Shown here one piece after another: positions 1 to 64,000 of a stretch of DNA of 64,000 nt; positions within the stretch are counted from its first letter, which is position 1, and every line of letters begins with the position of its first letter. Both the position numbers and the translations under genes were made by a program. Where the stretch lies: the NCBI GenBank assembly GCA_013115125.1, contig JABANN010000073.1:1-64000 (forward strand), given 5' to 3'. Under the pieces are notes generated by a model. That model ran no database searches, was not told the DNA's origin, and saw nothing but the letters and a program-made list of their open reading frames with translations. The stretch is from Perkinsus olseni. Taxonomy: Eukaryota.

Positions 1-235
1 GAACCACTCAGACTTGTCTACATCGACTTCTCCCTTTCCTTCGGTTCTACTACGGCCACCCCGATACTTCACAATGGTAACCCAACTGCTCAACTCCCTC
101 CTCACTACTGAATCAACTTAACACTAAAGGAGCACATCGATCAACCGCATTCAGCACTAAAAAGACACACGGCATGCATGCTTGAATTACGAGAAGCCAA
201 AAATAAAGCAGGCGGAGAGCTTCAAATCACATCGC

Positions 236-2010
236 TCACCTGCGGCCTGTGTGCAGGTAGTAGAGGGCTGCGAAGAATAGCACTTGCAGTACCACCGTCC
301 AGATAGTCAGCACAGTCATGTTGATGCCAAGATCGGTGTCTTCGAGGTTATACTCTCTCAAGATGAAATCTCCGAGCGGGGGAGCGCTATCAAACTCGGC
401 AAACATGAACGCTCCGAATGCGTACGTGTGGAACGCCAGGTGATGCACCCACTTCCAGCCTGACGGTATTCGATCGGGCGGTACCATAAATCCGCAAACT
501 AACATGAACATGCCGTAGATACCCGCTCCGAGGGCGATGCCGATGATGTAGTGAGGAGTGGCAGCCCCCAACAGCATCATGAGCGACTCTGATACAACCA
601 TCGAGAGGAATAGGTTGAGGAAAAACCAACCAAATGCGTGGAGCCCAGCGAGGCCGACTACCATTGCAGACGACACCAGTGCGATGATAGCGATACCCGG
701 CAAGCAGGCGAGGAAGTTGGCTGCAACGAACACCGCGACGTTGAGATTCGAGTTTGCACGCTCGCGCGCAAATACGGAGCGTATTTCGTCGAAGAAGGGC
801 AACACGGCGACCGCCATGAAGACCAGGAATGCCTGGACATAGAAGAGCATCGGGACCTGATCCCTCTGAGTGAGGGAGTCGTTGGTCCGGATGTACATAG
901 TGCCCACCATAAAGGAGAGGATAACATACATGACCAGGCGAACCCAGTAGATGCCGGGATTCCTCACGTTATTCTTGAAGTTTCTCACCAATAGGGTGAC
1001 GAACTGCTGCATTTTGCTCGGTCTGACCGACGACCAGATCTCTCTATCTGAAAGTGCGCGAGAGCTGGTGATATCATCCGGTGCGGGAGTCTCTTCGTCC
1101 ATGTCCTTCACTTCCTTGTAACGATCGATGAGACCGGGAACATCCCCGTGACCTGGGAAATCCGTATTGACTAGGTTCATCACATGCTCGGCAGGGTTAG
1201 TGAAGGCCGGGACAGGGTAACCGACAGAAGCAAAGTACTCCGGAACCTTATCAGGAGGGCCGAGATACACCACGCTGCCTTCAACAAGGAAGCAGACCTT
1301 GCTGAGCGACAGCCAGATGTCGCTGCTGGGCTGGTGGATGGTCACGATGATCGTGCACCGGTCCTCAACGGCAAGGTTTTTTAGGTACTCCATGATGTTG
1401 AAGGCCGAAGCCGAGTCCAGGCCAGAGGTGGGTTCATCTAGGAGAAGTACTGAAGGCGCCTTCAGTAGCTCGATGGCAACGCTCACGCGCCGCTTTTGGC
1501 CGCCTGAAATGCCCTTGCGGAAAACGTCGCCGATGAGGGTATTCTCACAGGACCGCAGACCCATGATGTCAATGACATGCTGGACACGACGTTCTCGCTC
1601 ATCGTGGCCTACTCGCTTGGGTAGGGCCAAGCGAGCGCTCTGCCGAAGTGTCTCCAATACGGTGAAAGAGCCCATGAGGCTGTCTTCTTGGGCAACGTAC
1701 GCAGATACCGCACGGAAGGAGATCGGCGTACGAGGGGTCTTGTTGAGTAAAACGTCGCCCATTATCTTGCCAGATGAAACACGGTCGGCCAGAATGTCCA
1801 GCAGAGAGGTTTTACCGGACCCAGAAGGTCCCATGATGGCGACGACCTCACCGGGAGCAGCCGAGCCAGACACGCTATTGAGAATTCTCTTAACACCGAG
1901 CTTCTTGCCCAACAGACTTTACGGGTGACCTCAAAGGTGATATCGCGCCAGTCAAGAGAATGAGAGTGTCTCTCGGCCTTATCAACCGGATCGCGAGTGT
2001 AGCTGCTCAT
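236..2010 (-). CDS. ABCG (White-family) half ABC transporter, intronless; apparent 1-nt frameshift near 1918-1920
   Basis: Walker A GPSGSGKT, signature ISGGQKRRV, Walker B LLLDEPTSGLD, then a multi-helix TMD (NBD-TMD order). The N-terminus MSSYTRD...LDWRDITFEVTRK starts at ATG 2010 in a different frame from the 236-1912 ORF. Confidence 0.93.
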
Positions 2011-2601
2011 GACGTAAGAGACTGGCCAGAACGCTGAAACGGGGACGTCAGCAAGTTCCCAGATACAACGGCGACTGGCTGACCTCAACTCGGTAATTAT
2101 TCTCCTCCTGTTCACTGAGCGGCGTTCAGTAAGTTTATTACGGACTCAGGATCGATTCTGGAATAAACTTACACCATCAAATGCCGTTCCGAGTTCAATT
2201 TAGAGTTTCAGATCTGTTCATTGAGCACAACCTCGGTCAAATCAGACTGATTGCCGAGACCCCGACACCATCTCATCTGCAAAGGCTTCGTACGTTGTTT
2301 GTGCGTTGGGGCGAGCGCTGAGAGAAAAAGGCGGAGCGAAGTGCTTCATGACTTGCAATTCTATGCGCAATATGGTATGCCAGACTGTCACGTCTCAAAG
2401 TGATGTGCCGTGGACTTAGAATAAGGCATTCCTAAGCGCGTCCCTGTTGCATTGTTCGACCGAGATGTGAAGGTACGCAGTTCGACTAACGCGGTACTTC
2501 GGGAAAGAGGCATTGAGTCTACTCGTGTGGGCCTTTCGTTTGTGCTGACTGCTGCCAGTGGAGCAAGCTCTCAGTTGGTGTTTTAATTCTCTTGGTTGGC
2601 G

Positions 2602-4881
2602 ATGAAAATACGGTTTCCAAGGTGCGGCTGCTTCGCTCCACCTGCAGTGAGGGATGAGGATGAGGATGAATTCTCGGGACCGGATCGAAGGACTAAGTCG
2701 TCTAGGAGCAGTACTCGGGTAATGCAGCAGGTCCGTTGGGATCTTAGGTCGCCGCTTGGTGATCTTGAGAGAAACTCTTGAACAGGTTCACACACCCGAC
2801 TTAAAGAACGTGTCTACTGATACCGAGGAGGCCACGATGGTGGACTTGCCGCCTGTGAGCATCCAGGTAATAATAAGAGGGTGGTCATCCTTCGGCGGCT
2901 TAGTCGGGACTCGTAATGACAGTGTGGCCGAGGTCCGTTCGAGGTAGGCCTTCTGTGTTCCTGCAGCGCGTTTCGCGGTGGACGGCAGCCATTCTCATTC
3001 TCATTACAATCGCCTGCTCGACGTCGCGATGTTGTAGTTTGTCGTGGATCCTAACTAATGCCCGGTACCCTGTAGTGTTCAAGATTATTCCATGTTTTCT
3101 ACTTCAGCGCATTCGTTCGTGGGTGAGCGACGACTTTTTTGACTGTGCCTCTGAGATCGGCGATATAGAGGAGACGTTCCCACCAGTAAGTGGAACACTT
3201 GGAACTTCTACTGATGTGCATCAGGGCTGTTTAACAGGATGCTCAGTCACATTTCTCATTGGTTTCCTAGCTCGCATGGGTATCCAAGGCGTATTGAGAA
3301 TCGTGCATTGATGATGACCCGGAAATGTGTCTGTACTGATCTATCCAGCCACGCGAACTCCCAGGACAGGAGCTCGCCTTTTGGTAGCCTGCATTGGCCC
3401 GGGGGAGCTGCTCTTGATGTTCGCTTGAAATGAGAAGACGGCCATTTGTTTCAGGCACTACGACAGGGAAACCAGTTGAATGATTTAACCCAAGTAGTAA
3501 AGGGGGATGGCTACTCTAGCTTAGAATGCTTGAAGTATCGGTACCTGCTACTTCAACGCGCTCTGTGAATTCCCTTCGACGGTTATCATTTGCCGCGTGA
3601 AAGTCTTCGGTTTAGCGTGTTATGAAGTTCATCAGGGAATGCTCGATGCCGCATTGGCAGCACAAGAAGCACTTCTGTTTTGGCACACTGGTGATGGCTC
3701 AAGTCAGTTCAAGGATGCGGGGAAGTCCGGGAAAGTTAAACTAGCGATAATTCCAGCTAAGGGAGAGACAATGCAGGTAATACTGGACCGTTATTCACAT
3801 CCACACTCACCATCACGCGAGGGCGAGTCGAGTAGGAGGGTATTGGGTGATTCGAGGCCTCGATTTTCCGTACTGGTCAATCGGCTGTTCTCATATCGGT
3901 GTTCGGGAGGATGTTGATGTAGAACTCGTTGTGCGATGCGAAGTGCGGGGTTGGACTATTCGTGGCCATACTAGTGGATATACTGATGACTCGGGTTCGA
4001 ACCTCGGCGAAGGTATTACTCCCCGCTTATAGGTTGTCAAAGGCACGGCTTCCTTCGGCGTCGGTGAATTGACTTTAGAAGAAGTGGTTGACTTTCTCAC
4101 GGACGTCGAGAAGAAGGGCAAGTACGACAGTCAGTTTGCTCAAGGTAACGTTGGTTCTTTTGGTGCGCTCACTCGAGGTCACTCGGTTACTTCCTAAGGT
4201 CACAAAAAGCGAGCCTTATACGAGGATCCATCGACGAAGCGCCGACTGGACCTAGACTATGCAGCGTACAAAGGTAGTGTTCGGGTCGCGGTTGACGTTC
4301 GTGGCGGTAGCCAAGCTTGTCACTTGTGGTTCCCTTCTCAGCTCAGTGGGGTGTGTCCGGCAGGGACTGTGCTCTTACTTCCGTTGTAGAGAAGCTAGGG
4401 GATGATATGTGGGTGATGTCGTCGAGGTCTTGTGAATATCCAGGTAGTGAATAGGTGGGATCAGACAGGTAGTTTTGCTTTGGAAGAAAGGGCGATGCTT
4501 CCCAGGTTATGGAGAAGGGGAGGTGCTTCCTGGGTATGTTCGGTGTCAAATCGTGAACGCTGGTAACGTAGTCGAGAGGGATCCGGACACGGGCGAGATC
4601 TTCGTGACGATGTACAGCCAGATGAGTATTGGTGGTAACATCCCGACGTGGATCGTCAATAAGGCACAGGTAGTAGTGCCTTGGAACGACCTGGAGGGCT
4701 CGCGGATGTGAACCATCGGGCTCTCGTGGAGGCCGCTCTGAGAATATGCTGCGCGGGAATCGCTTCCTCGCTGGCATTGTTCGCGTTAGTTGCGGTTTTT
4801 TTTCATTAGGCCAGAGCCCCGGGAGCCCTTCAAGACATGTATAACGGGTTGAAAAAGGAGAAGGCCGGTATGAGAGGATAG
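2602..4881 (+). CDS. START-domain lipid-transfer protein, paralog A (multi-exon)
   Basis: Spliced exons give ...SGRDCALTSVVEKLGDDMWVMSSRSCEYP/GYGEGEVLPGYVRCQIVNAG...GGNIPTWIVNKAQ/ARAPGALQDMYNGLKK...*, typical START/SRPBCC C-terminal motifs. Upstream SDDFFDCASE. Start codon tentative. Confidence 0.8.
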
Positions 4882-5164
4882 CTTATCAGCGAGAAGTTCG
4901 CGATACTTTGTTGCAATTGTAATTTGAATCTTGATCCAATGGATCCTGTGAAAGCTGCCTTCCATTCGGGGATCAGTGGTCCCACGAGTCATCTTCAATA
5001 TTTGATCTTTATTTGACGACATACGTTTCAGGCGATGAGTGGTATTGTGTTAAGTGTTGGCTACAGCTGACCGGCACGAAGGTGTTCCTGATAGTCGTTT
5101 TGATTAGCGAAAGTCCCCGGTTCTATCCTGGCGGGTAGTCGATTTCTTGATTTATTTTCACGTC

Positions 5165-7282
5165 GTGGGGTGCACCTCATCAAAGCCAAGCACTACTATC
5201 GTATTGGACCCGTGCAAGCTAGAGAGGAGTCGTTCTGGCCGGCATCTCCAATTTGATGTACCTATGCGATCATCGGAAAATATTTCCGTTAACGATAAGG
5301 CGCAGCGGCAGGTATGATCCGGGGCGCGTTGTATCGAATCAGTGGCTGGCGTAGACGCGGCCGCTGAGCCCATACCTTGCTCATAAGCGCAAGTTCCATT
5401 TCAGTGTGACACTTCGACGGCGGTTACCTTCTCATCGCGTGATGGTAGCGCTCACGGTCAGGTAGTAGTGTCGTTGTGCCTGGTAGTGATGATCGCTGGG
5501 AAGAGGGTTCATAGCCTCCAACGCGTGGATCAGTTCTGCAACTCGAACGCTGTCCTGCTTGCGTGCTGCCCACTCCATGCCTCTTCAGAACATGCTGAGC
5601 ATACCCGACGACGATTTCATGGATTGTTTATCGGTCGTGACCAGCAGTAACGGGGAGACCGAGGTGGGGTGTTGTCCACGCGCTGCTCGATTCACGGCGT
5701 GCGGACAGGTCGCTGCGTTAGCTCGACAGGTCAGCGGCCAGTTCGATGAGATGACCAAGGTAGTAATGGGATGGAATGGAGTGTTCAACAGCAACAAATT
5801 TCGGCTGGTACGTGGTGTTTATGGCGTGATATACTGAGCGAGACATTGGCCGAGGTAGCCGTTAGTGATGAGAAAACGGGGAAAACGCTGAACTTGTCTA
5901 TCATGGTACGCTGTAGAGGGTAAATTCTCCTGCGACGGCTTCTGGAAAGGCTTAGTTCGGCATTCACTACCTTTCAGACGCTGTTCGTTGCGGCCCGAAG
6001 CGCTCAGGCGGAGATTCTACAGTATTTAACCTCGGAGGGGGCGAGGGAATTCACGTCGCTCGGGAACGCGGGAGCTGTTGAAATAGCAGCCAGACCGCCA
6101 CCTGGTGGGGGAGTTTTTCAGGCAAGTATCTCCCGGAAGGACATGGAATGTTAGCGCGATTGCTCTCGTCGCTTCTTCATTGTGAAACTATCGTCCAATA
6201 CCGCGAACTGTGTGAAGTGCTGCGCTAATCAATGATGCCACGTCGATCGATACGCAGTACTAGGTCATGATGGGCCGCCGTTCGTTTGGTGTGGGCGAAG
6301 TTGACCTGAACGGGCTGCTGGACACCCTGATGGACCCCACTTCTCGGCCGAAATACAACACATATGCGGCGGGTGGTGAGTAGAGGGGTGAAAAGGGGCT
6401 GAGCCAGGGGGATGACGGTTGCGAAGGATTTTGACCTCTTTCGTGGAGGGTGAAGGCTAAGAGGGGCGCGATGTCTCTCAGGTGAGATCCTGAGAAAGGG
6501 TCTTATTGATGAGCCCGGGCGACGACTGGACCTCCAGTACGCTACTTTCAAAGGTATGGAGAGAGGGTTATCCAATACTGCGATTTGCGTGATTTCAGGT
6601 ATGCTGACCTTAGCGGGTAGAGACTGCGTCTACGCTATACTTCGCGAAAGGGTCCATGAGAATCTATGGGTAGTTTCGTGGAAATCTGTGGACATTCCTG
6701 GTGAGAGCTGTCCCACTCGTATCCTGGGTGTGCTTGCAACAAAGCCAACGAGGGAGGTAGTCATCAACTAATCGCTGGCTCGTTCTTCCACCAGCGATCT
6801 CACTTCGATCATGTGTGGATACTCTGAATCGAGTGTTGACTACTTGCCACAAGCATGTATGTGCCCTCGCAAGACGGAGTACCCGAGATGGCCTGATTTT
6901 CTCTACTCCCGAATATTTTGCGCATTTTTTCAGCGTTTTCCAACCATGGCCGGCAATCCGGTTTCGTGAGGTGTAACTTTTTATGCTGCGGTTATGCGAT
7001 AATGGTAGAACCGCAGACAGGGGAGCTCATCGTTACGATGATCAACCAGGCAGACCCTGGAGGGAACGTGAGAAAGATACCAACTTGGATAGCTAACAAG
7101 GTCCAGGTGAGGGTGCTCCGATGGATTCGAGAGAAGGATGCTGAGGTAACGTGAATTTTTGTCAGAGAGGACAGCCGGCGAGCCTGAACAACCTGTACGA
7201 CCTCCTCAAGCTGGGATGGAAAGTTGGTTGGGATAGTCCGCGTTTTTGTGTGAAGGGGAATGCACTGGGTTTGGGTCTTTGA
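5165..7282 (+). CDS. START-domain protein, paralog B; GTG in place of the ATG start
   Basis: GTG-GCTSSKPSTTIVLDPCKLERSRSGRHLQF aligns with the first exon of paralog C. START exons (AGRDCVYAILRERV...; GFVRCNF...IPTWIANKVQ) read open. Confidence 0.78.
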
Positions 7283-7751
7283 GCTAAAAAGTGGAATCAT
7301 GAGAATGAAAATTCTCTTTCTCCTTGCGTGGTCGACTCGCCTATCCCCCCAGGCATACCGGCAGCCCCTGGTGATTTTCTTTTCAGGATTAGCTGAGTAT
7401 GGAGCCGGCCGTGCACTAGTGCGTGCACCCTGTGCAGTGCGTCCTACCGGTTATTTAGAGTTTTTAGAGTCCGACGTCGCAGAGGGTGTCGGCGTTCGTT
7501 TTTCACGTACAGTATGTAAAGTACACTTGTGCTGTACCTTATATTTGTACGCTGATTTTTTGTGTTTGATTTTGACTTGTCTCATCGCCATGAGCGCCAT
7601 GTCTCTCAAACCATATTGATGTTGCGTCACAGCTGACCTTGCAAATGGCGTGGCATAGGGGTGGAGCACGCTGCTGGCATGATCGTGAGATCGAGTTCAA
7701 ATCTCTCAGTTGTTTTAACATAGGAAAGTATATTCAGTTCGACACTATAGG

Positions 7752-10242
7752 ATGGGATGCACTTCATCAAAGTCGACCAACACGATTGTGTTGGACCCTC
7801 GCTCATTGAAGCGGAGTAACTCTGGCCGGCATCTCCAATTTGCATTACCGACATCACCATCGGCCATCCATAGAGGCCCGATAGTCGAGGAGGTACCCAG
7901 TGAAGATGCTTCGCACAACTACAGCAACAAGCGTCAACAACAGGTACTGCCGGGGGTGAGTTGGACCTGAGTCAAACTCATTGTTCATCAGAAATTTTTG
8001 GTAGCATTTTTGAGTACCTAAGTTGATCAAAGAGGAATACGTGTATACGGTCGTTCGCGGAATGGGGAACGCGAGATTTGCGATGTGATATAAAGTGAAT
8101 TCACTTTGTGAGAATGACGTGGTGGCGACGGTACATCGCTTTTTTCCGGGAGCCCTGGACGTCTGAAAGGGTTTGAAAGACAGATTCGTGGATTGGTAGT
8201 ATACAGTAGAGTGATCAGTGTTATCTATGGCCGCATCGGTTGCGGGCGAGGGTCCCTCAAGCTTCGACACTCGCTTAGGGCTCGTTGCCCAACGGTTCGT
8301 CTCTGGGGTTTCCTGGTCTGGGCGTTACGCATCTCTGCAGTGAATGCTCGGCGTCTTCCGTAGAACAGTCTAACCTTCTCGGTTGAAAGAATTGGCTTGC
8401 GCATGCCTGCCGCTGTGTTGCTACCTTTCTTCTCTTTCAGCCACAACTGACGGAGCCACCGACAACCGACACTTCTCATGCAGACGACGATGACGTAATA
8501 TTCCCCTGGGTAACGGTTGGCTCGAATGCATCAATTCCCTTTCAGAGCCGGCTCATCCGAGTGAAGTCTTGGCGAAGCGAGGATTTTGCGGACTGCGTCT
8601 CGGCCATTAGTGAATTGCGGCTCGAAAATGGGGAAGTGGTAATAGGCGAGGGTGGATCAGCGTGGCATAGGATTGACGACGGGACGGATTTTCAATCAAA
8701 GACCTGCGTGTAGCTGTTCCAGCAGCGACTTACGAGTCTCCGGACTCAAGGGAGTTTCTGCCATTGATTATCGTTCGAAGTTTCATAACCAGTGTGGACC
8801 TTTCTCGATGATACTATGTTCATTTCGGTTCTAATGCTGGCGTAGCAGGAACATTACGGCACTGCTTGCCACAGCTCCAGAGCTCACGGAACGGTGCCCA
8901 ATTTCCCGTAGGACGTCAGGTTGAGAGAAAGTAATGAATTAGATGGTGGTGAAATGAGCGTCCGTACGCTGTGCGCGGTAGATAAATAATTTTTATGTAG
9001 AAGATAAGTATCATGGAAGATACTGTCAGGAAGATTAGTATCGATGCGCCCTACGGTTATACCATGTGATTGTTCGGGTATTCTTATTGCAGGTTACCCC
9101 AAAAGTTGTTCCGGCCGTTCCTACTTTGGACCCTGAGACGCAGGTGAGGCCGAGACCGTGCGTTCGATTCCCAGCCTCCCCATTTCTCAACTTCAGGAAC
9201 TGTTGGATGCGGCAATGGAATCCCAGCGGAAGATACTGTATTACTTATCACCCGAAGGGATGGCTGAATTCAATCCTAATGGGAAGTCTGGACCGGTGAC
9301 CCTCATGGTCGTACCACAGATGGACGATGTGCCACAGGTGAAGGACCCTGTCCCTGGGAGCCGCTCGAACGCTCTCTTTCCAGGTTGTAATGGGCTATCG
9401 CTCTTTCGGTAGCGGCGAGGTCGAGCTTAAGGATTTGCTCGACCTTCTGATGGACCCCGTGGCGAGAAAGAAGTTCGACAGCCAAACAGCTGATGGTAGA
9501 TCGGAACGCGGGACCTGCTCCGTCGATCAACCTGAGCAATTATGTTGGCAGGGAAGCTGTTGAAGAAGGGTATCATCGATGAGCCAGACAGGAGGCTCGA
9601 CTTTCACTACGGCGCGTTCAAAGGTAGGCCGTCTCCTGGATACGGGTAGCGAGGATGGTTTTCACGATTCTCCTTCCTTGCTGTACACCCCGAATTGATG
9701 TGCCACCGGCGACCTCAGTGGCCCACTTATTGGGCAGGAGCGCGAGAATGGCGAGGTGGTCGGGTAAAAGTCTCTGCCTGCATTCCTTGTTGGTTTTAGG
9801 TATGATGAACGTGGGGGGAAGAGACTGCGTGTATGCTATCTTGCGTGAGAAGATTCGGGATGATCTGTGGATCGTCTCTTCGAAATCAGTGGATCTCCCA
9901 GGTGGGTGCCTCACGCCGAACACTCTGCAGCGTTTGGCCTGCTGTGTGAGAGAAACGACGTTATTTTTTCTGTTCATTCAGAGTATCCTGAGAATGGCGT
10001 CCTCCCCGGGTACGTCCGGTGTGATGTGAAGTTCGCTGGGTATGCGATGTCGATTGATCCGAAGACTAAGGAGCTCACCGTAACGATGTACAATCAAGTG
10101 GATGTTAAAGGCAACATACCCACTTGGATCGTTAACAAGGCACAGGTATGAAACATCCCCGGGATTTCTAACTAACGGAGGTTCATTTCAGAATAAGCAA
10201 CCCGCCTGCTTGAATGATATGTACAAGCTGCTGAGGAACTAG
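7752..10242 (+). CDS. START-domain protein, paralog C, N-terminal MGC acylation motif
   Basis: MGCTSSKS... first exon; GGRDCVYAILREKIRDDLWIVSSKSVDLP/EYPENGVLPGYVRCDVKFAGY...KGNIPTWIVNKAQ/NKQPACLNDMYKLLRN*. Confidence 0.85.
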
Positions 10243-10674
10243 AGACGAACTTTCACAATGAGGGCAGTTCCATTCGGGGTCTTCCTCGCCCTCTGCCCCA
10301 CCCTCTTGTTCTCTGTCGCCTTCACTCCGTTTCAAGTGGGCTAAAATCGCTGTGATGACTGCGCAGCCCGGGCATCTTCCACTTTCGTTTTCAGCGTTGG
10401 TGCCGATTCATCGTTGGACTATTTGCTTATAATAGTGGCGTTGTATCGTCCGTTTCCTCGTCGGTTCTGCAATTTGCGTTGTGGGAGCTCTCCAGGCTTG
10501 GCTTCTTGTCGGTCCTCGACACAGCTGTCCTTCAACGCGGATATACGGGATAGTTGTACTCCAGCATAGATCTCCAGACAGAAAGATAACGGTCCACGGT
10601 CGCTAACACCGGCCTCCCGCGCTGGTGTCAGCTCTTATCTTTTCAGTTTAGAAGATATATATACACTCTAAATC

Positions 10675-12860
10675 ATGGGATGCTCGTTATCGACAGAAAC
10701 GAAGAGGGTGGTGTTGGACCCGAAGAAGCTCAAACGGACGCCATCTGGCAACCATTTCATCTTCGAAATACCGGTATCGGAGCTGGAGATGCCGGGCGAG
10801 AAAAGTCATCACAGGCATGAGGTAAGCTCGAGTAGGTTCTCAGCCAGCCATTTTCTCTCACCACTAATCTGAATGCAAATTGTTGGAGCATTTTCATTTC
10901 TCGAGGGGTACAGGAGCTACGCTGTCCGTACGATTCTGAAAGAAAAATTTTCCCGGCGGAGCTCTTCCGGATATCGCTTAGTGCAGGCCGTGTTGAACGA
11001 CGTTCGCTTCTCTAGGCTACGCGGGTTTGTGTCATCAGCACGGTCCAAATCTGCACTGTGTAGGAATGGCGTTTCTGTCGCAACATTTTTTCTCTCGTAA
11101 GGCACCTGCCTCGACTGCTGAGAATGTCGGCACGACCGAAGACACTGAGGTAATAGAGTTTTATGGTTAACGGGATCTCCTCAATCTTGCACATGGTTCT
11201 GAGAAATACAACAATTCACGCAAGAAGTGGCGCACACGTTACTGTTCACTTTCTCGCAACAACTGCGCTGGTCATCCTTCGAACGCAGCGTTTAGCGCCA
11301 GGGTTGGGCGTGCGAAGATAGTTTCTTTCTTCAGAGCCGCCTCGCTCATGTTCAATCCTGGACTAGCGACGACTTTCTCGATGCGATATCGGCCGACAGC
11401 CAGCTGCAGCTCGAGAACGGTGAAGTGGTAGGTTCTGCGAGTATTTGTTTCTACGCGGTGTCGAGGGAACCCGAAAGCCTTATGCTTGGTGTCCTGATTG
11501 ATCGGATCTTGATCGGATGCTTATGCTTGATCGGATCGTCGTCGTCTCAGGAAACCCCAACTGCGGCTAAGCCTGTTGCTCCTGCACTGCCACCTGAAAC
11601 GCAGGTAGGTCGAAGGCTCGATTTTGGCCACTCACTTTTCTTCGTTGTCAGAAATTTTTGGATGCTGCTTTGGATGCACAAAGAGCTATCCTTCATTACC
11701 TGTCACCCGAAGGCGAGGCCGAATTCAACCCCAATGGGAAGTCGGGGCCAGTGACGCTGATGGTCAAGCCGCAGACTGACGATGCTTTCCAGGTGAGTCC
11801 TTGCGGGAATAGTTTTCTCTAGGAGGGTCGGTGACGCAGTATGCGCGCAGGTCGTAATGGGATACCGCTCCTTCGGTGTGGACGAGGTTGATTTGCAGCA
11901 GCTCCTAGATGCTCTCATGGACCCAGAGGCTAGAAGCAAATTCGACAGTCAAACTGCTGATGGTAAAATCGTGAGACGGATACTCTTGATACCCCACGGA
12001 TAGCATTGAAACGACCAGATCGTAGGGGCACGGCGGCTCCGGTATATACTTGCTCTACGATTGGTGTAGCTTTTGCTTGAAAAGTCTGTGTGAGGGAATG
12101 AATCATATGGGACGGTGGGTATGTCTTTGGTCGTGAATTCCCAGAACGTGGATTTCGGCACCTGATACCGTCGGATATCTTTCCTTGCTCACGATTCCTT
12201 GAAACATAATGAATGCGAGACTCGACCTGGAATATTTATTGTCATTGAAATCTCGCTCCGCTTGCTGGTCCGTGGCTCGCGTCTCCGCTACCGCCAGCGA
12301 CTGGCCTTCTTGCGTAGGAAAAATGCTCGAGAAGGGCCTCATCGACGAACCAGAGAGACGACTGGATCTGCATTATAACGCTTTTAAAGGTACGCCTAAC
12401 TTTCTCAACGATCGAGCACCATTATGGTTTTCCACTCAGGGATGATGAACGTGGGCGGCCGCGATGCTGTGTTCGCTATTCTGCGACAGAAAATTAATGA
12501 CAATCTTTGGGTTATTTCGTCCAAGTCCGTTGACGTCCCAGGTGAGTATCACGCGTGCGTTCGTACTTTTGTCACCGGCGATCTTCAGAGTATCCGGAGA
12601 ATGGCGTCCTACCCGGGTACGTCCGAACGGATGTGAAGTTCGCTGGGTATGCGATGTCGATTAATTCGGAGACTAAGGAGCTAACCGTAACGATGTACAA
12701 TCAAGTAGATGTCAAGGGAAACATACCCACTTGGATCGTTAACAAGGCACAGGTAGCATAAACCTACAGCTTCGCCACGGCCCTTCCCTGATAGATTGCG
12801 TTCTAGAATAAGCAACCTGCGTGCTTGAATGATTTGTATAAGCTCCTGAAGAAGAACTGA
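10675..12860 (+). CDS. START-domain protein, paralog D, N-terminal MGC acylation motif
   Basis: MGCSLSTE... first exon. The 3' START exons are nearly identical to paralog C (EYPENGVLPGYVRTDVKFAGY...NKQPACLNDLYKLLKKN*). Confidence 0.85.
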
Positions 12861-13128
12861 TGACGAGGCCGTTCAAATATGTTAAGTTCTGATCTACATT
12901 GTCCACTTTTTCAGCCTAGGACCTTGTCCTATGCGCTGCTATAAATACTGTGCTTGCCCCACAATGTAGGGTGCCGATCGATCTTCTGCCTTATTCGCCT
13001 TCCACAGCTGTATTTATGTGCAGTTCCTCGTTCTTTATACAGATTATCCTATTCCTGCAGAGGAACATGTGTCCTTGAGTTCACCAACAGCATATCGTGT
13101 CCGACTCAGTGTTATCTCATGCTCAACG

Positions 13129-14397
13129 ATGGGTCGCCTACGCTCCGGTACGCGCTTTCTGGTTCTCACCATCGGAGTTGCTCTCTGCCTACTCAACTCA
13201 CCGCTATTCGTTCAGCCGACCTCGCAGGTCGCAAGAGCCTCCCACTCCGCGGTGATGGGCTCAGCCAGAGGCGGGAATCTGCGCAGCTCCGCGCTCCCGT
13301 CTAGCCTTCAAACGCCATTTCCTTCATATCTCTGGGGTGTGTCTGTTGCCGTGGCCGGCCTAGGGCTCATTCTCCTTACGCGAGCAGCACTAGTTGGCCG
13401 TCGAGCACTCCCTGAGCGGTACCAGCTTACGGACGTCGACACTGGCGAGCACAGATCCTTCTGGCATGATGTGGGTCTCGCACTGGGTCAAGGTTCTTAC
13501 AGCGTGCTGGGTTGAGGCTTGCCGCGAGCTGCAGTTCATCCGAAATCACGCAGGAGTGCTCCCAGAGTGTGGTCATCTGCGTATCAGATACCTCTCCGTG
13601 GTAGCGAAGGAAAGTTCATGTTCGTGACAGAAATTCCCCGGGGACTCCTTGCACGATACGAGCTCGAACCGGATACATCGGACATAGCCAACGACCCTCG
13701 TGGCACCGCAGCATTGAAGAAGTGAGCAGTCGGACCCTTCGGCATTGGTCGCGTCTCAGAGATGGTTTATCAGATTGGGGACCGGGCCATGTTTCAACTA
13801 CGGTTTTCTACCACAGACATGGTCGGACCCCGTGGATTGGCATGACAAGATCACCGGCCTCAAGGGCGACGGTGATCCTCTCGACCTCATTGAGATCTCT
13901 GGTGCGAATTATCTTCTGTTCGTCACCATCCACTTCAGTATACGCTCAGGTAAACATTTGAAGCCGGGTGAAGTGGCTCAAGTGCAAGTGCTCGGGGCCG
14001 TGTGTTTGATCGATGAGGTAAGTCGGATGCTGCCTTGTTTGGTTTTGTGAATTTATCGGCGACAGGGAGCTGCGGATTGGAAGTTGATCGGAACAGCATG
14101 CTGCAAAAAACTCACGGAGAAAGAGGTCGCCCAGGAAATGAAGAAGGTCAAGGCATGGATGGATGGCTATAAAGCGCTGTTCGCCAAGGAGCCCACACGT
14201 AAGTTTCACCGTAATGGCTCGCAGGAGACTAGCGATTAGTTTTCGGATGTGCTTCAGAGTGGTACCTCGACGGGATGATATTTGACCGTACAGTTGCTTT
14301 GGACTTGATTGACCAGCAAAACAAGGTGTGGCTTGAAAAGAAGGGTGCGACTGCCAGTAAAGCAACCTCGAAGAATTTCAAGGTCGTGACTAGATAA
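13129..14397 (+). CDS. ppa: Family I soluble inorganic pyrophosphatase with long N-terminal targeting presequence
   Basis: SFWHD/IPL, EIPRG, FNYGFLPQTWSDP, GDGDPLD and LIDE/GAADWKLI motifs across exons; about 92-aa presequence with two hydrophobic segments. Confidence 0.9.
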
Positions 14398-15017
14398 CTG
14401 TGTTTCTCCAGAAAACGGCCGCGCTTTGGTTTGCAATGTAAGTTGCGAGAAGTGCACATACACGCCGCAGCATTGACCGTGGAGCCGCCGAAAGCTTCAC
14501 ACTCTGAGGTACATGTATGATATTTCGGCGGGGTCAAAGCGGATGGCGAACCTTCGATATGGAGCACGAGAATGTAACGAATTGTGCTGCGAGCTCAGCG
14601 TGAAGCGTGTGAACGGTGCTGACCCGGTCCCTAATAACCCAGTAGCGGGAACGGCTTTGGAATCGCATGGGATAAACCAGTCGAGGGTCCCCCGAGTGAA
14701 GGTAAATCAGGTAGATGAACCGCGAACTCCTCACATGCAGCCGATGAAATCAGTCTACACTGCTATAACCCTCGAGAGGAAGTCCGGGGACTACCATAGT
14801 TTGATTCTTTATCGCCGTTCCGGTGAAATTCACACCATATGCGTTGACGCACTAGATGGAACTACACAACTCTCCGCAACTCTCCATCAGCCGCCCGATC
14901 CTAAGCTAAGAGAACCTCCCCGCTTCGCTCTTGCGCTCTAATGGACATGCCACCCGTCTCAGATTGGTCGCTTCGACGGCAACACAAAAGGCTTGAAGAG
15001 AGAAAGACTAGAAGTTG

Positions 15018-16211
15018 TTAGAAAACCTCAATGGTCTCTTTTGATTCCAGCCTGACACTCGGATCGTGTTGAAGCCGCAATGCGAACAGACAGCATGACC
15101 GAGCGCTCTGGTTCGTTCTCTCCGAGGCGAGCACCGAAACCTCCCAACGAATGTCGGCAACCGGCGCCACGTACCACGACACCCAGTGAGACCGCGATCC
15201 ATCTTCCTTAGGCCCTCGTAGAACACCATCAATTTCAGTACGGACTCTTTCGAACATATCATAAATCCAAACCTGAGGATCCTGATGCCATATACCAACG
15301 AAGGACGGGCACGTGCCTGAATCCGTTCCTGGCAGGAATCGGTACTCCCCGGCCATCATTTGGTGATAAATTTCGCACGAGTCAACCCCAGGACCCCAAA
15401 GTCGGAGACAGCACTTGCTTCCACCGGTATAACAGAGCACTCGTGTAACCTGGCCATCCTTCACCACAGCGTCCACAAAACTAGGGAAGAATCTCACTTC
15501 CCCTCCGCGCTCCGGGGACCAGTGTTCGTAGTCCATGTTGAGGATGTAAGTGAACTGCAGTGTCGAGGGCTCGACACGTAAAAGACCGTGCGAGGTGCCT
15601 AGAATCACGAAGAGCTGGCCACCAGCGGTAGCGAGATTGAGTATCGGCTCAGGAAATTGGACGACAGCTGCGACTTGAGCCTGCTTGCGAAGCGATCTCT
15701 CACGCAGACGCGTTTCATCTGAACGTAATACATAATAGAGATAGTTTTCGATGACAATTGCTGAGTAATATGCGCTCTCAAGCTTAAACAAAAAATCTGG
15801 TTCACTAGCTACCGAGCCGTCCTCCTCGTAGTCGATGCGATGAACCATGCGGCCATTGTTGCGCTGGTATACGCCGTAGACCTCCTCTTTAGTGTAGCAA
15901 TCCGAATCGAATACGACAAACCCTTGCGGGAATTCGACCATTTTCTCCAGTTGCCACCGATTCGGAATCACTGGAGGAAGAAAGCTCCAAACGTCCACAG
16001 TCAAGTGCTCGTATGTACGACTGGATAGGTCAGGGAGCATCTCCAGTCTTGCAGCGAACAGAAAACGTGGAGAAGCCATGTTCGAAGGCAAAAACGGGCA
16101 ACGGCTAGAAGGGATGGTACTTCCCCGAAACGGAGAAACACTAACATCATGTCGTGATCTGGTTTCAATAGAGTGGAACACGCGTGCACTCACTGCTGGT
16201 GAACTTTCCAC
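15018..16211 (-). CDS. Hypothetical protein, intronless, probably beta-rich/propeller-like
   Basis: 397-codon uninterrupted ORF with protein-like composition. True start may be ATG 16079 (MASPRF). No family recognised. Confidence 0.6.
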   Translation of the reverse strand: MESSPAVSARVFHSIETRSRHDVSVSPFRGSTIPSSRCPFLPSNMASPRFLFAARLEMLPDLSSRTYEHLTVDVWSFLPPVIPNRWQLEKMVEFPQGFVVFDSDCYTKEEVYGVYQRNNGRMVHRIDYEEDGSVASEPDFLFKLESAYYSAIVIENYLYYVLRSDETRLRERSLRKQAQVAAVVQFPEPILNLATAGGQLFVILGTSHGLLRVEPSTLQFTYILNMDYEHWSPERGGEVRFFPSFVDAVVKDGQVTRVLCYTGGSKCCLRLWGPGVDSCEIYHQMMAGEYRFLPGTDSGTCPSFVGIWHQDPQVWIYDMFERVRTEIDGVLRGPKEDGSRSHWVSWYVAPVADIRWEVSVLASERTNQSARSCCLFALRLQHDPSVRLESKETIEVF

Positions 16212-16510
16212 CGCTGATACATCGCTCGATCAGCCAGATCACAGGTCACACACCGGTCAGAGACCAGTATGACGGCCCGCGCAGTGCCTGCTACTAGCAG
16301 GTTGCTAGGGCTACAATGAGGTACTGAAGGTTGAACGGCATCCTATGGTAAAAGCGAAGGCGTCGTTGAGCACAGACGGATGAGTCTGAGATAGTCGGCA
16401 ATCCTCCCCTCACCGCTACATTCAAATTGATTGAACAGAACAAGCCATTTGCAATCGACGGGCCTCAGCGATCGACACTCAAAATGATGATATGACACTC
16501 GGGAGAACAC

Positions 16511-17583
16511 TCACTCTATGCCGAGATAGTTAGAAGCCAGGAGAACCTCCAGCGCTATGCTCTCGTCCATCGGGAAATCAGGAATAGGCTCCTGAGACAA
16601 GTAGCAGCGACTGAACCATTTCAAACCTCTGCATCAAACACCGGGGAGAACATTGAAGCAGCAAAAGGTATATGGCCGCACATGTTGAAGATTTGAGAAG
16701 TTCCAATATCGAAGACCACTATCACATTCCGTTCAGTCTCTCACAGAGACCAGGGACGCCCACTGTATTACTTCAGAATCGGTGTACTTGTGAAGGTAGT
16801 AGAGGTAATCAACAACGCAGGAGAGTACTTTTCCTCGTATCGTGGGGAGATTAATAACGCCATCCTCGCTCTCAACGAACCTTCCCGGTCCTGCAAGACA
16901 CAAATCGGCGCGTCATCGACCAGCTTTTCAGCTGACGGAATGCTCCTCAGCAGACAGTTTCAAGTCGCCGCGAGACGCCAGTGAACTACTAGAGGAAATC
17001 CCTTCTCTTGCTGTTTAGCCTGGTGGTAGTGTGAGACTCTCCGACGGCTCACCTTGGACCATCGCCCTGATTGTAGGAGCCTGGCAGGCTATATCTTTGT
17101 CGAGCCGGATCTCCTTCCCGTCCGAGCTGAAAGCAAACAGACCAGAGTGGATAGTCCATAAAGTTGATAGACCAGACCAAGCTGAATATTCCGGTCTGCA
17201 TAACTCGAGATTCGCGGTGCGAGGTCGCGTGCCATGCCATATAAAACGCCCAGGGATTCGTTGCAGTGCAGCCAACATGAATCCGATCGCCATGTATTGC
17301 CATACAACAAGGCAATCTATTCTGAAGCCTCATACGAAACTATCTCGCAGAGGGCCGCAGTACATTCCGGCAAAATATTTCTGCACATGGCAAGTTCCAC
17401 AAGCTGTCGTATGTGAGAGCGTCACTAGAGCATAGGTTGATTCTCGTGTAACCAAGCACATCCTCTACGAGATGGCTTGCAGCGCCTCATTGTGGCACCC
17501 CTTTAGCCCGAGTCCTCTCACGCTTAGTACCTCCGCAGCTTGACGAACTCGGCACGCCCATCTTTGCCAGCGTCGACGGTCAT
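16511..17583 (-). CDS. ELOC: Elongin C (Skp1/BTB family), 4 exons, 108 aa
   Basis: Exons 17583-17531, 17126-17053, 16890-16772 and 16591-16511, all GT-AG, give MTVDAGKDGRAEFVKLRSSDGKEIRLDKDIACQAPTIRAMVQGPGRFVESEDGVINLPTIRGKVLSCVVDYLYYLHKYTDSEEPIPDFPMDESIALEVLLASNYLGIE. Confidence 0.93.
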
Positions 17584-18778
17584 AGGCAAAAACGCATGAA
17601 CTGACGGCAACCTTTCATACTATCAAGTAACTCTTTGTACAGAATTTCACGCTGCAGCTTCTATGCCTACACTTTGACAATGTGAGCACCATTTTCGACG
17701 GATGAGCAGCACCGCGTGCCTAGATGCTTTCGCCGGAACTCTTATCCCGGATAGTACAGCAACTCTCAACAAATTCTTTCCTTGCCACGGACTTACCAGT
17801 GACGGATGACAATGCCTACTCATGGTTGAATCACGGCACGTCATCCACTCAGTGAAGAACGGTTCTCTCTCTATCCACCGCACCCTCGCGTTAGTTCAGC
17901 CATTGACAGGCTGCAACGGGCATATGCTACATACGCACGTATTAGCACGAGTAGACGTAGTGTAGGAGACATCGCGCTACTCGAAAGAACCTGTTGAAGA
18001 GAAGTTGAAGGTCTGTCCTGGTCGGAGTCCCTACAAGCCCTTGCTGAGGGGAAGGCTCCTACGGAGAGACAGCTGTGTGCTTACTTTTAGTCTGCTTAAA
18101 TATGACGGTCTACACAGCCGCCGAAGTTTTTAGGTCGTGAAACCATGCAGTCGCCAACATTGGATTCCGGGGTATCCGGGGTGTTCCGTGAATCGATCCC
18201 GGGGCTGAATATCAGTTCGAGAAGTGACCGGACTGCGTTTGGTTCGGTTGGCTCCTTATCTTTCGAAGTCTTGCGCTGTACATGCGTGCAAGAATCTTGT
18301 GTTGGCTGTCCCAATTACCTGCTGGCCATTTTGATCTTTACAATACACCGGGTGCTTCGGGTCTGTTTATCTTGTATGATCGAAGCATTGTCCCAGCAAA
18401 GATCTTCATAGGCTCGAAGCTGGAGTTTGGGCCCCGGCCTTAAAACGCGACTACGCCTCACATTCCCGTGCGACAAATTTGCAGCCCTGGGCGGAGAACA
18501 GTATCAACTTCAGAAGAGGGACTTCAACCACTATCTCATAAATTCTCATTCCAGCGGTCGGCTCATGAGGAGGGTGTCGGGACACAGGTTTTGAGTTACA
18601 CAAACTGTGTCCGAGTGCTCGCTTTAATTTGTGCAATTCGTCTTCTTTGCTTCTGGGGGACAGCTAGGTTGAGTAGTGTTATTCAACATGTATGTGATTG
18701 CACGAAATTGGAAAGATTCTATATCGTTTCCTGCTCAGTTGTTTTGCCCCTCAATTTACAAACATTATCAATTTCGCC

Positions 18779-21700
18779 ATGGGTTTCGGCGTCACCGTCG
18801 TTGTAATCTGGAGTGCCGTGTTACTGTTCCTAATACTGGCAACAATCGGCTTCGTCATTTACCGGAGAGCACGTACTAATTGGCTCTTTGCAAAAGGGAG
18901 CGAACTGAAGGAGAAAAGCGCCGACATGGGATTGCGTCGGCTAACCTTCCACAGCCCTGATGAGCGGGAACGTCTCTTCGTTCAGTCTGGTCACAGGAGG
19001 TGTTGGTTCGGTGCGTTCCTTCTGATTGGTTGGTGTGCGGTTCTTATTTGCTCTGGCGTCAACATGGTCTTCTTCGCGATTATATCGTACTTCCCGGATG
19101 TTCTGAGTAGTTGGGGTACCGACTGGAATGGTGTTATGGGTCCCTGGCTTTACGTATTTGTACTCTTTCATGTGCTTGCGGCGATCATGATCACGTTCTT
19201 TCACGTTATGCGAGTGAATTTCATGCTGCCGGAAGTGAGCATGAGAGAGGCTACTCATGTGCTTATCGAGGAGGAAGTAGATGCTATCGACGAGAGCGAC
19301 ATGATTGACCCTGGCATGACGGAAGACGAGGCTGTCCCCGGTGTAGCGAGGCAGATTTACAACGTTTGGAATAACATGAAGAGCAAGTACAAGCAGGCTT
19401 CGTGTACTACTTTGGTCCCGGTTACGATCGACAAGAAGACGAAACACCGGGGTTTCGAGTACACCTGCGTGCGGTATCTCTATGATGAAAAGAATGACAG
19501 GTTCCGTCCTGTTGGTACTGCGGAGAAAACTGCCGATGAAGCGCACGCTTTGTTGAAGGTTGGTGGGATGTCTTCGAAGGAGGCTGCCAACATGGAGAAG
19601 ATTACCGGTCCTAATGCCATCAAGGTTAGGGTTCCGGGGATTTTCGAAAGTATCTTGGTAGAGTTCTGCGATGTCATCTACGTTTTCCAATCAATCGGTG
19701 CTTGGTCCTATGTTGCATTCTCCACTTGGAACATCGGTATCATCTGGCTGATTATGATGCTAGGCGCCGGTCTTATCCGAGCGCTTTTGATCGTTCGGGT
19801 CAGTCAGAAGAAGATCGCTAAGATGGCCAAGCTGGAGACTTGCGTCCACGTCCTTAGGGACGGCGAATGGGTCGAAGTAGGATCCCAGGATGTGGTTCTT
19901 GGGGATTTGGTTCGAGTCGAGGAGCAGGACCCACTTCCTTGTGATGGTATTGTCGTCAGCGGTACTGTTATTGTGAACGAGTCTATGCTAACTGGCGAGC
20001 CTATGCCAATCCAGAAGTTCCCGCTAGAGGACATGCGAGGTGCAACCGTTGGCCAGAAGAACCGAGCATATGCTGGTGAGTTCTGGGCTCCTCCGTTCTG
20101 GTTGGTGCTAAATCTCGACCGCTGACGTGCCTTCCAGCGCCTCGCTTGGTCATTCTTATTTTCTCTATCGTCAGGTACGATATGTATGCAGTCTACCGGC
20201 TCGTTCGACGGGAAGGCCGTGATGTTGTGTACAGCCGTCGGTGCTCTCACGAGCAAGGGCCAGCTGGTCCGGATGGTCTTATTCCCTCAGTCTGTGAGGT
20301 AGGTTCTCGCATGTCCAAGTGATTGGTTGATGACTCAGTCTTTGTTGCCCTTCAGGTTCAAGTATAATGACCAACTACCGATAATCTACACTATCATGTT
20401 CTGCTATGCTATGTTGATCACCGTCCTCTATGCAACCCTTACTGACCTTGGTTCTTGGATCGTTACGGTATTGCAGATCCTGAACACTATTGCACAGTCC
20501 ATGAACCCCATGCTTCCTGTGTCGATGGTGATGGGTCAGTCTGTGGCGTCGAAGAGGCTTGAGAGGAAGGAGAAAATCGCCTGCCTGCAGCCCGGACGAA
20601 TTCCCGTTGCGGGCAAGATATCTACTATGGTGTTCGACAAGACGGGAACCATCACGAAGGATGGCATGGACTTCGCCGCAGTGATCCCCGTTGACTTGGC
20701 ATCGGGTGATTTCTTGGATAGAGTTGTTTTTGACAACGACTTGCCTGTCGGTGATGACACTAACCACCATCTGGTGGCTGAGAAGGTTCCGCTGATAGTG
20801 CAGTACGGTCTGGCTTCGTGTCACACTGTCACATCTCTTCGTGACGGTAGTTTGGTGGGCAACCATGTGGACGTTGCTATGCTGACCACCACTGGATGGT
20901 CACTCCCTGATCCCGATTCGGGAAGCAACGTTATCGAGTCCCCTGCCGGTGTTGCCTCTCATAAGCTGGAGGTCGTGAAGGCTCTGGACTTTGATCACAA
21001 GCGTATGACGTCCGGAGCGGTGGTTCGAGATTTGGATACTAACGAGGTGATGGTCATCGTCAAGGGTTCTTACGAGCGTATCAATGCTCTTTCTGTGAAG
21101 GAGTCTATCCCTGGTGACTTTGTCACCGTCTCTGAGCAGTGTGCCGCTGACAACTTCTATACGCTCGCCATGGCGATCAAGACCCTGCCGAGCTCCATCT
21201 CAGACGAGGAGGTCGTCGCGACGAGTCGTGACAAGCTCGAAGACGGTTTGAGAATGTGTGGTTTGCTGCTCTTCCGCAACGAGATGAAGCACGATTCGCC
21301 TGCTGCTATTCAAGCTCTCAAGGACGGCAACGTGCGCAGTGTGGTTTGTACTGGTGATAACGTCTTGACTGGCGTTGCGATTGCAAAGCAATGCCATATA
21401 TTGGACGGTGATGCTGAGGGAAGAATTCTCATTGGAGATTTTAACAAGGAGTCGAAGGATTTGATCTGGTCCGATTCTGATACTGGCGAGCAGGACTGCA
21501 CCCCTGTACCGGGCGTTGATCAATTGGCTGTCACTCAGGGTGCTTGGAGGTACTTGCATTCCCACCGGGAGAAGTTGGAGGCTGTTTGGGAGGACATCTT
21601 CGTGTTCGCCCGTATGAAGCCCGAGGACAAGGTTAACGTTACGAAGTACCTCCAATCTCAGAAGTTGGTCGTTGGCATGTGTGGTGATGGTGGTAACGAC

Positions 21701-22849
21701 TGTGGCGCCCTTCGTGCTGCTCATGCCGGTATGGCTCTGTCTGATGCCGAAGCATCAATGGTATCGCCTTTCAGTTCTGGTCGTGATGGTCGATCCCTCT
21801 TCACGGTTGTCGATATGATCCGTGAGGGTCGCGCCTGCCTCACAACACAGCTTGCTACCTACTCCTTTTTCATCGTTTACGGCTATGTACTAACCTGTAT
21901 CCGTCTATCGGGTACCATCATCGGTAACATCAACGTGGGCGAATGGGTCTGGTTGACTATGGATATCATGATTGGTGTGATCATGGTGTGGACGATGACT
22001 TTGTCTGGACCACCCAAGAAGCTAGCAAGGTTCCGCCCTACAGCCTCATTGTTGGGGTGGAGGACTATCCTTGCTTGTGCGGTCCCAATCGTCAGCTATT
22101 ATATCTTCCAGATCATCACCTACGCTGTTCTATGGTCACCGTCGAATTCGAGTTGGTATGAGCACGTGAATACCCTTGACATTGACGTGCCTCCTAAAGA
22201 CTGGATGAAGAAGGGCGACAACTATGATGCTCCTCCTCAAGTGTTCATGCTCTTCACTGTGCTCGTCACCCAAGCGTACGTGGCTACTTACGGAGGCCAC
22301 TTCAGAAAGAACATTGTGTTCAACTGGGCTATCAACATTCTCTACGGTTGCTTACTTGTTATGATATTCAGCCTCTTGTGGGAAGAGCCAAGCGACTTCC
22401 CCTGTGTTTATCGTGTCAACTGTGACACAGGCTCGTCACTTGAGACGAAGAACATCCCACTCATCTCACAGTACTCCGTTGGTGACATTGGCGGCTGCTT
22501 CTTGGGACCTCAAGTACGCACTTACCAGTTGTCAACACTTGAAATGGACGGTTGGATTCCTGATCCGGCTTACGACTGCAGACCCAATGGTCCCGGCTCC
22601 GATATTGCAATAGAGAAGTATCCCTGGACGTCACCCGAGATATCAACTCTTGGTTATGATGGTCCTAATAATGCCTATCCAAGAAGCTATCGTCTAGCAA
22701 TGACTTGGATACTTGTTGGCTATATTCTACTTCAGCATTTGTTCGTCCAGTTCGGTTTGCTCGGACCTCTATCTGCATACCTCAGGAAGCTCCAGATGCG
22801 CAGGCGTGAGAAAGAGGTGGCTATCAGCGAGAAGGATACGAGTGGTTAG
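18779..22849 (+). CDS. P5-type (ATP13-like) P-type ATPase; introns 20076-20174 and 20299-20355
   Basis: NESMLTGE, FDKTGTIT, CTGDN, FARMKPEDK, and the P5-type MCGDGGNDCGALRAAHAG and EASMVSPFSS motifs. Confidence 0.93.
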
Positions 22850-23309
22850 ACTCCCTCACAAGGGGATCTCTCACCTCCTCGCAGTGGAGGTTTACTTATT
22901 TTTGCTCAGACGGTCTGAGCCTTTTTTCGTGCATCCCTTATGTGGGATTCGCACGCTCTTTATGACACGGAGCGGCGCTGGGAATCGGTGAAGCGATTCC
23001 CTGCGCCACTTAGTGTCGTCTCCTCTGTTTACTTGACCTTCTTAGCAAGTCTTATTGCGTTGAAAAAAGATCACTTTCGAAAACTAGTACCTACAGTACT
23101 ATCTTTTTCTGGTACTAGTTCAGCAGTACTAAGATTAGAAGAAAGTCAGTAATATTTTCAGTGATTGACACGTGTGCTGTTGAGTTAGTTACCTCTTGAC
23201 CTGGTGGGTCGTGGAGCTCGCAGTTGTCTGCCAATTGGTCCTTGTGTGTTGGGATTGGGAGCGAACCTGTGAGTCCTAGCCGAAACTTCAAGCGACAGTT
23301 TCTGAGAAT

Positions 23310-25912
23310 ATGACGGTTCTTGAGAAGACTGTGGAGCTTCTTGGAAATTCGCTGGCAGATCTTGAACCCGTCGAGTTCAACCTGGCAGGAGCAGATCTGG
23401 ATGATGCTACAGTGGAAAGCGTTCTCTGCCCGGCCATAAGCGACACCAAGAGGGGACTCACGGGTGAGTTATATGGCTGCTAGCACCGGGCGGGGGAGGA
23501 GAATGGCATCCACATAGCCGAGTTTTCGTCGAATAGAATATTGGTGGTCTATCAATATATCAATCCGATGGTTACCGCTTCTTTAGAAGTAAAAGCTTTT
23601 CTCCCTAGGATTAGTGTATACTACTCAACGTACTGTTCGTAGGATTGTTTCTCCGGTATGCACTAGCTTCATAGTTCTATGAGCTCAGCAGTGATGCGTC
23701 TCCACTACGGTGTTCCCGAAGTGGCATCTTCAGGTGTCCTAGATCTGAGCGACAATCCTGCCTTAACAGACGAGGCCATCATTCGTCTATGCGCAGCCAT
23801 GGAGAGAAAACGGGTACGCTCTTGGAGTAGTTGGTCCCTATCATAGTACGACAATCATACTTAACTTCATCGTAGATGCTCTCCATCGACTCCATCGTGT
23901 TGGACAACTGCAGTGGTGTTCATGACAGATCCGGAAGAGCCCTCGTCAAGGTTATCAAGGCAACCCAGGCGGGTGGGGTCTCGTCCTGCTCGTCCACGCT
24001 CTGGAAGTCACTTTCATGTAGCTTCCGCGCTCGGAAGTGCGTCTCAGATTCATTGAGGGTCTTGTCAATCAGAGGAACAGCTGTGCACGATGACGGTGTC
24101 GCCGATTTGCTCGCAGCACTCCGGGAGCAGGAGGTATTCAGCCAGGGGCGCATTCGCATGACAAGCAGCTTTTACTGTCACCCGGTTGCTAAATCGAAGG
24201 GTGCTACATATTCAATTGCGAACTGGCACCGAACCGTCCGATAGTGTCACGCCAGGATGGCCGGTCTCTCAGTTGCCCTTGCGTGAGCTCCACCTGAGTC
24301 GGGTGGGCATTCATGGCCTGGGATATCTTTTGAGCTACCTTGGATCCGATCGTAAGGCCGAAGATCGTTTGGGTCGGTGGTGGTCACTGTCTTCATTTAG
24401 TGGCGAAAAAACATCTAGAAGTGTTGTCAATCGAGGCCATACTCGCTACTGATAATGTTGGTCTTATGGCCAAGCACCAGCTGCAATCTAACCAAGTAAG
24501 CGGAATTCCAGAGTACCGCTTTAACGATCAGAGCAGGTGGCACTTAGTTCGTTCAACGCGTCACCCCTCGATGGTTTTCACAGTATGCTGCCTCAACTCC
24601 GAGGAATAGTTGCCACAATAGCTCTACTTTTCACGGGTCTACCTCCTACGTGATGCGGCGCATGCGAAGCATTCTCGGCCTATCACTGAAAACTTGCCAA
24701 CGTATAGAAGCGACCATGTGGTTCACGATATGGTCCGGCTCTTGCGAAGGGCGGTTGCGCACTAGGCGTCCGATAGCGGGTGGCTGCTCAGGACCCCAGG
24801 ACGATCGATACAAGTGGCTACGGGGAGCAGGAAAGTGTTGAGACTACGGAGGTGCGGTAGAGCCTGGCTGAGCCATTGCTACAGCAGTGTCCATCTCACG
24901 TGTTTGCGGCTAACCGGTCTGGCTGGCGTTGAAGCTACACCCGATGCCACGCAGCTGGCTCGTTTGCTGCATCTAGCTCCCGGACTTCTCCTCAGGATGA
25001 CGGGGAAGGCGGCGAGGACGACGACGACGAGGAGGAGGCTCGCGCGAGGCGGCAAATGGTTGAACGGCGGAAGAGATGGGAGAGCTGCATGTACGACTTG
25101 TAAATCCGCGCATCTCCACACTATCAAGACTGCCGAGATTCCTACATGCTATTGCTGAGGACCTCTTCAGACGCGAGAAGCTGACGGACCTTGACGGCAG
25201 TGAAGGAAACGCTATAGAAGATGATGTGGATGCGCTCGAAGGTGCTTCACGGCGTGATAGTGCTGCGCTGTCTGCAAGGAGACGACTAGAAGAACTGTTG
25301 AGGTTGATGCCTGATGCGGTGGAGAAGTGTTCCAAGGTCACGACCGTGGTGAGTGAGGGACGCGTGTCGCATCCTGAGGATTCGATTGGACAGGACATTC
25401 AATGTGACCACTTCCGTTGGATTCGAGACGCTACTAAGTTGGTGGCCGTTGAACACAAGATACAGGCGGACAGGGCTGCTGTCAATCCTGTAGGTCGCAA
25501 ATGACTTACATATTATGAGGGTGTTTTGTGAGACGTGAAACCATTAGCCGCTCCTCGTTTGGCTCCCTAGTCGCGCTAGCATTTCTTCGCACGTCGTCAC
25601 TTGTCCGTAACTGACCATGGTCAGAATAGCAACGACGGAGCATGGCAAGACACCATAGGTCGCAATTGCCGGACTGGGCCGTGTCAGTGACGTAGTAATA
25701 TTCTGATCCCTCAGGACAGGAGGAAAGGCAGCTCCTCGTGCTTCGGCTCTGCAGGTGAGTGATTCGTTACTCTTTAATTCAAGGTAAACCTTCGTGTTGC
25801 ACCAGATGATGAGAGCCCGAGTGAAAGAGAGTACATCCAGCGGTATGTGGTGCCCCACCTGACCAGAGCGGTGCGCCTTTGTGAGGAGGAGCTGCTTCGC
25901 AACGCCGCGTAA
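23310..25912 (+). CDS. Leucine-rich repeat (RNI-like) protein, multi-exon
   Basis: Exons with LRR patterns: FNLAGADLDD, VLDLSDNPALTDEA, SIVLDNCSGVHD, LRVLSIRGTAVHDDG, LRELHLSRVGI. Middle exon boundaries uncertain. Confidence 0.65.
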
Positions 25913-26665
25913 GGCCTCGGCTTTAGTCGCTATTCTTCAAATGGAAGCATGAGATTTATTCCTTCACGATCGAGTTACTGAACCGTAGCGCATGGTCTGT
26001 TAAACTCCAGCAACTGTGGTATAATGAATTCCGAGGAGAGCCTGTGTTAATGCAAGCTCGGCTCCCGAAGCGTATCCGCTTGCGCGAACGTGTTGTTTGG
26101 TACTTCGGATTCTCACGCAAGCGCCTTAGCAGTCCACGAGGTGTATTATGCGATGAATTCGGGGGGCTTGTCAGTAGGCTGGGACGTGTCCCTACAGGAG
26201 TTTATGTTTTCTCAGCACTCCTTCTGATCCACCTGTTAACTCTGACCAACAGATGGCGTTCATCGCCGCTGCCGTGAAGGGCGCCATTTGATTCAGTCGT
26301 GAGCATGTACCTGATGACCAGTCAGTGGTAACGAGGCGTCTTGGGTGTGTGTCTGGCCTTGAGTTGGCGTCGGCGTTCCGGACGGATTCGTGATGGTCAA
26401 TAAAATCCCGGCGAATCGGTTATCACATACGAGAGTGCCGCATGGTAGTATGCATTACTCGGACATGAGTGTAAGATGGTCGCTCACAGCGGTCCGTTTC
26501 GTAGTGATCATGAATTTGTGGCGCGCGCGATCTGCATCAGAAAATCACGGGAAAGTGAAAGCTCCGCTCCGCCTTTTTCGCTGGATTTCGCCGCATTGTG
26601 CGCAACTTCTCGACGACTTTGGCAGGGTTCTTGGACGAAGGTTTTTTTGGACGCGAGCAGTTTTC

Positions 26666-29548
26666 ATGGCGCCCAATTCGTCCCTAACGGTCGGTAGCAC
26701 GCCATCCACCGCTGCCCCTTGCGGGATGAGCAAGTATCGGAGCAGGTCCGAGTGCCTCAGTCGGATACAGGAGCTGAAGAAGATAAATGAGGTTATACGG
26801 CGTGGGTGCATCGTAAAGGGCTCGTGAGTAATTACGCTTCTGGGGCTCGATTCGGACCGTTCCAGCTTAAGCTTGAGCTCAAGTCTCCCTGTAGAAGGGC
26901 TTTCGGATCTCATTGTCGCCTAGGAATGCTGGAAGCTTCCAGCCGGTTCAGATGCTTCGTGTGGAAGATTATGATTATCATGATTAGAATGGGTGAATCA
27001 GGGGGTCAGAACCAAAATCAGGGTGATCCAACCCTGATTAATTCGTCCTGTCGCCGTTCAACTTCCTGCGTGATTCATCCTAGAAGCTCACCGCGACCAC
27101 AGATCAATCTCAAGTGTCACGCCTGATCCACCTCAGAGGGCGCTCTCGTTCATTTCGTGAGAATGTGCATAACTCCATTTGACTCATCACCCGAGATTGT
27201 TGGCGCTTTCAGATAAAGCCTTTGATGGTCAATCGGGGCCACATGGATTCTCGGAGGTGCATCCTCACGGCTGACGTGCTCGCGGGTCAAATAGATTCGA
27301 CCGAGAGCCTGGGGTCTGGCCAAGAGTTTTCGGAATTTTCGGACAGGCAGCTGGAAAGTCTTTTTCAGATGAATTTCAAGTACGACTATTAGAGTGTCTG
27401 GCTGAGTGACTCACCTCCGTTCTCGAAGGAGCGTCCCTCCTGGTCTCGCTGTGGAGGTCAGCGATGATATCGTCGGTCAGAAATGCAGCGCTCCCCTGGT
27501 TGTCGCTTGAGACTCGCGAAATAGTTCGACCAAGCGGTTCGACGGAACTGCTGCCTCCGAACAGTGAAATGGTCGATTCGGCGCCATTTTCGGTGCCTGT
27601 CGGTTCATGAGATAGAGCATATGAGAAGGAGGGTGCAGTCTCTAGTGGTTTAGGTACACAACATTTGTCGCTAATGTTGCGTTGAGAAAGTTACTCGAGT
27701 CTGCGGATAACAGTATGGAAGCTGCCAGGCTCCAGACAAGAGCGAAGCAGAGCATGGATGATTTGGAACGAATTAAATTGGAAATGTTGAGTAGAGCTGA
27801 AGGAGGACCGAAAAAGACTACGGATGTAATGAGGAGGTCGTATGAATTGCCATGAAATTCCCACATCACCTCACTGACAACTACTTGAGGTCGTGAAAAG
27901 CGATCCACCACTTTTCATGACCAAAAACGATCCCAGAAGGGGTGCTTTTCTATCCGGTCTCTTTTGAGAAGTGTACAAGAATAGACTAGCCCAATTAGTT
28001 TTGCTTGATAACTCTAGCGGACACAGAACCTCGCTGGATCCTCGTTACTCTGGTTATCCTCGAGCTTTGTTTCACGCGCAAATCATGCTTCGAGCAGGTC
28101 CCATCAGTGAAATCGCGGTATGAGATGTCGGAGGAATGCCAAGGCGAGGGAAGTCGGAGTACAGCGGAGCCTGCGTGCGATGATTTTGAGAAACAGTTGG
28201 AAATGAGGATATCAGCGTTGCGAACTCCGTCTCCGTCGCCGATGGAATCGCCCAAGAGTGCACTTCCAATATTTACTGCATCCCAGAGGCCAGAACGAGC
28301 GAGGTATCCGAGCCTGTCGCTCCAAGGGGAGGAGAAGCGAGAGCTGCCAATAGAAGATTCATCACAAAGTTATCCAAGAATGAATCATGTGTCGCAGCCA
28401 AAGCAATCGCCAGTGGTGCTCACTGCTGGAGAACGGCGACTGAACTCTGACGTCCGGTACGATGGTTTTTTGATGAGGGATGCGGTCAAATATATGGCAC
28501 CTACTGATTTAGTGGAGAAGTTCCTGCGGGTGGCTGAGTAATAAGGGGAGGAGCTGGTTGGGTGAAACATCTCAGTACTCGTCGATTGGCTCCTTTCATG
28601 CACTGCGCTTCGTGCGGCGCTTAAACCGTTACGGCTGTTCGTTGTAGTGAGTTACGTCAGCATTGCTTTCGTCCTTCGACGCGTTGAGCTCGAGCGGACT
28701 ACTCTACTGACGCCTTGACGATGTCATCGTCAGGCCTAATACATCGAGAAATCTGGAGACCTGTGCGATATTGCTCGGAACTACGAACGAGCCTGGCGCT
28801 ACTGCGGGAAGCCCATCAGTTATACGAATCACTCATCTTTTTGTACCGCAGCAAAGTGGGACGTCGGACTCCTGCGAGGCCAGTGAGGATAGCGATGTTG
28901 AGGTAGTGCAGCCGGAGTGATGCATTGCGGGAATCGTGTTTATGTGGGAATTAGAGTTAGCCTATGCTGCACACTACCAGTCTTCCTGTCAGAAGATGGA
29001 GTTTTGCGCATAACTCCCGAGGGTAGTTGGCAATTACTCTTGATCCGATTTTGCATGATATGCTCCCGCTCGCTCCGCTCGCTCCGCGACTTTTTTCGGC
29101 TCCGCTGTTGTCTTCTCGTTTTCCGTATACTGGAAGCGTTCTTTTCCCGCCTACTGCATCTGATATGGTGGGTATCTGAGCGTCCAGTCCCGAGCTTCAG
29201 GTTCTCGATTTCGCACTTAACAACGGTCTTGTATGCATTGGTTGGATTCACACCCATCCCAGTCAGAGCTGCTTCCTCTCTAGCATCGACCTCCACACCT
29301 CCCTCGGCTACCAAGTCCTCTGCAATGAGTCCCTGGCGCTCGTAGTCGCCCCCACCGACTCCCAATATCAGCCATGCGGAGTATTCCGTCTAACTGACTA
29401 TGGTATAGCGTACTTGAAGACGTGTCAGAGGAGAGGCTTCCACAAGCATAGCGACGCCCAGATGCCTCTTTACGAGGTCGTGGGCCCGCAGGAATGGAGG
29501 CTGGTGTCGGACACAGGCGTATCGATAGTCGACCGTCGCATGCGGTGA
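26666..29548 (+). CDS. STAMBP: AMSH/STAMBP-like JAMM/MPN+ deubiquitinase with N-terminal MIT/USP8-dimerisation-like region
   Basis: KFLRVAE/PNTSRNLETCAILLG...ITHLFVPQQSGTSDSC.../GWIHTHPSQSCFLSSIDLHT, an intact HxH-x7-S-x2-D JAMM motif in exon 29201-29548. The exon at about 27654-27825 resembles the AMSH N-terminal helical domain. 5' end tentative. Confidence 0.88.
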
Positions 29549-30241
29549 TACTGGTGGCACCCACTTCTGTCTTTTTTGGCTGCTTTTGTCATTTTTGTGT
29601 ACGATTCTCTAAAAGACTGTAACGGGCTGCGCTATGTAGCGGGTTTGACGGCGGGATTGTGAGCTGCAATTAACAACCATCGGACGATTGTGCCAACCGT
29701 GCAGGATATCTGATGATCCCAAGTTGAGATTCCCAACTCGCCAGATTCAGCTTTGGCCGAGCCTTCCTCGCTGTAGGTCGACTTCGGGGGAGCGGAGATG
29801 CTGTCGGAATTCTGTGATGCCAATGACACGAATCCGACTCCCACAGAGTTTCACCACGTTGCACGAATCTGCTCGCCTTGGGGAAGATCTAGGGGAATGA
29901 TTTTTGCGGGCCGCAACTGATGCCTGCCATTCTGGTAGCTCTCGTAGGGTTCCTGCTCTTTTCTATGGCGCTGACTCCAATACGATTGTGTGGATCGAGA
30001 TGGCCAATGGTTTCGAGATATGCCTCGTGTAGGGCCTTTGCGGCTCAGGGGAGAGCTACACGGTAATAAGAAGCGCTATTTCCCACCTGAAGGTGTTCTA
30101 GTGTTTTGGTTCGCTGAGCTTCCGTGGAACTGTTGATGCTGAGAGCGCCAGAGGGTTATAGAGGGAATGACATAAATAGAGCGCTTGGCAATTCGCGAAG
30201 CATTGTGTATCTTCACTGGAACCACCTGAAAGCAGTTATCG

Positions 30242-30967
30242 TTGGTGCAGAAATGCGAGGAACAGAAATGCAAGACGACTACCGTTTTCCGTCTTCACGC
30301 TGTCAGACCCCACCCGTCCGTGCAACACTTTACTAAGGAGCAGTTGGATGCGTTCCGAGAGGCCAAGTTGGAGGAGAAACGCGAACAGATGCGGCAAGAA
30401 AGGGCTAAGTTCAAACAGTATATGGAGATGGATCAAGAAAGAGAGGTCGGAAGAGGTTCTATGGGTGCCTAGTGAAAGCCACCGCGAACATTGTCGACTC
30501 AAGAACGTGGTGAAGATTAGACCTAAGGAGAATAGTTACCCTGCGCTCGGTGAAACGCTTCAGGATAGGACAGATGTGACTGCTGGTGATCCTCACTTCT
30601 TGCGGCCTATGGTGGTTGTGCTCCAGGTGGAATTTGAGCTATTTCTGTGATTCGGTATCGGTCTTCGGTATCGGTCTAGGGCTGGCTATCCAGTATTAGA
30701 ATATCGCAATTGGAGGTTTGACGCTCCATCGCGGTAATTTCGGGGCGCAGTGAAGATTGCGGCATTCAGGCAGAGAAGAAGCTAGAAGAGAAGCCGAGCG
30801 AGATTGGATTTTGGAGGGACTTCCAAATGAGTTTCGTCGAGAACGTCCTCTCTGATAAAATGAAGGCTGTTATGATTCTGTATGGTTTGGATACACGAAA
30901 GAGTTTGCACCATCCTAAGCACCCGCAAATAGCTCCCACAGCTGATCTGGTGGGTTCTGGGAAATGA
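30242..30967 (+). CDS. Hypothetical protein (charged/coiled-coil), 5' end unresolved
   Basis: In-frame GT-AG-bounded exons ...EQLDAFREAKLEEKREQMRQER.../DRTDVTAGDPHFLRPMVVVLQ/.../AEKKLEEKPSEIGFWRDFQ...GSGK*. Confidence 0.45.
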
Positions 30968-31277
30968 CGGAGATCACATGTCACGTAGAATGCCGACCGT
31001 ACGTATTCTCCTGTCCCACTTTCCGGGATGCGTAGTATGGTTCGACAATGCGATGCGCCGTGCCTCCTCGCACGGAACTGCCAGGAATTGAATCACTATG
31101 ACGGATCGCTGGGCCTAGTTGTGTAGACTATAGTTGCTCCACGGTCCGAAGGAGGGACATACATTCTCTGATTGGGAAATGAGCTGATGGGGTACTTCTG
31201 ATCAGATACCCTCTTTTTTGAATATGTGGTTCCCCTTTGCGTGGGGGGTGGCTATCGCTTCAAGTATAGGCTTCGCC

Positions 31278-32642
31278 ATGCCGGCGGCCATAGTGTCAGC
31301 GAAGGGACTCACGGCGTTCTTCTTCCTTCGAGGAGGGGCTGCCGCTGCTGCGGTAAGTGATTATTTCGGTCGTTATGTAATGGACTCTCGATGACGTTAC
31401 TCGTGAAGCAGTGCAAGCCTCCGTGGCCCATCTCAGGTTCTCTGGAACGAGGTCAAATATCCTTCTGCGGAGCCGCCTGAAACAACACCGGTTGTCATCA
31501 GAGAAAAGGAGGGGATGAAGTTTGGGTTCTCCCAGCTTTCCAAAGGCGAACTTGCTCTGCTCAGCTTCATCAATTTGGCAGCGGGAGGCCAATACATATC
31601 GGCGTAAGAACAACGCTCGTGCGAAGCGCCTCCCTCCGTCGATGCTGACATCTTTCCTTATCCTTCGGACCTCTAACGGGTTCTGGGCGGATCTTCCCTT
31701 TGGTACGCATCGCGTGTCGCGGGCGTGCTATTCGGCACCTCTTAGGTCGCCGCGTGAATAGCAGTGCATGTATGAACTTGCCCTGTCGATTCTGGCCCGT
31801 GCTCTCAGATTGGTTGATCCATCGTGGGCGTCTTATGCCATTATTGCTGGTTCAACGGCAGCTGCAGGGCTCTTCCCTAAGCAACTGGTGAGGCCTTTCG
31901 TGAGCTAGGTGCTGGTACCTTGCGACTATCGTCTGAAAGGGGATAACGAGCCATAGCTCTTCAGCTCATGCGCTATATTTGCCCTACTCGATCCCGAATG
32001 AATGTGATCACTGATCAGGGAGCGGCGGCGCTCGCCGTTGGCGCACCGCTAGGCCTGATGACCGGGCCGTATAGCGTTCCATTCTTGGAGCTCCTACCGG
32101 TGCAGGTAGGGGGCTGCCGGTGGGGGATATACGATGTTAAGATTCAAGAAATTCGCATGAGAGTTCTCTGATTATCGTAAAAGTTTGAGACGCTTGCAAG
32201 CTCATGGAGCGCGCCAAATGGTGTGTGAAAGGATAACAGGTGACTTGCTGTTCACTCATTTCAGCTATCGCTCTGGTATTCAACTTCCTGTGTCAACTAT
32301 GCTTTTTGCCACGAGGGAAAGAGCGTGCCCATTGCAATTACGGGAGTGGCGGCATTCGGTGAGACTCATTCGAGTGGATGGGGAACATCCGCTTCATCTC
32401 GATACATCTGGGCGCTCTCTCTCGATATCCACTGAAGAGTTCCTACGCAGGTTTGGCAGCTTACCTGGGTGGTCTCCACCAAGTGTTCACTACCTGCTGG
32501 TTCTTGAATTCGTCATTCTTACTATGGCGAGCGTAGGCCACGTGGTTTCTCTCGCTTTATTCGTTGCCTTCTAGCTTCGGTAGACCGCCGGTGCTCCGGT
32601 CAGGCACAACAACGGCTTCGAGAAGGCGGATTGGAAAGCTAG
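31278..32642 (+). CDS. Small Gly/Ala-rich membrane protein (about 130 aa), possibly Tim17/22/23-like
   Basis: Six GT-AG-joined exons give MPAAIVSAKG...YISALVDPSWASYAIIAGSTAAAGLFPKQLGAAALAVGAPLGLMTG...REGGLES*. Family assignment weak. Confidence 0.55.
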
Positions 32643-33007
32643 GAGACTACAGGGGTCAGACTGGATGTCAAAGAAACACTCCAAGAGCATTTTGCAAGTC
32701 AGACAAGCTAGATTTTCAACGCCGATGATCATTGAGCGTGGATTGTTCATTGCTTCAGTGGTGGTTCGGGGCTGCCATGGTGATGGGAACCGTGATGGGC
32801 CGGAACTTTAGCTCCAGATCTGGCATGGTCCACAGAGAGGCGGACACGGAGAGCATGTCCCTCGAGATGAAGGGAACCAGCGTCGAGCCTCGGACAGCGC
32901 GAATGACATCATGATACTACCGTGTCACTGTCGGTTGTTTCTGACACTTCTGCCCTCTGCTGTTGTGTATTTGCAAATTTTGGACTGGCAGTGCGCTCAG
33001 CTTTGAA

Positions 33008-34346
33008 ATGCCAGAGGGGAATGCGAATGGTGCCGCGCCTCGGGTGGTCGTCGTCCGAGAGCCTCCCGAGCCGACTTGCTGTTGTGGATGCACTTTCACC
33101 TTCGCCCTGGAGGTGTTTGCAGCCATGGACTTGGTATTCGGTCTGATCAGCCTTCTCAGCATAGCGATGCAAGGCGTCCAGGTGGGTTGTCTTGGGATCT
33201 CAGCAGGCTATGAATTTGCCTTGGTCAGGCTCCTGAAGCGACCGGCTATGCTGGTTACTATGGCGAAGCGATACAAGCGGTTTTGACTGTGGGAGCCACC
33301 AGCGATGCAGCCGGAGCGATGCAAGTGAGATAAACTTAGTCGTTGCGTTCCGTGGAATCGTACTCCCTTTTTTCCTCAGGCGGCTAGTTCAGGTCTGACA
33401 GCGTCGACAGTTATTATGGCCGGTCTAGGACTGCTTGGCGTGTACCAAAAGAAGTAACGTGTTGGGCCTTTTGGGGTTGAGTGTTGGTTAGTTCAGCAAT
33501 GTTCACGTAGTGAGCATCAGATAGAGTGTATCTGATAGACGTGTGGCTCTATAAGAATGGGAAAGGAAAGAGCTTCATCGCGTCTTCGTCTTTAGTCCTC
33601 TGTATGTGAGGATCTACGCGTACTCATGTTTGGTGCGAGTAATTGTCCTCGGCTTGCTCACATTGACGTCCCTGCTGTGGGTGAATACCATTCTTAGCGC
33701 ACAGGTCGACGAACTGGCTAATTTCATACAGCAGTTACCACTGGTAAGTCAATATTCACTCGCCCTTTCCTGCATTGCTTCTTGCCAGTTTGAGTATTTC
33801 AAAGAAAGGGACATACCGTTCAGCATCAACAAGAAAGCTGTTGCCACTCGTACGTTGCGCTGTCGTAGGCCTCTGCACCGTGACCTTTCTACGCTCAGTC
33901 TTCGGCTACATCTGCGGCTTCTTCCTCATGTTGTCCCTCGCCTGTGAGCTTTGCTTCCGCTTCTTCGTGGCTTGGATAGGTCTCCGGTGTGCTGCATGTA
34001 TCGAGGTGGGGATTCCGCTGCAACTTTGGCGTGAATCGGACTTGGCTGTTTCAGGCACCGGCTGACAGAGGGGTTCCGGTGCCACCACGAGAGTCGCAAG
34101 GTGACAATGTGACGCTCACAATACCAACAGCAGTGGAGCCTGGTGAACCGATCAATTTGGTGAGGTGCGCCCGAAATTTGCAGATGTGAAGTCACTCCTC
34201 TCAGATCGTTGACGGGCAGTCTATCATGTTAGCGGCACCCACTGTGGATACACCGGCTGGTGATACTGAAGGACTCCGACGGGTAGGGAGCTAATGCCGT
34301 AGGGTCAATGCCAGAATCAACTCCTCTTTTTCAGCGCCAACAATGA
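33008..34346 (+). CDS. Four-transmembrane hypothetical protein with N-terminal TCCCGC motif
   Basis: Spliced exons give four hydrophobic segments after a Cys cluster (palmitoylation-like) and a soluble C-terminal tail. Confidence 0.65.
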
Positions 34347-35249
34347 AGATGATGTGTAAACTACTAGCTGTAGTGACGAGGTACTTTCACCCAGTAGTTC
34401 GTTTTGAAACCTTATACTTTTTGCCTTGTAGTTTTGTTTGTTGCGTCAGTATAGTACGGATCACTCGTGAGCGGGGGCAGGAGTAACATGATGACGCGAA
34501 GGTTTGCGCAAGAGACATAGCTCAAGCACTGCTATCGAAAGCACTTGCTGCCTTCGAACGAATGAAGGAATTCAACTGAGATCCTTGGGGGGGACAGAAT
34601 CTGTGTCGTGAACCGGCCTCTCACCAACTGCGCTAGCTCGACTGAGTCCGCCTTGCCTGTCCCTTCAACCGTACATCTTCTCACATCAAAGAAGTGCCGC
34701 AGCGTGGGATTTGGAGCGATAGTCCCTTCCGTGCGACTTCTCAGAGTTTTCACGTGTTGCTAAGTGTATCTCGATAGTTCGCGCGCGACATCATCTATGT
34801 CCAGATTTCTGGATGCTCCTGGCAAGAGCTCTCTTCGGCTTCTTTCATCTGGGTCCACAGGGTTAACTCTCGTGTCGTGTGGGGCTGGTTATGAAGGCTG
34901 GGTCAGCGTGCTCTCTTCGAGGATTAATATGGTGATGGGAAGACGAGGTTCCCTGTGGATGGCATGGAAAAGTGAAACGCCGAAGCATACATAGAGAAAG
35001 GATCGCTCTGCAGTCCTTTCTTTCGCTCTGGCGTTGCTCTGCTTATCTTGCCATCAACGTTAAATACAAGTGGGTGTCACTGCCGATCCCTTCAGTCTTT
35101 TTTTATCATCACTATTATGAGCTCGCCAGCAGAAACGTGGGAATTGCGCCCCCAGCGCCGCAGATCTCATTCACATAGAGACAGTGTAGACACCACTCTC
35201 AATGGTAAATATCTCATACGCCCTGACTAACAGCGGAAATCCTCACATC

Positions 35250-38200
35250 ATGTCAGCTTCGCCGGCCCCAAGCGCTCCTTTGGAAGCAGAGATGGGCGTG
35301 CCTGGCAGCAGCCTCTACTTGTTCAGCATTCGCGGTCGAGATCAGCCCGGTATCTCCCACCTCATGTGTCAAACGATAGCAGACTTTGAGCACAGTACTC
35401 TGCTGGATATATCGCAGATATGCATTGATGAGCTGTTAATGTTAAGTTTACTTGTTAAGGTGAGCAAACCGACCTGATAGGCTTCTCTCTAGTGATGCAG
35501 TCGATTTGGCCAGGTTGATGACGAGCATGTGGCTGCTCTCACGAAGGAGCTGCTGCTGCCAGCAAACCGCATGGGGGTGTCTGTCAGCGTGCGGCAGCTT
35601 CACGACGACAGTGGAGCTAACAAAGACGGCGAGGACCATCAGGCCTCGTTGGAGGGAGACGATGGCCTCTGTGGATCAGAGGATTGCCTTGTACAGGTGA
35701 GCTAGAGGTGCCAGTAACTTCGAAGACGAGGGACGCGGCCGGTTTGTCAGGTTGTGTACCATCCTCCCAAAGGCACAGTAGTTCAGTGTCTGCCTCCAGC
35801 ACTGCTTCTCAATGTTTGCTCAATCGTGAGTATATCATCAGCCTCTCATCTCCTTTGCCTTCACCGCGACGTTTCTCGTCTCAGGCGACTCGCGAGGGGT
35901 GGAGTGTGGTGTCAGTTGTCCACTTTAACCCGGACGCTCCCTTGTGGGTTCATTCTCTCCAGCTGCGAGTGCGTCAGACGGGCGATTTCCTTCCAGAGGA
36001 GCCCATCCAAGACGGTGAGTTAGGGCGCATCGGCGGGTCAATCACCGGACAGTTCGGGCTCGCAAGAATTCTTCGAGATCTCGAATCCTCAGATATCTAT
36101 AACGCAGCCTCCCATCCAGTGGGCAGCCGACAGAGGCTCTATCTCCTTCTACAGGAAGTGTGTCACAGAGTTGGTGCAGAGGTCGTTGTGAGGTGAGGTT
36201 TGTACCAACAGTGCGTTCCTTCTCCGGCATAGACACTGTCACTGAAGAAGCTCTGTGCAGGCCTTACGAAGCGCCCTCCAAACCGAAGCCAAAGTCTCTG
36301 GTGGTGTTCGGGCTATCTGAAGTCCTAGTCAGCAACGACGTCCTTATGCTGTTGCTAAAGGAGGTAGGTTCACTAATGGAACGACAGAAGCATATCCTGG
36401 AGTATCCCATTGAAGCGTGACGAATACGTGTATTCTTGGACTAGCAACAGCACTAAATTTCTGGGGAGTAACCTGGGCCCGTAGTTCACTTCGCGATCGT
36501 CGATACTGCTGGGGAGTTTCCTACCATCGTGGAATCTTGAGCGTGTTCAGGCTGGCAAGGATTACGATGGTATCAGAGCTCAGTGCGAGAAGCAAAAGCT
36601 TTCTGTCAATGAGACCAGTCATCGACTAGTTGCGGCTCTTGAAGGTACGCTCTTCTCCGGTGGCTAGGGCAGCCAAGCTTGAATCGTAGGTGCACCGCGT
36701 GACGTGGTCACTCGAACAATTTCGCAGCTTCGCCTCACTAAGGGCGCGAAGAAGGTCTGTCAGGCACTAAAGTGAGCCTTGGTCATCGCCGTGTGTGCAA
36801 TTTCAGTGGTCCGTGGATGTCGATGTTCAGATACCTTGGTTTCAAGCTAGCGCTGATCACTTCTAGCGCTTCCCAGTCCATTGCGAGGTAGGAGCTGCAG
36901 ATTGTCTCGCGGCTGTACTGTGAACTGATCGTTTTTCTCTAGACACGTACAGTCCGAGCTCGGCCTCGACTACGCACTCGCCACGGAGATTGAAGTGGAT
37001 CCAAAAACTGATAGAATAACCGGCAAACACGGTACACTGATGGACAATTTCCGTAAGGTAAGTCTGGCGTCTCTGATCTCCGTGTGCTTTGTAACAAGCG
37101 GTCAGGTCGATTACATGAGGTTGATTGCGGACAGAGAAAACATCAGCCAGGAGAATGTCATTGTCGTTGGTGACTATGTCCATGCTGACTACCTGTTCGA
37201 CCAGTGCGGATATCGGGTAGGCGGCGACACACTGAGGGTCCGAAGGAATCCGCGGTCCTTGCTCGAATCTACCCCGCCAGAGTTGCTGGGCAGGACTCTT
37301 TCGCTTATGAATGAAGGGAGAGTGATGGAGTTTTGGTTGCAAAAGATTTTCTGTTCCAGTCGGTGACGCTTTTAGATTCATTTTAACGCAAGGCAGCAAG
37401 GAGATATGAGAGTCCTTCTTCACTTGTTGGGCTACTCAGAGACTCACGTACGCGAGCTGGTTGAGCTCGCACAGACCGGACCTAACGATTCCTGGAACAC
37501 GCCTAGCATCGAGGAGCAGCTCACTCCCACTACCTCCACCGCTGTGCCTGACATCGACGCCGGTGACCAAGACGACAGCAGCGACGGCAACTACGCGCTC
37601 GTCCGAAGTAGGCATTCGACGGCGGGGAGACTTTTCGAGTGCGTCTTGGCGTAGGTACCACGCTTACGGACCCGTTAGCTCGAACCGTGTGGAACTTGGA
37701 ACCCCTCGAGGGCGTGTCCCCTGACACTTCTCTCGAGCGTTGCGATATTAGAGTGATTGGTCCCGACGCCCCCGGTCTCATAGAGCTCCTTTTGGGACCT
37801 GTCGTGAAAACAGGTTAGCCACGCCATTGTGCTTGTAGCGCCTCGCGATTAGTCTTATTTCAGGCAGCAGCATCGGTCAGATCATCACCTACAACTTGCA
37901 CGGCGTCTTCTGCATGGGGATGAAGATTTACGTGACTGATGTGAGCCTCGCTTACTGCCTCGGGGAGGCGGGTTCATCGATTCTTTCTCTCGTTTAGCCG
38001 GAGTCTCGTGATGACTGTCTGAAGGATATTCTGTTCATCACTCACGGTCGTGGTATGGACATGCAGTATTCAACACAAGTAAGCTGATAGAGGGAGGGCG
38101 GGAACGCGGCTATCACTAGTTGGATCGCAGCGCGGAGAAAACTGTCTCTCGTGGTCGTGGTGGGAATTCAACTCAAGTACTCGAGACGGCCTTGTCATTA

Positions 38201-40082
38201 CGCAAGTCGAGACTCTCGACTCGAGAGTTAATCAAATGTGCGAGATGATAGCAGCCATAGAGACCTATCGTGTGGTCTTCGTGAGAGGAAATACTTTTTC
38301 GGTCTGAAGGAGTATTTGCAGCAGAAGGCTTCGATTACTCCATTTTCACACGACACGTGCATCGTCGAGTTTATCGTGCAACCCAGTTGCCTCTTCAGGA
38401 GAGCCTGCCTGCCCTCCCATCGTTCGCCGATCTCAAGACCCCCAAGCGCCGAGCACCCTCCGATGGTAGGTGGACTGTCCGCTAGGGTGATCCTGAATAT
38501 GCTGTCCTTCAGTCCCATCTTTACTAGTGACCCTGGTCGAGCAGCCTACACTCGAGGCTGGCGCGCTCGCTACAGTTTTGAAGGTGAGGGCGCGGTCACT
38601 ACTGCGGCTGTACATAAGTTCCCTGCGCTAGATTCTCGCCGAGAACAACATGAACATTTCCGTCATTCGGCGGCTCGATGAATCCGAGGGAGCCATGAGT
38701 GCCCTCCAATTCGTTCTCACCTCGAAGGCAACAGAGATGTCCACTGATGTAGGTCTTTGAAGCGCGGTGGAGTCCTCAGCTGTGGCGCATAGTTTGCGAT
38801 TTTGTCGCTATCCTGTACTCCGTTGTTGTTAGGAAATCCGTTCCTCTTTGAGGGAGAAGTTGCTAGGTGCTGACTGCGTCCAGAGCGGATGCGTCGATTG
38901 TGCTGTCCAGGTGAGCCATGCTGGCGTTCTCCCACCGAACCTTCCTCGCGCGGGTTACTCTGCTTCATGATATCTCCCATCCATTATGGATGATCCATAG
39001 GTTGATGATATCGCGAGGCTCTGCCGTCGTCTCGTTGTCTTCGATATGGATTCTACCCTTGTCGAAGGCGAGGTAGGCTCAGGCCGTTCTCAACTGTCTT
39101 CCTCCATTTCTCGGTCGCCTTCAGGTTATCGATGAGCTCGCGAAACTTGCAGGGGTGGAGAAGCAAGTATCGGCTATCACTGCGAAGGCTATGCATGGCG
39201 AAATCGACTTCTTCGAAAGTCTCAAACAAAGGGTGACGATTTCCGCTTAGTCACCACACTTGGTACATCTGCTGGGTTCCCTGCAGGTAGCATTACTGAA
39301 GGGTGCCTCCGCAAAATATATGATTGATGCTGTGGAGAGCCATATGAAGTTCATGCCCGGTGCTAAGCAGCTGACTAAAACACTGAAGGCCATGGGATTC
39401 AAGATGGCCGTCATATCCGGTAAGCTGCTTGAAAATGGGTGGCGCTATAACCCTGGGCCACTCACTTGTTTATCGAGTCAGTGCTACTCAGATGGTCGCC
39501 AACCGTTCGGCCGTTATTGCTTTTTTCGCTTCTTGTCGGCGGAGCATATATAGTCTGCCAAAGGTTCTCTCGGGGTCCTTCTGTCACCGATATGTTCTGA
39601 TGTAGGCGGTTTCCTTCCCTTCGCCCAGCACACCAAGAAGGAGCTCGGCTTGGATTACGCTTACGCTAATGAACTCGAAATTGACTCGAATGGGCTTCTC
39701 TGCGGACGCACAGTACGATTGACGCCAGGACTCCAATATCATAAATCACACCATAATAGGTTGGCCCGGTGGTTACTCCCCAGAGAAAGCGAGATCTGCT
39801 GGTCATGCTGGCTAGAGTAGAGGGTGTCCGAGTTGATCAGGTAAGCTCTACTCTATATATTGCGGAATGGATCGGATGCTCAACTACTCTCAGGCCATTG
39901 CAGTTGGCGACGGAGCTAATGACATTCCCATGTTGACGACCGCTGGCTTGGGAGTCGCTTTTTGCGCAAAGCCGAAGGTTCAGGAGCAGGCAAACTTCAG
40001 AGTCAACAACAAGGATCTGTCTACTATTCTATATCTTGTCGGACTCACGCAGGCTGATATCAGTAAAGCTGAGGATGCATAG
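35250..40082 (+). CDS. serB: Phosphoserine phosphatase SerB-type, duplicated ACT-ACT-HAD architecture (N-terminal HAD degenerate)
   Basis: ACT loops GRDQPGI and GPDAPGLI. Active HAD: LVVFDMDSTL, AVISGGF, AVGDGANDIPML, AFCAKP. Degenerate HAD: LVVFGLSEVL...VVGDYVHAD. Confidence 0.88.
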
Positions 40083-40440
40083 AGAGCGGTTCCACAATAC
40101 TCTAATGGCGACAGTTTTGACAACGTACGTGGCCTCTGTCGAAATACTCACTATCTCATGTCATTCGCCTCTTCCATCGCTTTGTTCTGAGAACATTTAC
40201 TTGCTATAACCATTATTATCAATGGCCGTTTCTGTAAGACTGCCCTCCTGTGTTTATACGCCTCACTACTTACGCGCGGCGTGTATGCTGAACGGGTTGT
40301 AGCAGGCTGCGTGGCGCATGCTGATAGCTGAACAGCTGAGCGAGCGGCTCACCAGTAGATTTTCGCAACTGCGTCGCGGAATGAGATACGGATTACGACG
40401 GGTACTGGGCTCACGTTCCCGCTGATCATTCAAGTTGGAT

Positions 40441-40490
40441 GATCAATCTAACATCGAAGTTTGATGACCAATCTAACATCGAGGTTTGAT
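40441..40490. repeat. Tandem 25-bp duplication just upstream of the minisatellite
   Basis: GATCAATCTAACATCGAAGTTTGAT followed by GACCAATCTAACATCGAGGTTTGAT. Confidence 0.85.
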
Positions 40491-40509
40491 CGTCGAACGC
40501 ACCGGTTAA

Positions 40510-41890
40510 GATGAGTACAAGTTCAAGTGTAGCCACTAGTGGTGACACGGATGAGCGCAACTGAATGTATAATCACTACTGGTGACACGGATGAGTACGA
40601 GTCAAACAGCCGCGTATGGATGGTGACATGGATGACACGGTTGAAAGCGTTGCTACACATGGTGACACGGATGCGTACAGGTTGATGAATTACCGCGTAT
40701 GGTGACACGGACGAGTAGAAGTCAATGAATCGCCGCGTATGATAACTCGGATGAGTGTAGCCACTCGTGGTGACACGGATGAGTACGACTTGACGCATTG
40801 CCGCGTATGGTGACACGGACGAGTGCAGCCACTCATGGTGACACGGATGAGATCAAGTCAAAGTATAGCTACCCATGGTGACACGGATGCGTACAGGTTG
40901 ATGAATTACCGCGTATGGTGACACGGACGAGTAGAAGTCAATGAATCNNNNNNNNNNNNNNNNNNNNNNNNNNNNNNNNNNNNNNNNNNNNNNNNNNNNN
41001 NNNNNNNNNNNNNNNNNNNNNNNNNNNNNNNNNNNNNNNNNNNNNGACACGGATGAGATCAAGTCAAAGTATAGCTACCCATGGTGACACGGATGCGTAC
41101 AGGTTGATGAATTACCGCGAAGTGACACGGATGAGTAGGAGTCAATGAATCGCCGCGTGTGGTAACTCGGATGAGAGTAGCCACTCATGGTGACACGGAT
41201 GAGTACGACTTGACGCATTGCAGCGTATAGTGACACGCATGACTGTAGCCACTCATGGTGACACGGATGAGTGCAACTGAATGCATAGTCACTACTGGTG
41301 ACACGGATGAGTACGGGTCAATGAACTGTCGCGTATGGTGACACGGACGAGTGTAGCCACTCATGGTGACACGGATGAGTACAAGTTGAAGTGTATCCAC
41401 TCATGGACTCATCCGGATGGGTACGACTTGATGCATTGCCGCGTATGGTGACACGCATGAGTACAAGTTGAAGTGTAGACACTCATGGTGACACGGATGA
41501 GTACAACTGAATGTGTTACCACTCCTAGCCGCTCGCCACTCATAGCCTGATCCAATAGTCTGGTGCTTATACAGCTTGGTATAGTCTGATGAAGCCTACG
41601 GGCATCGGGCTTTAAATCAAACTACAAGAACTCCCAGTGGCATGGATAAGTACAAGCTGAAGCGTAGTTATCAATAGTGGCACGGATGACTGCACCCACT
41701 CGTGGTGACACGGATGAGTTTAAGCGAAGGTTTTGTTGTATTCTTCTTACTCATACGTGGAACACAAGGCCAAAGGGAGCTTGTGAGATGGATCTTATGA
41801 AAGAGCTATTGCCCAGACTACTCTGCACGCATAAACATAGACGGAGCGTAACAGGCTTAGCCACTCATGGTGACAGGGAGGAGTACTGAT
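40510..41890. repeat. Minisatellite of 40-bp and 28-bp units with GGTGACACGG core; 216-bp higher-order repeat
   Basis: About two dozen units at 40541-41525 plus degenerate copies to about 41890. The same unit variant recurs at 40661, 40877 and 41083. Confidence 0.95.
40948..41045. other. Assembly gap (98 N) inside the minisatellite
   Basis: Run of N. Confidence 1.
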
Positions 41891-42645
41891 GTTGTTAATG
41901 ATTTGCCCTTACGGCGACACGGCGGGGCCACGATGCCGACTGAGTCCACGCCTCCACCTCACAAGCCAGGGTGCGGGTTGGAAGTATATCTGAAGCCTAG
42001 TGACTGGGATCTCAAGGTGTTGCTCGCTCGGCGACGAAACCGCTGCCCTGGCTTCCTGGTGGTTTCGCCGGGTACCAGAGACCGGTATTCAGTACAAAGC
42101 AAAAGATAATGTTGGCCCGCCTCAAAGCACGGGCATGCACACTCCGAATAAAAGAGAAAAAATGCCCTCCTGGCCCGCACATCGCGGGTGTAGCTGCCTG
42201 AGTACGAATCTGACAGATTCAAATTTCCCAACGAAACTGATCCACCCTGCCGGTGAGCTTCGCCTCAGCGTGACTCGCATACCTTACCCGCCGCGGGTAA
42301 CCCGTGGTATCGAAAATGGGTCTTGTTCAGTCTTGCACATCTCACCCGAATCATCATGAAAAACAGGGTGTCGCGAGTGGTGGATACTCGGATCCAAACG
42401 ATCCTGCTAAGAAGGGCTTACCTGCTGTCCAGCACGCAATCACTCCACGACCAGCACAGGCTTGTGAAGATCCACCATGGACTTGATGGTCTTACGGCTG
42501 AAGTTTTCCGTCCTAACGCGGCATCTAGGTACGGCAAGGAATGAATTCTCTCACAGTGACCCCCCCAACGCAGGGCAACGGCATTGACGTCACTCGAGTT
42601 TCATTACTCGGGAGAAAAGCTTAACACACTGGACACAGGGCAGGC

Positions 42646-44662
42646 TCACGCAGGAATATTCTCTCCGAGAATCCGGCGCATCTCATTCAGCAAAGGCTCG
42701 GCCTCAACAACCTGTTGATATAGTGCTCTTGGGAAGTCTTCCGGCCTATCGAAAAACCTCTGTTGAGGACCACCTATAGAGTACCTGAGAACGTGAGCGA
42801 TTAATCCGAGTAATCGCACTATTTACTCACTTCGCAAGGCGAAGAAGTTCGCCAGCAGCCATGTGAATCGCCAGAACTCGTTCGGGAAGGGTTGGGAAAT
42901 CCTCGGGGTAGTTGAGCAACACTGGCGGCATGCGAGCCTCGAAACCAGCGACGAGGGGGCCTGCGACGGCAGCTCCTCACCGAGAGTGTATTCGCCGGCT
43001 TACCAAAGTGCCATGCAAGAGTAGCCAGGGCTCTCCGCCCCAAATAGGGAATGTCCACAACGGCCGTCCTCGACTCAGGGCTCAATAGATCCGCATCAGC
43101 AAGCAACTCCTTCGTGTGGGTGACGTTATTGCCCGTGTTTGTGCTGGTATTCTCTAGTACTACGATGAGCTTGCCGCTAAAGCTATTCTTATCGAACGAG
43201 ACAGCTGAGTGTCGGTCGATGACCCAGATATCGGTATAATCAACCAACTTCTCCTTCACGACGAGGATGCCGAGTATAACTTCGAGGTAAAGGTTGGACT
43301 CTGTGAGGAATCTGCCAACGCCAAAAATTCCGAAGGGCTAGAAATTCTAAATTCTGAATTCTAGCATAAAATTCAGATGGCCCTCAAGGTCATGCGCCAT
43401 GTGCGGGTAACCAGCGATGAGGCGTATCAGCTCTCCACCGAGACACAACATCAAGCACTCCGGGAGTGTGCGAACGATCATACAGGGAGAACCGAGAGAG
43501 AAGATCCTGGTAGAACATTACCCCTCAAGATCATCTCTCGACCTGTAGCCACGACGACTGAACTCAATCGCGTCTTTCTCCTTCACCGGCTTCAGCTCTT
43601 CCGTCTCCGCGAGCCCCTTCAGCCTACTTTGATACGGCACACCTCCAGTGGGGAGCTGGGCAACTAGAAAACAAGAGCTAGTTTCAGCTTGATCCATCTA
43701 CTTGATCTGCCGATCGTTCCACGCGTTCATTACCGAGTTCCGTGAGCCCCTCATTCTTCGCCCAAGCTACAACGTTGTCACAGAGTAGGGGTGTTAGGCG
43801 TCCAATACCACCAGATAGGATAAGAGTCAACTAAACAGAGGGATTCTCGGCATTTACTGGCGTGAGGCTATCGAGATGGTCACCGGTCTCCGCGGATTCT
43901 GATCAAGGCGCTTAGCCACAATCTGGGCGGCATAAATTGGAGTTTCCACCATGTTGGCTCCAAGGCACAGTACCTACCATCAGTGAAAGAGAGAGTTCTA
44001 ACCATCACGACTCGTCACGTAATGCTTCCACCAGGAGCACGGAGACGATTTTTCTCGACCGCTCGACCCGGCCATCGTCCAGAAGCACAAGGGCAAATCA
44101 CTGCCAAGTGTTGATGAACGCCCTTTACCTTGTCTATATCGTCCGCCAGGGGAACATCTAAGGGGACTGCTATATCTCGGCAGCAAACGTAGTCGAGAGA
44201 ACTCTTCACGTCAACTGCATACTCGTATTTGCTCACAAGCGAAGAAAGCCTCTCCGACCTGAACAACATTGGCCATAGGGAACCAGAGCGATTCGCTCTG
44301 AGCGAATCAGCTAGGTTTTTCGCAGAGGATTTGGATACCAACTACTTCAAGACTGAGACAACAAGACCACGAGATTGGGATCATCGCAATCGGTCACGGA
44401 AGCAGTCGCTCACGATGGTCTACACGCTCTCTCGAAACTGGGACATGCCGAATGCATAAAACAGAGCGACCCAAAGAAGAGCATTAAGCTCTTGGTCCGA
44501 GGAGCGACGTAACACTCGGAAGCGCTGGCCTCACTCGGAGTAAATTACTCCCATGTTATATTACTCTGCCTCCCAATCATCATCAGCATGGATGATCGTG
44601 TCTGGTTGAATACCTTGGTGTCGGAGATACCGCCTTTTTGCTGCGAGATAGGCCTCTGCCAT
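42646..44662 (-). CDS. YdcF/DUF218 (ElyC/SanA/YdcF) family protein, multi-exon
   Basis: LILSGGIGRLT, VLENTSTNTGNNV, VVDIPYLGRRALATL and AGELLRL...PEDFP match the YdcF motifs SGGIGHST, EDQSTNCGENA, QDPTMQRRTMATF and GELPRL...VDFP. Confidence 0.75.
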
Positions 44663-44876
44663 ATTGAAAAAAACCTCTGACGATATTATCCGTTCCAAAA
44701 AGAAGGATATTAACAACTGGGAAATCAACACCTCCGCGATTATTCCTGCCGCAAAGCCCGAAGCTGAGCAGCTGTTGGAGTAAACCAAGTATGGGTAGTT
44801 CTAGGGCACAGCGAGAAACTCGAAGACAGTTCGATACCGGCTCAGCTCAGTCATTGCAAGTCCCACAGGGAAGCGT

Positions 44877-46699
44877 CTACTTGCCCTTGCTGACGTTGAA
44901 CTTGAAGAAGCAAATATCGCCATCAAGGACTTCATAGTTCTTGCCATTCTGATGAAGCTTGCCAGCTGCCTTAACCTGAAGAAAAGAGGAAGCGCTCCAC
45001 AAAGGGTAAGACTAGCGAGAGAGTGATAGGTCGAAGAGAGGATCGAACACTGCCAAACAGCTTCATGGTGAGAGATACTTACAGCGTTCTCATCACCGAG
45101 TTCTCGAATGTCTTCATACCGGTAGGTCTCAGCGCAAATGAATCCACGCTCCATATCTGTGAAAAGCTTCTTTCGAAGCCGATATGTAGCGAAGCGTTAG
45201 TTACCAGTGTGAATGACTCCAGCGGCTTGAGGAGCCTTGGTTCCTCTCTGGATGGTCCAGCAGCGGACCTCATCGGGACCACAGGTGAAGAAGTGAATAA
45301 GATCCAGATAGTCGTAACTAAGAAGAGCAAATCACTGAATGGTGGGGAGCAACACTAAGCGAGTCATACCCAGTCTTGATGATCTTATCAATCATGGACT
45401 TCTTAGCTCCAGTCTTCTCGAGATAGGCCTTCTTGTCCTCCTCGGAATCACCTATGAGTCAAAAAACAATGCCGACAGGCTGGAAAGAGGCGGCCCCGGC
45501 TGGTGTAACGTCCCAGACCAGACGAAAGCAGTAGCCAGCATAGGAGCAGGATCCAACTTACCGCATTCCTGGTATTCCATCTCGAAAGCAGCGGAGTAGG
45601 GGATGATGGGACCACCGCCGTTGGCATCGACCCACTCCTTAATCTTAGGCAACCACTTGTTCTTCTGACGGATGAAGTCCCTCTCGCTCATATTGACGAG
45701 ATACACAGTGGGTTTCGTCGTGAGGAACTGATACCTGAGGGAAACCAATGATCAGCCGGAAGGCCATCCGGGCAACGCCAACACTACTTGTTCACGATTT
45801 CCACTTCCTTGGAGGTCCAATCATCGCAGAGTCTAAGAGGCTTGCCGCTTTCCAAGATCTTCTGGCACTTCACGAGTGCGTCGTACCTGCAAAATCAATG
45901 ATACCTCGCGCGAGTAGGGAGATATAGTACTCCTCCTTGAGCTCCTTCATCTTCTTGTTCTGCTCGGCCTTCTTGGCGTACTCCGCGGCACGATTAGTGG
46001 CCTGGGCCAAATCCTTGAAGATGAGCTCGGATTGGATGATTGAGAGGTCCCGAACGGGATTGACCTAGAAAGCAATGGGCATACCTTAGTCTAACCTATA
46101 TCGCATCTTTCACGGATGAACCCAAGATATCCGTGACACTACCTCTCCTTCGGTATGGACGATATCCTCATCATTGAAAGCCCGGCAAACGTGGTAGATG
46201 CCATCAACGGATTGAATGTTCGACAAGAAAGCGTTTCCAAGGCCCTAAGAAGACGATATTCACCGTGGCACGACCAAATGAATGCCTGAGTAGTACCTCT
46301 CCTTCGTGAGCGTTGGGGACGAGCCCGGCGATATCCCAGATTCGCAAGACGGCAGCAATGGTGTTCTTCGGCTTGAAAGTAGCCGACAACCAGTCCATCC
46401 TGACAAATGACGATGAAAACAAAGCCGATCCTCCCGTTTCCCTACCTCTCATCGGGGACGTTAACGACAGCCTCGTGGGGATCGATGGTGCAGAAGGGGA
46501 AGTTCTCCGCAGGGATCGAGCACTGAAATTGGAACTCGAAAGAAGCAACCGATTGAGCCCGCTGGAGTACCTTCGTAAGGACGTTGAAGGTGGTGGACTT
46601 GCCGACGTTAGGGAGTCCGGCAAGACCCATACGAAGAGTGTTGCCTGGTCGACCGAATTTCACTTTCTTCACTTCTTCTACCTTCTTCTTGGGAGCCAT
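44877..46699 (-). CDS. OLA1: Obg-like ATPase 1 (YchF/OLA1)
   Basis: [32 protein letters not shown] (ATP-type G4), and C-terminal [12 protein letters not shown]...[14 protein letters not shown]. Confidence 0.96.
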
Positions 46700-47086
46700 G
46701 ACTGCGGAGAGGAGCGGATGGAATCAAACTTATGCCAACACACAGCCATATTTTCTCCTGTATGGATACCGCATGCAGCAAATCTCTGATATCGAAGGAG
46801 CTGTATGAGCCACCACTGCAACATATAGCTTAGGGAAAAATCCATATCGAAGTACCGATGACGAGCGAAGATGGGTTTGAATTTGAAAATACTAGCCCCA
46901 CGGATGGGAGCGATATTTTTCTACAGACTGGACCCAAAGACGACATGTCTAGAGCGATCTTGGCTAGTGTAGGTTACTACATAGGGATGTTAACTATTAC
47001 CCTGTCGATTACACGGGACAAGGGGTCACAACTACAGCGCAACTATGACCGTCGCGCGCCGGTAAATTACTCTTCAGCACTCTGCT

Positions 47087-49772
47087 ATGCTTATGCTCAT
47101 TTTCTATGGCACTCTGCTGTCTCTAGCAGTCGGTCGAGCTCGAACTCGGCCGGTGACTCCAGACGAGAAGGGTTTATGTGAATGCGACTACTTCAAAATA
47201 GATATAACGGACGAGTGTCCGAAGACCTCCATGGGATTCGACTGGGAAGTTTTAGGAGAGGAACTGTAGTATCAAGGGGTTCCTAGAGCGATACGCGGGT
47301 GCCTCTAGTACTGCGATGACCGAGCTTCCTAAATAGGACGACCTAGCGGCCGGTTGCAGGTACAAGGTTCGGGCTCTTACGTTCGCGGGTAGCCGAGGGC
47401 GAGATCACCGGATACGTCAGCTCGGTGCAATTCTCAATACCGCTACGACACCCTTCCACCTCGGATTCGAGTGCCCATTGGCCACCGCTAGTCTGTAGTA
47501 GTGAGATGCAGTTCAAGCTGAGTAGGCTGATGCAAGGTACTGGTCTCTCGCCCAGGACCTGGCTGTTGAGGGGAGGATGAGGAGGGCTCAGGCGCTGCTC
47601 ATCATGGGGTTCATATTCACTAGGGATAAAGGCTTCAATGAGTGTAGGCTACCACACCAACAGCCTTTCTTGGCTAAAGTGTGCCTTTACGGCAGCGTTT
47701 ATATTCAGTGGCTTAGCCTTTGCTGAATCATGAACTTCTTGGTGGTCAAAGATTCGAACCTTGCATCTTTACATACTTCCTAGTTCACATGAAGTGTATT
47801 AATCTTATGGCCGAGCAATCTTCGAGTTCATTGTTCCCGCCACGTGACAGAATATTTCGACTGGCAAACATACTGTTCGAGTGATGGGCGATTCTAAGGT
47901 ACTCCTTGGCCCGTTCAAGGCTGGGACATGCTCCTTGGTGCCCTTCACGCTAGGCAGTGAGTGTTAACCGTTCTGAGCTATGCACACCAATCCCACTGAG
48001 GTACGTAGAGTCTGCTGAGGCCCCGTCGCAATTGCCGGATGTACCGACTTACCGTGATAGTACTTCAAAAATCGCCATAGTCAGCATATGCGGCTACGCG
48101 GCAAATGAGACGGTCAGAGTGCTCAGCGAGGAGAATCACGCGCTTTATGCTCAACTACATGGGTGAGACTAAAGTTCCGTCTCCCTGGGCAAGAGTGGGC
48201 CTCGACCATCGCTGGGTTGAAGCCAGGATTCGAGCCAATCAATCGTTGTCTTAAGGTATGCCCTCTACCAGTTCGGTGGTCCTGAGGACGTCTATCCTAA
48301 TGTGAACGCCAATATGTCGATCGACGGGCGGAAGCCGTTTTTCTGGAAGGTGTGTTCATTCCAGTCCGGCTGGCTTAGGGTCGCTGTAGGTAAACGCGGT
48401 TCGTAACGTGATGGATCTAGAAGGTTCAGAGAGGCCGGACTGGGTCATGTGGATGGATTGTGATGCTTTCTATATGGATCCTGAGAGATCGATTGACTCT
48501 GTCATTCGAATGTGAGTTATGCGGATGCATTACACACTCCGTCCTGCGAGATGGAGATAGTACATGTTGCGTGGCGGAATGAGCCCGTACGAGAAGTTGC
48601 ACCAGGAAGCTCCTCCCGAAACAGAATTTTGTCATCTGGCATCTGTGATGACGTAGTGTATCGCTCCTAGCTGGGCGTCTTTTCTGTAAGACACGAGGAC
48701 TCTAGCTGCGCGGTGGTTAGTCGTCTCGAAGGGTGCCATCCGTTTGTCTAAGGTATGCCTACAACACATCACACCCCACTGAAAAGGGAGTTGAAGAGCT
48801 CAGGATCCACCCGGGGGACAGTGAAATTGTTCGAGCTCTCAAGTGGACCCTCTACCCGCACATTCAAGTTGGCGGAGAGACCCTGGAAGGCGGTCCTGAG
48901 GTGATTCCACCAGTGTTTTCCAATATGGTCCCACCGTGCTTCTCAGGTTGAGCTGTTGATTGCAGTGGACAGCACTGGAATCAACAACGGCGTATGGATG
49001 ATCCGGAATTCTGAGTGGTCGAAGAACTTCCTGAGTCGGTGGTGGAATTCTGGCATACTGGAGGGGGCCGGCAAAGACCACAATTGTAGCGATCAGAGTA
49101 GGCCGTGGTATCTGCTGAGATGTCTCCGTGGTGAATTCCTTAGCAAGGCACCATGCAATATGAGTTGTTGTATGATGGGAGCACGCGGCAGCTGTTGGAC
49201 CACGAGGGCGCGAGGGAGTGGGACAGATTAGACGGGCCTATGTGGCCTCGCGAGGTAGGGCCTCCGTGAACCAGGTCAAGGAAAATCCTGAATTGGGTTT
49301 TTAGATGAGACATCTGCTATAACTGAAACTTGCTCATAACTGCCCGATGAGCGTTCTCCGCTCGATAACGTGCAACATCTCTGCTCTGATATCGTGTGAC
49401 TTTGCTGAGGAAGCCAAATTATTCACGGGTCGCTCAGGTGCGAGTGGTGCGGCAAGAGCACATGCAGTCATTCCATGAAGCCACAGCTCAGTCCGTCCTC
49501 TCGAGAGAATATCAGGACGGCGACTTCATTCGTCATCACCCAGGCTGTCACTACTACAAGCTCCCGTGCCAGGTAGTAGAAGAGTCAGTGCTGCCTCGTG
49601 ATGGATCGGGCCGTGAGCGGCTCTGTTGCCATGATCATCGCTTCTAGGAGGACTTTCCTTGGGCTGCCCCTCGTGAGTACTTAAGCGGTTTCCTCAGTGG
49701 CTTTATGCTGAGGCCTCTGACATCTTCAAGGAGAAGCTTCAGCGACTTATCAGTAGTACAGCAGCGAGTTGA
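47087..49772 (+). CDS. Glycosyltransferase family 34 (GMA12/MNN10-like) with signal peptide
   Basis: N-terminal hydrophobic leader; NHALYAQLHGY, FWKV, DWVMWMDCDAF (DxD), DSTGINNGVWMIRNSEWS, SDQS, GDFIRHHPG. Confidence 0.85.
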
Positions 49773-49883
49773 CGTGGATGTCGGCATGCTTGTAGTGTTT
49801 CCCTCCCTGTTGACTTGCGTTGAGTTCCACTTGGTCACCCCTTTCAGCATGTACTTCTCTCTTGAAGTTCAAGTAAAACCCTC

Positions 49884-51671
49884 ATGGCGTCTCCCGGCCA
49901 ACCGTCCGTGCGCTTGGACCGTGTAGCCTCTCATGTCTCTTATAAGCAGGGTGGGATCGCCTTGGTAGTTGGCTGCGGCGATGGTATCGGCAGGGCGATT
50001 ATTGAGCGCCTCGCCGAGGATCCGGGTGAGTTGCTAGGGCTTAGTGCTACGGAAACAATATGAGGGGCGCTGTCGTTTATTGCTCATGGCTGTCGTATTT
50101 TGTAGCCTTCCCGTGAGTATCCAAGATCTTAGGTATAGCGACAGTGGTTGCGGTGCGTCGTAATAGAGCAAAACTCGATGAGCTTCTGGGACAGATAGGG
50201 AACCATAAAATTCACGGACTGCCTGCTGATGCGCGCCTCGAGGAGGAGGTCGTCAGGCTCTTCGATGTAGGACGTGGCAAATTGTGTGCTCGCTAAGTAC
50301 GACAAAGACTCTCTGTAAACAGCAGCAACCGCGTAGGCAATGGATTCCATACAGAACCCATCTCCGGGGCTAGGTCTCCACGTTCGGGAGGTTTCGAGCT
50401 GCAGACAAGTCCGGGCTTCATGTGACTCACATGATCGCCGGGAACCTCACATGATGTGAGGTTCCCGGCGATCAGGAAGAAACTCCGGTGAAACCGCTGC
50501 GCTGTTGGTCCGCGATCGTGGGCAACGCCTTCAGGAAACTGAGAGGAGATTTGGCCCAATAACTCTGTGCGTCCACAACATTGGCGCTAATGTATCGTTC
50601 ACAGTCGAGGAGACTACAGCTCGAGTGTAGGTGAGGATACAACGTCTTCTCATCATTTGGGAAGTGGGCAAGTTGGTTCGCAATCGGCGGAAAAATTCTC
50701 GCCACGATAGGCGTGAACTCGCCGTGTGAGGACGATTAGTTATAGCTGCCTCAGACTAGCAGGCGGGAACTCGACTGGGTCTCATGCAGCTCTGTCTGCA
50801 TCGTTGCATATTAGGGGTTATCTCGGTCGAAGGTACCGCAAGGTCTGGGAAATGGCGTGCTTGAGCGCATTCTACACGGCTCGCGAATGCGCTAGGAGGA
50901 TGGGCCGCCGAGGAGAAGGGACTCTGGTTATCACGTCGGCGACGGCTTCAGTTAGAGGTTGGGCTGGGATAGCTACTAACGTCGAAGCTCAAATTTGCGT
51001 ATCAGCAAGTGGAACCTACCACCGTCACGAAATTTATACCTCGTACTCAACTTCTTGACGCTGCCAAATTGACAGGATATATCTATCCTGTCACGAAGTT
51101 GAGTACTCCCCAACGGGAACTCCAGACGGGCCTGGGTGGTCATCCTCTGTTCTTGACAATGCGCCTGCAATTGTGGCATCCGTTTTGTTACATTGTCGAC
51201 AATTTCAAGGGGACGCCAAGGCCACTGCACTTTCACTCCATGCCACATACGACAATACTGTCGTGCCATATGCTACAATACCACGCCTTCCACGCCCGCA
51301 ACGGGAGACCCACTGTGTGACTTCAGGTAAAGCGGGCTACTCGGCTTTCGCTGGTGCATTACACGCGAAGAGAGCGCTAGCACAAAGCTTAACCTGCGAG
51401 CTGGGTCCCAAAGGGGTGAGGGTGCGAACTCCGCTGAGAAAAGCTGTTGAAGTCTTCAGTTCGCAAGGTACACGTGGCGCATGTGGTTGTTGATGGACCT
51501 GTCGACACTCCGTGGGTGAGGGATCAGCTCGCCTCCGAGGATGACATCGCCAAGCTGATCCCGCCTCGAACCATTGCCGAGTCTATCGTCTTCCTCCACA
51601 ATCAGAGCCCCGGTGGATGGTCGAACGAAGTTGATTTGCGAGGGGCCTCGATGTCTCCGTGGTGGTCCTAA
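49884..51671 (+). CDS. Short-chain dehydrogenase/reductase with PTS2-like N-terminus
   Basis: VVGCGDGIG Rossmann motif, TSATASVRG, AFAGALHAKRALAQSLTCELGPKG/VHVAHVVVDG. Confidence 0.87.
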
Positions 51672-52031
51672 TTTTTCGACTGTCTTGATGGTGGTGAGTG
51701 TTTCAAGAGTGTGCTGGTTTGTTACATGAGGTATGGACATGTTACAATTCGGTATCATTAATGAAGGCAGTCACACCGTGTTAGCATTTATGCGTCCTAT
51801 ACAGCCCAGGGTTCTGCTGTACGCCGTGCTTGCTACGAGTTCAGTGGCGTCTCCAGGCCGAACCACGCCGGTCGCGATCGTTTGTCCGAAATATAGTGCG
51901 TCTAAGTGAACCTCTACCATCTTCGCATCTCGCCACCTCACGTATAGAGGGATGGATAGCAATCGAGATCAATTGTTCTGTTTACTTCTTGACCAGTGTT
52001 TTGGTTTTTGAGGCGAGCGAGATTTACGTTA

Positions 52032-54374
52032 ATGCGCATCCCAATAATCGGCGTCTTGAGTCTATTGGCGACAGCAAGCGAAAAATTCCCGGATGTCGAC
52101 TGCCGTAATGTCGGGGAGGGCGGCGTTATCGACTGGGACACATGGCGGGAGGATTTCAATAAGGTTGATGGATTGGAGGCCGTTCTCAATGTGAGTTTCG
52201 TACGGAATTTTCCGTGTGAAAAGTTTCACTACAGCGGCATTCTATGCTGTGTGCACTGAGAATTTGCGAGTTCGGGAGTTTGATACTCCGTGCGTCGTTA
52301 ATTAGAGCCTGTGGGATTACAGCATACACGAGACAGATAGCATAGGACTCTCCAAGTGGTTGCCGGCTTAGATTAGTAAGCCTTACATCCAGCCGCTTTT
52401 GACTGATCGAGAACGGGGCAGAAGGGAGTGCCCAGTCGGTACCTTGATGGCGGATGTTGTGCTGATGATTGACTGCTGGATACAGGAAGTTGTTGATGGA
52501 GGAAAGGATGGTAGAAGGGGAACGTTTGGTGATTTTGAGTTTGATTTCGCTCCGCGTGGCAGTGCTCATCTAGTGCCAGTGGTAGAAGTTGGTGAATGAA
52601 CGTGGCAACTCGATCCTGGTTGTATTCAGCGGGCATCATAGGTTCTGTTGTTTTGCTGGTTATCCTGTCTGGGGGCAACTGACAAATAGACCACTTAGAA
52701 CAGCGACCGTCGTTTCCCTGTGAGTGGAAGCTGAGGAATTTGAGTGAGAGCTTCTGTCTCCCGTCGCTAGGACTCCCTGCACTCAAACGGCAGAATGTAT
52801 GAAGGAAACAGCATTGGATCACTGAAGGTACTCTGCTACACTTGGACATGAATAGTTGCTATTATGATGCACACATCAATGTTAAGGACGGTTTTAGCGA
52901 GACATCATTCAAGGTCATCTTGGGCACCGAGTGGCCTATCATGGAGACTTTAAACAGTCAAGTGTGGTGGCATGAGATAACGAACGGGATGTCGACAGAC
53001 TCGGTTAACAACTGTGAGAACATCACTGATCCCATTCTAGACTGGCCGGCGTATGCGAAGGTCTTTCTGCGCAGTGACTGGTATCAACCCTCGCTGAACG
53101 TCGCCTATGGTCCCGAGATGGAGGCCCGATGGACGGAGGCATTCGACGAATGCCCACTGGGCTTCCTCATGGCTAACATAGTTAAGGGCATGATATGTGC
53201 TCACACTGAGAGCATCTGTTTCAATGCCCACTGCACTGTCATAGACCATGTATTAGCTAATGTGTCACCTCACGTGATCGGCTCCTCGAAGTGGCCGGTC
53301 TACAGCATGCTAGTACACCTGAGGAAGGTACTCAGGCGCCACAGGTATAAACTGGATTTCATTCCTGGGGAGCTTGAGAATGTCATTCCCATTCATAAAA
53401 GAAGCTTAGGGGACGACTTCGCCGTGAGTATGAGCTTCGCTGACGTTATGGCCGCTCTTTGGCAACTCAAAGCTGATACCGACATAGTCCCAATGACGAT
53501 GGTGTACGGTCGCGGTTTTAACCGGTATCTTTGGCGATATCTGGAACGAGCGAAAGTGGTCGGAATTGAGCAGTTTTTCGTGTTCACACTCGATGAAGAA
53601 TCGTACGAGATCTGTCGGAAGCACCCCATCGGGTTGTGCGTTAGAGGCACACCTTCGATACTGAATAAGTTCACTCTACCTTTGGTCCTCCTGCACGCGG
53701 GAATCGATATCCTTTGGATGGATTTCGACGTATTTATGTTCCAAAATCCCGTGGAGGCAGTGCTCGCGCAAAACGAAGGGTTTGATGTGATGACCGCGAG
53801 CTCGTTCGCTGCCGACTGTGTCTGCAGCGGTGTCGTGTACCTGCGGGCGACGACAGCAGTTCGAGAATGGTGGCTTGCTATACTCTCTTGGGTTTATCGG
53901 ACTCCTTATGAGCATGACCAGAAGACGATTTCGGCATTCCTGGGAGCGGGCGAACGCGTGGCGTGGCCCCGAGATCTGCCAGTATCCCGCGATGGTTCTG
54001 ATGGGAAAATCGCAATTCCCAAATGGGGATACCTAGAAGCAGGGGCCCAGTTCGTCTCCTCTCGTCATGTTGAAGTGGGTGGCTGGACGGGAGATCCTGA
54101 CGATATCGTCCTCTTGCACTTCTTGCACGGTGATTCCGATGATACTGTGAAAGAGAAAGTTGCAGCAAATGATGATCGGGAGGGAGTTCATTACAACGAT
54201 TTGCTGGAGGCATTCTACGGCGTCACCGCGCCACCAGCCCTGTTCAAGAATGGCAAGGCCAAGCCGCACGAAGAGAGCGGAAGGCTTCGCGAGTTGATGC
54301 TCATGAGTCGGTGGACCGAACGACCGAAATCTCCTAGGAGAATTTGTAATGGCACGATTCCCATGCGGTATTAA
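52032..54374 (+). CDS. Nucleotide-diphospho-sugar transferase (GT77-like) with signal peptide and two N-terminal Cys-containing repeats
   Basis: MRIPIIGVLSLLATA leader; FTLDEESYEIC, NKFTLPLVLLHAGIDILWMDFDVFMFQNP, CSGVVYLRAT, HDQ. Confidence 0.85.
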
Positions 54375-54610
54375 AGTCGCTTTCCCCCGTCGTTGAAGTG
54401 TGTTGCGTCATATCGAAAGCTGCAAGGCGGCAGGAATTAAGAGTGATGAATCTCCATGAGAAGAAGGCTCCATGTTCGAAGTGTAGACCTATGTTGAGTG
54501 AGGCCAGCTGGGATTTAGTGTGATAGCCGTTCACGGGTCCTACGGCATCACCTGGGGCATCTCTCGCTGTGAATTGAAAAACTCACAGGTTTCTACAATC
54601 GGCATTTTTC

Positions 54611-57600
54611 ATGTCACAAACTAGCAGTTTTCCTCTCTCTCAAGTTGTCGTAATGGCATCTACAGAAGCGGTCACCCAAGTTCGCGTGGCGAACCTTTGC
54701 TGTGTGCTGGAGGCCGACTTAGTGAACGACGTGCTGAAGGCCCAGCCTGGGGTTAGGAGGATCGTTGTCAACACAGTTACTAAAATAGCGACTGTGGAAC
54801 ACGATAGCGAGCAGATCAGTGCCGCGGACATCTGCAAGTACTACGGTTGTGGGTATTCGATCGACAGTACGTGACTAAATCTCCTCTTGCTGAAGTGATT
54901 CGAGTAGGTAGAAAATTCCCAACTCTCCATTGGACCACTCAGTGGTTGCGCGGTGGGCTCTCATATTCAAGCAGGGTCTTCATAACATGTACTGAACGGA
55001 GTACATGATGTTCAGCCCCACGTGGTCAGTTCATGATGGAATAAGATTTTGTAGTGTCACGTCGTCACCGTCACGGGGCCAGTTCAGCTACTGGTTAAAC
55101 GGTCTCTTTCAGCCTCCTGAACGGGAAGCTGCTGGGAGCCTCTTTGGTACACACGGGCATCGAGGGTGAAGCTTCTGAAGGGACAGTCATCCGCCGAATG
55201 CGTTGCCAGGCCCTGCTAGAGTGCCTGGTTATCGCACTTCAAATTGGATCGATTTGCTGGGGTAAGTCATCGCTACAGGGCTCCAAGTTGAAATAGAATA
55301 TTGCGTTTTTTTGGAATTTCTCTCCCAATTTGACGTGTTTCGGGCTGAGACTTGGTAGGGTATGCTAACACATCCCACTGTAGATACCCTATGAGTTTCA
55401 GCTACCATCTCGCGGTGGTAGACGAGAACTGGGAAGTTAGCTTGAAAAAGCTGCCAAATAGAAATAGAATATACACTGTAAATTTTACCCTGAAATCCGC
55501 GTTTTTGCTAGAGAATCACGAAAAATAATGCGAATCAGATAATGAGCTGTACGCCAATCGAAAAGCCGCGTATTCAATACCTTTACCTAGATGTTTCATG
55601 TGAAGAGTTGACCTAACTTGCTAGAAAGCGCAGCTGGAACTTAGCCGTTCCCGATTTGCACCTTTTCACGTGTAATATGGTACATTTTGAGGTTAACTAT
55701 CTCTTTCGCCTCGTTGCCTATGAACTCTCTCCAACTCGTCTACCACCGCGAGATGGTAGCTGAAACTCATAGGGTATCTATAGTGGGATGTGTTAGCATA
55801 CCCTACCAAGTCTCAGCCCGAAACACGTCAAATTGAAAGAGAAATTCCAAAAAAAACGCAATATTCTATTTCAACCTGGAGCCCTGTATACCTGTCCTCG
55901 TTCGGCACTGGGCACCATCTTCGTTGCAGCTGACTCGGTTGGGCATCGCATTCCCTGTTAGGCTCCCTCATTCCTCTTATCATCGGGTTTTGCCTCTCTT
56001 ACTCTCTTTTTATGAGCGCTGGACGAGCCCTGGCGATGAAGAAGTTCACCAATGTATCGGTGAGTCACCGCGTATCTTGCACGGGCCAGAAAGATTCCGT
56101 GACCATCAGGTCCTCATGCTGCTAGCTGCTGTAGGAGCAGTAATCAACATGCAATGGACCGAAGCCGTGCTCGTTGGCACAATAGTCAACGCGTCCGACT
56201 TAATTCAGGTGAACAGCGTGCGTGTCTCAACAGGCAGACAATTCCGACGCCACTAGCTCGTGTTCAGACGTACATGGGCCTCCGCGTGACGGCGTCGCTT
56301 GCAGAAGCATCAGTTTCCACGGAGAGCCCGGTCGCTATACTAGCGGACTCGAGGAAGATGGTCGAAGTGAATGACTTGCAGGTGTGTGTCGGTTATTGCT
56401 CCCCCACTTGACTATCGTTCTTCCCCGCGATATCACCGTAGCTGATATTCCACTGTTCTCTCATGATCATGGGAATGAATATACTTACTTGGTTCATCGT
56501 GATCTACCTACTACTCCTTCTCATGCGTTTTTGTTCAGGTTGGCGATCGCATTCTCATCCGTACTGGAGATTCCATTCCTGCGGACGGCGTGGTGATTGA
56601 CGGCAACGCGAGTGTTGACGAGAGCAGACTCACTGGTATACGATGTTGTTGCGCCTAGGGAGGGTACATCGTCGTATGTGCAGGAGAATCTATACCCGTG
56701 TACAAGACGAAGGGTTCGAAGGTTTTCAGCGGCACATTGATTGTGAAGGGAGCTCTCCCTATCGTGGAGGTGAGAGGTCCTTGCGAGAACCGTATTAGGA
56801 ATAAATACCCTCGAGGCGCAGTCGGACGATCGTCGGTCCAAAGCACCGCCGGAGTATATATCGCTCAAGCTTCAGTCATTGCATGGGGAATTATTGATTA
56901 CTGGCTCAGCCCGAGTTACGGCTATAATACAACTGTGGGTGGATCACTCTCAGGTCACTGCCCGAGTTGGTCGGACCCAGAAAGTTACAGATTTGATACA
57001 GGAGGCTGCTGGCCAACACACCCCTCTGCAGGATACGGTCGAGACCTTCGCAAAGTGAGTCCTCTTCAATGACATCAGTCAGGAGGGACTGTTTTTTCAC
57101 TCCCCCCTTTCCTCTCAATAATCACACAGGTACTACACGCCTTTAGTCGTCATCCTATCTCTCGTGACGGGGCTCTATTGCTGGTCCCTCGAGCGTGGCG
57201 TCATCGTTCTCGTGGCCGCCTGCCCGTGCAGCATAGTTATGGCTGCTCCGGTGGCATACATGACGGCCATCGTCACTTGTAAGCTCTGGTATTCCGTTTA
57301 TTCGATTGTTCACTTTAAGGCTGCACTGACAGGTCTAAGACGTTTTTGCGGCACTGTGATCAAATCCCCCTCTGTTATCGAAAGTTTGGCTAAGCTGGAG
57401 CTCGTGGCCTTCGACAAAACTGGCACGTTGACACAGGGTGGGTCTCCGGATGCTTCTTCCCTCCGCACAGCGAGTGAAAAAAAGCACAAACCGTCCGGGA
57501 CAGACTGCTCAGCGAGGGCTCGCCTCGGAGAGAGGTTGATCATGACTATAGGTTGCTCTCAGGTGAGCATCATGTCACTTCAACGGAACTTTTCCCTGCG

Positions 57601-59278
57601 GCCAGAGCTCTAGGAGAGAAAGGTGTCTTGAGACTAGCGGCAGCTGTTGAGTCGTTGAGTCCTCATCCACTGGCCAGTGCTGTTGTCAACTACTACACCG
57701 GTGAGTCAATCTCATCTTTCTCGACTCTATCAGCATGTCTCGGTCAGGCTGCGCTGCCTCCTATGTCGGCGGGTCGTCCTCGTTGCCCTCGGTTGAAAAC
57801 TACAAGACCCTTGACGGTAACGTCGGAGTAGGGGGATCGGTCGAAGGCAGAGTACGTAACAACTCGACATCGCGACGCTAAAAATTCTCTTTCTTCAGGA
57901 AATTCTCATTGGCGGTCCTGCCATGTTGGAGAGCCTTCGGATTGAAGCCGAAGGGGTCACGGAGGGCTCCGCTGCCACGATTTTTGTCGTCATTGATGGT
58001 CAAGTGGGAACGTCTTCCGACTGTGACGCAGCACATCACTGTTCTCCGCCTCATTCAGGTCGCCCTCTCTCTGCAGCTACAAGATTGTATTCGTCCCGGC
58101 GCCGTGGAAGCTCTACGCGGTCTCGGCAAACCAACGTTCATGCTCACGGGAGATAGAGCCTCTGTTGCTCGCGACGTGAGTGTTAATAACCTACTATATT
58201 TCTTAGTGAACTCCACATCATGTGGACCATGTGGACCACATGGTCACTTTGGATTTCGAACATGATTATATGAATATCTCGTCTCAGCACTACACGCAAC
58301 CCTAACAGAGTTCTTTCCGACATCAACGCCTTTGTGGATCCACACGGTTTTGAGTGATGCCACTTTTCTCCTCAGGTTGCTGCGGAGCTCGGTGTCGATG
58401 ACTACAAAGCCGATTTACGCCCCGGTGACAAGTTGGAGTTTATAAGAGACTATCAGTCGTCGGATCCGAAGACACTTCCACTCGCACATCCCAAAATGGG
58501 TGCTAGAATTTCACACCCCGTTATGATGGTTGGTGACGGCCTCAACGATGGGCCAGCACTCGCCCTCGCAGCCGTCGGGGTTTCCTTCGCCAGTCCCTGC
58601 AAGGCCGTTTCCGAGAAGGCCGCCGACATCATCATCACGGACCCAAATCGCGGCCTCTTCTTACTCGGTCAGATCATGCAGCTCGGTGCACGCGTGCGCA
58701 ACGTCGTCCGTGAGAACTTGGGCATCGCCATGTTCACCAAAATTGTCGTTGTCGCCGTTGGTGCGGCGGGCTACATCCCTCTTTGGGCCTCCGTGCTTTC
58801 AGACGGTCTGTGTCTGCTCCTAGTCATGGCTAATGGCGCTCGGCCGTTGGACTGGAAGCCAAGTAACAAGGCCATTATGGACACGTTCGCTGAGGAGGCG
58901 ACTGCAGTTCGATCCGCAGTGGCTACGGCACCGCCAAAGAAGCAGACTGTCTGCTCGCCTGGATGCAAGAAGCCTTGCTGTAGCAAAGTAGAAGTGTGCA
59001 AGAAACAATGCTGTAGTGTTCCGAAGACGGTACCATCTCAAGAGCCATGCAAAAAGCAGTGCTGCAGTGGCCCGAAGAACGCCTTGACCTCAAGAACTTG
59101 CGGAGGCACAGCTGCTGACGTGGGTCACGATAGTTTTGAAGTGAACCAGAAGAAATGTTGCTGTACTGACCAGTGCACCGTCGCTACGGCGGACTCTGCT
59201 TGCGGATCGGCTGCAGGTCAAGGATGCTGTGCAGACGCTAAGAGAGGACAGACTGGGCAAAGGGTTGAGGCGTCGTAG
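54611..59278 (+). CDS. P1B-2 heavy-metal (Zn/Cd/Pb) ATPase with N-terminal HMA domain and Cys-rich tail
   Basis: NLCCVLE HMA, VDESRLTGE, ACPCS, FDKTGTLT, SPHPLA, MLTGD, VGDGLNDGPALA, TM7 Lys, TM8 SDG. Start ATG 54611 or 54653. Confidence 0.92.
55276..55886. mobile_element. Non-autonomous Tc1/mariner-type MITE (611 bp) in an intron of the P1B ATPase
   Basis: About 151-bp near-perfect TIRs (55276-55426 and 55735-55886) starting CAGGGCTCC and ending GGAGCCCTG, flanked by TA at 55274-75 and 55887-88. No ORF. Confidence 0.93.
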
Positions 59279-61069
59279 ACAGTCAAAGTAACGTCGCCTG
59301 CTGTTGATCTTCGATGAACTTATAAACCCGCAAAACTCCTTTCCACTGCCAAAGCCAACGTTCGCTTGCTGACTATGCTCGGCAATGATACGTAGTTCTT
59401 ACACTGATGTCCAGCTTGCTTGTTTCGTTTCATTTGTGCTAGAGGGCTGTCGTGTTTTCAATACGTGCTGTACTTTTTACGGAGTTAATTTGAACTAATT
59501 AATCCGAATGGCCGGCAAGAAGCCATCGACGGATTGTGCTAGTGCCTCCTTACCGATGAAAAAAATATCGATTCGATGTGCGTCTCACGGAGAAGTGAGT
59601 TCACATCAGCAGTGAAGAAAGTGGAGACCCGTATGCAGATTAATCGACCTACATGCGTGAAGAGAGTCTGTAGCCTCCCACAGATAGGAGAAAAGAGAAA
59701 AAAGCCGGAATGGAGCTACCGCCACGGTGTTGTATTCTCCTGGCAGAATGACCTACTGAATGCTAATCTTCGGAGCTATTTCGACCGGTAAGTCCCCAAT
59801 CGCCTGGATCTCGGCGTCATCGTTTCGATTGCATAATTACACTCCGATGTAGCGCGTATATGCACTTGCGCACAAGAACTGTGCACATCGCTGAAAGTCT
59901 AACTAGCCGGCGTTGGACTATGAACTTCCACAAGTTACCTCCTCGTGCGCGTAGCCACTCGTTTTAGGGAGATCAACAGGTATTGAAAAAACTCGAGCCG
60001 GGAATTTTTCCTGTCGAAACTGTCGAAGACTTCGAGCTGACTTCGAACTCATTGTGCTCAAAAGGGCCTTTCTTCTAAATTATTTAGGTGGCGCGACCCT
60101 CCGGACAACAGTGGTCAATCACATCAGCCCATGTTCCTCAAGCCTTCCTGGACGCTATCGCTGCCCGCATCATCGGATGACAAGATGCCGGAGAAGCTGC
60201 CATCTGCAATTCTTCCCAGACTCGATGTAGACTTCGAACGGATGGCAGCGAGAAATCCAACTGGGCCCGTAAGCATGATGAACGGGGATTCGCTGTGCAT
60301 CTCCTCAACGTTTATTCAGTGCGGTTTCATGGTGCCATTAACTAAAGGAGAGAAAGTCCGCCGCAAGAGACGGAACGAGTCACCTCGTCCGAAGCCGGGC
60401 TGGCTGACGTAAAATTGTCCTTACTGAAGGCGCCAGTCTCACCTCGTTTCGGTTTTCTCTCAGACAACATCATATCTGCTTCTGCAAGGATAATCATCTC
60501 TACCACAAAAACTATCGTGAATACTTTGATGTTCCGAAAAAGTTACTTTGGTAGCGGCCGACGGACCTGTCCTCAACTACCATGTCCTCACCACACATAT
60601 GTCGATACGTTGCTGTGTTCAAATCGAATTCACTAGCCTTGCGCCAAGTTGGCTGTTGGGATTGGGAGTAGGACTGATTAATCCAAGCAATATGCTGAAG
60701 ATTCGAACGTGCAATCACGAGCACGTGCTATCCACTCGGGGACCTCTATAAGCGCAACACAATCAGCGATGCGCTTCACCCAGATAGAAGGTTTCACACT
60801 CGAGACCACCGTCCCGAATAACCAGGAGGGGCATCACAGTGCTCTTCATCCACGGATAGACAACTTACAACTCAAAACACAGTTCAGGCAGAAGCGCGTG
60901 CAAATGTTACGTAAGCAGCGATAGAAAGATAGTTTAAATTAATATACCACAAACGATGAAAAATGAATGCGAAGTCACAATGGTTCCATGGCAACGACTG
61001 GGCAGTACGGAAGATAATGAAACGATGCGTTCGATTACGAGTCTCACGGCGAAAACACACAACACGAGT

Positions 61070-64000
61070 TCACGGCTTAGCATCGGACCAGTTCGTGCCA
61101 GTAGCAATATCTACGTCTAGGTTAATCAACATTCGGTAATCAGGTTTTATATCGGCGAAGGGATGCTCCATGAGATCTCGTACAATAGGAACGGCCTCGG
61201 CAGCATTCTCCTCCGGCCCTTCAAGAATCACTTCGTCATGTACCTGTGGATCAGAGTGACGAGATAAACGAGGATGTCGACTAGCTCACTTGCATCACTA
61301 TCCGGAACCCCATACGCCGTAGTCTCTCATCCCGATCGACCCGGAGCATGGCCATCATGGCGATGTCGGCTGCCGAGCCTTGGATGACGAAATTTACAGC
61401 TGCACGCTCGGACCTCCCCGAATACCTGAGGAGGATCGGCATTCGCGTTAACTACAGGCCCAACCGTATAGGGCTCGATCGTTTGAATACTCTACTTTCG
61501 CAGCTTATGCTTGATGTGAGGGAACCTCCGGTGGCGGCCGAGTATGGAGGTGGCATGCTGGGTCTCCCGCGCTTGCTGAACGATCTGACAAGGAGCCTAC
61601 GGAGACTGAACAGCATGGCTGATCACACCTCTGCCTTCCACCGTTCCACTCCCTGCTTGGCATTATTCCACCGCCTGAACATGTCCCTAACCTCAGTGAC
61701 AGGCAAGTCCATCTCCTCTGCTAGACTTCTCTCCGTTTTTCCATAGGCTATGGAGAAGTTCATCACCTGTGTTTTGAAAATGATGCGCACATATAGGTGA
61801 GAAAAGCATCTCCGACCTTGGCACGCTGACGTTGATTCGAGAACTTGCTTTTGACACTGGGGACGCCTGGATGAGCTTTGGCATCATCGATAACAACCTT
61901 AACACGAGTTCAATAGCATTCTGCCGGCCGTTAGCCGTGACCTACCGATCCATTAGCGACCGCCTCCGCCACCTCAGGGAACAGGTCCACAGCGCACTGT
62001 GAGTGGATATCACCACCCTCATTCAGTTGCCTTATCATAGCCTCGCATTTTGACATATGGGCCAACACTCTCAGTTCCAGCTGCGAGTAGTCTCCAACGA
62101 TCAGTGTGTTCCCTGGGCGAGCGCTGAATGCCTTCCTGACGGAGTAGAGGTCGTTGTGAGCGCTCGGAGGGTTCTGCAAGTTCGGCTTCCGACAGCACAG
62201 GCGCCCTGACAGTATCACAAATCTCCGCTAAGGTCGAGCTGCAAGCAAGCGATTCGCATGCTAATCTAGCGCCAGGTCGAATTGCCCAGGAATCACCAGT
62301 CGTTGTGTCCAGTGCCAGACTAGGATGGATCCTCCCGAACCCCTCCTCGCCGTCCTTTATTCTCTCTATCAACGGCGATAGGACCGACGTTATTGCCGCG
62401 GATATCCTGATACACCGCTGAAGATGCCATAGTAGACGACATACCTAGCAAGAGATAAAGATGCGCACGCGCACGTATGGTTTAGGCGTACGCTCGCAGC
62501 ATGCTCATGGCCGCGGATCGGTTCCAACTGGTGGTAAGCATGGCCGTAAATGCCCTTGTAAGGGTCGCCAGCGAAAGCTCTTAGAATAGCTGACTCGACC
62601 TGGGGGAGCGGATGGACAACGATGTTGCAGGATGACCGTTGCTCGGAAGAAGCATCCGCAGGGCAGGCTCACTTTAGGCCATCCGCTGGGGGCGTAGTTG
62701 CTGAGCCTCTCTCTACCGTAGATATAGGCTATTGGCTCGAGGCTGAGCCCTCGGATCAGAAAGCGTTGCTTAGACGACGATGGGGAAATGGGAAACTCCA
62801 TGAAGGGCGGAACCCATTCCGCCTGTTCTCCTGATTTGACTCGACGAGCGACCCATCGCAAACGGTCTGCCTCGTCCGGGTTCCCGAAGAGAAGCTGCCG
62901 TATTTGTCTGGCTGATCTCGGGTTGATGAACTCCGCCTGCGGGTTCAGCGGCCGACCTCGGCGATCTGATCATGAATCAAGCTTCCCGTCGGAAATTGTG
63001 CATCCATATGAGCCAAACTCCGAGAAACCAGTGGTCACGCTGCAGACGGATCAACGCGAACAGAGCATTCCTTTCCTCAGATGCCACTCGCAGCCGCATA
63101 AGTGAGGGCAGTGAGCGACTCGCCAATATGAACGGACCTGTTAATGATTGGGCTAACGTCCGGAAGGCGTCTTTGTGATGCTCGAGATCTCCCTGGGCTG
63201 CGGTCAGCTGGTGCAACAGATACTCTCTGTTAGCTCCGAAACCTCGACGTTCGATCTCGACCAGGAGCTCGGTGAAATGGCGATAGAACTTCACCGCGAA
63301 TTCAGACATGGACAAGCCAGTGTACCTAACCAGCATCCATTCGACATTCATATGGCTTCAGTGACATATTCTTCATAGAAGTACGACGGGCACCTCGTAG
63401 AAGTAAGCATATTGAAAACAATCATTGTTCCAGGTACTCAATGGTGTCACGCAGTTTCCCTATAAGAGCCTCGCACAGAGAAACTGGCACAAACCAGTGC
63501 CAGCTGCACAAACTACTCTTACTCGAGCATGAGAGAAAGCACTTGTGCACTGAAAGTTGAAAGGGAGGATTTACATCTCAGGATTCTTCAGTCCGTTCAA
63601 AGTTATCGCACTCCCCCGGATCTTGTGTTCAAGAGGTTCCTTCCACAACTCTGTACACCATTCTTGACCTCGCAAGGTATCGGTGAGGCGCTGAGGAAGA
63701 GCTCAGCTAAGAAGCACGCGCTCAGAGGATTCATCGGGGCCTCTTACACGATAGAGCATGAACGTAAAATAGGCGTCATCGGCTGCGTACTTCAACCATT
63801 CGCCAAATTTCTCTTCGCTGCAGTGAGCTTCCAGGCCGCCAATACCAAGTTTGCCGGCGAACCTAGACGGGAGAACATAGGCTGGTTACTCCCGGTGCAA
63901 ATCACTACTTCTCCTTATACGACGGAGGTTCTTTCGGTGCGATGCCGAACAAGCTAACTAGTCGCTTGAGCTGGTAGCCTTTCCCGGGCCCCGTATGTTG
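61070..64000 (-). CDS. Family A DNA polymerase, POP (plant/protist organellar) type, 5' part outside window
   Basis: Motif A LIVGDYSQLELRVLAH, motif B QRQRAK/VMNFSIAYGKT, motif C MQ/VHDEVILEGP, C-terminal TNWSDAK*. The DLFPEVAEAVANG segment and NFSIAYGKT are POP-like. Confidence 0.9.

What the first reader, a model, noticed from the sequence alone, without database searches (positions are those of the whole stretch)
2602..12860. Four tandem START proteins with acylation motif + FFAT-like motif + START: a putative membrane-contact lipid-transfer family
Seen: each paralog keeps an acidic FFAT-like motif on an equivalent small exon within an otherwise divergent linker: SDDFFDCASE (3126-3155), DDDFMDCLS (5607-5633), SEDFADCVS (about 8576-8602), SDDFLDAIS (about 11365-11391). 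C and D start MGCTSS and MGCSLS, B has the same GCTSS after GTG, and A has CGCF near its N-terminus. Known: FFAT (EFFDAxE) binds the ER protein VAP; CERT and STARD3 combine FFAT with START; Gly2/Cys3 dual acylation targets plasma or pellicle membranes. Inference: acyl anchors replace the PH or MENTAL domain, giving tethers that shuttle lipid between ER and cell surface/alveoli. I do not recognise this architecture as described.
Basis: partly seen in the sequence, partly recalled or inferred. Interest (0 to 1): 0.82.

Follow-up and report, generated by a model that had tools for sequence, protein, structure and literature searches.

The report
Lipid-anchored START proteins with FFAT-like motif
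Four neighbouring genes of the shellfish parasite Perkinsus encode small lipid-carrying proteins that appear to combine a fatty-acid membrane anchor with a short peptide of the kind that docks onto the endoplasmic reticulum, which would make them simple bridges for moving lipids between membranes; this is predicted from sequence, not yet shown.

Summary
Window 2602-12860 (+) carries four tandem, ten-exon START-domain genes (A-D) of a Perkinsus olseni-like genome. All four motif coordinates are exact. RNA contigs from four runs splice A, C and D as modelled, with the motif exon included. C and D begin Met-Gly-Cys at the first AUG after a trans-splice acceptor. B has GTG at that position. A begins with a Cys-Gly-Cys cluster.

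The motif is D-F-x-D-[A/C]-x-S, always preceded by an acidic residue. It is kept in 4 of 4 window genes and in 9 of 10 database models of this clade from three Perkinsus species. It lies in a poorly conserved, low-confidence (disordered) linker about 30 residues before the START fold. It occurs in only 3 of 142 other START relatives.

Its core fits experimentally tolerated FFAT variants, but the acidic flank is weak (net +1 in C). VAP binding could not be tested, because no Perkinsus VAP sequence was reachable.

Published work shows that Plasmodium VAP binds FFAT and that an acyl-anchored FFAT alone builds ER-plasma-membrane contacts.

I found no paper describing this architecture. Verdict: a new variant of a known kind, of moderate interest.

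The parts
2602..4881 (+). Gene A, CDS of 326 codons. Exons: 2602-2718, 2786-2866, 3108-3185, 3455-3493, 3636-3776, 4033-4144, 4199-4273, 4342-4443, 4506-4669, 4810-4881. The START domain is on exons 5-10 (3636-4881). The N-terminus is MKIRFPRCGCF, with no Gly2.
   Evidence: The model is. Joints 2866|3108, 4443|4506 and 4669|4810 appear in four runs. The contig length between pieces is 525 observed and 525 expected with exons 2-7 included. 2602 is the only ATG after the acceptor at 2573-2574.
2573..2574 (+). AG acceptor for spliced-leader trans-splicing of the gene A mRNA.
   Evidence: One X1 contig carries loose letters ending ...CTTGGCTCA just before 2573. These match the 3' part of the Perkinsus leader PmaSL1 as printed in PMC3101222.
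3132..3152 (+). FFAT-like core of A, DFFDCAS. Upstream six residues are RSWVSD.
   Evidence: The same core is in the P. chesapeaki orthologue P0009.
5165..7282 (+). Gene B, an open reading of 349 codons if read from GTG 5165. Exons: 5165-5311, 5405-5461, 5589-5663, 5709-5759, 5978-6121 (GC donor), 6264-6375, 6482-6553, 6599-6700, 6934-7106, 7166-7282. It is possibly a decaying or silent copy in this genome.
   Evidence: The model comes from paralogy only. There is no ATG at the start and the next in-frame ATG is at 5264. Orthologues P0007 (starts MGC) and P0157 keep the motif. Its branches are longer than those of C and D, and identity to P. chesapeaki is 54% against 80% for C.
5613..5633 (+). 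FFAT-like core of B, DFMDCLS. Upstream six residues are LSIPDD.
7752..10242 (+). Gene C, CDS of 343 codons. Exons: 7752-7943, 8441-8494, 8546-8638, 9093-9143, 9197-9337, 9384-9495, 9552-9623, 9800-9901, 9982-10145, 10192-10242. It starts MGCTSSK. The START domain is on exons 5-10 (9197-10242).
   Evidence: The model is. Joints 7943|8441, 9143|9197, 9337|9384, 9495|9552, 9623|9800 and 9901|9982 are seen. A contig holds exactly 198 letters, the sum of exons 2+3+4, between exons 1 and 5. Contigs begin at 7708-7718, next to an AG at 7708-7709, and the first ATG after that is 7752.
8582..8602 (+). FFAT-like core of C, DFADCVS. Upstream six residues are KSWRSE, giving a net flank charge of +1.
   Evidence: The core is identical in P0005 (P. 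chesapeaki) and P0008 (P. marinus).
10675..12860 (+). Gene D, CDS of 328 codons. Exons: 10675-10821, 11102-11149, 11335-11427, 11551-11604, 11652-11792, 11851-11962, 12318-12389, 12440-12541, 12589-12752, 12807-12860. It starts MGCSLST. The START domain is on exons 5-10 (11652-12860).
   Evidence: The model is. Joints on both sides of the motif exon (11149|11335 and 11427|11551), plus four more, appear in three to four runs. The contig length is 194 observed and 194 expected. Contigs begin at 10645-10646 at an AG, and the first ATG after that is 10675.
11371..11391 (+). FFAT-like core of D, DFLDAIS. Upstream six residues are QSWTSD.
   Evidence: The same core is in the P. olseni models P0002 and P0003.
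7782..7850 (+). Conserved N-terminal block of C, about residues 11-33 (pattern VLDP..LKR..SG.H..F..P). It is shared by B, C and D but not by A. Its role is unknown.
   Evidence: Alignments are. AlphaFold2 gives pLDDT 78-88 in P0005 and 70-71 in P0007, with the same secondary-structure pattern. In the word-based search it was found only on this START family: 2 hits among 6 candidates.

Best explanation
The locus is a tandem array of four paralogous genes for small (about 325-350 residue) START-domain lipid-transfer proteins. The clade has so far been seen only in Perkinsus.

Each protein has three parts:
- a short N-terminal membrane-anchoring signal (Met-Gly-Cys for myristate plus palmitate in C, D and the B orthologues; a Cys-Gly-Cys cluster for palmitate in A);
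- a disordered linker of about 100 residues that holds one conserved FFAT-like peptide, acid-D-F-x-D-[A/C]-x-S;
- a C-terminal START helix-grip domain.

The most likely mechanism is as follows. [quoted passage not shown] The linker motif binds the MSP domain of the ER protein VAP. The START domain then shuttles a lipid across the resulting ER contact. This is the logic of CERT and STARD3, with an acyl anchor in place of the PH or MENTAL module.

Shown here: the gene structures, expression and splicing of A, C and D, the START fold, and the motif's conservation and disordered context.

Inferred: acylation, the target membrane, VAP binding, lipid transfer and the lipid species.
For: RNA evidence: contigs of four runs show GT..AG joints that match the models of A, C and D. 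Contig lengths fit only if the motif exon is included (A 525=525, C 198=198, D 194=194).

START identity: Pfam START scores above cut-off in 4 of 4 relatives scanned. AlphaFold2 gives pLDDT above 95 for the domain in two paralogue types. Foldseek places STARD10, StAR, STARD4 and CERT on top.

Motif distribution and conservation:
- It is present in 4 of 4 window genes and in 9 of 10 database models of the clade that span the linker, from P. olseni, P. chesapeaki and P. marinus.
- The A and B orthologue groups each have 100/99 support, so the copies predate the split of the species.
- Five of 8 invariant pre-START columns are motif columns.
- It is found in 3 of 142 other START relatives, and in 39-97 of 20,000 shuffles per linker.

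Motif context: the motif region has pLDDT 39-58. No hydrophobic segment is present; the maximum Kyte-Doolittle 19-residue mean is 1.14.

Fit to FFAT rules in PMC3261905 (sections 5, 6 and 8 read):
- D1, C5 and S7 are listed natural substitutions.
- EFFECLS of Rab3GAP1 targets VAP strongly, and its flank also holds a Trp.
- DFLDA-E targets VAP (targeting ratio 1.32), which is D's core apart from S7.
- The paper's criteria of being cytoplasmic, not known to be helical, and conserved above neighbours are met.

Alveolate context, PMC13036008 (passages read):
- P. falciparum VAP binds a conventional FFAT.
- A Lyn-anchored (acylated) FFAT alone creates ER-plasma-membrane contacts.
- Position -1 was acidic in all 7 binding motifs. 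Position -1 is D or E in 9 of 9 Perkinsus instances.

PMC13298984 (passages read) says that VAP is conserved across alveolates and works with VPS13A at ER-IMC contacts.

Distant relatives carry PH (3), MENTAL (2) or FYVE (2) modules among 53 long proteins scanned. Membrane targeting next to START is therefore the family's habit.
Against: No binding test was possible. No genome is held for the window, and no Perkinsus VAP sequence could be reached.

The acidic tract is weak. The net charge of the eight flanking residues is -1 (A), -2 to -3 (B), -2 (D) and +1 (C). The working motifs in Table 1 of PMC3261905 have -2 to -6.

Position 3 is aromatic only in A. Met (B) and Ala (C) at that position were not among the variants I saw tested.

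The conserved Ser-Trp four to five residues upstream is not an FFAT feature. It may point to another partner or a wider interface.

AlphaFold2 draws a 5-6 residue helix over the motif, at low confidence, and a helical motif would not fit VAP (PMC3261905, section 8).

I could not compute the published FFAT score, because the matrix is in supplements or in papers that are not held.

The P. marinus D model P0006 lacks the motif exon; this may be a model error. A second Perkinsus START array (P0010, P0012, P0014, P0161, P0162) has no motif in 0 of 5 models, although P0010 also starts MGC.

A lacks Gly2, so it cannot be myristoylated.

The acylation rules used here are recalled, not computed by a predictor.
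Confidence: 0.5

Rival explanations
1. The conserved peptide is a functional short linear motif, but for something other than VAP. One option is a phospho-regulated acidic cluster recognised by a kinase. Another is a sorting adaptor or some other docking protein. The proteins would still be acyl-anchored START lipid carriers, but not ER tethers.
For: Ser and Trp upstream of the core are conserved in A, C and D (S-W-x-S), and these are not FFAT elements. The acidic flank is weak and net positive in C. Position 3 is not aromatic in B, C and D. Serines flank the acids in every copy, so phosphorylation could be the point of the motif.
Against: The invariant residues are exactly the FFAT key positions: acid at -1, D1, F2, D4, a small residue at 5 and S7. 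Core variants of this type bind VAP in published assays (PMC3261905). The position just upstream of a START domain repeats CERT and STARD3. I could name no alternative motif class that fits all invariant positions.
Confidence: 0.27
2. The peptide is an intramolecular element. It would fold back on the START domain or on the conserved N-terminal block, for example as a lid or autoinhibitory segment that gates lipid access, rather than binding another protein.
For: AlphaFold2 puts a short helix on the motif in both models. The motif is 30 residues from the START N-terminal helix. START proteins are known to be regulated by flanking segments (abstract of PMC5104948, seen in the listing).
Against: The motif region has pLDDT 39-58 in both models, so no confident docking is predicted. 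By contrast the N-terminal block reaches 70-88. The residues conserved are acidic and polar apart from one Phe, which is unlike a packing surface.
Confidence: 0.12
3. The motif has no present function. It is a shared relic of the ancestral gene that has simply not yet diverged.
For: All copies descend from one ancestor, so four occurrences are not four independent events.
Against: The A-D products are only 37-70% identical overall. The surrounding linker has diverged almost completely, while the motif columns stay invariant in nine sequences from three species. The A and B lineages predate the split of the species.
Confidence: 0.04

Closest known systems
CERT (STARD11, ceramide transfer protein)
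   Same: It has a membrane-targeting module, a disordered linker with an FFAT motif a few tens of residues before a C-terminal START domain, and serines beside the motif. Phosphorylation of those serines tunes VAP binding (PMC7705450 passages). The START fold matches (Foldseek E about 2e-11).
   Different: CERT targets the Golgi through a PH domain, and no PH domain is found here. CERT has the canonical core with a strong acidic tract. Sequence identity is 13-16%, so this is an analogue and not an orthologue.
STARD3 (MLN64)
   Same: It is anchored on one organelle, has an FFAT-type motif just upstream of START that binds ER VAP, and acts as both tether and sterol shuttle (PMC7705450). The START fold matches (5i9j and 1em2).
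   Different: STARD3 is anchored by the four-helix MENTAL domain, which is not found here. Its motif is a phospho-FFAT with Ser at position 4, whereas the Perkinsus motifs have Asp at position 4.
Synthetic Lyn-EGFP-FFAT reporter in Plasmodium falciparum (PMC13036008)
   Same: It combines an N-terminal acylation signal with an FFAT peptide, and in an alveolate it sufficed to pull the ER to the plasma membrane through VAP (passages). This is the anchor-plus-motif half of the architecture proposed here.
   Different: It is an artificial construct with a conventional motif and no lipid-transfer domain. The natural VAP-proximal lipid-transfer proteins listed in that paper are GRAMD1, PITP, OSBP and four VPS13-like proteins. 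No START protein is among them in the passages I read.
STARD10 / PCTP group of minimal START proteins
   Same: STARD10 is the best sequence match among solved structures (6ser, E 6e-6) and the best Foldseek match (E 2e-13). One database relative is named 'phosphatidylcholine transfer protein, putative' by its source.
   Different: As far as I recall, these are soluble proteins without an anchor or an FFAT motif. Identity is only about 23%, so the ligand cannot be inferred.
Toxoplasma START-like proteins catalogued as 'PM-peripheral' (PMC10408353, Table 1)
   Same: They are alveolate START-domain proteins, and 3 of 8 are assigned a peripheral plasma-membrane location. The review proposes them as ER-PM contact candidates (passages).
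   Different: They are uncharacterised, and the passages I read report no FFAT motif or acylation signal for them. I did not compare their sequences, because none was reachable.

Membership tests
START domain (Pfam PF01852) | Match to the family profile above the curated cut-off | tested here: met
   P0002 scores 53.2, P0005 47.5, P0006 59.8 and P0001 84.3 bits against a cut-off of 22. These are 77-98% identical to the window products.
START domain (Pfam PF01852) | Helix-grip fold (N-terminal helix, antiparallel sheet, long C-terminal helix) | tested here: met
   AlphaFold2 gives pLDDT above 95 over residues 125-347 of P0005 and 140-365 of P0007. There are 111 PDB matches at E<=0.001, and all those listed are START-fold proteins.
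START domain (Pfam PF01852) | Binds or transfers a lipid | not testable with these tools
   This needs recombinant protein and liposome assays.
FFAT / FFAT-like motif (VAP MSP-domain ligand) | Phe or Tyr at core position 2 | tested here: met
   Phe in 9 of 9 instances. The F2 pocket is described in PMC7610837, section 5.
FFAT / FFAT-like motif (VAP MSP-domain ligand) | Acidic residue at position 4 | tested here: met
   Asp in 9 of 9 instances. Its importance was shown by the E4-to-A loss of targeting in PMC3261905.
FFAT / FFAT-like motif (VAP MSP-domain ligand) | Small residue at position 5 (Ala; Cys tolerated) | tested here: met
   Ala in D and Cys in A, B and C. C5 is tolerated in EFFECLS of Rab3GAP1.
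FFAT / FFAT-like motif (VAP MSP-domain ligand) | Acidic residue at position 1, and at position -1 in the Plasmodium consensus | tested here: met
   Asp at position 1 and Asp or Glu at position -1 in 9 of 9 instances. Position -1 was always acidic in the 7 PfVAP binders.
FFAT / FFAT-like motif (VAP MSP-domain ligand) | Aromatic residue at position 3 | tested here: inconclusive
   Phe occurs only in A (2 of 9 instances). Leu occurs in D and one B, Met in two B, and Ala in three C. Leu works in DFLDA-E and Lys in protrudin. I did not see Met or Ala tested.
FFAT / FFAT-like motif (VAP MSP-domain ligand) | Acid or Ser/Thr at position 7 | tested here: met
   Ser in 9 of 9 instances. S7 is tolerated but called somewhat suboptimal.
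FFAT / FFAT-like motif (VAP MSP-domain ligand) | Acidic tract in the six residues upstream | tested here: inconclusive
   There are one or two acids plus one to three Ser/Thr. The net flank charge is -1 to -3 for A, B and D, and +1 for C. This is weaker than the working motifs in Table 1 of PMC3261905.
FFAT / FFAT-like motif (VAP MSP-domain ligand) | Lies in an unstructured, cytosol-facing region | tested here: met
   pLDDT is 39-58 around the motif in two models. No transmembrane-like segment is present. A short low-confidence helix is drawn over the motif.
FFAT / FFAT-like motif (VAP MSP-domain ligand) | Key residues conserved among orthologues more than their neighbours | tested here: met
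FFAT / FFAT-like motif (VAP MSP-domain ligand) | Published score at or below threshold (2 or fewer suboptimal elements; Slee and Levine score) | not tested
   The scoring tables are in supplements (closed) or in papers that are not held. By likeness to scored entries of Table 1 (0.5 for EFFECLS, 1.5 for DFLDA-E) I guess about 1-3. That is a guess, not a computation.
FFAT / FFAT-like motif (VAP MSP-domain ligand) | Binds the MSP domain of the organism's VAP | not testable with these tools
   No genome is held for the window, and there was no route to a Perkinsus VAP sequence.
N-terminal dual acylation (N-myristoylation plus S-palmitoylation) | Initiator Met followed by Gly2 at the real start of translation | tested here: met
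   This is met for C and D: the first ATG after the apparent trans-splice acceptor gives Met-Gly. It is not met for A (Met-Lys) or for B in this genome (GTG).
N-terminal dual acylation (N-myristoylation plus S-palmitoylation) | Permissive residues after Gly2 (small uncharged at 3, Ser/Thr at 6) and a nearby Cys | tested here: met
   C reads G-C-T-S-S-K and D reads G-C-S-L-S-T. The rule itself is recalled, and no predictor was run.
N-terminal dual acylation (N-myristoylation plus S-palmitoylation) | Lipid actually attached | not testable with these tools
   This needs metabolic labelling or mass spectrometry.
CERT or STARD3 orthologue | PH domain (CERT) or MENTAL domain (STARD3) N-terminal of the motif | tested here: not met
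   Only START is found by Pfam in P0002, P0005, P0006 and P0001. The proteins work like CERT and STARD3 but are not members of those families.

The most novel reading that the evidence does not exclude
Perkinsids independently evolved a minimal contact-site lipid shuttle made of a fatty-acyl anchor, a VAP-binding FFAT-like peptide and a START domain, in about 330 residues. They then expanded it into four paralogues. These paralogues would serve different lipids or different acceptor membranes (plasma membrane versus alveolar sacs). Flanking serines would act as a phosphorylation switch, and a conserved N-terminal block would hold the START domain close to the anchored membrane. This would be the first natural acyl-anchored FFAT-START tether, and a shuttle-type counterpart to the VPS13-VAP bridges that feed the alveolate inner membrane complex.
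Probability: 0.35. Interest if true: 0.68.

Novelty: new variant of a known kind. Interest (0 to 1): 0.5.

Why it matters
How alveolates supply lipid to the plasma membrane and the alveolar sacs beneath it has only recently been opened up. VAP with VPS13-type bridges was shown at ER-IMC contacts in Toxoplasma and Plasmodium in 2026 (PMC13298984, PMC13036008). A 2023 review still called ER-plasma-membrane contacts in Toxoplasma undetermined (PMC10408353).

A small, expressed and conserved family that joins an acyl anchor, an FFAT-like peptide and a START domain would give a shuttle-type candidate for the same job. It would also be a natural version of the synthetic anchor-plus-FFAT tether.

The idea is cheap to test with peptides, point mutants and tagged proteins. 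It would also show that the CERT/STARD3 design was reached again by a different route.

If the motif does not bind VAP, the family is still a conserved, lineage-specific set of probably membrane-anchored START proteins carrying an unexplained linear motif.

Tried and rejected
1. VAP binding in silico. This was not possible. The genome search holds no genome for this window, no tool gave a route to a Perkinsus MSP-domain protein, and none of the 53 long relatives scanned carries an MSP domain.

2. Complex prediction. I used the one job on a side question: whether the conserved N-terminal block (residues 1-40 of P0005) docks on the START domain (residues 120-347). The verdict was 'no answer', with score 0.00 in two runs and controls not run. 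This is no evidence either way.

3. Expression of B. In the laid contigs, the bins over B (5232-7355) have depth 0 in X2, X3 and X10 and 8-35 in X1. One unspliced X1 piece covers 5730-6005. Missing cover in contigs proves nothing, so B's silence is only a suspicion. It rests mainly on the GTG start.

4. Published FFAT scoring matrix. It was not obtainable. It sits in Table EV4 or Table S2 (supplements closed), and Slee and Levine 2019 and Murphy and Levine 2016 are not held.

5. phmmer of the D motif exon against PDB chains at E<=10 gave 0 hits.

7. LIR, FxDxF and WxxF-type motifs. I checked these by eye against the nine instances and dropped them, because the invariant spacing does not fit. 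The definitions were recalled.

8. A lipid-handling gene cluster with the neighbours. The upstream ABCG transporter might fit. The downstream P-type ATPase is P5B-like (ATP13A2), not a P4 flippase. I did not pursue this further.

9. My first model of A (exon 1 to 2730, exon 2 from 2807) was rejected by the contig arithmetic and replaced.

Full report
WHAT IS THERE

The window is eukaryotic, with about 51% G+C, short exons and GT..AG introns. A 54-residue exon of the last gene matched only Perkinsus proteins: 6 of 7 candidates, at 89-98% identity. The spliced products are 93-98.5% identical to P. olseni database proteins. The source is therefore P. olseni or a very close relative.

tblastn of the gene D product against the whole window found four copies between 2.6 and 12.9 kb and none elsewhere. 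I built ten-exon models for all four. Intron positions and phases are the same in all four, and every internal intron is GT..AG except one GC..AG in B.

The products are 326 (A), 349 (B), 343 (C) and 328 (D) residues long, and they are 37-70% identical to each other.

CHECK OF THE OBSERVATION

C starts MGCTSS and D starts MGCSLS. B has GTG in place of ATG before GCTSS, and its next in-frame ATG is 33 codons downstream. A starts MKIRFPRCGCF.

START is confirmed by three lines of evidence:
- Pfam on 4 of 4 database relatives scanned;
- two AlphaFold2 models with pLDDT above 95 over the domain;
- Foldseek, with STARD10, StAR, STARD4, CERT, STARD5 and STARD3 on top.

Sequence-only search of the PDB gives STARD10 at E 6e-6.

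TRANSCRIPTS

Four runs hold spliced contigs of the locus. Two are on record as RNA, and for two the tool guessed RNA. The joints shown match my models.
- For A: 2866|3108 (into the motif exon), 4443|4506 and 4669|4810.
- For C: six joints.
- For D: six joints, including both sides of the motif exon (11149|11335 and 11427|11551).

Twenty-four further joints were not shown. Where a joint was hidden I used the contigs' own lengths. The letters between mapped pieces equal the sum of the intervening exons with the motif exon included (A 525=525, C 198=198, D 194=194). That arithmetic also corrected my first model of A.

One X1 contig carries loose letters before 2573 that end like the Perkinsus spliced leader PmaSL1 printed in PMC3101222 (passages read). 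Contigs of C and D begin at AG dinucleotides 42 and 28 bases before their ATGs. In all three genes the annotated ATG is the first one downstream.

CONSERVATION

The word-based search with the P. chesapeaki C orthologue returned 9 proteins among 1,962 candidates, and all were Perkinsus. The exhaustive HMMER search of 1.84 billion representatives gave 203 hits at E<=0.001 and only 8 at E<=1e-30.

The motif is present in 9 of 10 database models of the clade that span the linker (P0001, P0002, P0003, P0005, P0007, P0008, P0009, P0011, P0157). It is missing from P0006, the P. marinus D model, which skips two exons.

In the tree, the A orthologues and the B orthologues each group with 100/99 support. 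C and D are not resolved from each other. At least A and B therefore predate the species split and have kept the motif since.

Among A-D, 8 columns are invariant in the 114 residues before START, and 5 of them are motif columns. Outside the clade the pattern occurs in 3 of 142 proteins (80,308 residues). In shuffles it occurs in 0.2-0.5% of linkers.

A second Perkinsus START array (P0010, P0012, P0014, P0161, P0162) lacks the motif in 0 of 5 models, although P0010 also begins MGCTSSK.

IS IT AN FFAT MOTIF?

The definition was taken from PMC7610837 (sections 4 and 5 read). It is a core E1-F2-F3-D4-A5-x-E7 after an acidic flank, with F2 and A5 in pockets of the MSP domain.

PMC3261905 (sections 5, 6 and 8 read) lists D1, Y2, Y3, E4, C5 and D/S/T7 as natural substitutions. 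It shows strong VAP targeting by EFFECLS of Rab3GAP1, whose flank also contains Trp. It also shows targeting by DFLDA-E. The paper sets four criteria: cytoplasmic, not known to be helical, conserved above neighbours, and two or fewer suboptimal elements.

The nine Perkinsus instances all have an acid at -1, D1, F2, D4, A or C at 5, and S7.
- A's core, DFFDCAS, is a pure combination of the listed substitutions.
- D's core, DFLDAIS, is the tested DFLDA core with S7.
- B has Met or Leu at position 3, and C has Ala.

The first three criteria are met. I could not compute the fourth, because the scoring tables are supplements or are in papers that are not held.

The clear weakness is the flank. Net charge is -1 to -3 for A, B and D and +1 for C. 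One to three serines or threonines could add charge if phosphorylated, as described for CERT in PMC7705450 (passages read).

The conserved Ser-Trp upstream has no FFAT explanation.

ALVEOLATE CONTEXT

PMC13036008 (passages read) reports four relevant results:
- P. falciparum VAP binds a conventional FFAT.
- A Lyn-anchored FFAT reporter creates ER-plasma-membrane contacts.
- Seven of 11 candidate motifs bind.
- Position -1 is always acidic in the binders.

The last feature is present in all nine Perkinsus instances. The lipid-transfer proteins that paper found near VAP are GRAMD1, PITP, OSBP and four VPS13-like proteins.

PMC13298984 (passages read) reports a VAP conserved across alveolates that acts with VPS13A at ER-IMC contacts in Toxoplasma.

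PMC10408353 (passages read) lists eight START-like Toxoplasma proteins, three of them 'PM-peripheral', as uncharacterised candidates.

MECHANISM AND ODDS

I take the family to be acyl-anchored START lipid shuttles that use the linker peptide to hold on to ER VAP, working like CERT and STARD3.

My odds for the separate parts:
- START lipid-binding fold: about 0.97.
- Motif under selection as a linear motif: about 0.85.
- C and D acylated: about 0.75.
- Motif binds VAP: about 0.55.
- The whole chain of inference: about 0.5.

The rivals are another partner for the motif (0.27), an intramolecular role (0.12) and a relic without function (0.04).

The proteins are not members of the CERT or STARD3 families, because no PH or MENTAL domain is present.

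Distant relatives are often multi-START proteins with PH, MENTAL or FYVE modules. Ten of 133 relatives have two or more cysteines in their first 15 residues, against 2.3 expected. Lipid anchoring of START proteins may therefore be wider than this clade.

NOVELTY

No paper among those searched describes this architecture.
- 'Perkinsus' with 'FFAT': 0 papers.
- 'FFAT' with 'apicomplexan': 23 papers, 15 listed, none on a START protein by title or abstract.
- FFAT, START domain and myristoyl/palmitoyl: 88 papers, 15 listed, none relevant.

Supplements, which I could not open, might list such proteins, for example the FFAT tables of PMC13036008.

I rate the finding a new variant of a known kind, of moderate interest. 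It is a tidy, testable prediction in a little-studied lineage, not a surprise in principle.

Noticed in passing
window 236-1918 (-): One long open frame of 560 residues encodes an ABCG-type half transporter (ABC_tran plus ABC2_membrane). Its best PDB matches are Pdr5/Cdr1, plant ABCG16 and ABCG1/5/8. It lies divergently upstream of the START array. ABCG proteins often export lipids or sterols.
   Followed up: partly
window 13588-14394 (+): An inorganic pyrophosphatase gene lies just downstream of D. The database model P0003 wrongly fuses it to the D product (PF00719 plus START).
   Followed up: partly
window 18698-22849 (+): Two long frames encode a P-type ATPase. Its best PDB matches are P5B pumps (ATP13A2, E 3e-64), not P4 lipid flippases.
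   Followed up: partly
window 5165-7282 (+), gene B: B has GTG where its paralogues and its P. chesapeaki orthologue have ATG. Intron 5 has a GC donor (6121|6122). The C-terminus is longer and divergent, and the branch is faster-evolving. The reading frame is otherwise intact.
   Followed up: partly
database models P0001, P0011, P0002, P0003, P0006: Public gene models of this locus are chimeric or incomplete. P0001 joins parts of A, B and C. P0011 joins A and B. P0002 has an extra exon that the RNA joint 10821|11102 does not support. P0006 lacks exons 2-3. No P. olseni model contains exon 1 of C.
   Followed up: yes
proteins P0010, P0012, P0014, P0161, P0162 (other Perkinsus contigs): There is a second tandem START array in Perkinsus. 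P0010 starts MGCTSSK and holds four START repeats (a real multi-START protein or a fused model). It has no FFAT-like motif. In the tree, gene A groups with this array (95/94). The motif is therefore either older than both arrays and was lost in the second, or that grouping is a long-branch effect.
   Followed up: partly
C 7782-7850, D 10705-10773, B 5195-5263 (about residues 11-33): A conserved N-terminal block (VLDP..LKR..SG.H..F..P) follows the acylation signal in B, C and D but not in A. AlphaFold2 gives it pLDDT 70-88 with two short strands in two paralogue types. It was found on no other protein family.
   Followed up: partly
distant START relatives: Ten of 133 Met-initiated relatives have two or more Cys in their first 15 residues, against 2.3 expected (for example P0046, P0070, P0107, P0108). 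This hints that N-terminal palmitoylation of small START proteins is widespread in unnamed, mostly metagenomic protists.
   Followed up: partly
protein P0076 (metagenomic, 534 aa): An unrelated, unnamed START protein carries a near-canonical FFAT (acid-rich flank, D-F-V-D-A-E-E) about 165 residues before its START domain. FFAT plus START has therefore arisen in further lineages.
   Followed up: no
window 2573-2574, 7708-7709, 10645-10646: These are AG dinucleotides where RNA contigs begin. At 2573 one contig carries the tail of the Perkinsus spliced leader. The tandem genes seem to be trans-spliced individually, 27-42 bases before their start codons.
   Followed up: partly
window 52803-54374 (+) and 57122-57613 (+): There is a frame with a nucleotide-diphospho-sugar transferase domain (PF03407), and a further E1-E2 ATPase fragment. 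Only 34 of the 93 frames of 110 or more residues in the window were scanned, and short exons were not.
   Followed up: no
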